Source: Nemertoderma westbladi (lineage: Eukaryota; Animalia; Xenacoelomorpha). Taken from it: a stretch of 64,000 nucleotides of DNA. Of this stretch, positions 1 to 64,000 are shown in pieces. Positions within the stretch are counted from its first letter, which is position 1, and each line of letters begins with the position of its first letter. The notes under the pieces were generated by a model. It had not been told where the DNA came from. It made no database searches and was given only the letters and a program-made list of their open reading frames with translations. A program made the translations under genes and the position numbers. The DNA is taken from NCBI GenBank assembly GCA_032718475.1, contig JAUCBJ010000343.1:1-64000 (forward strand). The letters run 5' to 3'.

Positions 1-795
1 ATATTGTGGCTGTGGGTCTACCTTATCCAACAACGAAAAGCCGTAGCATTTTTAAGCATAGGATGTTATTCTGTTTAGTACCATTTCATTTCTCTTAAAT
101 GTTTTTTTCGTTTTTATGATCTACATTTTGCTGACATATATATATACAATCATAAACGAAATTATATCAGTCTTTGTAGTTCTCCAAAATGTCCTCAAAA
201 TCGTTATTTTTTGAACACTTTATTTGTTTTAGAGATAAATTTGCAAATCGCTTCGAGATAATATATTATTATTGGTAGGTTATGTAGCAATTTTCAGGTA
301 ACGCTGCAAATTTTATGTCAAGACCCGTTTTTCAGATGAGATGATTTAGTCATGCCGTGTATAAACTGTATTCAACTATTAAAATGCAATTCCATCCCAA
401 TTTAGATGATAATCCATCTACTTTTCGTGATCGTTGATGGATTAGCAATACATCGCATAGGTAAACGTGAAACACCGGAGGCAACCCGAAGTCTCCTATC
501 TCTTGGCTGTTGCCTATAAGGCAGGGGGGAGAGCACAACACAACTCACAAGGTTGACCACTCAATAACTATACAATCCTTTATTTACTCCTCCATCCCCA
601 ACAGAATCCAGATTGCCATTGTACCGTTGTTTTGTTGAAAGCAATGTCCTGTCAGCGCGATACTGTAGTACATCTTTTGGTTTGTTCTCTAATGACCTCA
701 CAGACTCGGATCTTAAATTCATTCGAAACCACAATATGACATAGAACATTAAATAAAAGTAGCAAAAACTAGCTACTACAAAAAAATCCCGGTCA

Positions 796-865
796 GGGTA
801 CACATACTGTAGTAGTGCCCATGGGTACACATACTGCAGTAGTGCCCATGGGTACACATACTGTT
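796..865. repeat. Short tandem repeat, 27-bp unit, about 2.5 copies
   Basis: GGGTACACATACTGTAGTAGTGCCCAT repeated. Confidence 0.8.
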
Positions 866-977
866 AGTAGTAGTGCCGATACACTTATGGTGGAAACCAT
901 GTGATGTTTTAGCGTGAGCTTAATTATGTTCTAAAACTTTGTTGTTTATTATTTCATATACAATTTTTATATTCGAA

Positions 978-2918
978 TGTCAAGCAGTAGTAATTATAAA
1001 TACAGTATACGCTAAAGTACAGAGATTCCAGACAACTGGGTTATTGTGTAACTAAGCAACTAATTACACAATGTCACTATATACAGTAGTATAACATTGT
1101 TATGTTGCTAAGCAACATTCTTTCCAATTTCTTGTTCTGTTATCCTGGCTCGTTCCAGGGTTGTAACATGCCCCCCCCCCCCCCCCCCCCCCTGTAGCAG
1201 CAGCGATGACGCCTGGATAGTTTGAATGCCTCTGTCTCACTGTGCGGCCAAAGTACGAGAAGTGTTCTAATGGGGCTGTTTTAGGTGTTTGAGATGGTAC
1301 CGATATGTTTGGGGTTGATGGAGGCTGTGATGCTATCGGGGATGGAGGCTGGAGATGCAGCTGTCGGTTGTACACTATACTGTAGGTGACTTTGAGTCGG
1401 TCTACTGAGACGGAGTCTTGTTTGCTGTTTATTTCTATGAGGAAATATGTGTCGCCAGCCTCTAGCACTTTGAATGGTCCCGTGTAGGGTCTTTCAAGTG
1501 GTCCGTGGTATTTGTCCACTCCGACATAAACGAACCCGGTCGAAGCTAAGTTGCTTGGAACATGTTTGGGGTGTTGCCCATGGAAGTTTACTGGCGGAGG
1601 AAGTGTCGACTGCATTGTTGATTGGAGGTGATTGAGAAATTCATCCTTCGGAGTGACATCACGAGAGCCGGGTTGATGGAACTCGCCTGGAAAGTGAAGA
1701 TTGTGCCATAGACGAGATCAGCGGCCGAGCAGTTTCCATCTTCACTCCACGTAGTCCGCATTGGTACTAGTGTGTTTTAGTACACTAGTACCGTTCGATT
1801 TCCGAGGAGAATGAGTAGTAATTCGTCCATCCATTGCGGGTTGATAAGGCGAGCTAAGAGCAGCCTTGCTGCCGGTGCATCCGTTCGACCATTCTAATAG
1901 CCTGTGGGTGATACGCTATAGTGGAGGAGGCAGAGTTGTTTGTACAGTTTGCAGAGGTACAGACGCAGTTTGTGTAGATTTGCCCAGAGTTTGGATTGGA
2001 TGTGAACTGGGCACCACGGCCCGAGGTTAGATCATCGGGTATGCCAAATCTGGACATCCAGTTCCTGATAAAAGCTTGGGCACAAGTCAACGAAGTTGCA
2101 TTCTCCAGTGATGTTACTTCAGGCCATCGATTGAAACGATCGATGATCGTAAAGAGGTATGTGTAGAATTCAGACACCGGAAGGGGACCGACAAGATCGA
2201 CGTGGATGCTGCCAAATAGACGGTCATGCTGAGGTCGACTGGCAAGAGGTGCGTGTATGTGGCGCTGTACTTTTGATGCTTGGCACGGGTGGCATTCTCG
2301 GCACCATCTTCTAATGTCTGATTTCATCTTGTGCCATACAAACTTAGATGAAATTGCGCATGTGTTGGACGGAAACCGGCATGTGCCAGATTGTGTATGG
2401 CGTCGAACACTCGTTTAGTCCACGTGGCCGGGACGATGGGCTAATTGTTTCCAGTGGAAACATCGCATAGGACTGAGTAGTCATCGAAGGATATGTCTTT
2501 GAGGCAGTGACCAGAGATTGCTGTGAGATACTGTAGGAGGCGATGTCACCCGAGGAAGAGTGGTCAGTTGCCAGCTGTCGTTAGTTAATTGTTGGTAGGT
2601 AAATTGCCGAGACCGAGGGAGCTACTGCACGTGATAGTCCATCAGCAACAATGTTGTCAGGGCCTTTGATATGGCGAATATCAGTTGTGAATTCGGCAAT
2701 GTATGACATATGTCGAGTTTGGCGTGGTTAACGATCGATAGAAGCCGAGAAAGCGAAGGTTACTAATTACACGCAACTAACGAACAAGTAACTAACGAAC
2801 GCAACTAACTACACAATGTCACTATGTACAGTAGTATCTAATTGTTATTGTTGTTATGTAAGCAACATTCTTAGCAATTCCTTGTTCTGTTATCCTGGCT
2901 CGTTCCAGGGTTGCCACA
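978..2918 (-). mobile_element. Internally deleted Ty3/Gypsy LTR retrotransposon
   Basis: Diverged direct repeats at about 1055-1168 and 2790-2918, both starting TGT..CAACCCTGGAACGAGCC on the minus strand. A poly-G PPT (1171-1192, minus) precedes the 3' LTR. Gag and RT are missing. The left boundary is approximate and no TSD was found. Confidence 0.85.
1100..2757 (-). pseudogene. Gypsy pol remnant (end of RNase H, integrase zinc finger and core, C-terminal domain)
   Basis: Motifs WCRECHPCQASK, HVDLVGPLP, TIIDRFNRWPE, AYHPQAIRMVERMHR and PLERPYTGPFKVL, broken by frameshifts and stops. Confidence 0.9.
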
Positions 2919-3955
2919 ATGTAAGGCGAGCTATCACATGGTGATTCCTCGGTCCAGGAAATTTCCTTTTTATTTTGTCGATATCTTTAAGTTACATTAT
3001 TTTAAACAATTATCCAAATTCATTGAGCGGCGGCATTTACATAGGGGCGATCTTGGCTAAAAATTATTTTGGACCACAAAGGTAGACCTCAGGCCTGTTA
3101 GTTCTTTTGCAAATAGGGCCTAAACCCAGTTCTCACACCATGTATCCAGTGACTAAACCCCATTTTTATATCGAGCGACCCACACCCACCATGTATTCAG
3201 TAAATTAAACGCTGGCGGTTAACATTGTGTTCTACTACTTTTTTTGCGTTCTCACCTGATAAATAACTGAAGAAATAATACTGAGAGTAAACCAAAACCT
3301 GTCTGAAACAGAAACGAATGCTACAAATATTCATAGCGGAATATTTAAATTTCAAATCGATTCTGATTTAATCATGAATAATAATGATCTCACTGACCAG
3401 ACTACATCCACAGCTTGGGTTTCATACTCATTAACTCACCCAGCTTCAAGACATACTGTATATCCCTCCCCACGGGGCATCATATTGCTATTTGCTACTG
3501 TAATATAAACCGAAAACCGCATTGCAGCTACGTAGTCATAATATTACCTAGCTGCTACTGCATGACTACATCGAGTTGGAATTTCAACTATTTCAGCACA
3601 TAACTCCTACACTACTAGTTGCTCTTAGTTAGTTACCGAAACCACTATCCTTAGATGTAACGGCTGGTATCTAAGGTAAATTTTTAGTAGGAAAGTACTT
3701 GTTGGTCTATCAGTCAGTTACTAGTGTACAGTAGGCTATACAGTATCTCATAGGCAGTCAATTATTTTCATATAAACTGCTCCCTACTGTATATCAACAT
3801 TGAGCTACTTTGCATCCACTATGTTGAAGCTGATAGGTTTAGGTATATTAGTTTACCTATAGGCAGATATATAGACCGTATTTGGGTCGATAAATTCATT
3901 CGCAGAAAATTTAATTTTCGTTGGTCAAAAGTAATTTATTTACCGTATTTCTAAA

Positions 3956-4060
3956 ATGTTACAGACAATAACTCTTCCATTTTTTGCTCTGGCAGCACTT
4001 TTAGTGGTGTGTCTTGGTGAAATCAACAGGGAACCAAACGAATTGGTTGAAAGAGACAAT
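3956..4060 (+). CDS. Fibrinogen-related (FReD) protein, exon 1 (signal peptide)
   Basis: ATG 3956 gives MLQTITLPFFALAALLVVCLGEINREPNELVERDN, a hydrophobic signal peptide; GTAAGT donor at 4061, phase 0. Confidence 0.75.
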
Positions 4061-5404
4061 GTAAGTTTGATATTTAAACATATTTTTCACATTAAGTATG
4101 TACCGTAGGCCCTATAGTTGTGTGACAATGTCTGAAGGTCTAACTACACTGAACTACATTTTGTTGTTAAAGTGCTCAACCAAAATTTAAAAATTATTTT
4201 AAAGATATGATTAGTGCATACCGATATCTATCTGCATCGCTTTTGGCTATTAGCACATGAATGTAGGCCTACGTTTTTCAGTATACTGTGAACTAAACAC
4301 CAAAATACAGTATAATGTAGAATCTACTGTAGTGCCAAACTAGTGGGTGAAAGTTAACTGTATTCGATTTTTACATAAAATTAGCTTTAAGTGCAAACGT
4401 ACATAGTGTAAGAAACTGCGATTATCTGTATCACAAATCAACCCAGGATCTGAATGGATGCGTGATAGGAGGGGACCGGACGGGATGAGCGGAAATATAT
4501 GTGACCGACCGGTGCTCATACAGTATAATGAAACCTGAAATCAGATAGAAATACTTGTATCATGCAGACAGGTGCGTGATACCGTGGATAACACAGAATG
4601 AATGTACGTCAGTACATTCATGTAGGCTACGTGCTACAGTATTGCACTGTATACTGAAAGTAATGTCTGTGGTTCTGGGGCGAGCCGCGTAGTGAGGCGA
4701 GTCCGTGTGTCCGTGGTATCCCTACATGATCCATACCCTCTGTGTGTCCAATCTCCCTTCTCTCTACCTTCCCCAGCCCCTCGGCACCCCAACTCATCTC
4801 AAACCTCCTTCACCCTCTCTGCACCCCAACTAATCTCTACCCCCTATACCCTCGCCGTGTTCCATCTCTTCTGTTGTTTTGTATCAGATATATAAAGTAT
4901 ATCTGTTGGCCTAACTGCTTAAATAATAATTATTAGGAACAGTGAGCCTCCCTACCCTAGATATGCACAACTTTTATCTGTCCTCCTAACAGAGGACCCC
5001 TCTCTGTACCAGCTGCTCTCGACCCCATAAAAGAGGAACTGCTGTATCTGAGTACCAACTCTTTTTTGTCTTCCATGCCATCTGTCTCCCAACTCTTATC
5101 TGACCTTCCTATACCCTCTCGCTTTCTGTATATCAACTTCTCACTGGCCTCATTCATTAACTTTTAGTTTTAAATATTCGTCAACAAACTTTCCCTATAA
5201 TTCGGTAATAAAGTCACTTTTTATAAATAAATTATATCCCTTGGCTGAAGGGCTCTTTCTTGTTCCTCATAAAACAATCTAAATAAATTTATTTGTAGCT
5301 TGAAAAAAGGCTTTGTATATTATTTATCTAATGGTGATGAAAAACTCAAATATTATCGAATAAGTAGGCCTATTATTAATTTTACGAAATAATTGTTGTT
5401 TTAG

Positions 5405-6061
5405 GATACTGACCGAAACAATGAATTGAAAATATACCCAGCTTTCGTCCAAACATACGCAGACCTTGTCTATATGAATGTGAAGATTCAACAAAGAGTA
5501 GACGGAAATATCAACTTCTATCGAAACTGGAATGAATACGTTGAAGGATTTGGCGACCCGAAAACAAATTTTTGGATGGGTTTAGAAATGATTTACAAGC
5601 TCAGCAAAGGTGGGGTTCAGTTGAGAGTCGATTTGTGGTTCACTGGAAAAGGATGGAGAAATCCAGAAGCGAGAAATAAATTAGTTGATATCAACGATGA
5701 ACACCGATACGCCGAATACAACTTCTATCTTGGATCTGCCGAAACCAATTACACCCTACATGTATCCGGTTACAATGGCAATGCTGGTGATAATATGGCC
5801 GATCAAGATGGTCAGCCATTCTCCACAAAAGACCACGATAATGATCATAGTCTCGATTATAAAGGCCAGGACCGCGTCTGCCCCTATCATTGTAGAGGAG
5901 CATGGTGGTACAAAAGTTGCTTGGATCTGAAGCTGGCCAGCAACTTGAATGGAATCTATGGTAGGGGGTTGGGAAGAGGACCTTTTTGGTTTGGATTTAC
6001 CGCAAATAACGCGGCTTCTCGAGTTGAAATGAAGATTTCGCGAAAGTTAAAATGTAAGTGA
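5405..6061 (+). CDS. Fibrinogen C-terminal domain (FReD; ficolin/tenascin-like) protein, exon 2
   Basis: TTTTAG acceptor at 5404, in frame with exon 1. Motifs IQQRVDGNINFYRNWNEYVEGFGD, FWMGLE, FSTKDHDND, GAWWYKSC, SNLNGIY, VEMKI. A GTAAGT at 6054 could be an alternative donor. Confidence 0.9.
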   Translation, partial: DTDRNNELKIYPAFVQTYADLVYMNVKIQQRVDGNINFYRNWNEYVEGFGDPKTNFWMGLEMIYKLSKGGVQLRVDLWFTGKGWRNPEARNKLVDINDEHRYAEYNFYLGSAETNYTLHVSGYNGNAGDNMADQDGQPFSTKDHDNDHSLDYKGQDRVCPYHCRGAWWYKSCLDLKLASNLNGIYGRGLGRGPFWFGFTANNAASRVEMKISRKLKCK

Positions 6062-6155
6062 AATTAATTGTTTTTCTACTTCTGATAGAAAAAAAAGACC
6101 CACCTTCAGTAAACTGTAGGAACCGTAGCGAGTACCGGTAGAAAATATAAAATGA

Positions 6156-6305
6156 ATTATTATTATTATTAAGTAATTAAACAGGACTAAGAATGATCCA
6201 ACTCAATAGCAAATGGAGCGGAAAAAATGAATTCGCCACCAGCGGGGATCGAACCCGCGTCTCTCGATAAACGTTCAGGTATGCTAACCACTACACCACG
6301 GAGGC
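6156..6305 (-). mobile_element. tRNA-derived SINE
   Basis: The minus strand reads GCCTCCGTGGTGTAGTGGTTAGC...GCGGGTTCGATCCCCGCTGGTGGCG (Pol III A and B boxes) with a non-canonical anticodon arm, then an unrelated body and an (AAT)n tail at about 6156-6170. Confidence 0.7.
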
Positions 6306-6360
6306 TCCTGCATCTTTCCGATTGATTTGCTATAGGTGGTATGCTACCTTACGGTTGCTA

Positions 6361-6620
6361 TTATTGTTTTTAAGAAAATGTCATTTTTAACCAAATGATA
6401 CGAATGAACTGAACCGGGTTGTCGTTTTCTCAGATTATAGTTGATTTGTAAAACACACCACTATACTATGGGCCGCCGTTTGGGCAATTTATTTGGCCCA
6501 AACGGCGGCCCATAGTATAGTGTTGTGTTTTACAAATCAACTATAATATGAGAAAACGACAACCAGGTTCAGTTCATTCGTATCATTTGGTTAAAAATGA
6601 CATTTTCTTTAAAATAATAA
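6361..6620. repeat. Near-perfect palindrome of about 260 bp (MITE or foldback)
   Basis: Arms of about 125 bp (6361-6486 and 6496-6620) are reverse complements with a few mismatches, around a loop of about 10 nt. Confidence 0.9.
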
Positions 6621-6752
6621 ACAAGTTTGATTTTAAAATTTATGTTGGTTATTCTGCAGGTTGAATTCCAGACTGTGAAGAAGAATTATAACTCCATTAC
6701 TGTAACTATTATATCTTATGATGCCTATCAATAGGAATGTATCTAATATGTT

Positions 6753-7379
6753 ATACTGTATGCATGGGGCGCCGTTCCGGCAAAAAGTACATGACATTCT
6801 CGGCCCGATTTAGATCAAACTTGCCCCGATATTGCTTTCTCGGCCCGAGAACGCAAACTCGGTCCGAGAATGCAAACTCGGCCCGAAAAGCATTCATCAG
6901 CAATACTTGTAATATCAAATTAGAATAAATTTTCTTGTCTATTGAAATCACCCATATACGTTTGTCCGCTGATTTAGGCAGAGGCTAAATCAACACTGAA
7001 ATCAGCAGTCAGGCAGCCCATAACTCGTTATGCTACAGTAAATTCATAACAAAATGCGACAAAAAAGTCAAAAGAACGGACATAAAAATCACCAGGGAGC
7101 ACTGAAATTCAGCACTGCGATATACTGTATGAATAACCAGATGCTGGTAGGGTAGCAGTAATGCAGAAATGAAAGAAAATGGAAAGCATACTACGAGAGT
7201 GACTAATACAATACTGTACATTCAAACACTTTGCATTCTCGGGCCTAGTTTTCATTCTCGGACCGAGATTACATTCTCAGGTCAAGAATGCATTCTCGAG
7301 CCGAGTTTGGTCTAGTTTCTCAGGCCGAGAATGTCATGTAGGCCTACTTTTGGCCGGAACGCCGCACCACATACTGTAT
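6753..7379. mobile_element. MITE with subterminal TTCTCGGCCCGA repeats
   Basis: Inverted ends ATGGGGCGCCGTTCCGGCAAAAAGTACATGACATTCTCGGCC and GGCCGAGAATGTCATGTAGGCCTACTTTTGGCCGGAACGCCGCACCACAT. Confidence 0.7.
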
Positions 7380-7729
7380 GGTTGTTGGGAACAGTACCAA
7401 TAGGACTATCTATAATGTTACAGTATATGGTTGTTGGGTACCGTAAAGTACAGTATAAGTATAGGCCTATAGTATACTACATGTATATAATTATTGTACA
7501 AGGCCATGCCATCGAGTCGACAGGGGGCGGTGATTGGGGTAAGATTTTCTTATGATTTATACCTGTGATCTAGTTACATAATTAAAATTAATTTAATTTA
7601 TTCAATTTATTAAGCAATACACAAATAAATTGATTTATATACATTTGATAGGCTACATGTATAGAAAGTATGGTTCCATTTCGTTAGAGATTGACCGACG
7701 TAAACGTTCAAACATTTCCAACGGCGGCG

Positions 7730-9370
7730 ACAGACGGCCCATTAATTATTTTTATTTGGTTTTAAAAGCTTCACATAGACTTCGTGGCTCGCCCCAAATG
7801 TAATTATAGTTTGGTTTCTGGGTTAACTTGTTTCCTGAATGTACAATATTAGTATTTCTATTATTTACCTGAGTAAAATAACGCCACTAATTGATTGCCA
7901 CCCCAAATTACAGTAGATGATTTTACACCAAAAACTTAATAGGCACCAAATAAATTTTTTGTAGCACCAATTTACATCCCCCAATTTTGAATATCTCTCT
8001 CACCAAAAACAATTATTCATCCCCCAAAAACAATAATTCATCCCCAAAAACAACTATTCATACCCCAAAAACAACTATTCATACCCCAAAAACAATAATT
8101 CATCCCCAAAAACAATAATTCATCCCCAAAAACAACTATTCATACCCCAAAAACAATTATCCATCCCCCCAACAATTATTCACCCCCCAACCCCAAAAAT
8201 CCCCCTCTCCCAAAAAAAGACAATTATCCCAAAGACAATTATTCTACCCCCAAAAACAATTATTCAATCTCCCTAAAATAATTACTTGTCAACCAAAAAC
8301 AATTCTTACAGCACCAAATATTTTATGGAAAATTTAATTATACAAATTCATTAATAATTTATTTCCTTAAATCAAACAAAATATTTAATTATATTATACC
8401 GACGATCCTCGGATGAGTACAAAACAAAGACTCAATTATAAAAACCTGCATAATATTGTACCATGTTAACTTTCGTTTATTGTTTTGGTTCCCCCAACAC
8501 ACCTCTGTAACCTGGTCCTTTACTAACCTGCTCCTTTAAATGGCAATGGGACCTAACGCTCTTTGGGACCTAACGCTGTTTGGGTCCTAACGCGACTTTA
8601 CCTCTTGGTTTTGTACAGAACGTGCAGTAAAGTGTTTGTTTGGTCTTTGTTTTGTACTCACCCGACGATCCTCGTAACAATAGTCTACAACTAAGTCTGT
8701 AACTGAGAGTCTGTTTATTTGGGTAGAATAGTTGATTATTTTTGGGGAATATGCATTTATTTTGGGGGTATGTGTATTTAATTTGAGGGATTATGTATTT
8801 ATTTTGGGGGAATATGTATTTATTTTGGGGAAAATTATGTATTTATTTTGGGGGAATATATGTAGGCCTACTGAATTTAATTTGGGGGATTATGTATTTA
8901 TTTTGGGGGATTATGTATTTATTTTAGGGGATTATGTATTTATTTTGGGGGGAAATGTATTTATTTTTGGAAAATTTGTATTTGTTTTGGGAAAATTTGT
9001 ATTTATTTTGGGAAAATTTGTATTTATTTTGGGAAAATTTGTATTTATTTTGGGAAAATTTGTATTTATTTTGGGAAAATTTGTATTTATTTTGGGAAAA
9101 TTTGTATTTATTTTGGGAATATTTGTATTTATTTTGGTGCGAATAATTGATTTTGGGGAGCATTTATTTATTTTAGTGTTAATAATTGTTTTTCGTGTTG
9201 AAAAATTTATTTTGGTGTTAGAATAATTTTATTTGGTGACTTTACTGTATTTTATTTAGTGTTAAATAATTTTTATGGGGTCACATTATTTAAATTGGTA
9301 ATATAATTTTTTTGGTGAAATAATTTCATCGATTTTGGTATGACTTTAATTGGTAGGCCTAGCCGTCAAA
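7730..9370. mobile_element. Foldback-like element whose inverted arms are built from 20-21-bp tandem repeats
   Basis: Left arm (CCCCAAAAACAATTATTCAT)n at about 7990-8330; right arm (TTTTGGGAAAATTTGTATTTA)n at about 8715-9330; inner inverted pair GAGTACAAAACAAAGAC (8415) and GTCTTTGTTTTGTACTC (8643). Ends are approximate. Confidence 0.65.
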
Positions 9371-10494
9371 TAATCAAAGATTTCACGTAATAGACCTACA
9401 CTTGGCTTCATTGTTATTTTATATATATTAGTGTTCCACACATTCTAGAATACCAAATACACATATACACCAATACCAAATATCAAGTTCCGTTGTTTTA
9501 AATTGTTGGTGATAATTGCGTGGTTTCGAAAGTACAAATATCCGGCACTGCCACATATTGCAATTTACCTGTCACATTGAAATATATACTACACTGCATA
9601 CTGCACTGCTACACTTAATTTCGTACATGTGATGTTTCTTTCCCAGGGTTCCCTTTAATTCCCAAATAAAAAAATACTCATCGGAAAGGAATTTGGCATA
9701 CTCACTATATTAGGCAACTTTCTACCAACTTCCCAAACAGTAGTCTGGGAAGCTATTAAAGTATTTAGGAATTTCAAGACATGCGCGAAGGCATGAATTA
9801 TTTGAGCGACTATTTGGTGCGCTATGACGGTCAGAAGGTGGCGGTCGGTCTATCTGTTGATCGGGCGGCCGGACGGACGGTGATTGAGAAGTGAGTGGGT
9901 GTGAAGGTGTGTGTAAGGGAAGGTGAACCTGAGGGGATGGGAATGTGGGAAGATTGAAATGTAGGAAATTTGAAATGTGGTATGGAAGGTGGTAATGTTC
10001 GAAGATGGATCGATGGGAATGTTGGGAAGATGGATGTTAATGCGGGAAAGTGGATGGAATTTTGGAAGAGGATTGTAGAAAGATGGATGGGAAAGAGGAT
10101 AATGTTACCCATCGAAATATCGAAAACAACATAACATGACATATAGAGCATTGACATGTAATATTGTAACAGTCATCGAATATATTAACAAAATAACAAT
10201 TAAACTAAAATATATTAAAAATGAATTGGAATCCGACAAGAAATATCATACCTGTAATCTGTCTGAACCTATAAAATTTTATCCAGAAATATAGAGACGT
10301 TGTAGCACGAGCCATTTCATTCAACGCTAGGGTAATTGTTATAAATCGGTGGTGAAGTAATGTGATATAAAAGGAACACAATATTTGAAAACTACAGCCT
10401 GAATAATACAATCTTTAGCTACAGTAGAATATCAGTTTCTGGTCTATTGACCGCAGTATTATAATTACAATGACGTACAAACTGTCTGGGTGGT

Positions 10495-13400
10495 TCATTC
10501 TGAAACAGTAGATTCATTAGCTTCAGTAGGTGATTGCTTTGGACTACCATTTGGAGTACCATTTCCTGGACTACCAGGTGGTGAACTACAACTTAATGGC
10601 TCACTGGATGGTGAAGTTTTGGAACCAGTAGTTTGTGGCCTATCACAAGTTATAATTCCATCAGTTAGAAGATCGTCGTTTTGAGAAATGGTGTGATCAT
10701 CAATAGTTGCCACGCCTTCAATATCACCCATTGTTTTTCCGTCATCAATATCATCAATGGTTTTACCTATATCATCGATATCATCAATGTGTTTCAAGCC
10801 ATTAATATCACCCATAGTTTTCCAGTCATCAATATCATCTATTGTTTTCACACAATCATTAACATTCATTGTTTTTACAACATCAATATCATCTATTGCT
10901 TTCACACCATCATTGTCATCCATTGTTTTAGCGTTATCTGCATCATCCATTGCATTCCTGTCAACAATTGTTATTGGGCCATGAATATTATTTATTATTT
11001 TCCCATAATCAATACCGTCAATTGTTTTAATCACATCCTCGATAACATCAACAGACTCAACATCTTCAGTAGCATCACTTATATCAAGAGCGGCATGTTT
11101 GGCGTAATCCCCACTGCTGGGAACACCAGTATCTTTAACAGGATTGTCCAGGCCATCGGATCCCTGCATAGCAATTGGTAAGGCCACATTAGCTTCAAAT
11201 AATGGAATCATTTCAACACCATGAGACGACCTCATGTGAGATATTATAGAATGGGGGCGACGGTAGCCACCACTTGGATCGGCTACACACAAGGGACAAT
11301 GGAAGGTTTGCTTTTCTACGTGAGAATATACATGTCTTTTAAAGTGAATAGGGCGATAACCACATAGCTTACAAACTTTAGCACCATCACAGTGTTTCTC
11401 TACAAAATGATCACGATATGAATTTGGAGAGGATTGCACTTCTTTGCACATTTGACACCAAATGTTACAAAATCTCTCCACAGTTATGTCCCCATTCGAA
11501 GATACTAAACTGAGTGTTCGTTTATTTCTAGAGGGACTACACTTATTGCCACTTGATGTTTCATCCACAGCATTGGATGACAATGCGGTTGCTTGTTGAA
11601 GATTTATTTTTATACTTTTCTTGAATGATGCCGCTTTCTGAATAAATTTAGGCTGTTTCGATATTTTCGTTGTCTTGATCGAAGGACAGATTTTGGAATG
11701 ACGATGTAAATTACCTTTATTGGCAAAATTTCCTCCGCAATTGCTGCATTTAAATATAATTGCTGGACCAGTTGATGGTGACTTGTGTGCTCCTTGGGAG
11801 ATTATCTTTTCTCCAATCATCTTATTTTCGCAAATATTTTTATGCCGAATTATATTTTTTTTGCTAAAAACCTTATTGCAGTAAGGGCACCTCTGTTTGG
11901 ATAGTGCGATCTTTTTGCTTACAGTTGCAAATTTACGATTAGGTTGCCGAAACTTTTTATAAATGGGACATATTGCCATATGACGCAAACGACTACGAGG
12001 TGATGAAAAACACTTATTGCAATAACTGCATGGGTTTTCTGTGCCAGAATACCTTGCTCTCCTCAATTTCTTCCCCGTTACACCAGCGCCAATACCGGAC
12101 GTAGCCTTTACTTTCCTTGATACAGCAGCACCAATTGCAGACTTCGCGTTTACCTTCGATTTTACAGCAGCGCCAATGGCAGATCGAGCCTTTACCTTCC
12201 CTGTTACAGTTACAGTAGCGTCAACAGCAGACCTAGCCTTTACCTTGCTTATTATACCAGAGTCGGCGGTAGACATCGCTTTTACCTTCCCTACTACAGT
12301 AGATCTACCAACGCCAGACCTAGTCTTTACCTTCCCTTTTATACCATCGCCTATGATAGGATTGACATTTACTGAATGCCTCGAACACTGACCTAAACTC
12401 CTAGCTTGCCGAAACTCCTGGCGAACAGGACTGACCGAAATTATTGTATCAGAATCTTTGGAATTTTTCTTCCCTTTAGGACCACGACCACAGTCAAATC
12501 CTTTAATTTTATGATCAATTAATTGACTATAACTATCGAATATTTTCCAACATGTTCTGCACTTGAAAGTATTACAAACCATCTGCTTTCTTGGGGCACT
12601 TCTAGAGCCTTTACTGGGAGTAATTTTGGAGACTGCAAACATATCAACCTTGGTTTTAATATTACTGCTAGTTACTGCAGAAGCGTCAAAATTAATGTTG
12701 TGTTCTCTGAATTTGTGCACTTTCAAGGCGCTATTCGAGATACACTTTTTATCACAAATGTTGCACTTGTAAAGTGACTGGCAAGTATGAAAAGCAACAT
12801 GATATTGCATGCGTTTCGAATTCATACCCAACTTGCAAATAGTGCAATATTTCCTATTTATTGTATGTTTAGAATATAAATGTCCTTTAAGACTCAACTT
12901 ATCAACACACACCTCTCCACAATCAACACAAGCAATTCCACTAGGCCTACCTGCATCTATACGCGAGTGAAATTTAGAAAGAGAATTCGAAGTTGTGGGC
13001 ACGAGATTAGAAACAGCTGGTGACTCAATGGTATTACTATCGCTATCCATAGAAACCACAGCAATGTCTGCCTTCAAAGTATCCAAAATATCATCATGTG
13101 GTGAACCCTTTGAATCCATAATAGAACTAGAGGAATCTTTAATAATTGAGACGTTAGATTTCAAAGTATCATTTGAATCCCTAATAGAACTACCGTTATA
13201 AGATTCTTTAATAACAGAGTTATTTGAGGATACCGGTAACACATTTTCACTGAATTCATGATTCATGTCGTAAACCCCGCCATGCATTATTCTTATGTGA
13301 TTAGCAAATAACTTGGGGCATTCAAAGGCATTACCACAAGTGCGACACTTATTAAACGCAATGTTAACATGATAAAGAATGTGCTCCTCGACTATTTCCT

Positions 13401-13533
13401 TGGAACCAAGCGATACTTCACATGATAAACATGTATTACCTTTTATATGATTGTCGTTAAAATGCCAAAAAAGGACTCCTGTACTGTTGTAACAATACTG
13501 GTGGCATATAGGACACGATCTGTCCTGATCCAT
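10495..13533 (-). CDS. Intronless multi-C2H2 zinc-finger protein (1012 aa)
   Basis: A 3-kb open frame with a dozen or more CxxC...HxxxH/C fingers (e.g. CRTCGNAFECPKLFANHIRIMH, CNICDKKCISNSALKVHKFREH, CSNCGGNFANKGNLHRHSKIC), an internal basic 14-aa repeat and C-terminal acidic 11-aa repeats. Confidence 0.9.
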   Translation of the reverse strand: MDQDRSCPICHQYCYNSTGVLFWHFNDNHIKGNTCLSCEVSLGSKEIVEEHILYHVNIAFNKCRTCGNAFECPKLFANHIRIMHGGVYDMNHEFSENVLPVSSNNSVIKESYNGSSIRDSNDTLKSNVSIIKDSSSSIMDSKGSPHDDILDTLKADIAVVSMDSDSNTIESPAVSNLVPTTSNSLSKFHSRIDAGRPSGIACVDCGEVCVDKLSLKGHLYSKHTINRKYCTICKLGMNSKRMQYHVAFHTCQSLYKCNICDKKCISNSALKVHKFREHNINFDASAVTSSNIKTKVDMFAVSKITPSKGSRSAPRKQMVCNTFKCRTCWKIFDSYSQLIDHKIKGFDCGRGPKGKKNSKDSDTIISVSPVRQEFRQARSLGQCSRHSVNVNPIIGDGIKGKVKTRSGVGRSTVVGKVKAMSTADSGIISKVKARSAVDATVTVTGKVKARSAIGAAVKSKVNAKSAIGAAVSRKVKATSGIGAGVTGKKLRRARYSGTENPCSYCNKCFSSPRSRLRHMAICPIYKKFRQPNRKFATVSKKIALSKQRCPYCNKVFSKKNIIRHKNICENKMIGEKIISQGAHKSPSTGPAIIFKCSNCGGNFANKGNLHRHSKICPSIKTTKISKQPKFIQKAASFKKSIKINLQQATALSSNAVDETSSGNKCSPSRNKRTLSLVSSNGDITVERFCNIWCQMCKEVQSSPNSYRDHFVEKHCDGAKVCKLCGYRPIHFKRHVYSHVEKQTFHCPLCVADPSGGYRRPHSIISHMRSSHGVEMIPLFEANVALPIAMQGSDGLDNPVKDTGVPSSGDYAKHAALDISDATEDVESVDVIEDVIKTIDGIDYGKIINNIHGPITIVDRNAMDDADNAKTMDDNDGVKAIDDIDVVKTMNVNDCVKTIDDIDDWKTMGDINGLKHIDDIDDIGKTIDDIDDGKTMGDIEGVATIDDHTISQNDDLLTDGIITCDRPQTTGSKTSPSSEPLSCSSPPGSPGNGTPNGSPKQSPTEANESTVSE

Positions 13534-14045
13534 TATTTATCAAAAACTACAGCCACAGTAGCACATGTCTTATCTATTTCGTGATATTAGTAGGCCTATA
13601 GAGCCAGACAGGAGAGAGAGAGGAGTCCTATTATAATTTGCATCTTAAAAACTGTAGGCCTACTATAGTCAGATAGTCAGACAGTAAACTCAAACTGCGA
13701 GCTATAATGCGAATACCCAGCTATATGAACCAGTAGGCCTACTGCGAACTGAAAATATACTGACACCTGCGGTATAGCCAAAAGCTGAAATGAAAATGTA
13801 GGAAAGCGGTTTACCTTGGGTATAACTTTTCGCCGTATCCGTATCATCAGTCCGTATGCATTTGCTTTGCCGTATCCGTATGTACATACGGATACGCGTA
13901 TGTGTGTATGTAATGGATTCCTATGGAGAATAATTCGTATGTGATTTTAAAGATTAGGCATTGCGGACCAGTAAGAAGTGCAAAGCACACATGCTGACTG
14001 AATATAGGTCTGTAGGTAGGCCTACTTAAAAGCGATATGATTTAA

Positions 14046-14814
14046 AGAGTGCGACTGCCTCTACCTACTGACCTAACAGCCTAATGGCAAATAAACATTG
14101 TAGGTCCAGCATGAGTGAGAGTCTGAGCGTGCCAGATGATGTCCTTCAGCCCCGGGATGCGCCACAGCGCTTGTTTTCTTGGACTAACTGATACCTGGCC
14201 GCCCGGTTGGACTTAGATTAATTACTGGCACCCGGTTGGACTCGCTGACACGTGGTTTGACTAACTGGCACTAGGCAGCTAGGTTGGACTTGTTGGCACT
14301 TGGCTGCATATATATGGCTGTATAGTTAACTAAATACTGGCCCCGAAACAGCGAAAAGTAAACTAGCAACTAGTAAAGGTATATTATATCTTAATAAATT
14401 TACAAAGAAGGACAGACTGATACTACGGTTTTCAATATCTGAGCGAATGTTTATTTCCTTAGCCTGTCAGCATTCTCATTCAGTCATTGCCGCTTCTATC
14501 AGTCTAGACTAGGCTATGTTAGTGCCATATACTGATATACTGGTTGCTAGTTGGTTGCTAGTTAGCAACCAACAGAACATAACACAACACAATCCTGGCA
14601 GCCTGGTGTCTATAGCCAGGTTGGTGGAAAAACAGTTCAGCGGCGTTAACTGGTTAAAAGAGTTAACTGGTTAATAGGCTGATAGGTACTGCACTGCTGG
14701 TTGGCTGGCAGCCAGGCAGCTGGCGCATCCTGGGGCTGGCGGACACCGGCTGTCACTCATCCTGGACCTGTCCTGCAATGTTTATTTGACAAAAGGTAGC
14801 GGCAGCCACACTCT
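14046..14814. mobile_element. MITE flanked by TTAA (Kolobok- or piggyBac-type target)
   Basis: TTAA|AGAGTG...CACTCT|TTAA with diverged inverted arms of about 120 bp (ATAAACATTG...CCCCGGGATGCGCCA and TGGCGCATCCTGGGG...CAATGTTTAT). Confidence 0.65.
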
Positions 14815-15257
14815 TTAAATCACTTAGCTGCTTAGCTTTAACTGTTTAAGTACAGTCGGTGATATAGGCGATTTTGGACTTATTCCAATTTTGGAACTTT
14901 GTGCGAGGGTAGATTCCGAAATCGGAATACACTCCAAAATTGGACTTTTCTAAATTAAAAAAAAATATTTTAAAGTCCTGCAAGTATATTTCCATCATAA
15001 ATTCTATCATTTTTCAATAAATATATGTTTTTCGTACCAAATTCGTTATTCCTACCACGCTTTTGCAGAAATGTATTCATACATTCCAAAATTGGACTTT
15101 GTTTACAGAGATGCTATGGAGGATGACTGCTGTAACACTAACAAGTAACAAGGTACAGGGGTCCGATCATAAGGCTATATGGGCATGACTAGAGCTGTAC
15201 CCTGTACAGCACAGTTCTACGCTAGAAGCACAGCTGCAGCTAGACCCTAGACCAAGC

Positions 15258-15575
15258 TGCAGCTTGGTCTATTGGTGACATTCCTGGGCTTCCAATTAGG
15301 AAGCCCTGTTTCGATCCCTAGATGGGGCACGCCAGTCTGGGCACGGTATGGTGCACAGGGGCAGCACTGTTTGAGCACAGCTGCACAGTCTGACAGTGCT
15401 TTAAATGCTTCAGCCTAGACCATCCCTAGCTTTCATCCTTGTGAGTGGTCTATAAATGGGAACCAAGGCAACTTTGGAAAAGAAAATGGAAGAGGTTTAC
15501 TATAGAATATCATCCATGATCAGGCATTCCTTGGCTTAATGAGCCTAAAAAGATTATCCCATTCAATCAGTCAAT
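15258..15575 (+). mobile_element. tRNA-derived SINE (degenerate)
   Basis: A-box-like TGGTCTATTGG (about 15265) and B-box-like GTTTCGATCCC (about 15308); the central GCTTTCATCCTT...CTATAAATGGGAACCA resembles conserved SINE central domains. Confidence 0.5.
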
Positions 15576-15659
15576 ATCATGAATTGGGGTGTTAGCGATG
15601 CCGATGATGGAAAATATATAGACCTCTTAATCGTTTCAATATATTGTTTTAGTAAAGGC

Positions 15660-17810
15660 CTTTGAACCGTTTCAACAGATTGTTTCAGTATCTCACATAC
15701 TGCGCGAACGCGGAGGTATCTAAAACGTGTCAACAGTTCGTTACACCATGTTGGAGTACGCCACGCGCTGCGCGAAGGTCTCTCAAACGTTTCAACATAT
15801 TGTTACACAATGTTACAGTAAGCCACGTGCTGCGCGAAGGTCTCTTAAACATTTGAACAGCTTGTTATACAATGTTACAGTGCGCCACGTGCTGCGCGAA
15901 GGTCTCTCAAACGTTTCAACAAATTGTTACACAATGTTACAGTAAGCCACGTGCTCCGTGGAGGTCTCTTAAACGTTTCAACAGCTTGTTACACAATGTT
16001 ACAGTTCTCTACATGCTGCCCATTCTGCTAAGTAGGGCATGTACGCCGAACGCGTTCGGCGCACAATTTTTTCCATAATTTGGAGCAGGCGCAGAAAATT
16101 GAGAGCGCAGCGCCGCGCAGCGCGCAGGCGCAGAAAATTTAGAGCGCGGCGCCACAGGCGCAGGCGCAGAAAATTGATAGCACGGCTCAGACTTGCACTA
16201 CAGCACTAAGTCAGTACCGATAAGTAGACCTACCCGCTACCCCTGGCAGTCTGCTGACTACCGGTAACAGGGTAATGACAATACAGATAAGACTGTAAGA
16301 AATACTGAAATAATAAGCCTCCTACTTGCTACTTGGCTGCTTGGTGTGCTTTAGGCCAGTACAGCAGTAGGCAGGCAGGTACGTGGTAGGAGATTTCGCG
16401 CAGTATTTCTGCTGTGCGCGCCAATCTCGCGCAGAATTTCTGCTGCGCGCGCCAATCTCGCGCAGTTTTTTTGCTGCGCACGCGGATTTTGCACTGTTTT
16501 CGACTGCGCAGGCGCACAATTTTTTCTGCGCCGCGTCGCGTTCGGCGCACAAAAAAATCACTTAGCATACAGGCATGCTGCGCGAAGGTCTCAAAAGTTT
16601 TAACAGATTGTTTCAGTATTTCACATACTGCGCGAAGGTCTCTCAAACGTTTCAACAGATTGTTTCAGTAGGGCCTACCCCATGTGCTGCACGAAGGTCT
16701 ATTAAACGTTTCAACAGCTTTTTATAGAATGTTACAGTGCGCCATGTGCTGCGCGAAGGTCTCTCAAACGTTTCAACAGAATGTTACACAATGTTACAGT
16801 AAGCCACGTGCTGCGCGAAGGTCTCTTAAACATTTGAACAGCTTGTTACACAATGTTACAGTTCGCCACAAGCTGCGCAAAGGTCTCAAACGTTTCAACA
16901 GATTGTTTCAGTACCCCATGTGCTGCACGAAGGTCTATTAAACGTTTCAACAGCTTGTTATACAATGTTACAGTGTGCCATGTGCTGCGCGAAGGTCTCT
17001 CAAACGTTTCAACAGAATGTTACACAATGTTACAGTAAGCCACGTGCTGCGCGAAGGTCTCTTAAACATTTGAACAGCTTGTTACACAATGTTACAGTGC
17101 GCCACGTGCTGCGCGAAGGTCTCTCAAACGTTTCAACAGATTGTTACACAATGTTACAGTGCGCCACGTGCTGCGCGAAGGTCTCTCAAACGTTTCAACA
17201 GCTTGTTAGGCCTACACAATGTTACAGTAAACCACGTGCTGCGTGAAGGTCTCTTAAACATTTGAACAGCTTGTTACACAATGTTACTGTGCGCCAAGTG
17301 CTGCGCGAAGGTCTCTTAAACATTTGAACAGCTTGTTACACAATGTTACAGTGCGCCACGTGCTGCGCGAAGGTCTCTCAAACGTTTCAACAGCTTGTTA
17401 CAATGTTACAGCAAGCCACGTGCTCCGTGGAGGTCTCTTAAACGTTTCAACAGCTTGTTACACAATGTTACAGTTCTCCACATGCTGCGCGAAGGTCTCA
17501 AAAGTTTTAACAGATTGTTTCAGTATTTCACATACTGCGCGAAGGTCTCTCAAACGTTTCATAAGATTGTTACACAATGTTACAGTATCGCATGTGCTGC
17601 ACGAAGGTCTCTTAAACGTTTCAACAGATTGTTTCAGTATCCAACGTGCTGCACGAACGTCTCTTAAACGTTTCAATAGATTGTTACAGTGCCCCACATG
17701 CTGCACGGAGGTCTCTTAAACCTGTAAACGTTTCAATGGATTTGTTTCAGTATCTCACATACTGTGTGAAGGACATGGAAGGTATCTTAATCATTTCAAC
17801 AGATTGTTAC
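15660..17810. repeat. Minisatellite, unit of about 62 bp, inside the Tc1-like element
   Basis: CGTGCTGCGCGAAGGTCTCTCAAACGTTTCAACAGATTGTTACACAATGTTACAGTGCGCCA repeated, with shorter variants of about 47 bp. Confidence 0.9.
16020..16573. mobile_element. MITE with 8-bp TSD (hAT-like) inserted into the minisatellite
   Basis: TSD CATGCTGC (16012-16019, 16574-16581); imperfect TIRs CCATTCTGCTAAGT and ACTTAGCATACAGG; subterminal GCGCAG motifs. Confidence 0.8.
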
Positions 17811-18271
17811 AGTTCTAGTTTTTAAAATCTATTTACGTATGTCAGTATGTACATTGACAATGTGAAACAAAATAGAGTAAATAAGATAAATTTCATTCAG
17901 AAAGACAACTGTGGACTTAAAGTGCTAAGTGCTGTTATGTGCTGTTCAATAGAAACAATACGCTACCCATTCTGCCATTGTCCTGCAGTGTACTGTACGT
18001 ACAGTAGTATAGCAGTGTAGTGCTGATGGAAAGACAAAATTGGACCTAAAGTCCAAAATTGGATGTGCAAAACTTTAAATGTCGGTTTTCTTTGTGGTGC
18101 ACCGTGAAATTTTCTCGTGCACGGTTAAAACTCTTATTTTGTAGTAAAGAACATGTAGGTTAAATTTCAGATCCCGTCTGAAAAAATTGTAGGCCGTGGA
18201 AAATTCACTGTAATTCATATCAAAATTAATTCCGATATTGGAATGGAAGTCCAATTTTGACTTAGCAAGTT

Positions 18272-21200
18272 CAGTTAGGTACAATGGCCAAATCTGGCAA
18301 CCTCAAAAGTTGCCACATATGGCAATGTTTATTGCCAAATCTGGCAACTTTTGGTTTTTCTAATTTTCGCACGCCCAGAAGCAAAATCGCATTTAGGTAA
18401 ATAGGTAAGTGAAAAGAGCGCGAAATTTAAATAGAATTCACCGTATAAGAAAAAAAATCATCGTCTGAATTTCTGTTAGCAATAGGCCGAAATGTGCCTA
18501 AAATAATTATTGCCATTTTTGGCAACCATTAAAATTAAAGTAAAATAATGGTTGCCATATTTGGCAACCATTATTATTGTGCAGCCCTGTCAGTTACTCT
18601 GTCATTGTAAATTACTTCAAAATTGCTTACTGCTGGCTTACCCTTGTCGTGTTGTGGTGATTTATAAACATTAGTCGATGAAATGTCAGAATGAAGGTGA
18701 GGTGACCTGCGGCGAAGTGGCAGTGCGGCGAGGTGACCAGCACCCGCTATACATGATATGTTGTTATTGTCAATATGTTAATGTACAGCTTCAAAGGCTG
18801 AAATGGAACTAAACGTAATAATATTTGACAACATGAACATCACCACACCACAAGGCAGCAAGCATGCAAGGGGGCATTAAAGTTTGAGAAACGGAGTGAC
18901 AGAAGAAAAATAGAATTTGTGTCAAAATTTAGAAAGACTGATAAAACCAAAACTTGTGTTAAAGATACAACCAAATTGTTTCTTAGTAGGTAGGCCCTAA
19001 TGAAAAACGGGATGAAATGATTTTCATTATATGTACAGATGTAAGAATGGAAAGATAGATATACTGATTATAGAGTGAAGGATGATTTAGATTGCAGTGC
19101 AATTGTATCAGCATTACACTTACAGTTACAATCTTTAACTATTATTAGTACAAGCAACAATCAACCACCTCCCCAAGCAGCACCAGAGATTACTAGCAAA
19201 AATAAACTATCATCAGTCAGGCTGTGTTTGTGTTATTGACTCTCATTTATTAGGGTATATCGCTGTATTGGTTAGTTTGGTTAGAATATGCCACTATCTG
19301 CTGATCTGACTAGGGCCTATAGGCCTAAGTATAACCTGGCCCAACCCCTAAATATTTCAGGCTGTCAGTATCTAAGGAATGACCATAGACCCAGGTTGGA
19401 ATTTATGTAGAGTTTGCTCAACATGTGTGGCGCGGATTAAGGATCCTGGCGCGTAGTGACAGGGGCGTGTGGCGCGGATTAAGGATCCTGGCGCGTAGTG
19501 ACAGGGGCGTGTGGCGCGCATTGAGGATCCTGGCGGTCCTGGCGCGAATATGGATGTAGGGTTAGGTTGGGATAGTAGGAGGTAGCGTAGCAGTGCACTA
19601 GCAACACATCCCACTCTACAGCTCTATTTGAAATTATTCCATAGGTTTAAAAAGGGGTTTGACTAAATACGCCACCGACAACCACCGACACCTTTCGCAT
19701 ACCACCGACTACCACCGACAACAAAAGACACAAACCGACACAAACCGACAGGTAAAATCACAAACCGACAGTATACTGACAACTTCGGCAATGTTAGTAA
19801 ACTATTTCAGTACATGATTATACAATTTTTATTTCCAGTCCAAATATTTATAACAAATTATACCCAGTAAAAAATCCCCATGCGTAACGCATTAGTGCCA
19901 CATCAGCACATGCAACATTCGTAAAAGGCTGAAAGGTGCGTGGAATGTTATTTAAGATTCGTGAAGCCTTCGTCTGTTCGTCAGTGGTTCGTCAGTCCGA
20001 ATAATTTAGGTAACGAATGCGTATAGTATTCGTATCGCATGTGAGATTTCACTTGTCAATATATTCGTGGCTCATCATTCGTGGCACATGTGATACGAAT
20101 GCTTCCACTCCACGCAAAAAATAATTCGTGGTTCATTCGTTCGTGGCACATCATGCATAGCCGCGCCACGCTTAAAATTATTCGTGGTCCATTCGTGACG
20201 TGACGCAAGCGATATGCGTGCAAAGCATTCTCAATTAGAGTACATACTGTAATTTGGCCAATCACAATTCGGCAAATAATCGAACATGGTGTTATTTAGT
20301 TCAGTAGTTAGTATCGTTCAAAGGCGCTTTGAAAGCTTATGTAAACCTGTTCCCTTTACCAACATGCTTTATATAATATCTAGAGGTAATGTACTGTAGG
20401 CTAGGTGAGATAAATAAAATGACAACATAAAACTACTGCAGTAACTTAGGGAACTACAGTATGTATGTAGGCACCGACCCCCCCACCACCCGTAGTTATA
20501 CATATTTGTAGTATTAGTAGTCATATTTGGACTGGAAATAAACATTGTATAATCATGTACTGAACTGCTGAAATAGTTTACTAACATTGCCGAAGTTGTC
20601 GGTTTGTGATTTTACCTGTCGGTTTGTGTCGGTTTTGTGTCTTTTGTTGTCGGTGGTTGTCGGTGGTATGCGAAACGTGTCGGTGGTTGTCGGTGGCGTA
20701 TTTAGTCAAACCCTTTAAAAAGATTGAAAAATGTCCGCTCGCTTCGCTCGCGTTTATACTGTAAATCTACTCTTTAGTACTGTCTGGCTGTGGACAAATG
20801 GAAACGGACAGATTGAGCATGACCATTAAAAACATGACTTGTTGTTTCAAAAGTTTTTTAATTGTCAGATTCTTCAAACCAATAAAACCATGAAAGCCTG
20901 CATGATTCAGCAGAATTTCCGTGCTCGCTACGCTCGCAATTTACCGGTAATGACATCTGCATTTGAAAACAGTCGGTTTGCCAACTTTAAATGCTGAAAT
21001 TTTAAAATTTTCGTGCTCGCTACGCTCGCATCTTGATCACATCTGCATTTAAAAACAGTCAGTTGACGTTGACCTACTACTACTACTACTACAACTACAG
21101 CAGCACTGTCTGACTATTACTGTCAGACTGTATTTATGTTAACATAATTGGAAAATGTCCTTGCTCGCTACGCTCGCATTTTAATGTTAACATAGGGCCT

Positions 21201-21600
21201 ACTGTCAGACTGTAGGGCTACCGAATTCAGGAATTATAAACTGATAAATTATTACAATTAAGCAATTACTGCAAAATTTCATAGTCAATTGTTGGCTTGG
21301 CGCGCATTAGATTTCATGGCTGGCGCGATTTTCGTTTAACCAGAACGCGTGTGGCGCGCTTTTTGTCAGTATTCCATATAGGCCATAGACTGACAGGACT
21401 TAATGATTCAGAAGTCAGAACCATACACCATATGGATATAAGCTATAGGCCTATTCAATGAGTTAGTTAAGTTGCCAAATATGGCAACAACGGGTTTATA
21501 TAGTTGCCAAATCAGGCAATCAGAAATGTTGCAAGATTTTGCTTGGTTGCCAAATATGGCAATCACAACCATTGCCAGATTTGGCCATTGTACCTAACTG
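18272..21600. mobile_element. Non-autonomous DNA transposon with 5-bp TSD inserted in the right TIR of the Tc1-like element
   Basis: 29-bp perfect TIR CAGTTAGGTACAATGGCCAAATCTGGCAA; TSD AAGTT (18267-18271, 21601-21605); subterminal TTGCCA...TGGCAA palindromes. Confidence 0.85.
19655..20713. mobile_element. MULE-type MITE (innermost layer of the nest)
   Basis: TIRs GGGTTTGACTAAATACGCCACCGACA and TGTCGGTGGCGTATTTAGTCAAACCC, about 170 bp with CCGACA repeats; 9-bp TSD TTTAAAAAG (19646-19654, 20714-20722). Confidence 0.9.
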
Positions 21601-24031
21601 AAGTTCCAAAATTGGATCAAGTCCAAAATCGCCTATATCACCGACTGAAGTAGGCCCACCTGTCAGCCTGTCTGAAGTCCTGGAAGTCTGCATGTGTGCA
21701 GTGCACTTCTTACTGGTCCGCAATGCGGCAATGCCTAATCCAGTACCGTAATCTCTAAAATCACATACAGACATAGCAGCATACTGCTGTACTGGCATAG
21801 GCCTATGGGCTACGGATTATTCTCCATAGGAATCCATTACATACGCACATACGCGTATGTCAGTAGGCCTATCAGCTGTCAGCCAGTCAGCCTATGTCAG
21901 TATGTACATACGGCAAATGCATACGGACAGACGGACGGATACGGCGAAAAGTTATACCCGTTTACCTTTCAGTCATTGTTTGTCGAGACGAGAACTGACG
22001 AAATGTATGTATAGGCCTACTTCCCATTAGACTACGACTACATGTTCTCATTGTTCCATGTTCTGACTGCTGATGATGTTATTTAAAGAAAACTAGGCTG
22101 TAGGCACTACCGCAGTACACAGTAGGCTACTCAGCTACTGGCTGACTGGTTAGATACGATACAGGGCACAGGCTGACAGGGCTGCAGGGGGCCATCCTGA
22201 GTGCTGATTTCAGAATCACACCAAGTCACAAAAAAATTGAAAAGTAAACAGTAAAAGAGTTACAGTGGTAGCCAGAACCAGAACTGCAGAAGCTGAGAAG
22301 CAGAGAAGACAGGAAGGAACTAAAACAATAAACGATTTCTGGATTTGCAAAAACAAAAGAGCAGAAAATTGCAAAAAAAACAGCTGTACCGGCTGTACCA
22401 GCTGTACAGCTGTATCTAAGATCTAACCAGTCCCGAAAACTGTACAGCTGCCTGCGCAGCGGTCAGCCCGGACGCTGCTAACTATCAGTGCTGCAGTGTC
22501 AGAGTCAGACTGTGTTCAGACTGTACGATACCGGTACAGCAGTAGGGTACCTAGCTACAGCATACAGTATGCAGTACAAGTATAAACACTACCTGTCAGC
22601 CTGTATACTGCTATAAAAGCGAACAAGCCACACAAGCGACATAAGCCAACCATCAGGCAGTCAGGAGAAGGGGTACCTACAGTCCATGTGCAAAATGAAT
22701 AAATCTGAAAGGTGAAAAAAATGTAAATCTTGAGATATGTTGTATGAAAAATATGTAAGTGACTGGATATATTTTGGCAAAGGGACATGTCATTTTTGCA
22801 TTTTTTAATTGATGCTTTTTATAATCGACTTTCGTTAACCATTCGACAATGTAAATTTATTTTCTTTTTTGTCGGTTTAAATTTTTCTAATCTCTTTATT
22901 AAGGTAGGTGCTAAAATGCACAACAAGCAACAATGACCAAACAACGAGCAACAACGAGCAACAATGAGTAACAATGACCAACAAAGAGCAACAACGATGA
23001 GCAACAACCCAGTTAAACATGAGTATGTGTTTCATATATGGTTGCCATAAATAATTCGACATGTGATACATATATGTAAATGTTATACAGTGTTGTCAAA
23101 TGTGATCCATATGTGGAATGTTCACATCCCGGGTTGAAATTCTTAGTATATTTCCTAAGTTCAAAACAAGTCTGCTTAGTAAGACTTAGAACGCTTAGCA
23201 ACGCTGGTGCCAAGGGTGAGTAAAGTCCTTAACAAATTTTCCAATTTTATAAAAAGGACATTGCAAGTTTATAATGTTTAGCAAGTTGTTGCTATGCGAC
23301 TGACAAGTATTACAGGATATATAAACGTGCTTTATATGTAACCGATGATATATGCAAGCACTTTGCAAGTGTATTGAACTAATAACATGCGCATTACAAA
23401 TATAGCATATACAGTATCTCTAACCTATATATTCCCGGCACTAGTTCGAACCTGCGTCGCTAATTTTTTTAAGTAATAATTATTTTTGAAAAATATATAT
23501 TATGGGAAGAGTAGTGGAGTGGCGAATGAAAGTAAGTGATTACCCCCCCCCCCCCCCCCCCCCCCCCCCTCCCATCATTAGATAAGAGAAACAACACATG
23601 GAACATCATCATAGTGAGTGATGTATGATTGAAACATAGCACATGTGTTCGGTTTGATACTCTTTGTTGCCCCCCCCCCCCTCCCCCCCACCCCACCATC
23701 ACATATGTAGACAAATTAATACAGAGACTCTTAATGTTTTTAATATAAACAACATAATCAACAAACATATTATTACTCATAGATTACATAGATATATACA
23801 CATCATATATAAATGCGTAAATACTGTAGGTCTACACTAAAACACAGTTACGTCGAAAACTTAATCAAAAAGTTCAAAAATGGTATTCCTAATTTCTGCA
23901 ATAAAACTATTTAATTCAAATTTGTAATCTTATCAAGTACTACAGTAGATTACGACGAAATAAAATAAAAAATTTATCACCCGTCATATAAAGATACTAT
24001 CGGTAATAAAATCATCATATATTATAATTAT

Positions 24032-24618
24032 TGTGAGCGGATTCAATTCCGCCTCACCAACCCCCATAAAGTTGGGAAACGGCGCCTTTAAGCAATATTG
24101 GGGAATACGAGATTGATTACCAATCAACCTCGTATCACCCCAATAAACGGGGACGACAAACCCCCAAAGGGCCGCACACAATAGAGGTCAGAGGTTAAGC
24201 CTCCGGGAAAGGGAAAGTGACAGTAGCAAGGGGGAAACACTCCCACAGAGGTGGGATCCGAGAATTAGGTTATTGGCCAATGGGGGGCAAGCATCGACTG
24301 AGTAGTAAGGCCCCAAAGTAAGTAATCAATATATATTACCGGTCAGTGTCATATCACAGTTAGTTATCTCAGTCATCTAAGGCTGATCGGTGACATTTCT
24401 ATACCGTCACCACCGTCACCATCATTACCGGTACTACAGTAGAACCATACACTGTAAACTAACTACATCATACCATCAACTGTGCTATTGTATCTTATTG
24501 TCATATATTTACCGTCTACATTAATATCAGAACAACAACGAACTATTATCTTCCTTTTCCAACGGTACGGTGACGCGTAATACAAACTAACCGGTCGGGA
24601 TCCTCTGATCCCGTCACA
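24032..24618 (+). repeat. 5' LTR of the 6.1-kb BEL/Pao element
   Basis: Direct repeat of 29590-30177; CCAAT at about 24277, TATA-like ATATATATTA at about 24329, U5 hairpin CGGGATC-CTCT-GATCCCG. Confidence 0.95.
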
Positions 24619-24628
24619 GTATAGAAAT
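24619..24628 (+). promoter_or_regulatory. Non-tRNA primer-binding site candidate (self-complementary to the LTR)
   Basis: GTATAGAAAT follows the LTR directly and is the reverse complement of ATTTCTATAC at 24395-24404; there is no TGG. Confidence 0.6.
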
Positions 24629-24672
24629 CTAAGGACTGCCAAACTGTGACTGCCAGACACCAAAGAGTAAAG

Positions 24673-27600
24673 ATGAGCCAAGAGGGAGAGAGGACACCGC
24701 CGCGGACCCCGGACGACAACCTAACTATCCGCGAGGCTGCGGCGCGACGGTATCGACCCATGACGCCGGATCCGTCGACTACAGACGATCCGGCAATCCA
24801 AGCGGAGGGGGGCCATCTACAACCGAGAGGGGAAGAGTCGACGCACAGCGGCGGTCGGAGCACCGGAGTCGCCGGCCAGCCACAGGCCGAGGGCGACGGA
24901 CGGCCCAACGGAACAGCGACGGTGGGGCCGCCGGTACGACGCCGAACACGGAGAGAAAGAGGGGATGTTGGCGACGAGGACGTCGGAGTCAGCGATCGGC
25001 TCCGACGAGCCTACAACGCAACCAGAAAACAGCTGAGGGAAGCCAAAGAAGGGGCAAAGATGGAGCAGGTGAAGTTAGAGAAGCGGCTAGGTGAGTCGAA
25101 TAAACATTTTGATTATCTAGTGCGCTTTGGGCAGGGAGAACTAGCCAATGAGAGAGCGAGAGGGGTCGTCACCGAACTGTTCGAACTGTGGGAATGTAGG
25201 GGTATGGAGCCTGGTGTAGTGTACATAGGGCCATACTTAGTTGATGCCCGGGGAATTAAGTTAGTGGGTTGGAGGGGACCGCAGGAGGGCGAATCCGAGG
25301 TTAACCCCGAGGATTCGGTCTCGTCGGTCAACGAAAACCCCGGAGAGCGGGGGAAAGTTAGCAGGACAGAGAGGCGACGGGAGTCCGTCGTGACCGATAA
25401 GTCCGCTACATCCTCCGCGAAAGAAAGAAGGGTGTTAGAAATAGATCTGGTGGATCTGGTGGGGTCGAACTCCGGAAGATTGCCGTCACCCCGGAGAAAC
25501 GCACCGCACGCCAAGAGAAGGGTACAGGACGTACCGATACGAAGACGAGAACAGGAGAGGGGATCGAAGAGAAACTTCCTGACGGGATATAGCTGCCGAT
25601 CGAGAGTACGGTAGTCGCGGGGAGATTCGAGATCCGAGAAGATTAAACTTCGGTTCGGAAGGGCACATGCAGACTGCAGGACATACTGTAGGCCTTACTG
25701 CACATACTATTATAGGCCATGCTGGGAGAGATAGTGTAGGTGATAGGGTAGCGCGGACGACGGGATAAGATCCGGAAGTTGCGGAGTACATGCCTGTAGG
25801 TAGGCAAGAAGTAGATAGGCCTATATCGGTACCAGCACAGCAGCATGACTATAATATCCAGGGACATAACATATATCCAGGGGAGGGGAGAGTTATTGCA
25901 GATAGATGTATGGGCCCCAATATATTAACATCAACCCCAGTACCAAACATACCGGTGGGGGGGGGGGGGGCAGGGTGACATTCCCCCATTACAATATCAA
26001 CAATATACTCGAACAGCAATGAGTACATCGAACCCCCTGGACGAGAACAGGTCGTGCGACACGGAAATATGGAGGGGGCCATTACCCCCAATGATATATC
26101 CGACACAAGTTAGGTCAACAGACAGGACGGGCGGACCGCACCCAACGGGAGAATCTGTACAGCATCCATCGAACCCATTGGAAGCACAGGCAATGGGAAT
26201 GGCGACACTAATCGATGCACTAAAGACTAGGATCGAGTTACCACCAGTCGAGCCATTTAAATTCGACGGAAGTAGGACGGAAGAATACCTGCAATTTTGG
26301 CGCATGTACAGCAACGAGATATTAAGTAAGAACTTGACGCAGGCGGAGTGCCTAAAATATCTACAAGTGTATACAGGAGGCCCAGCATACGACATCGTGA
26401 GGCAGTACCAGGGCATCGAGGGTGGCTTCACGACAGCATGGCGGGCGCTAGACAGGGAGTACGGGCACCCGGCCAAGATCATCCGGCAGACCCTGAGAGG
26501 TATAACATCGGGTGGCCTACAGGATAACCCCTCTAGCATAAAGACGTTTGCGAACAAAGTCGAGAAGGCGTTAATCGTGCTGAAGACACTAGACGCGCCA
26601 TACGAACTCAACGCATCTAATAACATCACCACAATAGCGCAGGCACTGCCGATCTGGCTGCGGAGCAAGTGGAGGAAGATCGCCTTCTCCACTCGGGAGA
26701 AGAATGGTGCGGAGCCGGGGCTAGAGGAAATGTCAAACTTCTCAACTACGAAGCCGAGTTGATCACAGACCCAGTCTATAGTGAGGATAGTTTGGGGAAG
26801 GCGCCAAAGACCGAATACAACAGGCCTAAACCCGAACACAATCCTGCAGATCCATTCCCGAGAGTAAGACAGTCGCTACCACACGCGGCCATACAGGGGG
26901 CTACAAGCCCACAGTTAGCTGGGAGTAGGGCCACACCGTGGCAGGGACAGAAAGAAAATAACACCACAAATAAACATAATCCCAACATACCCAGTAGGCC
27001 GAATCTAGATAACCAAAACACTAAATTGGTAGATATAAACCTACGCGCGATATATGAAGGACTATACAGGGAACGCTATATTCCAGGATTCGAATGTCAA
27101 TTACATCGGGACGGAACCCATAAGACCATGAGTTGTAAGCACTGGCAAGCGTTGCCCAAACAAGATCGTATAGCCTACACAGACGCAAACGGACTATGTC
27201 ATCGATGTGTGGTAGAAGGACACAGATCCGGAGAGTGTAGAGAAACAGCAGCAAGAGAGGATGAGACTGGAGGCCAAACCATGGCTACAAGCACGACAGT
27301 AGCAAGAAAAAAGAGGAAAGTACTACTCGGGGTAGTACCTGTTAAGATATCAGGAAAGGGCGGTCGATCAGTTACAACATTAATGCTGGTCGACAGCGGA
27401 GCAGCCTTCACGCTGGTGGAGAACTGGGTGGCCAAAGAGATAGGGCTAAAGACGAGGCCGAATATGATTGCGGTAACTACCGTCTCAAGTAAGGATGAGG
27501 TCCTGGAGATGAGGATGGGGCGGTGCAAGATTAGCAGCGATAGCACCGGGATGCGATTATGGGGCGACGATCGACCCCATCCATGTGATAGAATCGATAA

Positions 27601-27830
27601 ATATCAACACCAGGCGACCAACCAACATCGAAGTCAAACAATATAGATTCCTGGACAGTATCGATTTCTCAATACCAAAGGTGGACGTTAGGAAGGTATC
27701 CATTATAGTAGGAATGGACTGCCCCACGGCCCACGAGAGAATGCAGACAGTCTTCGGCGAAGACAGATAGCGGGATCCGACGGCGATCCTCACGCCGTTC
27801 GGATGGACGCTTAGCGGCCCAGTTAAAACC
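24673..27830 (+). pseudogene. BEL/Pao gag-protease, disrupted by frameshifts and stops
   Basis: Pao Gag (DUF1759-like) FKFDGSRTEEYLQFWRMY...KYLQVYTGGPAYDIV; Cys/His knuckles CQLH...H...C and LCHRCVVEGHRSGEC; aspartic protease LVDSGAAFTLV; downstream AILTPFGWTLSGP motif. Confidence 0.85.
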
Positions 27831-27845
27831 AAGATTCCATCCGGG

Positions 27846-28478
27846 GTGACGGAGACATCAGGATGCATGTTACCAGGCACTGTAGACACAGAGGACGAAG
27901 AGAAGAAACAGGAGATGGTAGATGAGCAAGACGGGGAAGTAACAGTAGGAGAGTGGGCGGAGGAGAATGGATTTGATGCGGAAGATTTAGAGGCAACGGG
28001 ATGGAACAAGGGTCCCAGCAAGTATCGGTATGGAGATGGAGAGGAGCGGACGGCGAGATGTCCAGAGGATAACCCGGAGGAGTGTCCGGTGGAGTGTCAG
28101 GAGGACAATGGTCCGGAGGAGTGTCCAGAGGAGTGTCCGGAAGAGACGCCGGTCCGGTCGGGAGGCATACCGACAAGGGGGAGATCGAGTAAGAAGACAG
28201 GATGGAAAGGGATAGGATTACTATTGTTCGTTCTGTTTTGTCTGTTCTTTCAGTTTCGTTCCATTCTGCCGCCGGGAGGCGACCAGCCGAAGGGTGGAAT
28301 TTTGTTGCCAGGAGACGAGGAAGTTAAGAAGGCGGCGGAGAGACCCGATTTTAGGGTGGCAGAAGAGGGAGAACCAATTCCTGGTGAGTTGGAATTTGCG
28401 AAGAGAGTGTGGCGAATCCTACAGGACCTACAAGGGGAGCAGTGGGAGAGTGCCTGTTGGAAGAATCGCCCTAGTTAG
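27846..28478 (+). CDS. Acidic ORF with one hydrophobic (TM-like) segment, in place of RT-RNase H-integrase
   Basis: 210-aa ORF with E/D-rich and (PEEC)n repeats and the segment GIGLLLFVLFCLFFQF; function unknown. Confidence 0.35.
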   Translation: MTETSGCMLPGTVDTEDEEKKQEMVDEQDGEVTVGEWAEENGFDAEDLEATGWNKGPSKYRYGDGEERTARCPEDNPEECPVECQEDNGPEECPEECPEETPVRSGGIPTRGRSSKKTGWKGIGLLLFVLFCLFFQFRSILPPGGDQPKGGILLPGDEEVKKAAERPDFRVAEEGEPIPGELEFAKRVWRILQDLQGEQWESACWKNRPS

Positions 28479-29589
28479 GTGAAGTTTAGTCGTCCAATAT
28501 TTTGGACTGAGGGGGTGGGAATGAGGGCGAGACGCCCTTCCCACACAAATAAATAATTAAAAATAATTATAAATAATTAAATAACAATTAAGTAGAAAGT
28601 TAGAAGTATGAAAGTTAGTAAAAGTAAGTAGAAGTAAGTAGCAGTCAGAAAGTTAGTTAGAAAGTTAGAAAAATTAGGTTAGAAGTCGGCGGGTACAGGG
28701 AGTGTGGTATATAGACATACCACGGGAGTAGAGGGGTACGTGGTACCGTTAGGTTAGAAGTCGGCGGGTAAGGGAGTGTGGTATATAGACATACCACGGG
28801 AGTAGAGGGGTTGTGGGCACCGTAAGCGCCACGTAGAAAGTAGTAGTAGGGGGGTTGTGGGCACCGTAAGCGCCACGTAGAAGTAGTAGTAGAGGGGTTG
28901 TGGGCACCGAAAGCGCCACGTAGATAGAGGTAGTAGCTGAGAGTGGTTGTGGGCACCGAAAGCGCCACGTAGTTAGAGAGTTCTAGTTAGAGGGCTAGAG
29001 AGTTAGTAGACTTCGAGGAGTCGGAGAGTTAGTAGAGTTAGTAGAGTTAGGAGTTAGTTAGAGTTAGAGAGTTATTAGAATTAGAGAGTTAGTAAGTAAG
29101 TAGTAAGAGAGTTAGATAGTAAGTAAGAAGTAAGTAGTAGGTTGATAGAAGGATAGCACAGGGGTAGCATAAGAGAGTTAGCGCCTTTGAGGGCAGTATG
29201 AAAGGAGTATGGAGAGGAGCTGCTGGCGAGAGAGAGTGCGGACGAGTGCGATTCAGGTGTGGGGAGAGGACAGAGCGGAGTTAGAGTGGAGTTAGAGCGG
29301 AGTTAGAGATAGAGTAGAGTGAGAAGTCAGAGTTGAGAGTGAGTTTTAAAATTGTGTGAGAATCCACAATCGTCTCGACACGAGACGCCAGATGTCTTGG
29401 TGCAACATAGGTTGGAGTTGCACCAAGAGAGGGTAGCGACATCATACCCAGAGGGAGCGGCCTGGAAAGCCGACTCCAGAGTAAAAGATAACTCCACCCC
29501 ACACCCGATAGTAGATCGAGTTCCAGCGGAATTGAAGCGCACTCAGAGGTTGATGCAATCTTCTCACCGGGAAGATAGCATGGGGGGAG

Positions 29590-30177
29590 TGTGAGCGGAT
29601 TCAATTCCGCCTCACCAACCCCCATAAAGTTGGGAAACGGCGCCTTTAAGCAATATTGGGGAATACGAGATTGATTACCAATCAACCTCGTATCACCCCA
29701 ATAAACGGGGACGACAAACCCCCAAAGGGCCGCACACAATAGAGGTCAGAGGTTAAGCCTCCGGGAAAGGGAAAGTGACAGTAGCAAGGGGGAAACACTC
29801 CCACAGAGGTGGGAGCCGAGAATTAGGTTATTGGCCAATGGGGGGCAAGCATCGACTGAGTAGTAAGGCCACAAAGTAAGTAATCAATATATATTACCGG
29901 TCGGTGTCATATCAGAGTTAGTTATCTCAGTCATCTAAGGCAGATCCGGTGACATTTCTATACCATCACCGCCGTCACCATCATTACCGGTACTACAGTA
30001 GAACCATACACTGTAAACTAACTACATCATACCATCAACTGTGCTATTGTATCTTATTGTCATATATTTACCGTCTACATTAATATCAGAACAACAACGA
30101 ACTATTATCTTCCTTTTCCAACGGTACGGTGACGCGTAATACAAACTAACCGGTCGGGATCCTCTGATCCCGTCACA
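29590..30177 (+). repeat. 3' LTR of the 6.1-kb BEL/Pao element
   Basis: Direct repeat of 24032-24618, preceded by the PPT and followed by TSD ATTAT. Confidence 0.95.
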
Positions 30178-30659
30178 ATTATGGATTGCAGCAATTGTAT
30201 TTTGAACAATAGGGTTAACTTTTCCTAACGAAAATGGTGGTTCAATGAACAAATTAACATTAGTTTTTAAAAATAATTTTAGTCATGTTCAACATCATTA
30301 ATACAAGGAATTCCAAATACGATATAGATATAAAGTTATTATTGAGTTTAGATGCTGTGTGATAACTAGCGGTTTATTGTGGTGGTCCAGTTGAATTTTA
30401 TATACTGTAACTGTACAGGGCATTTTTTTTACAATTTCGTTACTACCCGGTGTCTGTGAGAAAATACGTTTTCCTTGGGAAAATGTCTGGAAAAAATCAG
30501 AATAAAAAATCAGGGAAAATATTTTTAAAGTAGGCCTACTTTTTTATCTTCATTTTGTTATTTTTTATTGGGAGCTGCCGCTCCCAAACCCCAGACCCCC
30601 GTTTAGTACAATGAAACGGCTTTAACAATAATATAATATAAAGCAGAATTTACAATTAA

Positions 30660-31356
30660 TATTATACGCTGTGAATCTTACAAGAACCTACAGTCACTAT
30701 AATTCCAAAGAGACTAGCACAGATACAAATAAGAGAAAACACAACACATTACATAGTTTACAGATTCAGTTTACAGAGTCAGACGAGTGGATTGATCGGC
30801 AATCCAACTCCATCATCCGTAACCAGACCACTGCGCCACTTTAGCCTCGACAGCTCCACCCCCTGATGCAATCAGAAGCCCCTCGAACTAAAGTATGGCG
30901 AACTGCACACGGCGGCGAACCCACTCCATGACGGTGCTATACGGCCTGTCCCAGGTGTGGTGTAACCTATCAGTGAAGATCCTCAGGAGCTTGTTGGCCT
31001 GCGGTTCCAGAACTCCATCGCAAGAGACTACGAAGGGTGCAAAGTCCGCTCTCCTCTGTCTCTCTCGTTCCGCATATTGTGCAGTTTTAGCGTCCTCCGA
31101 AGATTCTAGGACCCTCATCGGGCGGCGTCCCACATACGACTCGGCGTCAATGTTTACGACCCTGACCCTTACCAATACCATATCTAACAACGCCTGGGTT
31201 TGCGGGTTGAATGCCCCTGGAACTCCTACATCACACCAAAGTCCTGCCTTTCCACTTAATCCAGGCTGGTGTATCTGACTATGGGTTCCGACTGTCACAT
31301 TTCGTGGTTCAAATGCTAGAGAGGCCAAATACCCAACAACATCACGGAGTGCGAGG
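30660..31356 (-). mobile_element. 5'-truncated CRE-like non-LTR retrotransposon (restriction-like endonuclease C-terminus and 3' UTR)
   Basis: The translation CDVGVPGAF...LLD...VRVVNIDAESY...E..K...Y...ADFAPFVVSCDG...W.RPYS.VM.WVRRRVQFAIL matches the RLE domain of CRE/R2-group elements. Confidence 0.75.
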
Positions 31357-31481
31357 CCTTTTTTAATTTCAAATTCTTCTAAATTCAATTGTTATTAATC
31401 AAATTTCACTAACATTTAAATAATTTGAATTTTAATTGTATCAATTAGGCATTAATTCAATTACAATTGTAAATTAGCAAC

Positions 31482-32645
31482 TGTAAAGGCTTTTGCGGAT
31501 ATAACTAGTCATTTTCCCCGCAAAGTACTCTGTAGGTGTTTTAGCGGACATAAAAAGCCATTTTTCTGTATGTGTACTTTAGCGGACATAACAAGCCATT
31601 TTATGCCGCAATACGCCAAAATACTCTTAATACAGTGTGGCTTCAGATGACGAAATCTATCAGCTGATTTTGATGTCGATGTGGAGCTTTCTTAACTCTC
31701 TTTGTTCAGCTCACTCGACCAATCAGAGCGATTTTCATTTTATTTGTACAGAAGCCTACGGGAAATCGCGCAATGCATGACGGTCTTTGTTTACCTTTTT
31801 CCTGAGCCCAGAACATCGGCTTTGGAATTATTCTTAGTTTCAGACTTTAGCCAAACATTCGACGGCTTTGATTATAGGAACGTATAACTGTTATCGCACC
31901 AGACTCATACCAACCTGACCACAAATCAGCTCATATTATACATACCTTTCACCGCATTATTTTACTGCTATTTACTGTCGGTTATTAATTGTTAGAAGTT
32001 GATGGATATGTTGTTATATTTGGAGAATATCGATAAATAATCATAAAACCCCAATCTTCTTGATATACTGAAGGTTAGAGAGACCGGTTACCTGTAGCAA
32101 TTGCGACTTACATTATAGTGGTTTTGGAGTGAATTGAATGCTATTTCATAATCCCTACATGTGTCAGTTACTATTCTCCTTATATATGATCAAATTTAGT
32201 GAAGGTCGGCAGATCAGTGTGCAGCAGTGTGCGGTAGTGTGCATGAGTGTGACAGATAACAAAGCATTTCCTAAAGAATGCGCTTTATACGAAAATCATT
32301 AGCCATCCCGTTGTGTTTAGTGTAAGTCATAACTCTGTTTACATACTTAGAGCGCCACGTCCTAAAGGAACTGTTAATATTTCCCGAAAGTAAATAATAT
32401 TTGTCAGAGATTATATATTAACGATCAATCGAATAGTACAGTAAGTCTACACCGCAATAAGGTCAGAGCCTCCGAATCCAGTCTCCCTTAACTGTGGGTG
32501 AATGGTCGCGCATAGGCTGGCTTCGGCTAATGTAACTTTATATCTTATATGCAACAAATACTTGTTATAGGCTAAAGTCGATTTATAAACTAGAAGACAC
32601 CTAAAATTAGCGGGTTAAACTGCTAAAGGTCTAAAAGCGCGAACA
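31482..32645 (+). repeat. 5' LTR (1164 bp) of the 18.3-kb element
   Basis: Near-identical to 48609-49826; U3 carries repeats of about 41 bp (TTTTAGCGGACATAAAAAGCCATTTT), with one more copy in the 3' LTR; CCAAT at about 31719. Confidence 0.95.
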
Positions 32646-32657
32646 ATAACAGTTATA
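32646..32657 (+). promoter_or_regulatory. Non-tRNA primer-binding site candidate (self-complementary to the LTR)
   Basis: ATAACAGTTATA follows the LTR directly and is the reverse complement of TATAACTGTTAT at 31883-31894; there is no TGG. Confidence 0.65.
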
Positions 32658-34578
32658 TTAGTTTCTTTATTGCAACGTAGGCAATAAAGTCGAAAGTACC
32701 GGTCGACCGGTAATCTGTAGGCCTAACTACATAACCACCCGAACCGGTACTTACAGCAGTACAAGTACAGCAGTATTATTCGATTTTGGTAATTATATAC
32801 CGGTAGGTCTTGATATTTAATCAGGGACTGCAGCCCTGGTTTTTTATTGGGATTTTACTTATTTCTGTCAGTTTTATTTATCTGTAAGTTAATATTGAGC
32901 AGAAGGCGTGTAAGCCTGCTCAGATTGTATAAATAATTTGTAGGCTGGATTGTTGTCTGGTTGTTGTTAAGTCTGAAGAGATTGCAGTGTGTGTAGAGTG
33001 TATGTCCGATAAAGTACTAGTTAGGAACGTGGGACATCCAGAGCTGTAAGGTAAATCCCCCCCCCCCCCCCCCCCCGAAAGAATAAGTCGTACTACTCAG
33101 TTAGAACGCATACTAACTAACCATTTCGGAGTCTGCATATACTGTAGTTTATTTAGGCTTGATAGTAGTCTGCCAGCGTTTGGTCTGTATTTTGTTTGTG
33201 TAGTCTGTACGGGTAGCGTAATATTTATTATTCAGAGTTTATGCGATTATTCGCAACATACACAACCCCAAGTTTATTCCTACAGTAATTGTGCTTGTTA
33301 TACATACTGTTATAGTTAAATTAACCCCGGCACTACATCAGGGCTGTTTGGCATAGGTAAAGACTGGTGATTTTATGCTCTAGTCACTCCAGCAGATACC
33401 GTGGTTCTTTTAGCTGTACAAGTATTTTTAACTGCTGGTTATTTGTTGTATAAGTACTTGTACCTAATTTAGGGTTTAGTGTACAGTGCTTTCCGAAGGT
33501 AATTAGTTTGTAGGCAGTATATTTGTGTTGTAAAGTGGTTAATAGGCACGTTAGCTATAGTTGGCTGCGGTAATTAACTTCTAGGTAGGAACACTCCGGG
33601 TACATAACGTAGTACTTATAGAGCTGTAAGCTAGAGACTATAAGTCGTCAGACGGTGGTATTTTCTTATCTAGACAACGCAATATATTTACTACTGCTTA
33701 ATTATTTTCAAATACCGTAGTATCCTGTCCGTTGTAAAAACCAGAAATTCTAACCCCTTGTTAGGCTGGTTTGTAGATTTCTTGTAAAATTAACCCTAAA
33801 ATTTGTACGTGTAATTTTTGTGTTTATTTAGAGATTGTAATCTCATCCCTTAATTGTACGTAATTTGTAGTAATAAGTAACTTAATAAATTAGAATTATT
33901 TGTTTTAGTGTCCAATAAGTAGCACTCCACTGAGAGCGTTCAGCTTCTGTGAAGTGACTCCTTATCTAGAAATAATAACATTTATTTCGAATATTGTCAA
34001 AACCCATTAAACGGGTATATATATTATATTATAAATCAACTCAAACCGATTTACATAATAGTAGGCCTGTTATACATAAATTAGGTCTTAATATCAGTTG
34101 GACTACTGCTTAAATAACGGTAATAAAGTGAAGTAAAGTAACTAGGTAACCCTAAAATTCAGAAATTCAATTATTCTAAAATAATTGACATACCGGTATT
34201 TACGATAGGCTTATTATATTTATTCTATAAATTTATGCTGAAATTATATACCGGTATTCTGTAATTAATTTAGTCTATAATTATACTTATATATACTACA
34301 AGTGTAAGCTGTATACCGGTATTCACGGTAGGCTTATTATATATTTATATATATTTATGCTGAAATTATATACCGGTATTCTGTGACAAACCCTAGTCTG
34401 TAATAATACATATATATATACTATAAGTGTATACCGGTATTCTAATATATTGTATATATATCACGTTACACTGAGTAACGATATCGGTAATTAATTACTA
34501 GGCTTTTAATTGATACTGAATTACTAGACTTGCTTTAACTGTAGTTCTAGCAGTAGGCATTCAACTGTACAAACAAAC

Positions 34579-37500
34579 ATGGCTGACACAAAGCAAAACC
34601 TGTCAGACAGTCTCCTAGATACAACCATCTGTGATCCAGATAGGAGTGCGGAACGTTTGAGACCGAAGTTCAACTCCCCTCCTACTGTAAGAAAGGTCAT
34701 CCCTCCAGTAGTAGTATCAGACCCTAGGCTAGTAAAGTACCGTAGGTCTATCATAGGCACTCGGGCTCAAGTCAAGCGGGACCAAGAGGCAGCTGTTAAA
34801 CAACAGCAACACCCGAGCCGAGAACTTATTTCTCAGCGGCCCAATAGCTCCAGTAGTTCAGATACTGTAGAGTTGACACCCGAGCGCGGAGCAAAGATGG
34901 CAGAAGCGGTTTATTCGGATCCACTTCTCATTCTTCCTGCAGCCGTACTCACTAGGGTATTGATTGCGGTGGAGGAACACCAAATGGATTGGGCGAGAAG
35001 TAAGCGATCAACCAAGGACAGTTATGCGGGATACACAAGGGAGGAACTGAAGTCTATTGTCGAGACGCAATGGAACTTCCCCAGACCCAGACTCCCGTTT
35101 AACTTATCGGAAGCTGCCTGGGAGGACTTATACAGGATGGGAGTGGTAAGGGCACAAGAGATCCAGCTGTGTGGAAGAGGTTGGCAGCAGGATATGTACA
35201 GGGATTCTTCAGCTCTTTGGAGCGATTAGAGGAACAACTGTTTCAACAACCCCAAGGACCTCAAGAGCAGGGAGAGCTGCTTTATCAAGTTCGAGAACGT
35301 ATCCTAAGAATCAGACTGATCCTATCGGCCTTTGAGGAAGCTTCGAAAAGAGGCCAAGACACGTTGTTGCAAGTTGCCGTAAAGACTTGGTTCCAGCGGG
35401 TGGGTCTCAAAGTTCAAGGAACGTCCCAGTGGAAATTTCAGTTGGCTGAGCGCTCAACCCACGGAGAATCAACAGACGCTACCTTTTCTCAAGTGGAAAG
35501 CGAAGCGACAGCAGAGAAACCTCAGAAGAAGGACGCTATTGACATATATCTGTCGGACTATCAACGATTTCTAGGTGACGAAGAGTTGAGGAGACGGCTG
35601 GCTGGACTTCGTCCTAATAGTGAACGAGCCAAGTTTGTGTTGGACGCAATAGATGCGGAAAGGTTAGAAGCGGATCGAGCTAAATTTGATGAAAGAATCC
35701 GCATCGTTAGGGAACAGGAAGAACAATTAAAGAAAAAACAAATAGAAGACAGAAAGGCAGCAACAGCAGCAGCGGCAGAAGTGAAACGAAAAGCTGCAGT
35801 AGCAGAGGCAGAAAGAAAAGCGGCAGCGGCAGCGGCAGAGGCAGAAAGAAAAGCGGCAGTGGCAGAGGCAGAAAGAAAAGCGGCAGCGGCAGAAGCCGAA
35901 AGAACTGCGGCGGAGGCAGTGTTAGAAGCAGAACGGAAGGCATCTGAAGAGACAACCCAACTAGAGTTGGAAAATCTTCAAGAGAAGCAAGACTACTTAA
36001 ATAAACAGATAACAGCTAGTCAGATGCAGCTGATAAGTCGATCTACTCCCAAGCGACAGGGATTTACATCATCTGATGAAGGCGAGACAACAGATCCTGA
36101 AGGCGGAGGAAATAGATCTCGTCTCAGCAGGCGTAGAAGAACGCCTCACCGTCAGAAATTGCCTAATTTGCCCCCAGCCGTGAGAAGGCAACTAGCTAGC
36201 ACAGACTTAGGTAGTACAGAACCCACAGACCAAATTATTAGAGTTGAAAGACTCCCTACTATAGTAGATGAGCCTGAAATAATTAGACCTGTTCTCGAAG
36301 CCACCCCTTCTGTGATAGAGACCCCTGTACTTCCAGAACCTAACTCTAAATTCCCTTTGCACAGTACTAAACTACCTGTATCCAGTAGGACAGTTCCTCA
36401 GTCAACTCTGGTCCTGGACGCCGAGCGAGACATTAACAATTTGTCACCCGTCGTCCCTCGTCTACCCGCTACTATGTTGGCGGCTCCCGCTTCGGCGGTA
36501 GAGTGGGTGGATGAGCGACGGCGGGGGATGGATATTCTCCTCGGGCAGATAGAGGAGAATCAGGCACGCTCCTCCCAGCAGGTCCGAGAGTTGGAGGGGA
36601 CTGTTCAACAGTTAAGGGGAACAGTAAGAGAGAGTAGGTTAGAATTACAGGAAGTGCAGCAGAGTATCGCGTTAGAATGAGATAAGTTAGTAAATCTACA
36701 AAAGGGTGTACCACCACCCTCTGTAACAATGTGTCAACCTGTTAGGTCTGAAGTATTTCATGCGCAAGGTGTGGAGCCTACACGCCTCTATACTGCTAGT
36801 GAAGTAGAAACTCCTATAGTAAACCCTAATAAGGGTAATTATAAACCTGTTGGCAATGATATTCCATATAGACCTGATAATAATCCGAGAAATTTATATA
36901 CCGATAACTCGATATTAAATAATACGATGGCTCAAGAAAGTTTTACGCGTCAAATGGCTAGAACTGAAGCCCGTCAAGCGGTAAAGGTGGGAGAGATCGT
37001 CAAGTTCAATGGAGATGAGATGAAATGAAATGGTTACCATTTAATGAATATTATAAAGATAACATACAGAACTCTGTGCTATCTAACGGAGAGAAACTTA
37101 GATTCCTCATCGAGTGCTTGGAAGGATCTCCCAAGTTAATGGCGTTAAAGTTTATTGGACATCCAGATGGATTAAGACAAGTTTGGGATACACTAAACAT
37201 CAGGTATGGTAATAGGAATAACATAGCTAGGTATTTGTATGCGAAATTGGTAGCGCCCCGAAAGTTTCTTAGCAGCGGGATTATAGAATTTTCCGATGAA
37301 ATCCAGGAGATTTGTAGACAATTAGATTGGCTAGGTAAGTCTCATGAATATCAGAGTTCTATGGTTATTGGAGCTGTAGCATCTACCTCGCCAAAGGGTG
37401 GAGTGGGTACTCGTTGGGACAAAAGAGTTCTATATATAATGGAACAACAACGAAGAGACCCTACCATGGCTGATCTCATGTCATTCTTGGATGGAGAGGT

Positions 37501-38811
37501 AAAATTACAGCTCCTAAAGCAGTCCAGAGAGAAGACACCGGAAAATAAGGTAAGTGAGAAACCCGTTTCTAGGAGAAAGGTAACACCAGTGTGTTATACA
37601 GATGATGGCGAAAGCCAAACCTCTCAAGAGGAGAGCAATGGGAAAGACACTGAAAGATCTTACTATGTCAACAAAACACCAAAGGATGTAAGTAAATTTA
37701 AGTCTCGAACCAGTGACAGGAGAGAACAGACAACAAAAACTCCTCCCACGTCTCCTAAGAGAGTTCATGGAAGAAAGCCCGAGGAAAAAACGAGTGTGCA
37801 CAACACTACCCAAGGTAAAGTAAGTAACATCAAACCAAAATGTGCTTTGTGCGACGGGCCCCACCGTTTAAGTGTGTGTGAGGAATTCTTAAAGAAATCC
37901 CTGAAGGATAGACGCGAAGTCATGTGGGATAAGCGGTTGTGTTATAATTGTCTCAGACAAGGACACCAACGGCGAACCTGTTACTCCGACGCAAGGTGTG
38001 TGAAGTGCGGCACGAAACATCATATTTTGTTGCACACCGAATTCGAAAGAAACAGCCCGAGTCAAGTAAGTGAGTCCGAACTACATGTCCAATTCAGTGA
38101 TGTGAACGACACTGACCTCAGTTCTGAGATGGAAGGATTCTACACGGATGAATTCTCCGACGAAAACAAATCCTGTTATCTAATAAACACCGCAGTGTAT
38201 CGAGCACTTACGTATGAGACTGAAACTGATAGTGAGCTCCCCCTAACTATTCCAGACCGACAACCATCTTGGAAAGCGCCAACTTCCAACGTAGGAATCC
38301 GAGAATTTCCCGTAGTGCAGTTGAGAGTCCACGGGTTAGAAAAGAGCTATATAGTGAACGCCCTCCTTGACTCCGGCAGCACAGGAACATTCATCGACAA
38401 AGAACTAGCCGAAGACATCTTTGCTGGACAACCCAAGTTCCGAACTAAATTGAACCTTTCAGGAATTATGCAGGTTTGGAAATCTACAGTAACTACAGAC
38501 TACTATGTAGGCGCGTTGTCCACCCCCCAGGATGAACTAGGAGAACACAGTATAAGGTCAGTAAAAATGGTGGCGATAAAGAACTTCGCTACCAGCCAAG
38601 TGAAACCTTATAACTGGGATGAAGACGATTTCACCCAGCAGCATGAGATACCTAGATTCAACACCGACTACCCAGGGGTACAAATACTCATCGGCCAAAA
38701 TGCGCATGAAGCGCTTGAGACATTATAGAAATGGCCTGCTCAACCGCAACCACTGCAAACCTATGCGGGAAGAACCAGAGTAGGTTGGTACTTTACTGGA
38801 AAGGCTACCTA
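34579..38811 (+). pseudogene. BEL/Pao gag and protease (disrupted)
   Basis: Long coiled-coil N-terminus; DUF1759-like KFNGD...WLPF...LSNGEKLRFLIECLEG; three Cys/His knuckles (CALCDGPH...C, CYNCLRQGH...C, CVKCGTKHHILLH); protease ALLDSGSTGTFI. Frameshifts at about 35200, 37025 and 38810; stops at 36678 and 38726. Confidence 0.92.
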
Positions 38812-38828
38812 AAGAGCAAGTCTACCAG

Positions 38829-41800
38829 GTGAGTGAATGGGAAGGGGAAATCAGTGAAGGAGACGACACACCTGAGGGAACACCATATTCCTCAGACAAT
38901 GACGATATTAATCAACTATTCGACAAGGAGAATACCATCGACCTCCTTACGGAAAGTGAAACTTGGCAAAACCAAGTGAACCTGTGTCACCTCATCCATC
39001 CAGCGGGACAAGTCGATTACAACAACGAACTGAATGAAGTGATAGATCGTTACAACGCGAAGACTCGCGATGAACACGCCGTACGATTCTTTACTCAAGA
39101 GGCTGTAGAGCCCAATTCCTACGATAAGGCCCTATCGGTAGAAGAGGAAAGAGCCAAGCAGATACAGGAAACGACTACACGTTTTCTTAAAGATCAAGGT
39201 AGGTATGAGATTGGTCTGCCTTTCCGACGGCAACCCAATTTTATAAACAACCGACCCTTGGCGGAGAAGAGAATTGCGCAACTCCATCGATGCCTTACGG
39301 CAAATGCTTCAGCTAAGGAGATGTACCAGACCCAGCTGAAGAAATTCATTGACAAGGGATATGCGGAGCGAGTACCGGAAGAAACACCTATAACTGAGAG
39401 AACGTACTATTTAACACATCATTACGTTCCCAAACCCGGTAAACCCAACGAAGTCCGGGTAGTATTTGACGGCTCTGCCCTCTACATGGGACAATCCCTT
39501 AACTCCGAGTTGTTGCCGGGACCCAACTTACTCCAATCCTTGTTGGGAATACTCTTAAGATTACGACAATATTCGATCGCTTTCGCCTCCGATATAGAAG
39601 GCATGTTCTTACAAGTTAAGGCGCTGGATAAGGATCGGGACAGCCTACGATTTCTGTGGTGGCCTGAAGGAGACCTCAACCAGAAACCGGTGGAGTACTG
39701 GATGACCATTCAGGCTTTTGGGATCATCTCGATATATACATGGACGACAATTTAAAGTTCCTCCCATCAGTGGAAGAAGCCATTGATGTCGCCAAAGGAA
39801 CGGTAGAGTGCTTGAAAAGAGGTGGATTTCGATTAACTAAATTCACCAGTAACTCCCGTGAATTTCTGGAATCGATCCCGGTAGAAGACCGAGGAGTTAA
39901 AGATCTAGACCTTATCAAGGACGATCTTCCAGAAACCAAGACGGTTGGTTTGAAATGGGACACAGAGAGAGATATCCTGTTTTTCCAGCTAAAACAGCGA
40001 GATAATCCAGTTCGGACTAAATGGATTTGTCTAAGTATCCTGAGCACTTATTTCGATCCATTGGGATTTATTAGCCCAGTTATATTGATTGCTTGGAGTT
40101 TAGTACAACAAATGTGGCTTGAAAACCACTCGTGGGACGATCCACTTAAGGGAGAACTATTAAAGAAGTGGATGAAATGGGAAGATTCTCTACCATCTAT
40201 CGAGAATTTTACGATTTCCTGTTCATATTTTGGTCATGTTCTCCCCACGTATTCCTACCAACTCCATGTGTTTGGAGACGCCAGCGATATGGGAATAGGT
40301 ATAGTAGCCTACCTGAGAGTTGAAACTCCGGATGGAATTAAGGTCGCCTTGGTTACCTCTAAGGCCTTGATAAACAACAAGTTGAAAGTTCCTGGAGCGG
40401 AGTTAAAAGCAGCTCTATACGCTACGGCCATCGGCCGGAATGTAACAGAACAGATCGACTATCCACTGGAGAAAACTGTCTATTGGACCGATGCTTTACT
40501 CGTGTTGGAGTATATAACCAATGAAGTCTGTCAGTTCAGCGTCTTCATTACCAACAGAGTAGCCATTATACTTAGTCGCACGAAGATAGATCAATGGAGG
40601 CATTGCCCTGGGACGATTAATCCAGCCGACATCGCCTCCAGGGGAGCAACTCCACAAGAACTGATAGATACTCCAGACTGGTTAGGTGGACCCGACTTCC
40701 TAAGCAAGGAAGAGGATGAATGGCCTCCTCATCTTACTACGGCGGAGATTAGACAAGCCAAGGGAGCGGAGAAAGTCAAACCTAAAACCCGGGCGAGTAA
40801 ATCGAAGTTATTTAAACCCGTGATAGATCTGTCTGTACTACACACTTCCGGAGACGACGTTTTGGATCCAAAATCCCCAGCCACAAACAAGTCTGTTGTG
40901 GAAATCAGAGAGAGAGATTGGAAATCTGGAACACCAGACGTCTCGCAGGGACTCTCACCCCTCCTGCAGAGAGCGATACATCACTATAGCTCCTGGAATC
41001 GGCTTTGTAAGGCTGTTGCTTATTTAAAGCGATGTTTTCATCATCACTACTCCAGGACGAAGATCGCTAGTGATGCCGCTCCACTGACATCTGCGCAGGT
41101 CCATGTTGTTAAAGATCTTCCCAAATACAAGATATCAGACAGATTTCTGAAGGAGAGGATCAGTTACCAGGAGCATGAAGAAACAAATAAGCAGATACTG
41201 AGACTCCTGCAATGCTATGAGGATTCCGATAAGTATTTCCTATTGTTGAGAAATCCACAGATGCGCTTAAGGGATCGTTTCTCTAGCACAATGATAGATG
41301 GGTTAATACGCGTTGGAGGAAGACTAACTAATGCTCCATTATCCTTTGACACTAAGTTTCCCATACTCATTAGAAATCTTGAAATACAAATCAAGATGAT
41401 TGTAGATGTTCACAGTAAGCTTTACCATGCTGGTAGAGAACGAGTTCTTAGCGAAATTCGAACTCGCTATTATTTTCATAAACCCCGTAGAGCTCTGAAC
41501 CAAGTTCTTAGGAACTGCATACCCTGTAGGAAAGCATTCAGTAGGCCTTTAACACAGCGAGAGACAGAATTACCTAGGGAACGAGTAAGCTTCTATGAAC
41601 CACCCTTCACAAATACCGGTGTGGATTTATTTGGCCCTATTGAAGTATATCGTGCTAGGACTATAGTCAAGAGATGGTGTGTCATCTTTGTCTGTATGAC
41701 TTGTAGAGCTATCCATCTCGATATGGTGAACGATCTATCTACCAACAGCTTCATACTGAGCTTACGCCGACAGATCGCTCGCTTTGGAACTAGTAACACG

Positions 41801-42622
41801 ATGAGATCTGATAAGGGAACGAACTTCATTGGTGCCAACAATGAAATCAAGGCTTACGTCAAAGATTGGAACCAAAGACAGGTGGACGATCAGCTAAGGG
41901 TAACAGCGTCTAGCTGGACCTTCAACGCCGCCGACGCCCCTTGGTGGGGAGGAAGTTGGGAGAGATTAATCAGAAGCGTGAAGACCGCATTTCACTTTAT
42001 AGTGCCGTGCCGCGTGTATCTCACCGACGAACTTTTGCGGACGTTAATGGAGGAAATCGCCGCCTATCTCAACGAGAGACCGCTTATGCCAGTCTCATCG
42101 AGTCCCGATTCCCTGGAAGCGCTAACACCCACGCACTTCCTACTGAAGAAACCTGTAGCCATGCTCTCACGATCGGAAATCACGGACGGAGACGAATACT
42201 GCCGGCAAACTTGGCAACTTATGCAGTTGTTATCCTGTCGTTTCGCTGACCATTTCGAAAAACATTATCTGCCTACGCTACAACTTCGAACTAAGTGGTT
42301 TGCGCAGCAAGAAAGCGTCAGCGCCGGAGACATGGTCCTTATTGTGGAGTCAGATCTTCCACGTAAGCGGTGGCAGACAGGTCGTATCATCGAGACTCAT
42401 ATCTCAGATGACGGTTTGGTGCGATCGGTAGAACTCGTCGTCATGCGACGTAACTTTAAGAAACCTGGAATTGTGTTCGAAACACAACAATTCAATCGCC
42501 CAGTTGGTCGTTTATGTTTACTGGAAAGAGACAGAGAACTCTCCGGAAACTATAGAAGGCAAGATACTCTTCCCACGACCACCTCCCTAATCCAACCAAC
42601 ACCCAGGGACTCCCCAACGTAA
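38829..42622 (+). pseudogene. BEL/Pao RT, RNase H and integrase (apparent deletion and frameshift inside RT)
   Basis: YYLTHHYV.KPGK..EVRVVFDGS, SLNSELLPGPNL, DIEGMFLQV, YMDD (about 39737), LHVFGDAS, WTDALLVL, WRHCPGTINPADIASRG, integrase H..GRE...C..C, TGVDLFGP, SDKGTNF, WWGGSWERLIRSVK. Confidence 0.95.
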
Positions 42623-44325
42623 CAGTGTCTGGAGTGGGTGTGTGACTATATTATTTTATATATTTTATTATTTTTATATTTATGTGTGTATTATTATGTA
42701 CTCTTATTATAATCGTTTTCTTTAATTTTATTTAGTAGAATGTTGTTCTAGCGATTATCTAGTAGATTAGTGCAATATATATTAGTCTTATTACTTAATT
42801 ACTTATATATTATATATTTAGTGCGACGGCGAGAAATAATTATTTTTCTCTTTCCTTACTGTCCGTATCATATTATAAATGCGTGACTACAGTAAGATGA
42901 AATATCCGTACTTATTAAAGTACAATAAAGCTCCTACTATACTCAAGTATTATTGGTAAGTTGAGTATTAGGAATGCAAAATTCAGATCCTCGTGTCTCG
43001 GCTAAACCAAGCTCTGGGTAGACCTTGGAAACGACTTGCCTCTTCTCACTGGCATTGCTTCTTGCAATATTGCTCTCATACCGTATATTAAATAATACAT
43101 ATAGTAGCGTGATGTCCCTTTAACAGTAGCGTAAAACGCAAAATAAATCTGTTGAACCCTTTGACCATCTGCAATTCTAGTCGATTAAGATATCGCGGCA
43201 CCCACCGATATACTTGAAAGGCAAAATTCTAGAATCAGTGGTTAACGTCCCCAGACATGTTCTGGAATAAATCGGTGCCCATCTTAAATATTAACTATTA
43301 ATATTTATAAAATCTGTCAAACAAATACAATATAGTAAATACTTACAAGTTAACTCTAGAAAATCTATAAATTAAAATCTGTCAAATTTTAGATCCTTTA
43401 AAATTCTAGTCGATTAAAATATCGTAGCACTTACCAATACTCTTAAAAGGACAAATTTCCTAGAATCAAGGATCACAGTTCCCAGACATGCTCTGGAATA
43501 AAATTGTGCTTATTCCAACATTAAATAATAAAATTTACGGGAATAAATTTAAATTCATCTCTTTTAATGAATTTGATAAATTGTCATTTTTATACAATTT
43601 ATAACATTCCCAAAATTCCATTAATTAATAGATCATGGGAGCGGAGATTCACCCTATTAAGTATATTAGTGTGCGAGAATCTCCAATATATAGTCAATAG
43701 CCGATAAAATTTCATAAAATCATGTATAAAGGGGATATTGACAATTAAAGAATTACTATTAAATAGCATCCCAGATCTGTATGCATGGGAATTACCCTAA
43801 TTCTACTGCTAGCTTTCCATAATGTCACCATAGCAACAACCACGCTAGAATTAGAAGCGAGTTAAAAGAACAATAGAAAGCTTGCCCCATTGAATAGCAT
43901 ACGGAATAAATAGCACCCTGCTAGTATCCAGGGATACATAATAATAACGTGGCATTCTGGAAGGCACTTTACTAACAGACAAATGGCCCGAATGTGTACA
44001 ATTTGTGACAGGAGTGTGGAATTTGTGTATTTATAGGTGAATGTTACTACTAAAGTGTGTTTACAGTAGCGAGTCGCAGTTGTGAAAGTAGCCCTAACTC
44101 TGCAGTAAGAACCTGAAGTAAATCTAAGCCTTTGGGACGGACAGTGGAGTGACTCGCGCTGGTTATCATTGTCGTTGTGTAGCTACTACGTTGGCGAAAA
44201 ACACAGCAACGACGGTACATCGGCGCTGAGGATCTTGCACTGTCCGGGTGCCGTGAGGGGTAGGCAGCAAAGCCCGCTAGCCTAATTATAACTAATTATA
44301 ATATTGATAAACTCATCTAGCAGCT

Positions 44326-47300
44326 ATGACTGAGTTGATAGAAGATGATCTTGGTATCAGGGAGCGATATACTCTACCGTTACAAGCGTTTGTTGATAGC
44401 TTAATACGCGGCGACGCTAGCCCAACTACTACGGAATCCGCTGGTCTTTATATCGAACCGCCAATGTCCCAGGAGCAACTCACGCGTGAATTGGACTATA
44501 GAAAATTCACTGCTCGCTATACGCATCATAATGGTACGTATATGGACTTCTTAACTACTGGCCATCCTATCGATTTACACGACACGGACGATGTAGACAC
44601 CGAAAGGGAAATGGTTTTATTTAAATATCATACCCAGCAGAGTCGGAACGATAAACCGAGAATAGAACACGAGAATTCTATTCGAAACCGACTCGAAAGA
44701 GAAGAAGTTGAAGAGCCGGATAAATGCAGCGACTTCAACGATTATCTGGAATTCTTGAGAGAAACATATCTCAATATTGCCAGTCAACAGAATCTAGAAA
44801 CTCGATATCCTCAAGGTATACATCATGACCCCATGATAGAACTCAAACGGCTCTATTTCACCATGATGTATCTTACCGCCGATCGTCCACTACCTGTTAT
44901 CCCGGATAGTTTTGAACAAATGGAAGAATATTGTAAAACTGGAGAACGATCACCCGCGTTTCCCTTGCAAGACGTGCGTCTTTGGTATTACTGTGATGAA
45001 TGCCCTAGACCCAACCAGCAAACGGAAAGACATAAACATCCGCGGAGACGTTGCGCTAAACACAGTTTTACTCGTTATACCTATGGGAGTTTCGAGCGAA
45101 ACTTGTTCGACGTATCACCTACGCTCGCTCGACTCAAACGATCCTTAAATAAACCCATGATCAGAGTTCCGGAATACTTGGTCAGACCTCCTCATTCCTT
45201 AGTGAGACCTCAAACGCTTGATCCTAATAGTATAACGGATCCCCCTGAATTGTACTCACTATTTAAAGATCTTGTGTTACCCGAACAATTAATCGGTGGC
45301 ACTCCGGTAGTGGACTCGCTAGATATTCGCCCATCCTATCTAGCCGGATTGGGACGCGGGCATCTAATATCGCCGTTCAACCCGTACAATCGTCCCGGTT
45401 TAACCCCGATACAACCCGTCACCGAAGTCGAGGAGAGCGTTGTACGAAACGCGTTAGACGCTATTCGGCAGAATATCGGAAAAGGAACTTACGATTGTTT
45501 AGAGAAACGCAAATTGCAGCAACAAGTCCAAGCGGTGAAGGAATTAGCTTTACCCCAGTTCGATCGAGAAATCCAGAACCTCGAGGAAGACATCGATCTT
45601 GGACGAACCTATTCTCTACAAGAGTTCCTAGATGAGCGTTTACAACGACAAGCGGAGGAAAATCAGCTCGAGGAGAAACACATAGAAATGGATGAGAGAG
45701 AAGAAGCAGCTTTAGCCCAGCCAGAAGCTCAAATCCTTATGACTGATCTCTATTCTAAAACCATCATTCATCCTTCGATGGTTCCCCATTTCGGAGACAA
45801 ACTCTTCGCCACGGCACAACCTCAACTGGTTGATATCAACCTAAGATCTCGAGATCTTATCGCTGACGCTCCTATGTTGCAACATCCGCCTATCGAGGCC
45901 GCTCGTGTCAACGGTATACTCGTTGAACCTCCGGACAATAGAGCGGATCTTGTCCGTCGTATGGTACACGAGGTTAACATACGCGCTAGACCTTTACCGA
46001 ACTCGTTTTATGGGATCAAAGATCACCCTTATTATGTCAATCTAACTCAATATTACATGGTAAAACCGGAAGATCCTACACATAGTCTAAGGTTTCTACC
46101 ACTAATAAATCCTCTCGATCTTGTCGAACTCGAACAACTGCAGAAACATCTGGATCAGTTAGTGAAAGTAAACTCATTCCGAAAACCCTATAATGTTTCC
46201 AGAATAGAGAAGGATATAATACCTCCGTATAATCTCGATGGATTTATCAAAACTCGATTAGTCCACTGGAATCTCGACGTGTTATTCGAGGAGGAGAGAA
46301 TACAACGATATGGAGATGTAGAAACATATACTACACAGTATTTGAAGTATAGAGATCTACCTAACGCTAGCGAATGCACCACCTTGTGGCATCCAGTGGG
46401 AATGACCCTAGAAAACGCCACTAAAGAGTGGAACGAAACACTTAACGTTATAGAGATGTATGGAGTTGTCACTTATGATAACGAAGGTAGCGTTCTGGTT
46501 GGAGAACTGGGAACTACGCGCATGATACATATACGAGGACTAGCTGGTTCTACCCACGTATTTACTCAAGCATGTTCCGACGTGATTGATTATTCTTTTG
46601 AGACCCTCACCGAGATACAAAAGAAACTCCGACATGGACAATTCGAACTCGTGCAGCGTTACGTCACTGACACCGAGCGCAAACCGGCCATGGGTATTGA
46701 TGGATCGATGTTACCCCAGCCCGTGCTCGAGATGTTGTTTAACGAAAGAATCCTTAAAATCGGCTCAGCTGTTTATGGAGATCTCCAAAATGACTTTAGG
46801 AACATGGAGAATATCCCATATCCTTTCGTAGATACTCAGCTGATTGCTCCCTGGGCAGAAGGCCGAGGTTTCTTCCGCACTATGTATGCCAATACACCCA
46901 GCGGTATCACTAAAGTACAACGAACCTCCATCGGACATCTTGCCTTTCAAGAATACGGATGGAATTTCAAGGTCGGAAATCCTATCAACTATCAACAAGT
47001 ATATGGAGATCATTATTCTCGATTATACTTCGATGGACCATTGACCGCACCTGGTGTCGTGTATAGCTTCATGAGTGTTCCACTTCGTCCCTCCTTAGCT
47101 ATATACACGATCTTTGAAAACGCCACACTTGCCGGTTGGCTAGCTGATGTGTGCAGTCGTACTATACGCGCCCATCCCTTAATACTTGGAACCAAACTCG
47201 CCAAGCTAGATGAACACAATAAATTCATCCGCTTCGAATGTTTCAGGCGCTTTCTGACTCCGTTCCGTAACGTTGATAGTCAGTTCAAGGACCGCGCTCT

Positions 47301-48531
47301 GACCAAGCTCAGACTAAGAGCTGAGAAGTTAGACAGCGCTGGATTCGCCATTTTCCAGGATGTTTGTATACAGAACTTACATTCCTCTGTTATACAAAGA
47401 CCTCGAATCCCCACGGGTTATTCTATCGTGGAAGTTCAGACAGCGGGTTCGCTTGAGGAGACAGCCACACCTATCTCAGCTATGCAACTGGAAGACGAAC
47501 CAATATGCTTAGAATCCGAGGAGATTCAGCCTACAGCGCCCCGGAGCAGCGACAACGACTACGTCTTGGAATGGTATCAAGGTCCACAGTGTCTCACCGC
47601 ATACAATTATCGGCATGCCAACTATGTTTCTCGAAAACGTTGCCGATTATGTGCATCGAGAGATCATTTCACCCCCATGGACTCAGACGTACCCTGCTCC
47701 TATTTCCATGAACAACCGGCGATGGAGATCTATTGTGCGTATTGCAGACTCAATAACTTGCACATTTTCGCAGTCTGGCCCCAATTTATGACTCAATGCC
47801 ATCATTGTCAACTTAAAGGACATGCCAGTTTTGATTGCCCTTTTAACCGCGATCTGGAAAGCGTAGATGTAATGACTACCCTACGCTACATCCGAGCTTG
47901 GGAAGCGAATGCGGATTTACATTGTGAGTCACGCCATCGCTATCCTTATCTATTCGCGTCTGTTGAACAAAAATCACGCACACCGAGTTACGAACTAATG
48001 AAGCGTGTTGGTGAGTGTATTTCAACCAAATTTGTTCGTAAATATCTCAGGAACATTAATCCTAATGATATTAATTCCTATAACTTGATTAACTTCATCC
48101 GTCAAGATCCGGAGTATGGCGATTTGTTCATCAACTCGCATCCAGAGTTACAGGAAGTGCATCGACGGCCCTACAAATATCGAGCCCGAGAACGCGAGTT
48201 GGAAAGAACCATTAAACAGAGGAAGTTTCTCACTACCCATGGTCCACCCACCGCTCTCATTCAGACGACTCATCAGGGACCAGTAAGAGCTGCTGTCCTG
48301 AAACGCGCTCTAAAGGCCATCCGACCTCGCTCCACTGAGGTTGATATCGATCAACCAGGTACCTCGACCGGCGGATACACCGACCATAATCCTAAACCTT
48401 CCGATGCAATTGTATTGCACCCTTCACCCAGGAGTTATAGCCCTCCTAGTAAAGTGGCTCGCCCCAAAGAGAAAAGGACTCTTGCTAGCCTCAAAAAACT
48501 GCGTAAACGCCGTCCGCTCAAGAAAGACTAA
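44326..48531 (+). CDS. ORF3 of the BEL/Pao element: 1401-aa protein with a DEDDy/DnaQ-like 3'-5' exonuclease domain and Cys/His zinc-knuckle cluster
   Basis: An uninterrupted 4.2-kb ORF between integrase and the PPT. ExoI-like VVTYDNEG (about 46465-46488), LPQPVLEMLFNERILKIGSAVYGD (ExoII-like), FVDTQ, SIGHLAFQEYG, ExoIII-like IYTIFE; then CRLCASRDH, CAYCRLNNLH and CHHCQLKGHASFDC. Confidence 0.8.
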   Translation: MTELIEDDLGIRERYTLPLQAFVDSLIRGDASPTTTESAGLYIEPPMSQEQLTRELDYRKFTARYTHHNGTYMDFLTTGHPIDLHDTDDVDTEREMVLFKYHTQQSRNDKPRIEHENSIRNRLEREEVEEPDKCSDFNDYLEFLRETYLNIASQQNLETRYPQGIHHDPMIELKRLYFTMMYLTADRPLPVIPDSFEQMEEYCKTGERSPAFPLQDVRLWYYCDECPRPNQQTERHKHPRRRCAKHSFTRYTYGSFERNLFDVSPTLARLKRSLNKPMIRVPEYLVRPPHSLVRPQTLDPNSITDPPELYSLFKDLVLPEQLIGGTPVVDSLDIRPSYLAGLGRGHLISPFNPYNRPGLTPIQPVTEVEESVVRNALDAIRQNIGKGTYDCLEKRKLQQQVQAVKELALPQFDREIQNLEEDIDLGRTYSLQEFLDERLQRQAEENQLEEKHIEMDEREEAALAQPEAQILMTDLYSKTIIHPSMVPHFGDKLFATAQPQLVDINLRSRDLIADAPMLQHPPIEAARVNGILVEPPDNRADLVRRMVHEVNIRARPLPNSFYGIKDHPYYVNLTQYYMVKPEDPTHSLRFLPLINPLDLVELEQLQKHLDQLVKVNSFRKPYNVSRIEKDIIPPYNLDGFIKTRLVHWNLDVLFEEERIQRYGDVETYTTQYLKYRDLPNASECTTLWHPVGMTLENATKEWNETLNVIEMYGVVTYDNEGSVLVGELGTTRMIHIRGLAGSTHVFTQACSDVIDYSFETLTEIQKKLRHGQFELVQRYVTDTERKPAMGIDGSMLPQPVLEMLFNERILKIGSAVYGDLQNDFRNMENIPYPFVDTQLIAPWAEGRGFFRTMYANTPSGITKVQRTSIGHLAFQEYGWNFKVGNPINYQQVYGDHYSRLYFDGPLTAPGVVYSFMSVPLRPSLAIYTIFENATLAGWLADVCSRTIRAHPLILGTKLAKLDEHNKFIRFECFRRFLTPFRNVDSQFKDRALTKLRLRAEKLDSAGFAIFQDVCIQNLHSSVIQRPRIPTGYSIVEVQTAGSLEETATPISAMQLEDEPICLESEEIQPTAPRSSDNDYVLEWYQGPQCLTAYNYRHANYVSRKRCRLCASRDHFTPMDSDVPCSYFHEQPAMEIYCAYCRLNNLHIFAVWPQFMTQCHHCQLKGHASFDCPFNRDLESVDVMTTLRYIRAWEANADLHCESRHRYPYLFASVEQKSRTPSYELMKRVGECISTKFVRKYLRNINPNDINSYNLINFIRQDPEYGDLFINSHPELQEVHRRPYKYRARERELERTIKQRKFLTTHGPPTALIQTTHQGPVRAAVLKRALKAIRPRSTEVDIDQPGTSTGGYTDHNPKPSDAIVLHPSPRSYSPPSKVARPKEKRTLASLKKLRKRRPLKKD

Positions 48532-48608
48532 CTGTTTAGAGTATTTTTATATTTTAGAAACTGTGATTTTTATATTTTATAGAATTAAATCCCATTTTCT
48601 GGGAGCGG

Positions 48609-49826
48609 TGTAAAGGCTTTTGCGGATATAACTAGTCATTTTCCCCGCAAAGTACTCTGTAGGTGTTTTAGCGGACATAAAAAGCCGTTTTTCTTACTGT
48701 GTAGGTGTTTTAGTGGACATAAAAAGCCATTTTTCTGTATGTGTACTTTAGCGGACATAACAAGCCATTTTATGCCGCAATACGCCAAAATACTCTTAAT
48801 ACAGTGTGGCTTAGATGACGAAATCTATCAGCTGATTTTGATGTCGATGTGGAGCTTTCTTAACTCTCTTTGTTCAGCTCACTCGACCAATCAGAGCGAT
48901 TTTCATTTTATTTTGTACAGAAGCCTACGGGAAATCGCGCAATGCATGACGGTCTTTGTTTTACCTTTTTCCTGAGCCCAGAACATCGGCTTTGGAATTA
49001 TTCTTAGTTTCAGACTTTAGCCAAATATTCGACGGCTTTGATTATAGGAACGTATAACTGTTATCGCAGTGCCAGACTCATACCAAACTGGACACACAAA
49101 TGCAGCTCATATTATACTATACGTAACTTTCACCGCATTATTTTACTGCTATTTACTGTCGGTTATTAATTGTTAGAAGTTGATGGATATGTTGTTATAT
49201 TTGGAGAATATCGATAAATAATCATAAAACCCCAATCTTCTTGATATACTGAAGGTTAGAGAGACTGGTTACCTGTAGCAATTGCGACTTACATTATAGT
49301 GGTTTTGGAGTGAATTGAATGCTATTTCATAATCCCTACATGTGTCAGTTACTATTCTCCTTATATATGATCAAATTTAGTGAAGGTCGGCAGATCAGTG
49401 TGCAGCAGTGTGCGGTAGTGTGCATGAGTGTGACAGATAACAAAGCATTTCCTAAAGAATGCGCTTTATACGAAAATCATTAGCCATCCCGTTGTGTTTA
49501 GTGTAAGTCATAACTCTGTTTACATACTTAAAGTGCCACGTCCTAAAGGAACTGTTAATATTTCCCGAAAGTAAATAATATTTGTCAGAGATTATATATT
49601 AACGATCAATCGAATAGTACAGTAAGTCTACACCGCAATAAGGTCAGAGCCTCCGAATCCAGTCTCCCTTAACTGTGGGTGAATGGTCGCGCATAGGCTG
49701 GCTTCGGCTAATGTAACTTTATATCTTATATGCAACAAATACTTGTTATAGGCTAAAGTCGATTTATTAACTAGAAGACACCTAAAATTAGCGGGTTAAA
49801 CTGCTAAAGGTCTAAAAGCGCGAACA
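48609..49826 (+). repeat. 3' LTR (1218 bp) of the 18.3-kb element
   Basis: Direct repeat of 31482-32645, followed by TSD GCAAC. Confidence 0.95.
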
Positions 49827-50527
49827 GCAACAATCAGACAATTAGGCAAATTATAAATATTTCATTAACTATATAGACAGTACAAACAAAATAAAGAAAC
49901 AATAAACAAAACAAAGTATAGTGTACAAAAGGCACTAAACAATTAAAGATTACAAAACTCGATAAACAATTAGAGAATTAAAGAGTACAAAATACAATAA
50001 ACAATTGAATTGAATTAAAGTAAACAAACAGCAATACAACACTACAGTACCAGTACCAGAAAGACATTTTATTACATTTCTATGAACCCTAGTCATCATA
50101 TCCACCTAACCAAAGTTGCATAAGAGAGGTTTCTAAGAAAATATTATGAAACTAGTGTCATAAATAGGGAAACGATTGGCCCACGCTAATTTCAGCTATC
50201 CGCTCGCTGCATGACATGTTATTTAGTACACCTTGCTGAGGCCTAAGCGTTTTGCATGACATTTCTCTCGTATCTCATCTGGACCAATCAGGAAACAGTA
50301 TTCGACTACGCGTATGCATACGCGTATGTCAAAGCGCTCAATGTAATGTATAGATTCGTGGTTACGTCAGAACATACGTGGATACGTACGGCGTACTGTA
50401 TGTTGAAAAGTAAAACCCTTACATCAGTACCGGTATACTGCAGCACTGGCTGACTCGTGCTGTCGTGGTACGCCTACCGCAGTACCGGTACAGCAGTAAC
50501 AGCATACAGTGCAGCAGCGATACAGAA

Positions 50528-50644
50528 ATGTCTACAAGAGCTTTCCGAAGATTTGTTGCTGATAATACTAGGGGGGAAACACAATTAAAGGAATCCAATG
50601 AAAACAACGATTTGAATGTTCTAGACATCGAAGAAGAAATACTT
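50528..50644 (+). CDS. TCF25: TCF25/Rqc1-like gene, coding exon 1
   Basis: MSTRAFRRF... resembles the MSxRALRRL N-terminus of TCF25; acidic stretch; GTAAGT donor at 50645, phase 0. Confidence 0.6.
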
Positions 50645-50774
50645 GTAAGTCTGTCGGTTCGGTACCGGACCGGAACTGGGAACCGGTAGGCCTTAACCTG
50701 TTAGCGTCATAAACACAGGACAGCAGGAACACAGCAATTCCAAAATCTGAAAAATAGTACCGGTAGCCCGAGGC

Positions 50775-52194
50775 GGGTGTTTGAAAAAGGTGGACTGGAT
50801 AGGTACAGAAAACATGGACAATGCAGCAATGGACATAGCAATCAGAAATGTATTAAGCATACAGCCTACCGGTAGCAGTTTGTTGCGATTGGTCTGTCCA
50901 CCTTTTCGCTTTCTTAATTACATTCTACCTGCATGCATACCGGTACCGGTCAGCCGGTACAGTAATTGGGAATAAGATGTGTGTTTGAAAAATGTGGACT
51001 GGAACTGGACACAGATAGATAATTGTCTCACCAATCAGAAACGTATCAAGCAATTACAGAATTAGGCCTATAGGCCTAAATGCTGTTTTGTAGTGATTGG
51101 ACTGTCCACCTTTTTCAGGTTTCACTGAAAGTTATCACAGGGACAGGATTATCTGATTATGGGGCGCGGTAAATAAGAACATTAGGCCTATTCACCTAGG
51201 TAGATGGGGATTATTGCTCCTCATCTTCAATTATTTATCTATAATCGGCATGCTGGAAGCAGCTGCATTAAGAATGCTATCTCGGGCTGTCGACTAAAAT
51301 TGCGCCGCCACAACACAACTCCCATCACCCATGACTTTCGGGAGATTATCCGCAACTTCAAGGCCATAGTGTCTTTTGGGAGGCGCCTCAAGAAAGCCAT
51401 GGTCTTCAATTACGGTAGTCAGACTGCTGTACTGTAATAAATAATATTCTGGAATATTTTGTTTATATAATAAGTAGCTACGGAATAGAATGACATCAAA
51501 CTATTAATACTCGTAAACAAATAACTAAAATAGTAATATCTAAAAATATTGTGTACAGTACAGTACTGTATGTATGAAATAGAATAAGTGGCCTGCAGAT
51601 TGCATGCGCAAGCTAAATACCTGCAATTTTTTGAACGCCGATATCTCAGATATTTTTCAACGAAACTAATAGTTATTTACATATTTAGAATCGTTGCAAC
51701 GACAGCTTTCCATTGCTACTGTACGAGCCACTATAAGGACGAAGAATAACTGCGATGCGACTGCGGTGTAATATCGACAAAATTATTGATTCAACAATTT
51801 CTTTTAATACAGTAATTATAATAATAAGCATAATTTTAACAATAAAACTACATAGAGGGCCTATTGTAGAATAAATAAAATACCGGTACAGTACTATATT
51901 TACCTTATCGCGAATCGATCTCACTTATTTGCCTCCCTCGCTGCGCTCGGTCTTTTATTAACAGATCTCTGGACGAACGAAGTTATATTATATTTACTAT
52001 TATTATTTACTATTATATTTACTATTTATATTTATTTACGTTATATTATATTTCCCGCACAATAGATATTAATTATAGTTATAATCTGTCTCTGTTAGAA
52101 TATTAACGTTCAAATGTTGATGCTAAAGGCCTGTGATTTGTCTGTCCATTGTCCATATTTTCTGTGTCCAGTCCACCTTTTTCAAACTCATCCC
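50775..52194. mobile_element. Non-autonomous TIR element in intron 1
   Basis: Inverted ends GGGTGTTTGAAAAAGGTGGACTGGA...AGAAAACATGGACAATG and CATTGTCCATATTTTCT...TCCAGTCCACCTTTTTCAAAC; related copies at about 50980-51115. Confidence 0.55.
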
Positions 52195-52445
52195 TTCTAT
52201 TAAAGCTTATTACAGTATTATAGTTGTTGTCAAATTGTGTCGCCTAGGAATTCGAATAGCAAGTAGGCCTAGGCCTACTGAAAACTGTAGTACCTTTTCT
52301 CAAGAGCTTTAGTTTGGCGCTTTTCATGTGTAACTTAAATTTTCACAGTTTTTATCTTTTGTTCCTGTTACAGTGTTAGTCAATTTCAAGTTCCTAATAC
52401 CTGAGTACAGCAGATAAAAAACCTCTGCCTTTGATTTCTTTATAG

Positions 52446-52638
52446 AACGTGCAATCCCGACCCAATCTGTTCAACTTGCTCAATGATGAGACGCTACTTG
52501 TGGACATTGAGAATCTATCCTCTTCGGATGGCGATGGATTACCAACAGCCGATGTTTCCGTTGTTAGGAGTAAATCAAATAAAGCGAAACATTCTGGTCG
52601 TAACAGACGTAAGAAGAAGAAACAAGATAGTGTTAGGG
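52446..52638 (+). CDS. TCF25: TCF25/Rqc1-like gene, coding exon 2
   Basis: TTTCTTTATAG acceptor at 52445, in frame with exon 1; NLFNLLNDE (compare TCF25 NxFxLLN) and an RRKKKK basic tract; probable donor G|GTGAGT at 52639. Confidence 0.6.
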
Positions 52639-55600
52639 GTGAGTCCGTCATTGTTAGGGCCCCTATGGGTCAGTGTTATTGTGTTAAGGGGTTAGTCCGT
52701 GAGTGTTAGGGGTCAGTCCGGCAGTGTTATTGTGTTAGGGGTGAGTCCGTGAGTGTTACAGGTGAGTCCGTGAGTGTTAAAGGTGAGTCCGTGAGTGTTA
52801 CAGGTGAGTCCTGGAGTGTTACGGGTGAGTCCGTGAGTGTTACAGGTGAGTCCATGAATGTTATTGTGTTGCAACTGAGTCCGTGAGTGTTACAGGTGAG
52901 TCCATGAGTGTTACAGGTGGTCCGTGGGTGTTACAGGTGAGTCCGTGAGTGTTACAGGTGAGTCCGTGAGTGTTACGGGTGAGTCCGTGAGTGTTATTGT
53001 GTTGCAAGTGAGTCCGTGAGTGTTACAGGTGAGTCCATGAGTGTTACAGGTGGTCCGTGGGTGTTACAGGTGAGTCCGTGAGTGTTACAGGTGAGTCCGT
53101 GAGTGTTACGGGTGAGTCCGTGAGTGTTACAGGTGAGTCCATGAGTGTTATTGTGTTGCAAGTGAGTCCCTGAGTGTTACAGGTGAGTCCGTGAGTGTTA
53201 CAGGTGGTCCGTGGGTGTTACAGGTGAGTCCGTGGGTGTTACAGGTGATCCGTGGGTGTTACAGGTGGTCCGTGGGTGTTACAGGTGGTCCGTGGGTGTT
53301 ACAGGTGAGTCCGTGAGTGTTACAGGTGAGTCCGTGAGTGTTACAGGTGAGTCCGTGCGTGTTACAGGTGAGTCCGTGAGTGTTACAGGTGAGTCCGTGA
53401 GTGTTAAAGGTGAGTCCGTGAGTGTTACATGTGAGTCCGTGAGTGTTACAGGTGGTCCGTGGGTGTTACAGGTGAGTCTGTGAGTGTTACAGGTGAGACC
53501 ATGAGTGTTACATGTGAGTCCGTGAGTGTTACAGGTGGTGCGTGGGTGTTACAGGTGAGTCCGTGAGTGTTACAGGTAAGTCTGTGAGTGTTACAGGTGG
53601 TCCGTGGGTGTTACAGGTGAGTCCGTGGGTGTTACAGGTGAGTCTGTGAGTGACACAGGTGGTCCGTGGGTGTTACAGGTGAGTCTGTGAGTGTTACAGG
53701 TGGTCCGTGGGTGTTACAGGTGAGTCCGTGAGTGTTACAGGTGGTCCGTGAGTGTTACAGGTGAGTCCGTGAGTGTTACATGGAGTCAGAGAGTATTACA
53801 GGTGGTCCGTGGGTGTTACAGGTGAGTCCGTGAATGTTACAGGTGAGTCCGTGAGTGTTACATGGAGTCCATGAGTATTACAGGTGGTCCGTGGGTGTTA
53901 CAGGTGAGTCCGTGAATGTTACAGGTGAGTCCGTGAGTGTTACAGGTGAGTCTGTGAGTGTTACATGGAGTCCATGAGTATTACAGGTGGTCCGTGGGTG
54001 TTACAGGTGAGTCCGTGAGTGTTACAGGTGAGTCCGTGCGTGTTACAGGTGAGTCTGTGAGTGTTACAGGTGGGTCCGTGAGTGTTACAGGTGGTCCGTG
54101 GGTGTTACAGGTGAGTCCGTGAATGTTACAGGTGAGTCCGTGAGTGTTACATGGAGTCCATGAGTATTACAGGTGGTCCGTGGGTGTTACAGGTGAGTCT
54201 GTGAGTGTTACAGGTGAGTACGTGGGTGTTACAGGTGAGTCCGTGAATGTTACAGGTGAGTCCGTGAGTGTTACAGGTGAGTCTGTGAGTGTTACAGATG
54301 AGTCCGTGAGTGTTACAGGTGAGTCCGTGAGTGTTACGGGTGAGTCCGTGAGTGTTATTGTGTTGCAAGTGAGTCCGTGAGTGTTACAGGTGAGTCCATG
54401 AGTGTTACAGGTGGTCCGTGGGTGTTACAGGTGAGTCCGTGAGTGTTACAGGTGAGTCCGTGAGTGTTACGGGTGAGTCCGTGAGTGTTACAGGTGAGTC
54501 CATGAGTGTTATTGTGTTGCAAGTGAGTCCCTGAGTGTTACAGGTGAGTCCGTGAGTGTTACGGGTGGTCCGTGGGTGTTACAGGTGAGTCCGTGGGTGT
54601 TACAGGTGATCCGTGGGTGTTACAGGTGGTCCGTGGGTGTTACAGGTGGTCCGTGGGTGTTACAGGTGAGTCCGTGAGTGTTACAGGTGAGTCCGTGAGT
54701 GTTACAGGTGAGTCCGTGCGTGTTACAGATGAGTCCGTGAGTGTTACAGGTGAGTCCGTGAGTGTTAAAGGTGAGTCCGTGAGTGTTACATGTGAGTCCG
54801 TGAGTGTTACAGGTGGTCCGTGGGTGTTACAGGTGAGTCTGTGAGTGTTACAGGTGAGACCATGAGTGTTACATGTGAGTCCGTGAGTGTTACAGGTGGT
54901 GCGTGGGTGTTACAGGTGAGTCCGTGAGTGTTACAGGTAAGTCTGTGAGTGTTACAGGTGGTCCGTGGGTGTTACAGGTGAGTCCGTGGATGTTACAGGT
55001 GAGTCTGTGAGTGACACAGGTGGTCCGTGGGTGTTACAGGTGAGTCTGTGAGTGTTACAGGTGGTCCGTGGGTGTTACAGGTGAGTCCGTGAGTGTTACA
55101 GGTGGTCCGTGAGTGTTACAGGTGAGTCCGTGAGTGTTACATGGAGTCAGAGAGTATTACAGGTGGTCCGTGGGTGTTACAGGTGAGTCCGTGAATGTTA
55201 CAGGTGAGTCCGTGAGTGTTACATGGAGTCCATGAGTATTACAGGTGGTCCGTGGGTGTTACAGGTGAGTCCGTGAATGTTACAGGTGAGTCCGTGAGTG
55301 TTACAGGTGAGTCTGTGAGTGTTACATGGAGTCCATGAGTATTACAGGTGGTCCGTGGGTGTTACAGGTGAGTCCGTGAGTGTTACAGGTGAGTCCGTGC
55401 GTGTTACAGGTGAGTCTGTGAGTGTTACAGGTGGGTCCGTGAGTGTTACAGGTGGTCCGTGGGTGTTACAGGTGAGTCCGTGAATGTTACAGGTGAGTCC
55501 GTGAGTGTTACATGGAGTCCATGAGTATTACAGGTGGTCCGTGGGTGTTACAGGTGAGTCCGTGAATGTTACAGGTGAGTCCGTGAGTGTTACAGGTGAG

Positions 55601-56052
55601 TCTGTGAGTGTTACATGGAGTCCATGAGTATTACAGGTGGTCCGTGGGTGTTACAGGTGAGTCCGTGAGTGTTACAGGTGAGTCCGTGCGTGTTACAGGT
55701 GAGTCTGTGAGTGTTACAGGTGAGTCCGTGAGTGTTACAGGTGGTCCGTGGGTGTTACAGGTGAGTCCGTGAGTGTTACAGGTGGTCCGTGAGTGTTACA
55801 GGTGAGTCTGTGAGTGTTACATGGAGTCCATCATGAGTATTACAGGTGGTCCGTGGGTGTTACAGGTGAGTCTGTGAGTGTTACAGGTGAGTACGTGGGT
55901 GTTACAGGTGAGTCCGTGAATGTTACAGGTGAGTCCGTGAGTGTTACAGGTGAGTCTGTGAGTGTTACAGATGAGTCCGTGAGTGTTACAGGTGGTCCGT
56001 GGGTGTTACAGGTGAGTTCGTGAGTGTTACAGGTGGTCCGTGAGTGTTACAG
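52630..56052. repeat. 21-bp satellite (GTGAGTCCGTGAGTGTTACAG)n with 20-bp variants and a 1361-bp higher-order duplication
   Basis: About 160 monomers; the same variant pattern recurs at 53211 and 54572. Confidence 0.95.
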
Positions 56053-56544
56053 CTACATCCGCCCAGTCCGGAGTGTTCGGGGAGTGAGGCCATGAGTGCT
56101 ATAATTTATTTCAAATGGTGATAAAACCATCCTTGCACAATTCTGTGAGATTTTGACATCATGTATGGGGTCCTCCAGGCCAATCAAATTAATCCATTTA
56201 ATGGTTGCGACCGAAGAGTGACACGAAAGCACGAATTTAGAGAAATCCTACTCCATGGCGCATTAGTGGGAGTAGCAGTAGAGATATTCAAAACAACAAT
56301 ACAGTGACTATAGTCATCGTGGTATTTGACAAAAAGTGTAGTACAAAAAGTAGTAGTGTAGCTCCAACATAAACTTCTTGCGTCGCGATATAAGTCTATT
56401 GATATTGCTTCGCAATGGTTTTTACCATTCATTTAATACTCACAGCTCACATTCCACTTCTGATTGAGATATTGCATTGTCAGAATAAAGGTATTCATTA
56501 TTCGAGCAAGGTATGCCAGTCTAGCTATGGCTTGGCAACAACTT

Positions 56545-59500
56545 AAGTTTGTGTTGTTGTTTTGCGTTTCCGAACATTCGGGTGGTCTTTTCTGCCTTAT
56601 TCGACCACTCGGAGAACATTTTGGAAGTGATCTTCGTCATTGATTACATTTATTGCCCCTACACTATCCATTGCTGCCACATATGTTGGTCAGAAATTCT
56701 GTGTTGATTTGGTGTACACTAAAAGTGAAACATGAGTCAGGGGAAACCAAATCAACCAATGACGACATCACCGATATCTCAGGAAACTCCGACTTTCCAA
56801 ATCATGTGCCAAAATGAATGATTGAGTGGGACTTACGTTCCTCACGAGGCTTTGATGCGAGTATACTGTTTGCAAGATCCTGTTTCTCCTCATCTGACAT
56901 ATAGCTACTGAAGAGAGCAATATGTACCATATCGCAGTGAGATACCACAGGTACCGAAGAAATGCTTTGACATCACTGTTGGAAATAACTTGGATAACAA
57001 CCTGATATTGCACGAGCATTTGGATAATTTCTGGTAATTTGAAGGTGCATCCACAGCTGATGCAAATGTAATCCACCACCAGCTGCAACTGTAAGTAAAC
57101 AAATTTGTATGTCTCTCAAACAGACATATCTTAAGGGAATATACCTTTCCCATCCACCTGGCTTTGTGAATAGCACCTGGTCTGTGGAACATATATCCCC
57201 TTTGAGTTGTGCCCATCCACCTGGCGTTGTGAATAGCACCTGGTCTGTGGAACATATATCCCCTTTGAGTTGTGCCCATCCACCTGGCTTCGTGAATAGC
57301 ACCTGGTCTGTGGAACATATATCCCATTTGAGTTGTGCCCATCCACCTGGCTTTGTGAATAGCACCTGGTCTGTGGAACATATATCCCATTTGAGTTGTG
57401 CCCATCCACCTGGGTTTGTGAATAGCACCTGGTCTGTGGAACATATATCCCATTTGAGTTGTGCCCATCCACCTGGCTTTGTGAATAGCACCTGGTCTGT
57501 GGAACATATATCCCATTTGAGTTGTGCCCATCCACCTGGGTTTGTGAATAGCACCTGGTCTGTGGAACATATATCCCATTTGAGTTGTGCCCATCCACCT
57601 GGCTTTGTGAATAGCACCTGGTCTGTAGAACATATATCCCATTTGAGTTGTGCCCATCCACCTGGCTTTGTGAATAGCACCTGGTCTGTGGAACATATAT
57701 CCCATTTGAGTTGTGCCCATCCACCTGGCTTTGTGAATAGCACCTGGTCTGTGGAACATATATCCCATTTGAGTTGTGCCCATCCACCTGGCTTTGTTAA
57801 TAGCACCTGGTCTGTGGAACACATATCCCATTTGAGTTGTGCCCATCCACCTGGCTTTGTGAATAGCACCTGGTCTGTGGAACATATATCCCATTTGAGT
57901 TGTGCCCATCCACCTGGCTTTGTGAATAGCACCTGGTCTGTGGAACATATATCCCATTTGAGTTGTGCCCATCCACCTGGCTTTGTGAATAGCACCTGGT
58001 CTGTGGAACATATATCCCATTTGAGTTGTGCCCATCCACCTGGCTTTGTTAATAGCACCTGGTCTGTGGAACATATATCCCATTGAGTTGTGCCCATCCA
58101 CCTGGCTTTGTGAATAGCACCTGGTCTGTGGAACATATATCCCATTTGAGTTGTGCCCATCCACCTGGCTTTGTGAATAGCACCTGGTCTGTGGAACATA
58201 TATCCCATTTGAGTTGTGCCCATCCACCTGGCTTTGTGAATAGCACCTGGTCTGTGGAACATATATCCCATTTGAGTTGTGCCCATCCACCTGGGTTTGT
58301 GAATAGCACCTGGTCTGTGGAACATATATCCCATTTGAGTTGTGCCCATCCACCTGGCTTTGTGAATAGCACCTGGTCTGTGGAACATATATCCCATTTG
58401 AGTTGTGCCCATCCACCTGGCTTTGTGAATAGCACCTGGTCTGTGGAACATATATCCCATTTGAGTTGTGCCCATCCACCTGGCTTTGTGAATAGCACCT
58501 GGTCTGTGGAACATATATCCCATTTGAGTTGTGCCCATCCACCTGGCTTTGTGAATAGCACCTGGTCTGTGGAACATATATCCCATTTGAGTTGTGCCCA
58601 TCCACCTGGCTTTGTGAATAGCACCTGGTCTGTGGAACATATATCCCATTTGAGTTGTGCCCATCCACCTGGCTTTGTGAATAGCACCTGGTCTGTGGAA
58701 CATATATCCCATTTGAGTTGTGCCCATCCACCTGGCTTTGTTAATAGCACCTGGTCTGTGGAACACATATCCCATTTGAGTTGTGCCCATCCACCTGGCT
58801 TTGTGAATAGCACCTGGTCTGTGGAACATATATCCCATTTGAGTTGTGCCCATCCACCTGGCTTTGTGAATAGCACCTGGTCTGTGGAACATATATCCCA
58901 TTTGAGTTGTGCCCATCCACCTGGCTTTGTGAATAGCACCTGGTCTGTGGAACATATATCCCATTTGAGTTGTGCCCATCCACCTGGCTTTGTTAATAGC
59001 ACCTGGTCTGTGGAACATATATCCCATTGAGTTGTGCCCATCCACCTGGCTTTGTGAATAGCACCTGGTCTGTGGAACATATATCCCATTTGAGTTGTGC
59101 CCATCCACCTGGCTTTGTGAATAGCACCTGGTCTGTGGAACATATATCCCATTTGAGTTGTGCCCATCCACCTGGCTTTGTTAATTGCACCTGGTCTGTG
59201 GAACATATATCCCATTTGAGTTGTGCCATTGAGATAGAGAATACAAAGATCTATGAACTCCCGGTATTCGTCACGGCATAAATCCAGTTGTTAATGACAA
59301 AGCTCCAGAGCAGACACTTTGCAACTGCTGAGAATCGGTCAGCGAATCCTGATTATGGTCAGCTGGACTAGATGGAGATAGTTGTTGACCACCTTTCCTT
59401 GGAATAAGGTAAAAGCTCATGTTTGGACATTAATCTTGAGAATAGAGTAACATCTGGTGATTTTGATATCTCGATTTGAAGATCCTCAAATACATGCATC
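56545..59500 (-). pseudogene. hATm-like transposase pseudogene interrupted by tandem amplification of its own coding sequence
   Basis: Minus-strand pieces HVFEDLQIEISKSPDVTLFSR, LCRDEYREFIDLCILYLNG, FHRPGAIHKARWMGKVYSLKICLF, SAVDAPSN, KAFLRYLWYLT, EEKQDLANSIL and HFQNVLRVVE, recalled as typical of this transposase family; several frameshifts. Confidence 0.7.
57150..59227. repeat. 63-bp tandem repeat, about 33 copies
   Basis: CCATCCACCTGGCTTTGTGAATAGCACCTGGTCTGTGGAACATATATCCCATTTGAGTTGTGC; 62-bp variants at about 58083 and 59027, 944 bp apart. Confidence 0.97.
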
Positions 59501-59581
59501 GGTCTATTTAGAGATTGCTGAATAGCAACACCAACACATGCAGCAGGGGCGTAGACGCTGTGCAGACATAGGTTCCGACAG

Positions 59582-59955
59582 AGGTGCCGACATAGGTGCC
59601 GACACAGGTGCCGACACAGGTGCCGACACAGGTGCCGACACAGGTGCCGACACAGGTGCCGACACAGGTGCCGACACAGGTGCCGACACAGGTGCCGACA
59701 CAGGTGCCGACACAGGTGCCGACACAGGTGCCGACACAGGTGCCGACACAGGTGCCGACACAGGTGCCGACACAGGTGCCGACACAGGTGCCGACACAGG
59801 TGCCGACACAGGTGCCGACACAGGTGCCGACACAGGTGCCGACACAGGTGCCGACACAGGTGCCGACACAGGTGCCGACACAGGTGCCGACACAGGTGCC
59901 GACACAGGTGCCGACACAGGTGCCGACACAGGTGCCGACATAGGTGCCGACATAG
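59582..59955. repeat. 12-bp minisatellite (GGTGCCGACACA)n, about 31 copies
   Basis: A nearly perfect tandem array. Confidence 0.97.
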
Positions 59956-60594
59956 TGACCGACTTAGGCACTCAGGTTTCTCTCAATATGTTTATCTCAC
60001 TAAATGGCTTACTTGTTGTGACGTTATTCACTATTAACTCCAATAAGTATGTTTAAGAATATATATATAAAGATAAAGAACATGCTAAATGATTGCGATA
60101 AGCGATAAACAGACAAAATACAATGCGACCACCTCGATTATAGATTATATTAATAAGTAGAGCACTACTGATATTCTTTATATACAACTGATATTGATAT
60201 TCCTTATATACTACTAATAATTTAGACCGCAGGATGTACCGCAGGATGGCGCTAAACCATCTGGAATTCTCAAGAATACTGACTATGGACTCTGTGAAAA
60301 GTTTAATTTTTTAAATAGAATTTGGGTGGGGCCATTGAGTATCACAAGTATGACTGTCTGTCTTTTTTCCAAATATTTTCGAACACTAATAATTCGGTCA
60401 ATCCTCGATAAAATTAATCCAAACGTGAAACACAGTCTGTCAAAAATGTAGAAATTTTACAAAAGAATATCAGGATTCTCTCTATGGATTATAATCTAAA
60501 ATTCATACGATAATAATTTTTATTAATATTATAAGTAAATTGGGTGTCTCGTGGCCCCACATTTATCTAGTTTAAGATTACTCGGAATTTTTAT

Positions 60595-63321
60595 TCAAAC
60601 TAATCCAAAAGATCTGAGTTTATCTATTTGTTTACTATCGAGATTGCGATACACAATATTTTCAATGAAGACATCGCTGAGGGAGAACTTGGTAAATTTC
60701 AACTGTACACAATTCATTTGAAGGTGAAAAGCAACTTTATCTTTAGTGATTTTAAGTTGCAATTGGTTGGAGTTAGGTGTTCTATATGCTCGTTGACACC
60801 ATGTGAATATGACAATATCTTCAGGAGATTGAACTACCTGACTGCCTGATCTGCGAAGAAATCCATCACATCCATAGCATTTAAACCAATCTCCCTCATT
60901 TATTGAACCGATAATAAATTTACAAGATTCTTTGGCTATATCTAATTGATTGATTAATTGCTGTGTTAATTTCTTATTAACAATTTTTCTCTTCCCAGGC
61001 CCACACTTTCTACCTGCAACACTGGCGGCAGATAAAGCTGCCAGTTGTTCGAGCGTCCATGTTGAGTTCCACCAACTTATGTACTGATCAATTTCTCGAA
61101 CGTGTTTCGCATATGCAAGTGTATGACAGCACATACTTAACTTCCGGAATGATTGACAGGTCAGACACCTGTAAGACCCATTACCAAATCTACGGACTCG
61201 TTTGTAGATACCACCACTCCCCATACTAACTACAGCGAATTCGTCATTATCAATGCATACATTGAATCGATGAGCAAGGCGCCACATAGATACAAACTCT
61301 GGCGTTTTTGGTAGCTGTGGGAAATCACCAATAATATTATCATTTGAACAAGTCTGTTCTATCTCACTGTCGTGACTCACTAATCCGTTATAAAACTTAT
61401 GTAAATACACTCTTTTTTCATCACTCGATTTAATAAAAAATTCAGATTCCTCAATATGGTATTCACGAATATAATATGGTTTCAAACAATATTCGCCCCG
61501 GCCCAGTAAGGCCATATCAATATCATTCCTGAATTTGCCAATGAACTCTTCCATCTGTTCTATGAAATTATATATATTCATATGTTTAAAATTAATCCAG
61601 TTTTTTAACTCGAAATGAAGGGATTCCTCTGATTGATTCATGAAGAACTCAGAATGTAGTAGACCACATGCCATTCGATGATCAAGCAAAAAATAGTCTT
61701 TTATGTCGTTAAACACATACTTTCGAAACCATGTTGAAAATGTAGCTTCTTGTTTTATTGTTAGTTCTATTTGATCCCATTCTTTGAAAATTTCCTCACA
61801 TTTAATATCAAAGTTATCGTTTGAAGAATTACAAATCATTTCAACATCATTGATAATTCTATCAGAGTATGTGGAAAGTCCCTCCTCTTTTAAATGTCGA
61901 TTAAGGTCACGTTTTAAATGTAAATAACACGGAAGAATTAATGATTCAATACACGTAGACCATGCAGACATTATTGCTCGCTCCCTATCACAACCAATTA
62001 CTCGTATATTCCGTAAAGAAGGTCTCAACTGTAACAGATCTCGTACAAAAATTTCATGTGCCTCTTTAAATTTCCGTGTATGAAGAAACAATGGACCAGG
62101 AATACGTGGTGATGCTTTCGAACGTTTTGAGTCAAGCATTTGCTCTTTAAAGCAAGTCGTAGTGACCCAGAAGTCACCACATTCAAACGTGGTATCTATG
62201 CACAAAGGAACAAACAGACCGACATCAGGATGGCAGCAATTTTTCTCAATTAAATCAAGTTGCCAGTCCATCACTATCAAAATGGACAGATGCGGAGTGT
62301 AGCTGATATGTCTAATATACGAAGAATCCGTTTGCATTTTCATTTGAACCTTCAGTAAAGGATCCTTATCAGATTGTAAGTTGATTGACTTGTCTCCACC
62401 TTTTGAGTGCCATTGGACTTGACGAACGGATTTTGGAATTGCATCAGCGGATTGAACATTAACTAAACCACCTGCATCTTTCAAAACAGCATTATACAAT
62501 CGTTTACTGCTTGACATTGGCATTTCACGCTGAAGAGTTTGAATTCTGTGTTTTAGAGCCTGAGAAATTTTGGGTCTTTTAAAGCGTGTAATACGAAAAG
62601 AATTCTTATCACAATCGCTGCGTTCGTATTGAATTACCATAACTTTTGGGGTAATTGCTCCACTACTACTACTATGGCCACGCTCATAAAACACAACCAA
62701 CCGTTTGTGAAATTGCTTGTTATTCCTACTTACGTAGTAACTTCGAACAATCTTTGCATGAACCTCCTCTTCATTTAAACCATGGTATGTTTCATACATT
62801 CTAGTATCATTATTAAAAAAAAATGAGTATGTTCTCTTCTTAGAACTTTTGAAGGAACCAAGTCCTTCCAATTTGTCAACATCCAAAAGTGTTAAATTTC
62901 CATTAACGTTAATAAAAAATGTTAAACTTTTTTGACACTTCACAGGTACTTTGGTATTAAGAAATTTCTCGGGAATGGTCTTCAAATCAATTATAAGACT
63001 CTCAGGAAGAGAAGAAAGAATTATTAGGTCTGTTGGAAAACATATTAAATCATCAAAATAAGTTGTACAAGATTCCATAATATCAATTAAATTCGAGTTA
63101 CCAGTACTTTCATCTGAATTGCTCGCACTGCTGTTGTCTTGATGCTGTGTAAATATTAAATCCAATAGTAGGAATAGATATGGAGTCGTACTCCAAAGGT
63201 CCAGATTCGGTAAGAGGATAAATTTCCCTGAAATGAAATCCATGAAATAAATTTCTGACCGGTGTAGAAGTATTGCAAGCATCTGTTTCAAATCTATTAT
63301 AAGATTCAACTTCAACATCAT
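60595..63321 (-). CDS. MULE-family DDE transposase with SWIM zinc finger (true N-terminus probably from an upstream exon or frame)
   Basis: LCIDTTF (D1), PGPLFLH, IGCDRERAI (D2), CYLH (CxxH), NQSEES (E), SWIM YRCLTC...MCCHTLAY and C-terminal CYGC. The overlapping ORF 63110-63505 likely supplies the N-terminus. Confidence 0.85.
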   Translation of the reverse strand: MMLKLNLIIDLKQMLAILLHRSEIYFMDFISGKFILLPNLDLWSTTPYLFLLLDLIFTQHQDNSSASNSDESTGNSNLIDIMESCTTYFDDLICFPTDLIILSSLPESLIIDLKTIPEKFLNTKVPVKCQKSLTFFINVNGNLTLLDVDKLEGLGSFKSSKKRTYSFFFNNDTRMYETYHGLNEEEVHAKIVRSYYVSRNNKQFHKRLVVFYERGHSSSSGAITPKVMVIQYERSDCDKNSFRITRFKRPKISQALKHRIQTLQREMPMSSSKRLYNAVLKDAGGLVNVQSADAIPKSVRQVQWHSKGGDKSINLQSDKDPLLKVQMKMQTDSSYIRHISYTPHLSILIVMDWQLDLIEKNCCHPDVGLFVPLCIDTTFECGDFWVTTTCFKEQMLDSKRSKASPRIPGPLFLHTRKFKEAHEIFVRDLLQLRPSLRNIRVIGCDRERAIMSAWSTCIESLILPCYLHLKRDLNRHLKEEGLSTYSDRIINDVEMICNSSNDNFDIKCEEIFKEWDQIELTIKQEATFSTWFRKYVFNDIKDYFLLDHRMACGLLHSEFFMNQSEESLHFELKNWINFKHMNIYNFIEQMEEFIGKFRNDIDMALLGRGEYCLKPYYIREYHIEESEFFIKSSDEKRVYLHKFYNGLVSHDSEIEQTCSNDNIIGDFPQLPKTPEFVSMWRLAHRFNVCIDNDEFAVVSMGSGGIYKRVRRFGNGSYRCLTCQSFRKLSMCCHTLAYAKHVREIDQYISWWNSTWTLEQLAALSAASVAGRKCGPGKRKIVNKKLTQQLINQLDIAKESCKFIIGSINEGDWFKCYGCDGFLRRSGSQVVQSPEDIVIFTWCQRAYRTPNSNQLQLKITKDKVAFHLQMNCVQLKFTKFSLSDVFIENIVYRNLDSKQIDKLRSFGLV

Positions 63322-63534
63322 CAGAATTTTCCAGCTGAGAAAGGGCCAATCTCTTTGGAGCTGGGGATTTCCCTGGTGAAGGCGAATTTATATTCGTCAA
63401 TAGCTTCCTCGTTGGATTTGTTGATGCAATGGGCCTCCCGCTAATTTTACGAGGAGTACTGCCAGAATCTTCTACTGATACCGGCAGTTGCGCACTGGCT
63501 TCCACAATACCTACCGGTACCTAACGGCCTATAT

Positions 63535-64000
63535 TGTTTCATTACACGATATCATTATATATAATAACCTTTTGATATAATATAAGAAGTTGGAAGGCTA
63601 GAGGGACGACTCTCTAGCGCTCCCACATTGGTGACCCGGACGAGATTTGCTACCACCCGATAACCGGAACAACCAACGTCACGATCGCGATGGCAGAACA
63701 AAACGCGGTATCACTAAAACTACCAACGTTTTGGCCCCTCGAACCGCACGTGTGGTTCCTCCAGGCCGAGGCCCAATTCGCTACCCGCGCCATCACCACT
63801 GACGAAACGCGGTATTTCTACGTCGTCGCCGCACTGGAACAAACCGTGGCCAGTCGGATGGTAGCGACGATCTCGAACCCCCCAACCACCGGGAAATATG
63901 ATTTCCTGAAGGCGGCTCTCCTGCGGTGTTACGGCCTGACACCGGAGCAGAAGGCCTCTAAACTATTAAACCTTCCTGGACTCGGCGACAAACGACCTAC
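63535..64000 (+). mobile_element. 5' end of a Ty3/Gypsy LTR retrotransposon (LTR end, tRNA PBS, gag)
   Basis: LTR end ...CTCCCACA at 63627, then a canonical PBS TGGTGACCCGGAC at 63629; the LTR start is uncertain. Confidence 0.85.
63690..64000 (+). CDS. Gypsy gag N-terminus (runs off the window)
   Basis: MAEQNAVSLKLPTFWPLEPHVWFLQAEAQFATRAITTDETRYFYVVAAL, a typical KLPxFW...WFxQxEAQF Gag motif. Confidence 0.9.
   Translation, partial: MAEQNAVSLKLPTFWPLEPHVWFLQAEAQFATRAITTDETRYFYVVAALEQTVASRMVATISNPPTTGKYDFLKAALLRCYGLTPEQKASKLLNLPGLGDKRP

Follow-up and report, generated by a model that had tools for sequence, protein, structure and literature searches.

Tf1 uses the 5' end of its own mRNA as the primer for reverse transcription, held in a structure of three duplexes (PMC10085805), and a full copy of its primer-binding site (PBS) remains at the 3' end of about half of its cDNA (PMC11042837). 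Tf1 and Tf2 of Schizosaccharomyces pombe, Tj1, and the Tf1/sushi and Tcn1 groups all have a PBS directly after the 5' LTR that pairs with a segment of the LTR and does not start with TGG. A published rule for putative self-primers asks for at least 10 bp of complementarity starting 0-5 nt after the LTR (PMC6317226). The same source extends the prediction beyond the chromoviral Gypsy elements to the plant Ty1/copia TAR lineage (Houba, Osr-1), where LTR and PBS are complementary in the same way and self-priming is likewise predicted from sequence. The BEL/Pao elements are described differently. The ICTV account of the Belpaoviridae gives them an 18-nt PBS for tRNA-Arg or tRNA-Gly and a length of 4.2-10 kb, and calls them tRNA-primed with a poorly understood replication (PMC8742986). 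The initial annotation of the DNA discussed here knew of no report of self-priming in BEL/Pao, and we found none in the open-access literature, leaving aside the primary Tf1 papers, the Cer7 report, Repbase, GyDB and supplements; in passages of PMC554778, PMC3118150 and PMC6238403 neither a PBS nor a tRNA is mentioned.

The window is a stretch of 64,000 nucleotides from Nemertoderma westbladi (contig JAUCBJ010000343.1, positions 1 to 64,000). Two of its retrotransposons concern us, element A and element B (Table 1), and both have the TG...CA LTRs and target duplication of BEL/Pao. Element A occupies 31482-49826, or 18,345 bp including both LTRs. By its proteins it is a BEL/Pao retrotransposon, as had been claimed for an element of 18.3 kb. 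Pfam finds DUF1759, Peptidase_A17 (E 2e-32), Integrase_H2C2 and DUF5641, the Gag and Pol domains are of BEL/Pao type in the order PR-RT-RH-IN, and the RT-RNase H part has 117 protein matches. These are BEL/Pao polyproteins of at most 43% identity, nearly all with PF05380, and the named ones come from animals. With gag and pol split over several broken frames, element A is a giant and defective BEL/Pao copy. Its two LTRs differ by 6 substitutions, 9 insertions and 1 deletion. A U3 tandem repeat of about 40 nt has two copies in the 5' LTR (31529-31602) and three in the 3' LTR (48652-48771). Splice-donor-like strings at 32073, 32321 and 32441 and an acceptor-like one at 32571 were seen by eye in the LTR downstream of the predicted primer. 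Subgenomic mRNAs could make use of them, and about 1.9 kb of leader precede gag.

Element A also carries an extra open reading frame downstream of pol. We treat its assignment as an exonuclease as weak, a lead only. By language-model features the middle of the product resembles 3'-5' exonucleases (0.86 for the whole, 0.92 for residues 690-1000), which would put the exonuclease-like domain at about residues 700-950. Among 1.84 billion representatives there is a single homologue, in which a weak match to exonucleases (E 0.2) and a zinc knuckle follow each other as they do here. PDB returned nothing for the frame and Pfam nothing for its exonuclease-like part, and a single-sequence structure prediction reached a pLDDT of 32.

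The rest of the window contains a 1013-aa ORF with C2H2 zinc fingers at 10495-13536 (minus strand), satellite arrays at 52732-56052 (period 21), 57149-59227 (period 63) and 59560-59952 (period 12), and a 930-aa ORF without a Pfam match at 60595-63387 (minus strand). The internal region of another LTR element starts at 63628 and is cut by the window end at 64000; we take it to be a Gypsy element. The initial annotation had pointed to its TGG PBS at 63629 for contrast with element A. A CA end does precede that site, and the ORF that follows has a gag match, to DUF7041.

The claim at issue is that element A has no such site. The 12 bases after its 5' LTR are indeed the exact reverse complement of a 12-mer within the LTR, and they do not start with TGG; the 12-mer recurs in the 3' LTR at 49053-49064 and nowhere else in the window. 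A 9-bp hairpin follows the PBS, as had been noted. The match is 12 nt at offset 0, inside the published range for putative self-primers. Among 4000 dinucleotide shuffles of the LTR none matches over 12 nt at offset 0 and 7 do so at offsets 0-3; when the PBS position is slid further downstream, 0 of 1000 positions reach 11 nt. When the 823-nt leader is folded, 11 of the 12 PBS positions pair with the 12-mer at a probability of 0.82-1.0. Eleven of the 12 bases form an odd palindrome, which makes the site a near-direct repeat of the PBS as well. A spliced primer was tried for element A and rejected (6 nt against 12 contiguous). We believe that a stretch of element A's own LTR RNA likely primes minus-strand synthesis in place of a tRNA, and judging from sequence comparison we would give this reading a probability of about 0.86.

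Table 1. Positions of the features of elements A and B and of a tRNA-like gene in the window.
Feature	Position	Strand	Remarks
tRNA-Asn-like gene	6234-6305	-	ARAGORN; may be a pseudogene or SINE head
Element B target duplication, ATTAT	24027-24031 and 30178-30182		
Element B 5' LTR	24032..24618	+	587 bp
Element B predicted self-primer	24395..24404	+	10 nt, ends in AC; copy at 29954-29963
Element B primer-binding position	24619..24628	+	no TGG; reverse complement of 24395-24404
Element B coding region	24625..28478	+	DUF1759 gag and protease
Element B 3' LTR	29590..30177	+	588 bp
Element A target duplication, GCAAC	31477-31481 and 49827-49831		5 bp
Element A 5' LTR	31482..32645	+	1164 bp, TG...CA ends
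CCAAT-box match	31717..31725	+	166 nt upstream of the predicted primer; no more than a hint of an upstream promoter
Element A predicted self-primer	31883..31894	+	12 nt, ends in AT; contiguous, intron-free
Variable segment	31896..31945	+	starts just after the predicted primer; varies strongly among family copies and between A's two LTRs
Element A primer-binding position	32646..32657	+	no spacer, no TGG; reverse complement of 31883-31894
Hairpin shortly after the element A PBS	32665..32689	+	9 bp
Element A gag-protease region	34580..38728	+	several broken frames; DUF1759, weak aspartyl protease match
Element A pol	38784..42622	+	broken (frame change, shortened RT core); RT, Peptidase_A17/RNase H, integrase zinc finger, DUF5641
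Element A extra ORF	44326..48531	+	open, ~1400 aa; likely DEDD-type 3'-5' exonuclease-like domain, CCHC knuckles
Short purine-rich tract ahead of the element A 3' LTR	48601..48608	+	
Element A 3' LTR	48609..49826	+	1218 bp, TG...CA ends; second copy of the 12-mer at 49053-49064

Element B provides a second case in the same window. It spans 24032-30177, and its 6,146 bp fit the ICTV range of lengths. Its match of 10 nt at offset 0 also lies within the range for putative self-primers, and LTR shuffles equal it in 3 of 4000 cases at offset 0 and in 6 of 4000 at offsets 0-3. The site has different letters from that of element A and is not palindromic. Cross-pairing gives only 6 nt for the PBS of A against the LTR of B and 5 nt for the reverse. 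The gag and protease of the two elements are barely alignable (best E 4e-4), so divergent is element B. A TGG of the kind expected for a tRNA-Arg or tRNA-Gly site is absent directly after the LTR of both. The duplex of primer and PBS in element B is weak (-8.7 kcal/mol), and a spliced primer was rejected here too (4 nt against 10 contiguous). Element B encodes a gag and protease of BEL/Pao type and has no pol, since neither an RT nor an integrase family turned up on the four ORFs scanned. The place of pol in its 3' internal region (28551-29321) is taken by tandem repeats that are rich in purines and have periods of 8-74.

Relatives were sought with a 35-row alignment in metagenome contigs, and what follows concerns the best 80 of 611 confirmed loci in 20 of the 64 parts of the collection; 33 stretches from viral contigs yielded no confirmed relative. 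The LTR end is fixed by two LTR copies in 7 of the 80 loci, one of which (L005) has a TGG site. The six without TGG all match their own LTR. With A and B this set stands at 8 of 8, with matches of 10-12 nt that at most 4 of 300 shuffles equal in each case. Four of the eight are contiguous, A and B among them, and the other four, all relatives, match only across introns of 71-164 nt whose donor is GTAAG and whose AG acceptor is pyrimidine-rich. A blind scan of 14 further loci, which have an LTR start and no given end so that every CA was tried, reached 11-14 nt in 13 of them (each equalled by at most 2 of 40 shuffles); the one it missed, L064, has 12 nt at offset 6 by eye. For L033 a spliced 11-nt match was chosen by eye over a longer blind hit downstream, and L021, L025, L030 and L076 were dropped as copies of families already counted. 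The 24 loci with partial LTRs, L005 included, have no clear self-match except for 10 nt in L074. The primer analysis leaves aside the remaining 32 of the 80, mostly loci without a 5' region. The initial annotation had reasoned that relatives with a TGG site or without complementarity would speak against self-priming. Four relatives do have TGG (L005, L006, L019, L072), while complementarity is found in every fixed-end relative that lacks it; TGG-like strings in L023, L032 and L034 are not tied to an LTR end.

Twenty elements can be tabulated, 9 contiguous and 11 spliced, with L010 and L064 not included. The match starts 0-4 nt after the LTR in 20 of 20 and is 10-13 nt long. The primer ends in A and then C or T in all 20, the next base being C in 14, and it lies 46-751 nt from the LTR end (751 nt in element A). 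This A-pyrimidine end agrees with the start of the Tf1 PBS, ATAAC (PMC11042837). Positions 32646-32650 of element A are the same five bases, by chance or through a shared cut-site preference. All 20 PBSs are distinct, and they reach at least 10 nt against the LTRs of other families in 1 of 380 comparisons, own matches having been selected for length. The co-variation that had been proposed as a check is seen between families only. We conclude that the complementarity of PBS and LTR is a real feature that belongs to a broad BEL/Pao branch, and that A and B represent its form without an intron, the relatives with spliced primers showing the same pattern. Element B and the relatives, whose changed PBSs match their own LTR only, lend support to the original proposal of tRNA-independent priming by LTR RNA.

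Several peculiarities of the relatives can be recorded here. The LTRs of L010, L015, L022 and L039 hold a same-strand copy of 9-10 nt of the PBS, within the last 80 nt of U5 in L010, L015 and L039. Short tandem duplications lie right after the predicted primer end in L015 (2083-2130), L021 and the L063 LTR, with a copy number that differs between L015 and L021. In L076 units of 6138 bp, each with one LTR, follow one another head to tail, which could come from tandem insertion or from the assembly of a one-LTR circle.

The steps of self-priming in element A can be proposed by analogy with Tf1. Transcription would start at or upstream of 31883, and the primer would probably be internal to a longer capped leader. 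The 12-mer would anneal to 32646-32657, either in cis, over 751 nt, or with a second packaged RNA as partner. The RNase H of the RT would cut after the A-pyrimidine end, the freed 3' OH would be extended by the RT through U5 and R, and the strong-stop DNA would jump to the 3' LTR. In LTR elements the PBS is regenerated when the primer is copied during plus-strand synthesis. Here that step would restore a matching PBS in each cycle, so PBS and LTR would co-vary, and the PBS could hold an exon-exon junction copied into DNA even though the intron is retained. The intron would persist because its place upstream of the cut lets it be copied again out of the 3' LTR. Where a PBS complements an exon-exon junction, the simplest account is that spliced element RNA stood at the primer position and was copied into DNA.

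The tree of these elements has 43 rows and 683 columns. Left out were the loci with no primer call except L079, duplicate families, 100 of the 117 protein hits, and element B, which lacks pol and whose gag scores fewer than 90 bits. A well-supported group (100/99) holds 19 of the 21 self-type elements. Element A (branch 1.9) and L033 fall outside it without firm placement, beside TGG-type loci, and by path element A is nearest to L005 and L006, which are of the TGG type. Element A is a long branch inside a group of 37 rows (100/99), and four of the six rows outside that group are named arthropod proteins. The tree needs at least 1 change between self and TGG and at least 6 between contiguous and spliced. 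A tree that forces the self-type rows into one group is not rejected (p-AU 0.209), which is no proof of a clade.

Further evidence comes from family A in sequencing runs. Four runs, at most three samples of which one may be the window's source, were compared. Three are DNA runs with contigs by the thousand on the element A LTR, so family A is abundant and diverse. The summed depth of run X1 over the 3' LTR falls from about 75,000 (49060-49064) to 9,500 (49065-49069) and to zero by 49075, and X2 and X3 behave alike. In three samples the family A contigs keep to the LTR up to where the 12-mer ends; beyond it they break off or diverge. Among the pieces listed 19 of 26 end at 49063-49066, and their loose ends run on as diverse A/C-rich sequence. 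Contig joints from 31895 to 31946-31971 agree with divergence after the 12-mer; in one contig type of low depth the divergence begins within the site, after 49054. Of the differences between the two LTRs of element A, 6 lie within 50 nt after the primer and 10 elsewhere; assembly error could explain these. The 40 of 214 differences considered do not show the two 12-mers to be invariant, and the comparison of contigs over the 3' LTR filters out differences near contig ends, where the site lies. The LTR pair of L004 has 58 differences, none of them in the 12 bases up to the primer end. The stretch after the primer is not a mutation hot spot in general, 6 of 10 LTR comparisons having no change there. 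The divergence of family A after the 12-mer fits a point of cutting and strand transfer, and the variable segment is a candidate scar. The fourth run, presumed to be RNA and available as contigs, has no cover upstream of about 31920, which is not evidence on the start site.

It is important to separate the match itself from the structures around it. The initial annotation had paired the bases after the 12-mer (CGC and AGAC) with the end of U5. This pairing is found in the fold of this copy, but against shuffles it is unexceptional (z -0.4 and -0.9). Flanking duplexes of the Tf1 style in element A are not above shuffles either (z -0.4, -0.9, 0.1), and over 21 rows the mean z is -0.35 for both, with z < -2 in 2 and 3 rows; the fixed windows of 25-45 nt can miss more distant partners. 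Since family copies diverge directly after the 12-mer, the R-U5 stem has to be given up as a conserved feature of the family. The caveat that no convincing TATA box lies about 30 nt upstream of 31883 was correct, and element A has only the CCAAT match. Five of the 20 elements have TATA-like boxes within 220 nt upstream, at 49-144 nt and none at 25-35, so the missing TATA in element A is no objection. The spacing argues weakly that the primer is probably internal and not the RNA 5' end.

The strongest competing explanation is that the pairing is structural or regulatory (serving packaging, dimerization or a switch by which the site is hidden), with priming left to another primer. Dimer-initiation sites are palindromic, and the PBS of element A is an almost perfect palindrome of that kind. 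The PBSs as a set are slightly richer in palindromes than shuffles (at least 6 paired bases in 8 of 20, P ~0.02), and the minimum-energy fold of element B prefers a stem between U5 and the downstream leader that hides its PBS (pairing probability mostly <0.3). We nevertheless consider this explanation improbable. Against it stand the constant position and length of the match and its fixed A-pyrimidine end, no TGG replaces the match at the PBS position, and an exon-exon junction in DNA exactly there is the trace expected of primer copying.

A fragment of a host tRNA or a half-tRNA, for example from an AT-rich mitochondrial tRNA, might instead be the primer and the LTR match secondary. The primer of element A contains what we take to be a string like an Asn-type anticodon loop. 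Half-tRNA priming exists in Copia lineages (PMC6317226). Twenty PBSs would then need 20 different host fragments, each also matching its own LTR only, and 11 of the 20 match a splice junction. The sole tRNA gene in the window matches the PBSs of A and B over only 4 nt, and Rfam gives no tRNA-like gene in 23500-50500, its two hits being at chance level. We find the idea very hard to maintain. Least probable of all is a match in element A that arose by chance or as a repeated palindromic site for DNA binding, for although the 12-mer is AT-rich and so palindromic as to be nearly identical on both strands, the shuffles of A and B, the non-palindromic site of B and the recurrence in relatives largely refute it.

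Priming by the element's own LTR RNA is thus the reading we prefer, and we are inclined, with some reserve, to go further. A large branch of BEL/Pao in aquatic animals may have swapped tRNA priming for an internal self-primer, released by RNase H, with a fixed A-pyrimidine end and without the pretzel of Tf1. Its families would have switched repeatedly between a ready-made primer, as in element A, and one built by the spliceosome (the 6 changes on the tree), with splicing as a licence for replication, and the variable stretch of family A would be a DNA record of the cut site. If a broad BEL/Pao branch does self-prime, the mechanism has arisen in each of the three LTR superfamilies. The tRNA-binding site through which LTR elements are targeted by host tRNA fragments (PMC7472051) would be lacking in self-type elements. 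Element finders that require a tRNA match would mis-score them. The cut site is predicted to the base for 20 elements, and splice-built primers would link retrotransposition to host splicing, both of which can be tested on RNA.

How new this would be depends on the comparison with known systems. We know from its Pol that element A is BEL/Pao, and no chromodomain family was found in it, so it is not a member of Tf1/sushi, which are Ty3/gypsy chromoviruses. In contrast to Tf1, the flanking duplexes are not conserved here, the primer is probably internal and separated from the LTR end by 46-751 nt, and many relatives build it across an intron. The BEL/Pao element Cer7 of Caenorhabditis elegans is said to supply its own primer from a tRNA-like sequence elsewhere in the element and not from an LTR segment, whereas the primer sequence of element A is found only in its LTRs. 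The exonuclease-like ORF has a parallel in ORF3 of the bdelloid elements Juno and Vesta, a DEDDy exonuclease that is also an extra 3' ORF of an LTR retrotransposon, but these are rotifer lineages with other pol genes (PMC5408684), and the frame of element A is about 1400 aa and weakly assigned. Element A resembles the Belpaoviridae in its LTRs, DUF1759 gag, PR-RT-RH-IN order, Peptidase_A17, DUF5641, purine tract and animal-type relatives, and differs from the ICTV description in having no tRNA PBS, a length of 18.3 kb and the exonuclease-like ORF in the place of env. We believe the BEL/Pao self-primer would be best seen as a further form of self-priming, in elements that have been described as tRNA-primed.

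Follow-up and report, generated by a model that had tools for sequence, protein, structure and literature searches.

Retroelements of the BEL/Pao group (Belpaoviridae) carry genes for Gag and Pol between their long terminal repeats (LTRs), and in some an env-like third gene follows pol, ahead of the 3′ LTR, as in roo and in elements with Chuviridae-like glycoproteins (PMC13524379, PMC8742986). An element in the window analyzed here, a 64,000-nucleotide stretch of DNA from Nemertoderma westbladi, also has a third gene in this location. An initial annotation made from the sequence described it as a very long open reading frame, ORF3, coding for a DEDDy-like 3′–5′ exonuclease with zinc knuckles. 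What type of protein occupies the env position of this element, and what might it do there?

A giant BEL/Pao element with an open third gene

The element that carries ORF3 is 18,345 bp long. Its LTRs end in TG...CA, differ by 0.5% (6 substitutions and 10 indel events) and are bordered by the target-site duplication (TSD) GCAAC. The gag-pol region is broken five times (the frame shifts at four points, and an in-frame stop interrupts it at a fifth), and its domains occur in the order DUF1759 (Pfam, 1.5e-9), aspartic protease, Peptidase_A17 (2.1e-32), Integrase_H2C2 (1.4e-7) and DUF5641 (9.5e-20), with a YMDD motif present. Judged by these coding domains the element belongs to BEL/Pao, as the initial annotation proposed, despite the departure at its primer site described below. 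Its length exceeds the 4.2–10 kb given for the family in the ICTV profile, which is a descriptive range only (PMC8742986). The main survey of BEL/Pao bounded full-length elements at 15 kb (PMC3118150), so families of this type may be under-counted.

The coordinates of the element and its parts are collected in Table 1. ORF3 lies between the integrase side of pol and the 3′ LTR, is intronless and has zero internal stops, in line with the uninterrupted frame of about 4.2 kb first described; the longest frame in 200 base-shuffled versions of it was 263 aa. At the density of breaks in the gag-pol of this copy, a frame of 4.2 kb would remain open by chance in 4–7% of cases, which is weak evidence. 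The spacer ahead of ORF3 presumably holds a splice acceptor or promoter for it, and no Rfam match was found across positions 23000–51000.

Table 1. Features of the ORF3-bearing element, by position in the window.
Feature	Position	Strand	Basis or remark
5′ TSD GCAAC	31477–31481	+	Same 5-mer abuts both LTRs
5′ LTR, 1164 bp, TG...CA	31482–32645	+	Comparison with 3′ LTR
12-nt LTR segment complementary to primer-binding position, candidate self-primer	31883–31894 (second copy 49053–49064)	+	
Primer-binding position; no TGG, reverse complement matches 31883–31894 exactly	32646–32657	+	
BEL/Pao gag-pol (Gag, knuckles, protease, RT, RNase H, integrase), six open pieces	34579–42622	+	
AT-rich 1.7-kb spacer, several AATAAA, degenerate ~135-bp repeat pair	42623–44325	+	
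ORF3	44326–48531	+	1401 aa, open frame
ORF3 N-terminal ~690 aa, no known family, Cys/His cluster aa 223–246	44326–46392	+	
Predicted DEDDy 3′–5′ exonuclease domain, aa ~690–945	46393–47160	+	
Candidate ExoI D718/E720	46477, 46483	+	Pattern and one alignment mode
ExoII D819	46780	+	Alignment with RNase D
ExoIII Y927/E931	47104, 47116	+	Alignment
Zinc-knuckle cluster, one canonical CCHC and two variant	47641–47838	+	
Basic tail KKLRKRRPLKK, putatively NLS-like	48493–48525	+	From sequence
Purine-rich tract ahead of 3′ LTR	48601–48608	+	
3′ LTR, 1218 bp	48609–49826	+	
3′ TSD GCAAC	49827–49831	+	Matches 5′ TSD

The motifs YDNEG (residue 717), FVDTQ (834), SIGHLA (868), Y927-x3-E931 and KKLRKRR (1390), all quoted in the initial annotation, were located in ORF3 together with LPQPV (796) and KIGSAVYGD (811). 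The highest hydropathy in any 19-residue window is just 1.17, so the protein has no transmembrane (TM) segment, as had been claimed, and the Pfam scan gave no fusion-protein match; an env identity was dropped on these grounds. The element differs from env-bearing Belpaoviridae in these features, in its size of 18.3 kb and in having no tRNA primer site. The N-terminus of ORF3 is acidic. It gave no Pfam match, either for aa 1–458 or within a scan of the whole protein, and no usable match in the ESM Atlas for aa 90–640. The Cys/His cluster in this region was absent from the initial annotation.

A predicted exonuclease domain followed by zinc knuckles

Among 1.84 billion representatives, one distant homolog of ORF3 was found (P0002, 648 aa, on a 9449-bp ENA contig; E 7e-5), and there was no close cellular relative. 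The two proteins share a block containing DxE, KxGS..D and Y-x3-E (31% over 150 aa), with Glu in ExoIII, followed in the same order by three knuckles. Unlike ORF3, P0002 has no long N-terminus and a shorter insert ahead of ExoII. Further searches were negative: aa 560–1260 of ORF3 had no match among 3210 candidates of 770–2452 aa, P0002 as query recovered itself only among 7989 scored, and an alignment of the two had no match at E ≤ 10 in a set of 2910 candidates (125–473 aa). Pattern matches in scans of metagenome and viral contigs were confirmed in 0 of 54, 0 of 182 and 0 of 346 cases, and PHROGs returned weak rows and nothing stronger.

It is very likely that the domain adopts the DEDDy exonuclease fold of the RNase D/WRN type. 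In the ESM Atlas, PF01612 was assigned to 24 of 30 look-alikes of the domain (best 0.93), with 166 features in common compared with 170 typical of true family members, and the NCBIfam RNase D profile matched at E 0.0033. An hhalign comparison of the ORF3/P0002 pair with 50 bacterial DEDDy domains reached 93.9% (E 1.6e-7) over the ExoII block; ORF3 alone scored 38.8, against maxima of 22.2 for 50 shuffles and 14.7 for 10 windows without this block. Pfam did not match PF01612 to ORF3, as whole protein or in segments, and P0002 scored 11.9 bits on this family against a cut-off of 23.6. Searches of PDB sequences with the domain gave 0 matches and 1 unrelated match. The AlphaFold model from single sequence had a pLDDT of 30.5. 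A second model, for which bacterial DEDDy rows covering only the ExoII–ExoIII half served as guide, is partly circular; that half has pLDDT mostly 70–90, and the unguided N-terminal half is below 50. With the guided model, Foldseek found nothing at E ≤ 0.001, the top VIA-align match was WRN exonuclease (Z 7.0, middling by the scale of the tool and tied with other DEDD enzymes), and the top BFVD row was a Pithovirus exonuclease (E 0.074). The DnaQ-like fold suggested at the outset is predicted by the Atlas and hhalign searches.

The active site is predicted to be, probably, D-E-D-E with ExoI at D718/E720. In a 45-row alignment K811, D819 and Y927 are invariant, and D819 aligns to the ExoII Asp of RNase D. 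Position 931 is Glu, as the initial annotation noted, where at least 90% of aligned rows have Asp; ORF3 is therefore classed as a DEDDy-like variant. The ExoI part of the original claim fared less well. MAFFT in local and global modes places D757-Y-S in the ExoI slot; only the large-insertion mode selects D718/E720, setting YDNE and the following hairpin on ExoI and strands 2–3. Both segments score no better than shuffles (mean z 0.6 vs 0.9), and pLDDT is below 50 around D718/E720 in the alignment-guided model. Since ExoI at YDNEG is backed by the pattern and by one of three alignment modes, not by score, nuclease activity is only predicted. A third possibility for ExoI, D782-T-E784, was discarded, since strands 2–3 could not be fitted in.

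The three knuckles first described are one canonical knuckle (aa 1158–1171, CX2CX4HX4C) and two variants, one with long spacing (aa 1106–1124) and one whose fourth ligand is missing in this copy (aa 1137–1151). Pfam zf-CCHC_3 matched at E 2.7e-4, below the family cut-off, and a local alignment of the cluster with the P0002 knuckles scored 57, compared with a maximum of 56 in 1000 shuffles.

Egalitarian and EXD1 use a dead DEDDy fold. It is rather unlikely that the ORF3 domain is likewise catalytically dead, with the protein serving as an adaptor that binds the long, unspliced RNA of the genome and sees to its export or transport. The ExoIII Glu and the lack of a statistical placement for ExoI would fit such an adaptor, and the knuckles, basic tail and 690-aa extension would suit a scaffold; however, D-x-E, D and Y-x3-E are all retained in P0002 at ~30% identity, which suits metal binding, and the large-insertion alignment sets YDNE on ExoI and the hairpin after it on strands 2–3. 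An export factor encoded apart from the element's other genes has an earlier example in CERV, which exports Cer1 RNA (PMC10309623).

A self-priming signature

The 100 nt that follow the 5′ LTR contain no TGG of a tRNA primer site. In place of the 18-nt tRNA(Arg/Gly) primer-binding site of the ICTV profile (PMC8742986), the element has a site complementary to its own LTR. Complementarity of 12 nt occurs in none of 3000 shuffled LTRs and at none of 1496 other offsets, and in an RNA started at 31883, 11 of the 12 primer-site pairs have pair probabilities of 0.82–1.0. A neighbouring BEL element in the window, non-autonomous and without ORF3, similarly has no tRNA site and has a 10-nt LTR-complementary one (5 of 3000 shuffles). 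Both elements carry, at the level of sequence, a Tf1-like self-priming signature that is new here; primer-site terms are absent from PMC554778, PMC6238403 and PMC3118150.

This signature suggests a possible, if doubtful, role for the exonuclease in processing the nucleic acid ends of the element, chiefly in trimming the self-primer: RNA derived from the LTR would pair at the primer site, and an unpaired 3′ tail would be removed before extension by RT. The exact complement and missing TGG favour this role, but the neighbouring element shares the signature without ORF3, though it may be served in trans. In Tf1 and the sushi group of Ty3/gypsy, a different superfamily, the primer site directly behind the 5′ LTR also pairs with 10–12 nt of the LTR, and the Tf1 primer is reportedly produced by RNase H alone, which argues against this role. 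Processing of element RNA 3′ ends heads the possible roles listed for the exonucleases of rotifer elements (PMC5408684).

Copies of ORF3 in the organism

The initial annotation proposed that ORF3 be sought in other copies. Four sequencing runs from three samples of the same organism, compared with ORF3 alone, contained 23,498, 17,878, 8,296 and 346 matching contigs, contig depth not being taken as copy number, and 30 of 30 bins along the gene were covered. ORF3 is a real family gene, present in multiple copies in the organism. The 32 listed ORF3-like pieces have 1327 mismatches and only 8 gap letters, so that indels are few at a divergence of ~16%. No RNA run among those listed contained the element.

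It is unlikely that ORF3 is a passenger, a captured or nested sequence that has no role for the element and whose frame stayed open by accident. Of 1103 variant sites, the 40 that were displayed look neutral (17 synonymous and 23 non-synonymous; neutral expectation 31%, p 0.12), some sister copies are deleted through ORF3 (joints skip 2504–2795 nt), linkage to BEL pol was seen in the present copy only, and the region of spacer plus ORF3 is bordered by one direct match, 13 bp long and AT-rich (E 0.44). Against this, the frame is long and intronless, indels are few at this divergence, and no close cellular relative was found among 1.84 billion representatives. A nested insertion was rejected, as terminal repeats and a convincing TSD around ORF3 were sought and not found.

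Comparison with known exonucleases

Rodriguez et al. (2017, PMC5408684) described DEDDy ORF3s in the bdelloid rotifer LTR retrotransposons Juno and Vesta and in Athena/Terminon elements. This confirms the precedent in rotifer Gypsy-type elements given by the initial annotation; the nematode precedent it also gave has 0 mentions in that paper and was not found in the literature. The literature search likewise found no DEDDy ORF3 in BEL/Pao, as first stated, such genes having been described previously just in other classes of mobile element. In the rotifer elements, as here, the gene is a separate ORF after integrase without TM or env features, and function is a prediction in both. The present protein differs in its BEL/Pao carrier, its 1401 aa, its knuckles and long N-terminus, and its D-E-D-E motif, compared with the DEED reported for rotifers (PMC5408684). 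No rotifer sequence was among the matches of any ORF3 or P0002 homology search, and the resemblance to rotifer ORF3 is one of type and position.

Members of the PF01612 group (RNase D, WRN-exo, EXD, Mut-7/Nibbler) resemble ORF3 in the ExoII block, the DTQ strand and the PL...Y-x3-acid of ExoIII, and KIGS resembles KVGV of bacterial WRN-like rows. ORF3 differs in its sub-cut-off score, the ExoIII Glu, an additional ~40 residues ahead of ExoII and long inserts downstream of it. The four Atlas rows displayed for ORF3 are clusters of 3′–5′ exonucleases from giant viruses (Nucleocytoviricota); this likeness has no alignment-level support, and the taxa of Atlas rows are no sign of transfer.

The likeness to WRN exonuclease also bears on proofreading of cDNA, which would permit an oversized genome, as with ExoN, a nuclease linked to nidovirus genome growth (PMC7968707). 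The element is indeed far longer than the family range, but much of the extra length is ORF3 and the spacer themselves, and the WRN match, obtained with an alignment-guided model, is tied with those to other DEDD enzymes. ORF3 is a separate cistron 1.7 kb behind pol and is not fused to RT, which makes this very improbable role the weakest of the three proposed earlier.

Proposed role and significance

ORF3 is best regarded as an accessory gene that would combine a DEDDy-type 3′–5′ exonuclease with RNA-binding zinc knuckles. We tentatively favour the reading that its product acts against host RNA silencing or surveillance of the element. The protein would be made from its own message and carried into the nucleus by its basic tail, and its knuckles would grip single-stranded RNA. 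It may then trim or sequester small guide RNAs, or divert host nucleases of Mut-7/Nibbler/Rrp6 type as a decoy, so that RNA of the element survives. Such a host-facing role is argued from the adoption of DEDD nucleases by mechanistically unrelated carriers, namely Dada DNA transposons (PMC3706591) and, in rotifers, both LTR and Penelope-like elements (PMC5408684), and from immune evasion by arenavirus ExoN (PMC7968707). In rotifers, DEDDy ORF3 has no clear link to copy number, and a role in silencing is given as a possibility only (PMC5408684). A broader proposal, which we consider rather doubtful, is that a giant, tRNA-independent BEL/Pao lineage encodes a giant-virus-like D-E-D-E exonuclease that matures the self-primer or destroys guide RNAs, a counterpart of nidovirus and arenavirus ExoN letting an 18-kb genome reach high copy.

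An enzyme in the env slot carries what was seen in rotifers over to another LTR superfamily and points to repeated recruitment of 3′–5′ nucleases by retroelements. In its self-priming signature the element departs from the family as the ICTV describes it. As of PMC5408684, nobody had demonstrated activity for a retroelement 3′–5′ nuclease. The open ORF3 of a young copy makes such activity testable, including that of the natural D-E-D-E site. Few suppressors of small-RNA silencing encoded by elements are known from animals, and a positive result would therefore matter for the conflict between transposons and their hosts.

Predicted exonuclease domain of ORF3

The initial annotation had placed a DEDDy-like exonuclease in ORF3, the reading frame between the integrase and the 3′ LTR of the large BEL/Pao element. 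As a predicted fold this is borne out: a DEDDy-type domain is very probably present at approximately aa 690–945, and four weaker lines of evidence concur. Pfam recognized nothing in ORF3 but a knuckle below threshold. In the ESM Atlas, PF01612 occurs in 24 of the 30 clusters nearest to this segment (best score 0.93), where it is carried by 28–51% of members among the rows listed; a score of 0.9 is reached by 4–10 of 100 shuffled proteins, and the 166 shared features lie just below the 170 typical of true members. The NCBIfam RNase D model matches aa 798–842 (E 0.0033). P0002, a 648-aa protein on a 9449-bp ENA contig, is the single match to ORF3 among 1.84 billion representatives (E 7.1e-5) and has DVE, KVGS..D, VLDTQ, and YYIYCE in like order, followed by three knuckles. 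Using hhalign, the ORF3/P0002 pair matched 50 bacterial RNase D, PolA, and WRN-like domains at 93.9% (E 1.6e-7, 47 columns). ORF3 alone scored 38.8, against at most 22.2 across 50 shuffles; among 13 sliding windows, the two with the whole ExoII motif block scored 39, one with part of it 25, and the ten without it at most 14.7.

An AlphaFold model guided by the ExoII–ExoIII half of the bacterial rows, and hence circular as evidence for the fold, was confident in that half. VIA-align found DEDD-domain proteins throughout its best 50 rows, the best being the WRN exonuclease (Z 7.0, a middling value; rmsd 3.2; 131 aligned), and Foldseek gave no match at E<=0.001.

The proposed catalytic motifs stand in part. 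In a 45-row alignment, ExoII D819 and ExoIII Y927 are invariant, and ORF3 and P0002 carry a Glu at position 931, where Asp stands in nearly all bacterial rows. ExoI, originally read as YDNEG, was placed at D718/E720 by one of three MAFFT modes, that for large insertions, with the IHIRGLAG hairpin after it as strands 2–3 and ∼40 additional residues ahead of ExoII. Under the local and global modes ExoI falls on D757-Y-S, which would be without the Glu. Neither segment scored higher than shuffles (mean z 0.6 for D718/E720 and 0.9 for D757; 23 of 51 rows favour the former). Two low-confidence models have strands at ∼710–737 and a helix starting at 758, and we therefore lean towards D718/E720 as the likelier ExoI. 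The candidate D-E-D-E motif would differ from the DEED motif given for rotifer ORF3s in PMC5408684.

The BEL/Pao element carrying ORF3

The uninterrupted frame reported at first was confirmed: ORF3 is stop-free on translation, the longest ORF in 200 shuffles is 263 aa, and paired LTRs and a target-site duplication delimit the element. Its length of 18,345 bp is above the 4.2–10 kb of the ICTV profile for BEL/Pao (PMC8742986). Between the LTRs, indel events (10) outnumber substitutions (6 in 1163 aligned bases), and these few differences indicate a young insertion. Seven of the ten indels are single-base, and nearly all of the ten represent bases absent from the 5′ LTR. The gag-pol region is broken into six open stretches by four changes of frame and an in-frame stop; assembly error may be the source of some LTR indels and some of these frame changes. 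Elsewhere in the window, the zinc-finger ORF, the fibrinogen-domain ORF, the integrase fragment, and the tRNA-Asn gene fit invertebrate DNA.

Features of the window
Feature	Position	Strand	Details
Integrase (rve) fragment	1100–2414	−	decayed
Fibrinogen C-terminal domain ORF	5405–6061	+	
tRNA-Asn gene	6234–6305	−	
C2H2 zinc-finger ORF	10495–13536	−	1013 aa
Satellite array	15650–17740		62-bp unit
Second BEL-type element	24032–30177		6.1 kb; LTRs 587/588 bp, 7 substitutions; target-site duplication ATTAT
LTR pair, large element	31482–32645 and 48609–49826		TG...CA ends
Target-site duplication, large element			GCAAC
Leader before gag	32646–34578		1.9 kb, AT-rich; ∼125-bp tandem duplication near 34190–34442; long C run
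gag-pol	34579–42622		DUF1759, aspartyl protease, Peptidase_A17, integrase zinc domain, DUF5641; BEL/Pao order
ORF3	44326–48531	+	1401 aa
Purine tract			ahead of 3′ LTR of large element
Satellite arrays	52600–60000		units of 21, 63, and 12 bp

A nested insertion, raised as an alternative origin for ORF3, was not evident. Comparing the stretch between the pol stop and the 3′ LTR with itself gave four short repeats and no terminal repeats around ORF3; one flanking match, 13 bp and AT-rich (E 0.44), is taken as chance. Without terminal repeats of its own, ORF3 is assigned to the large element. Just 5′ of its ATG, 44280–44325 holds two CTAAT branch-point-like words 30–45 nt before AG dinucleotides and a weak pyrimidine tract, a candidate splice acceptor. 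Towards the N-terminus (44992–45063), a cluster of C223, C226, H236/H238, C243, and H246 is a possible further zinc site.

ORF3 copies in the organism

Four DNA runs, all of the same organism and drawn from three samples in three studies, contain 23,498, 17,878, 8,296, and 346 contigs matching ORF3, covering all 30 bins at identities from 99% to <90%; one of the runs may be the window's source. None of the pieces listed spans the whole of ORF3, and pol–ORF3 linkage was observed only in the window's copy. Other copies carry 2.5–2.8 kb deletions (44694–47490, 45677–48182) that remove the exonuclease domain. Of >50,000 pieces, 32 were listed, partly the same stretches from several runs; over 8131 bases they show 1327 mismatches and 8 gap letters. 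So few gaps suggest frame constraint, though pieces may have been split by the aligner wherever an indel fell, and seven indels and several large deletions were recorded as well. Of 1103 variant sites, the 40 shown are mostly positions where the window's copy departs from the majority; they comprise 17 synonymous and 23 non-synonymous changes, not distinguishable from neutral (p 0.12). Selection on ORF3 is thus no more than suggested.

Primer site and self-priming

A TGG primer site is absent after the 5′ LTR in both BEL elements. In the large element, the 12 nt right after this LTR (32646–32657) are exactly complementary to its own LTR at 31883–31894, which was equalled in 0 of 3000 shuffled LTRs and at 0 of 1496 other offsets. 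In the second element, 10 nt (24619–24628) are exactly complementary to 24395–24404 (5 of 3000 shuffled LTRs; 0 of 1496 other offsets). Complementarity of this type is the signature of Tf1-type self-priming. Both elements are like Tf1 in this feature, and the large element is apparently self-priming. It is possible, if rather unlikely, that the predicted ORF3 exonuclease trims the primer of the large element or the ends of its RNA. The second element has Gag (DUF1759) and protease in pieces, then a short hydrophobic stretch; no RT or integrase was recognized in it, and tblastx gave no match to the gag-pol of the large element.

Novelty and possible roles of ORF3

Full-text searches turned up no exonuclease ORF described for BEL/Pao or nematode elements; Repbase, GyDB, subscription journals, and supplements lay beyond these searches and may contain one. 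The nematode precedent claimed initially was thus not found, and 'nematode' occurs 0 times in the accessible text of PMC5408684. A DEDDy-like accessory ORF is already known from published rotifer elements; the carrier differs here. The predicted DEDDy-like ORF of the window sits in a BEL/Pao element that is giant and apparently self-priming, and it combines a new architecture with a candidate D-E-D-E motif.

ORF3 forms a cistron of its own, 1.7 kb downstream of pol; for rotifer ORF3s, PMC5408684 describes expression from spliced messages. The layout of nuclease fold, knuckles, and basic tail would fit an RNA-directed, probably nuclear protein. A catalytically dead RNA-export adaptor, for which CERV provides the comparison (PMC10309623), is unlikely, to about the same degree as trimming; a passenger ORF is somewhat less likely still, and proofreading is very unlikely. 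DEDD nucleases have been taken up by rotifer LTR and Athena elements (PMC5408684) and by Dada transposons (PMC3706591). Because such unrelated carriers acquired them, a host-facing role seems the most likely, if tentatively so: ORF3 would act on the host, countering small-RNA silencing or RNA surveillance.
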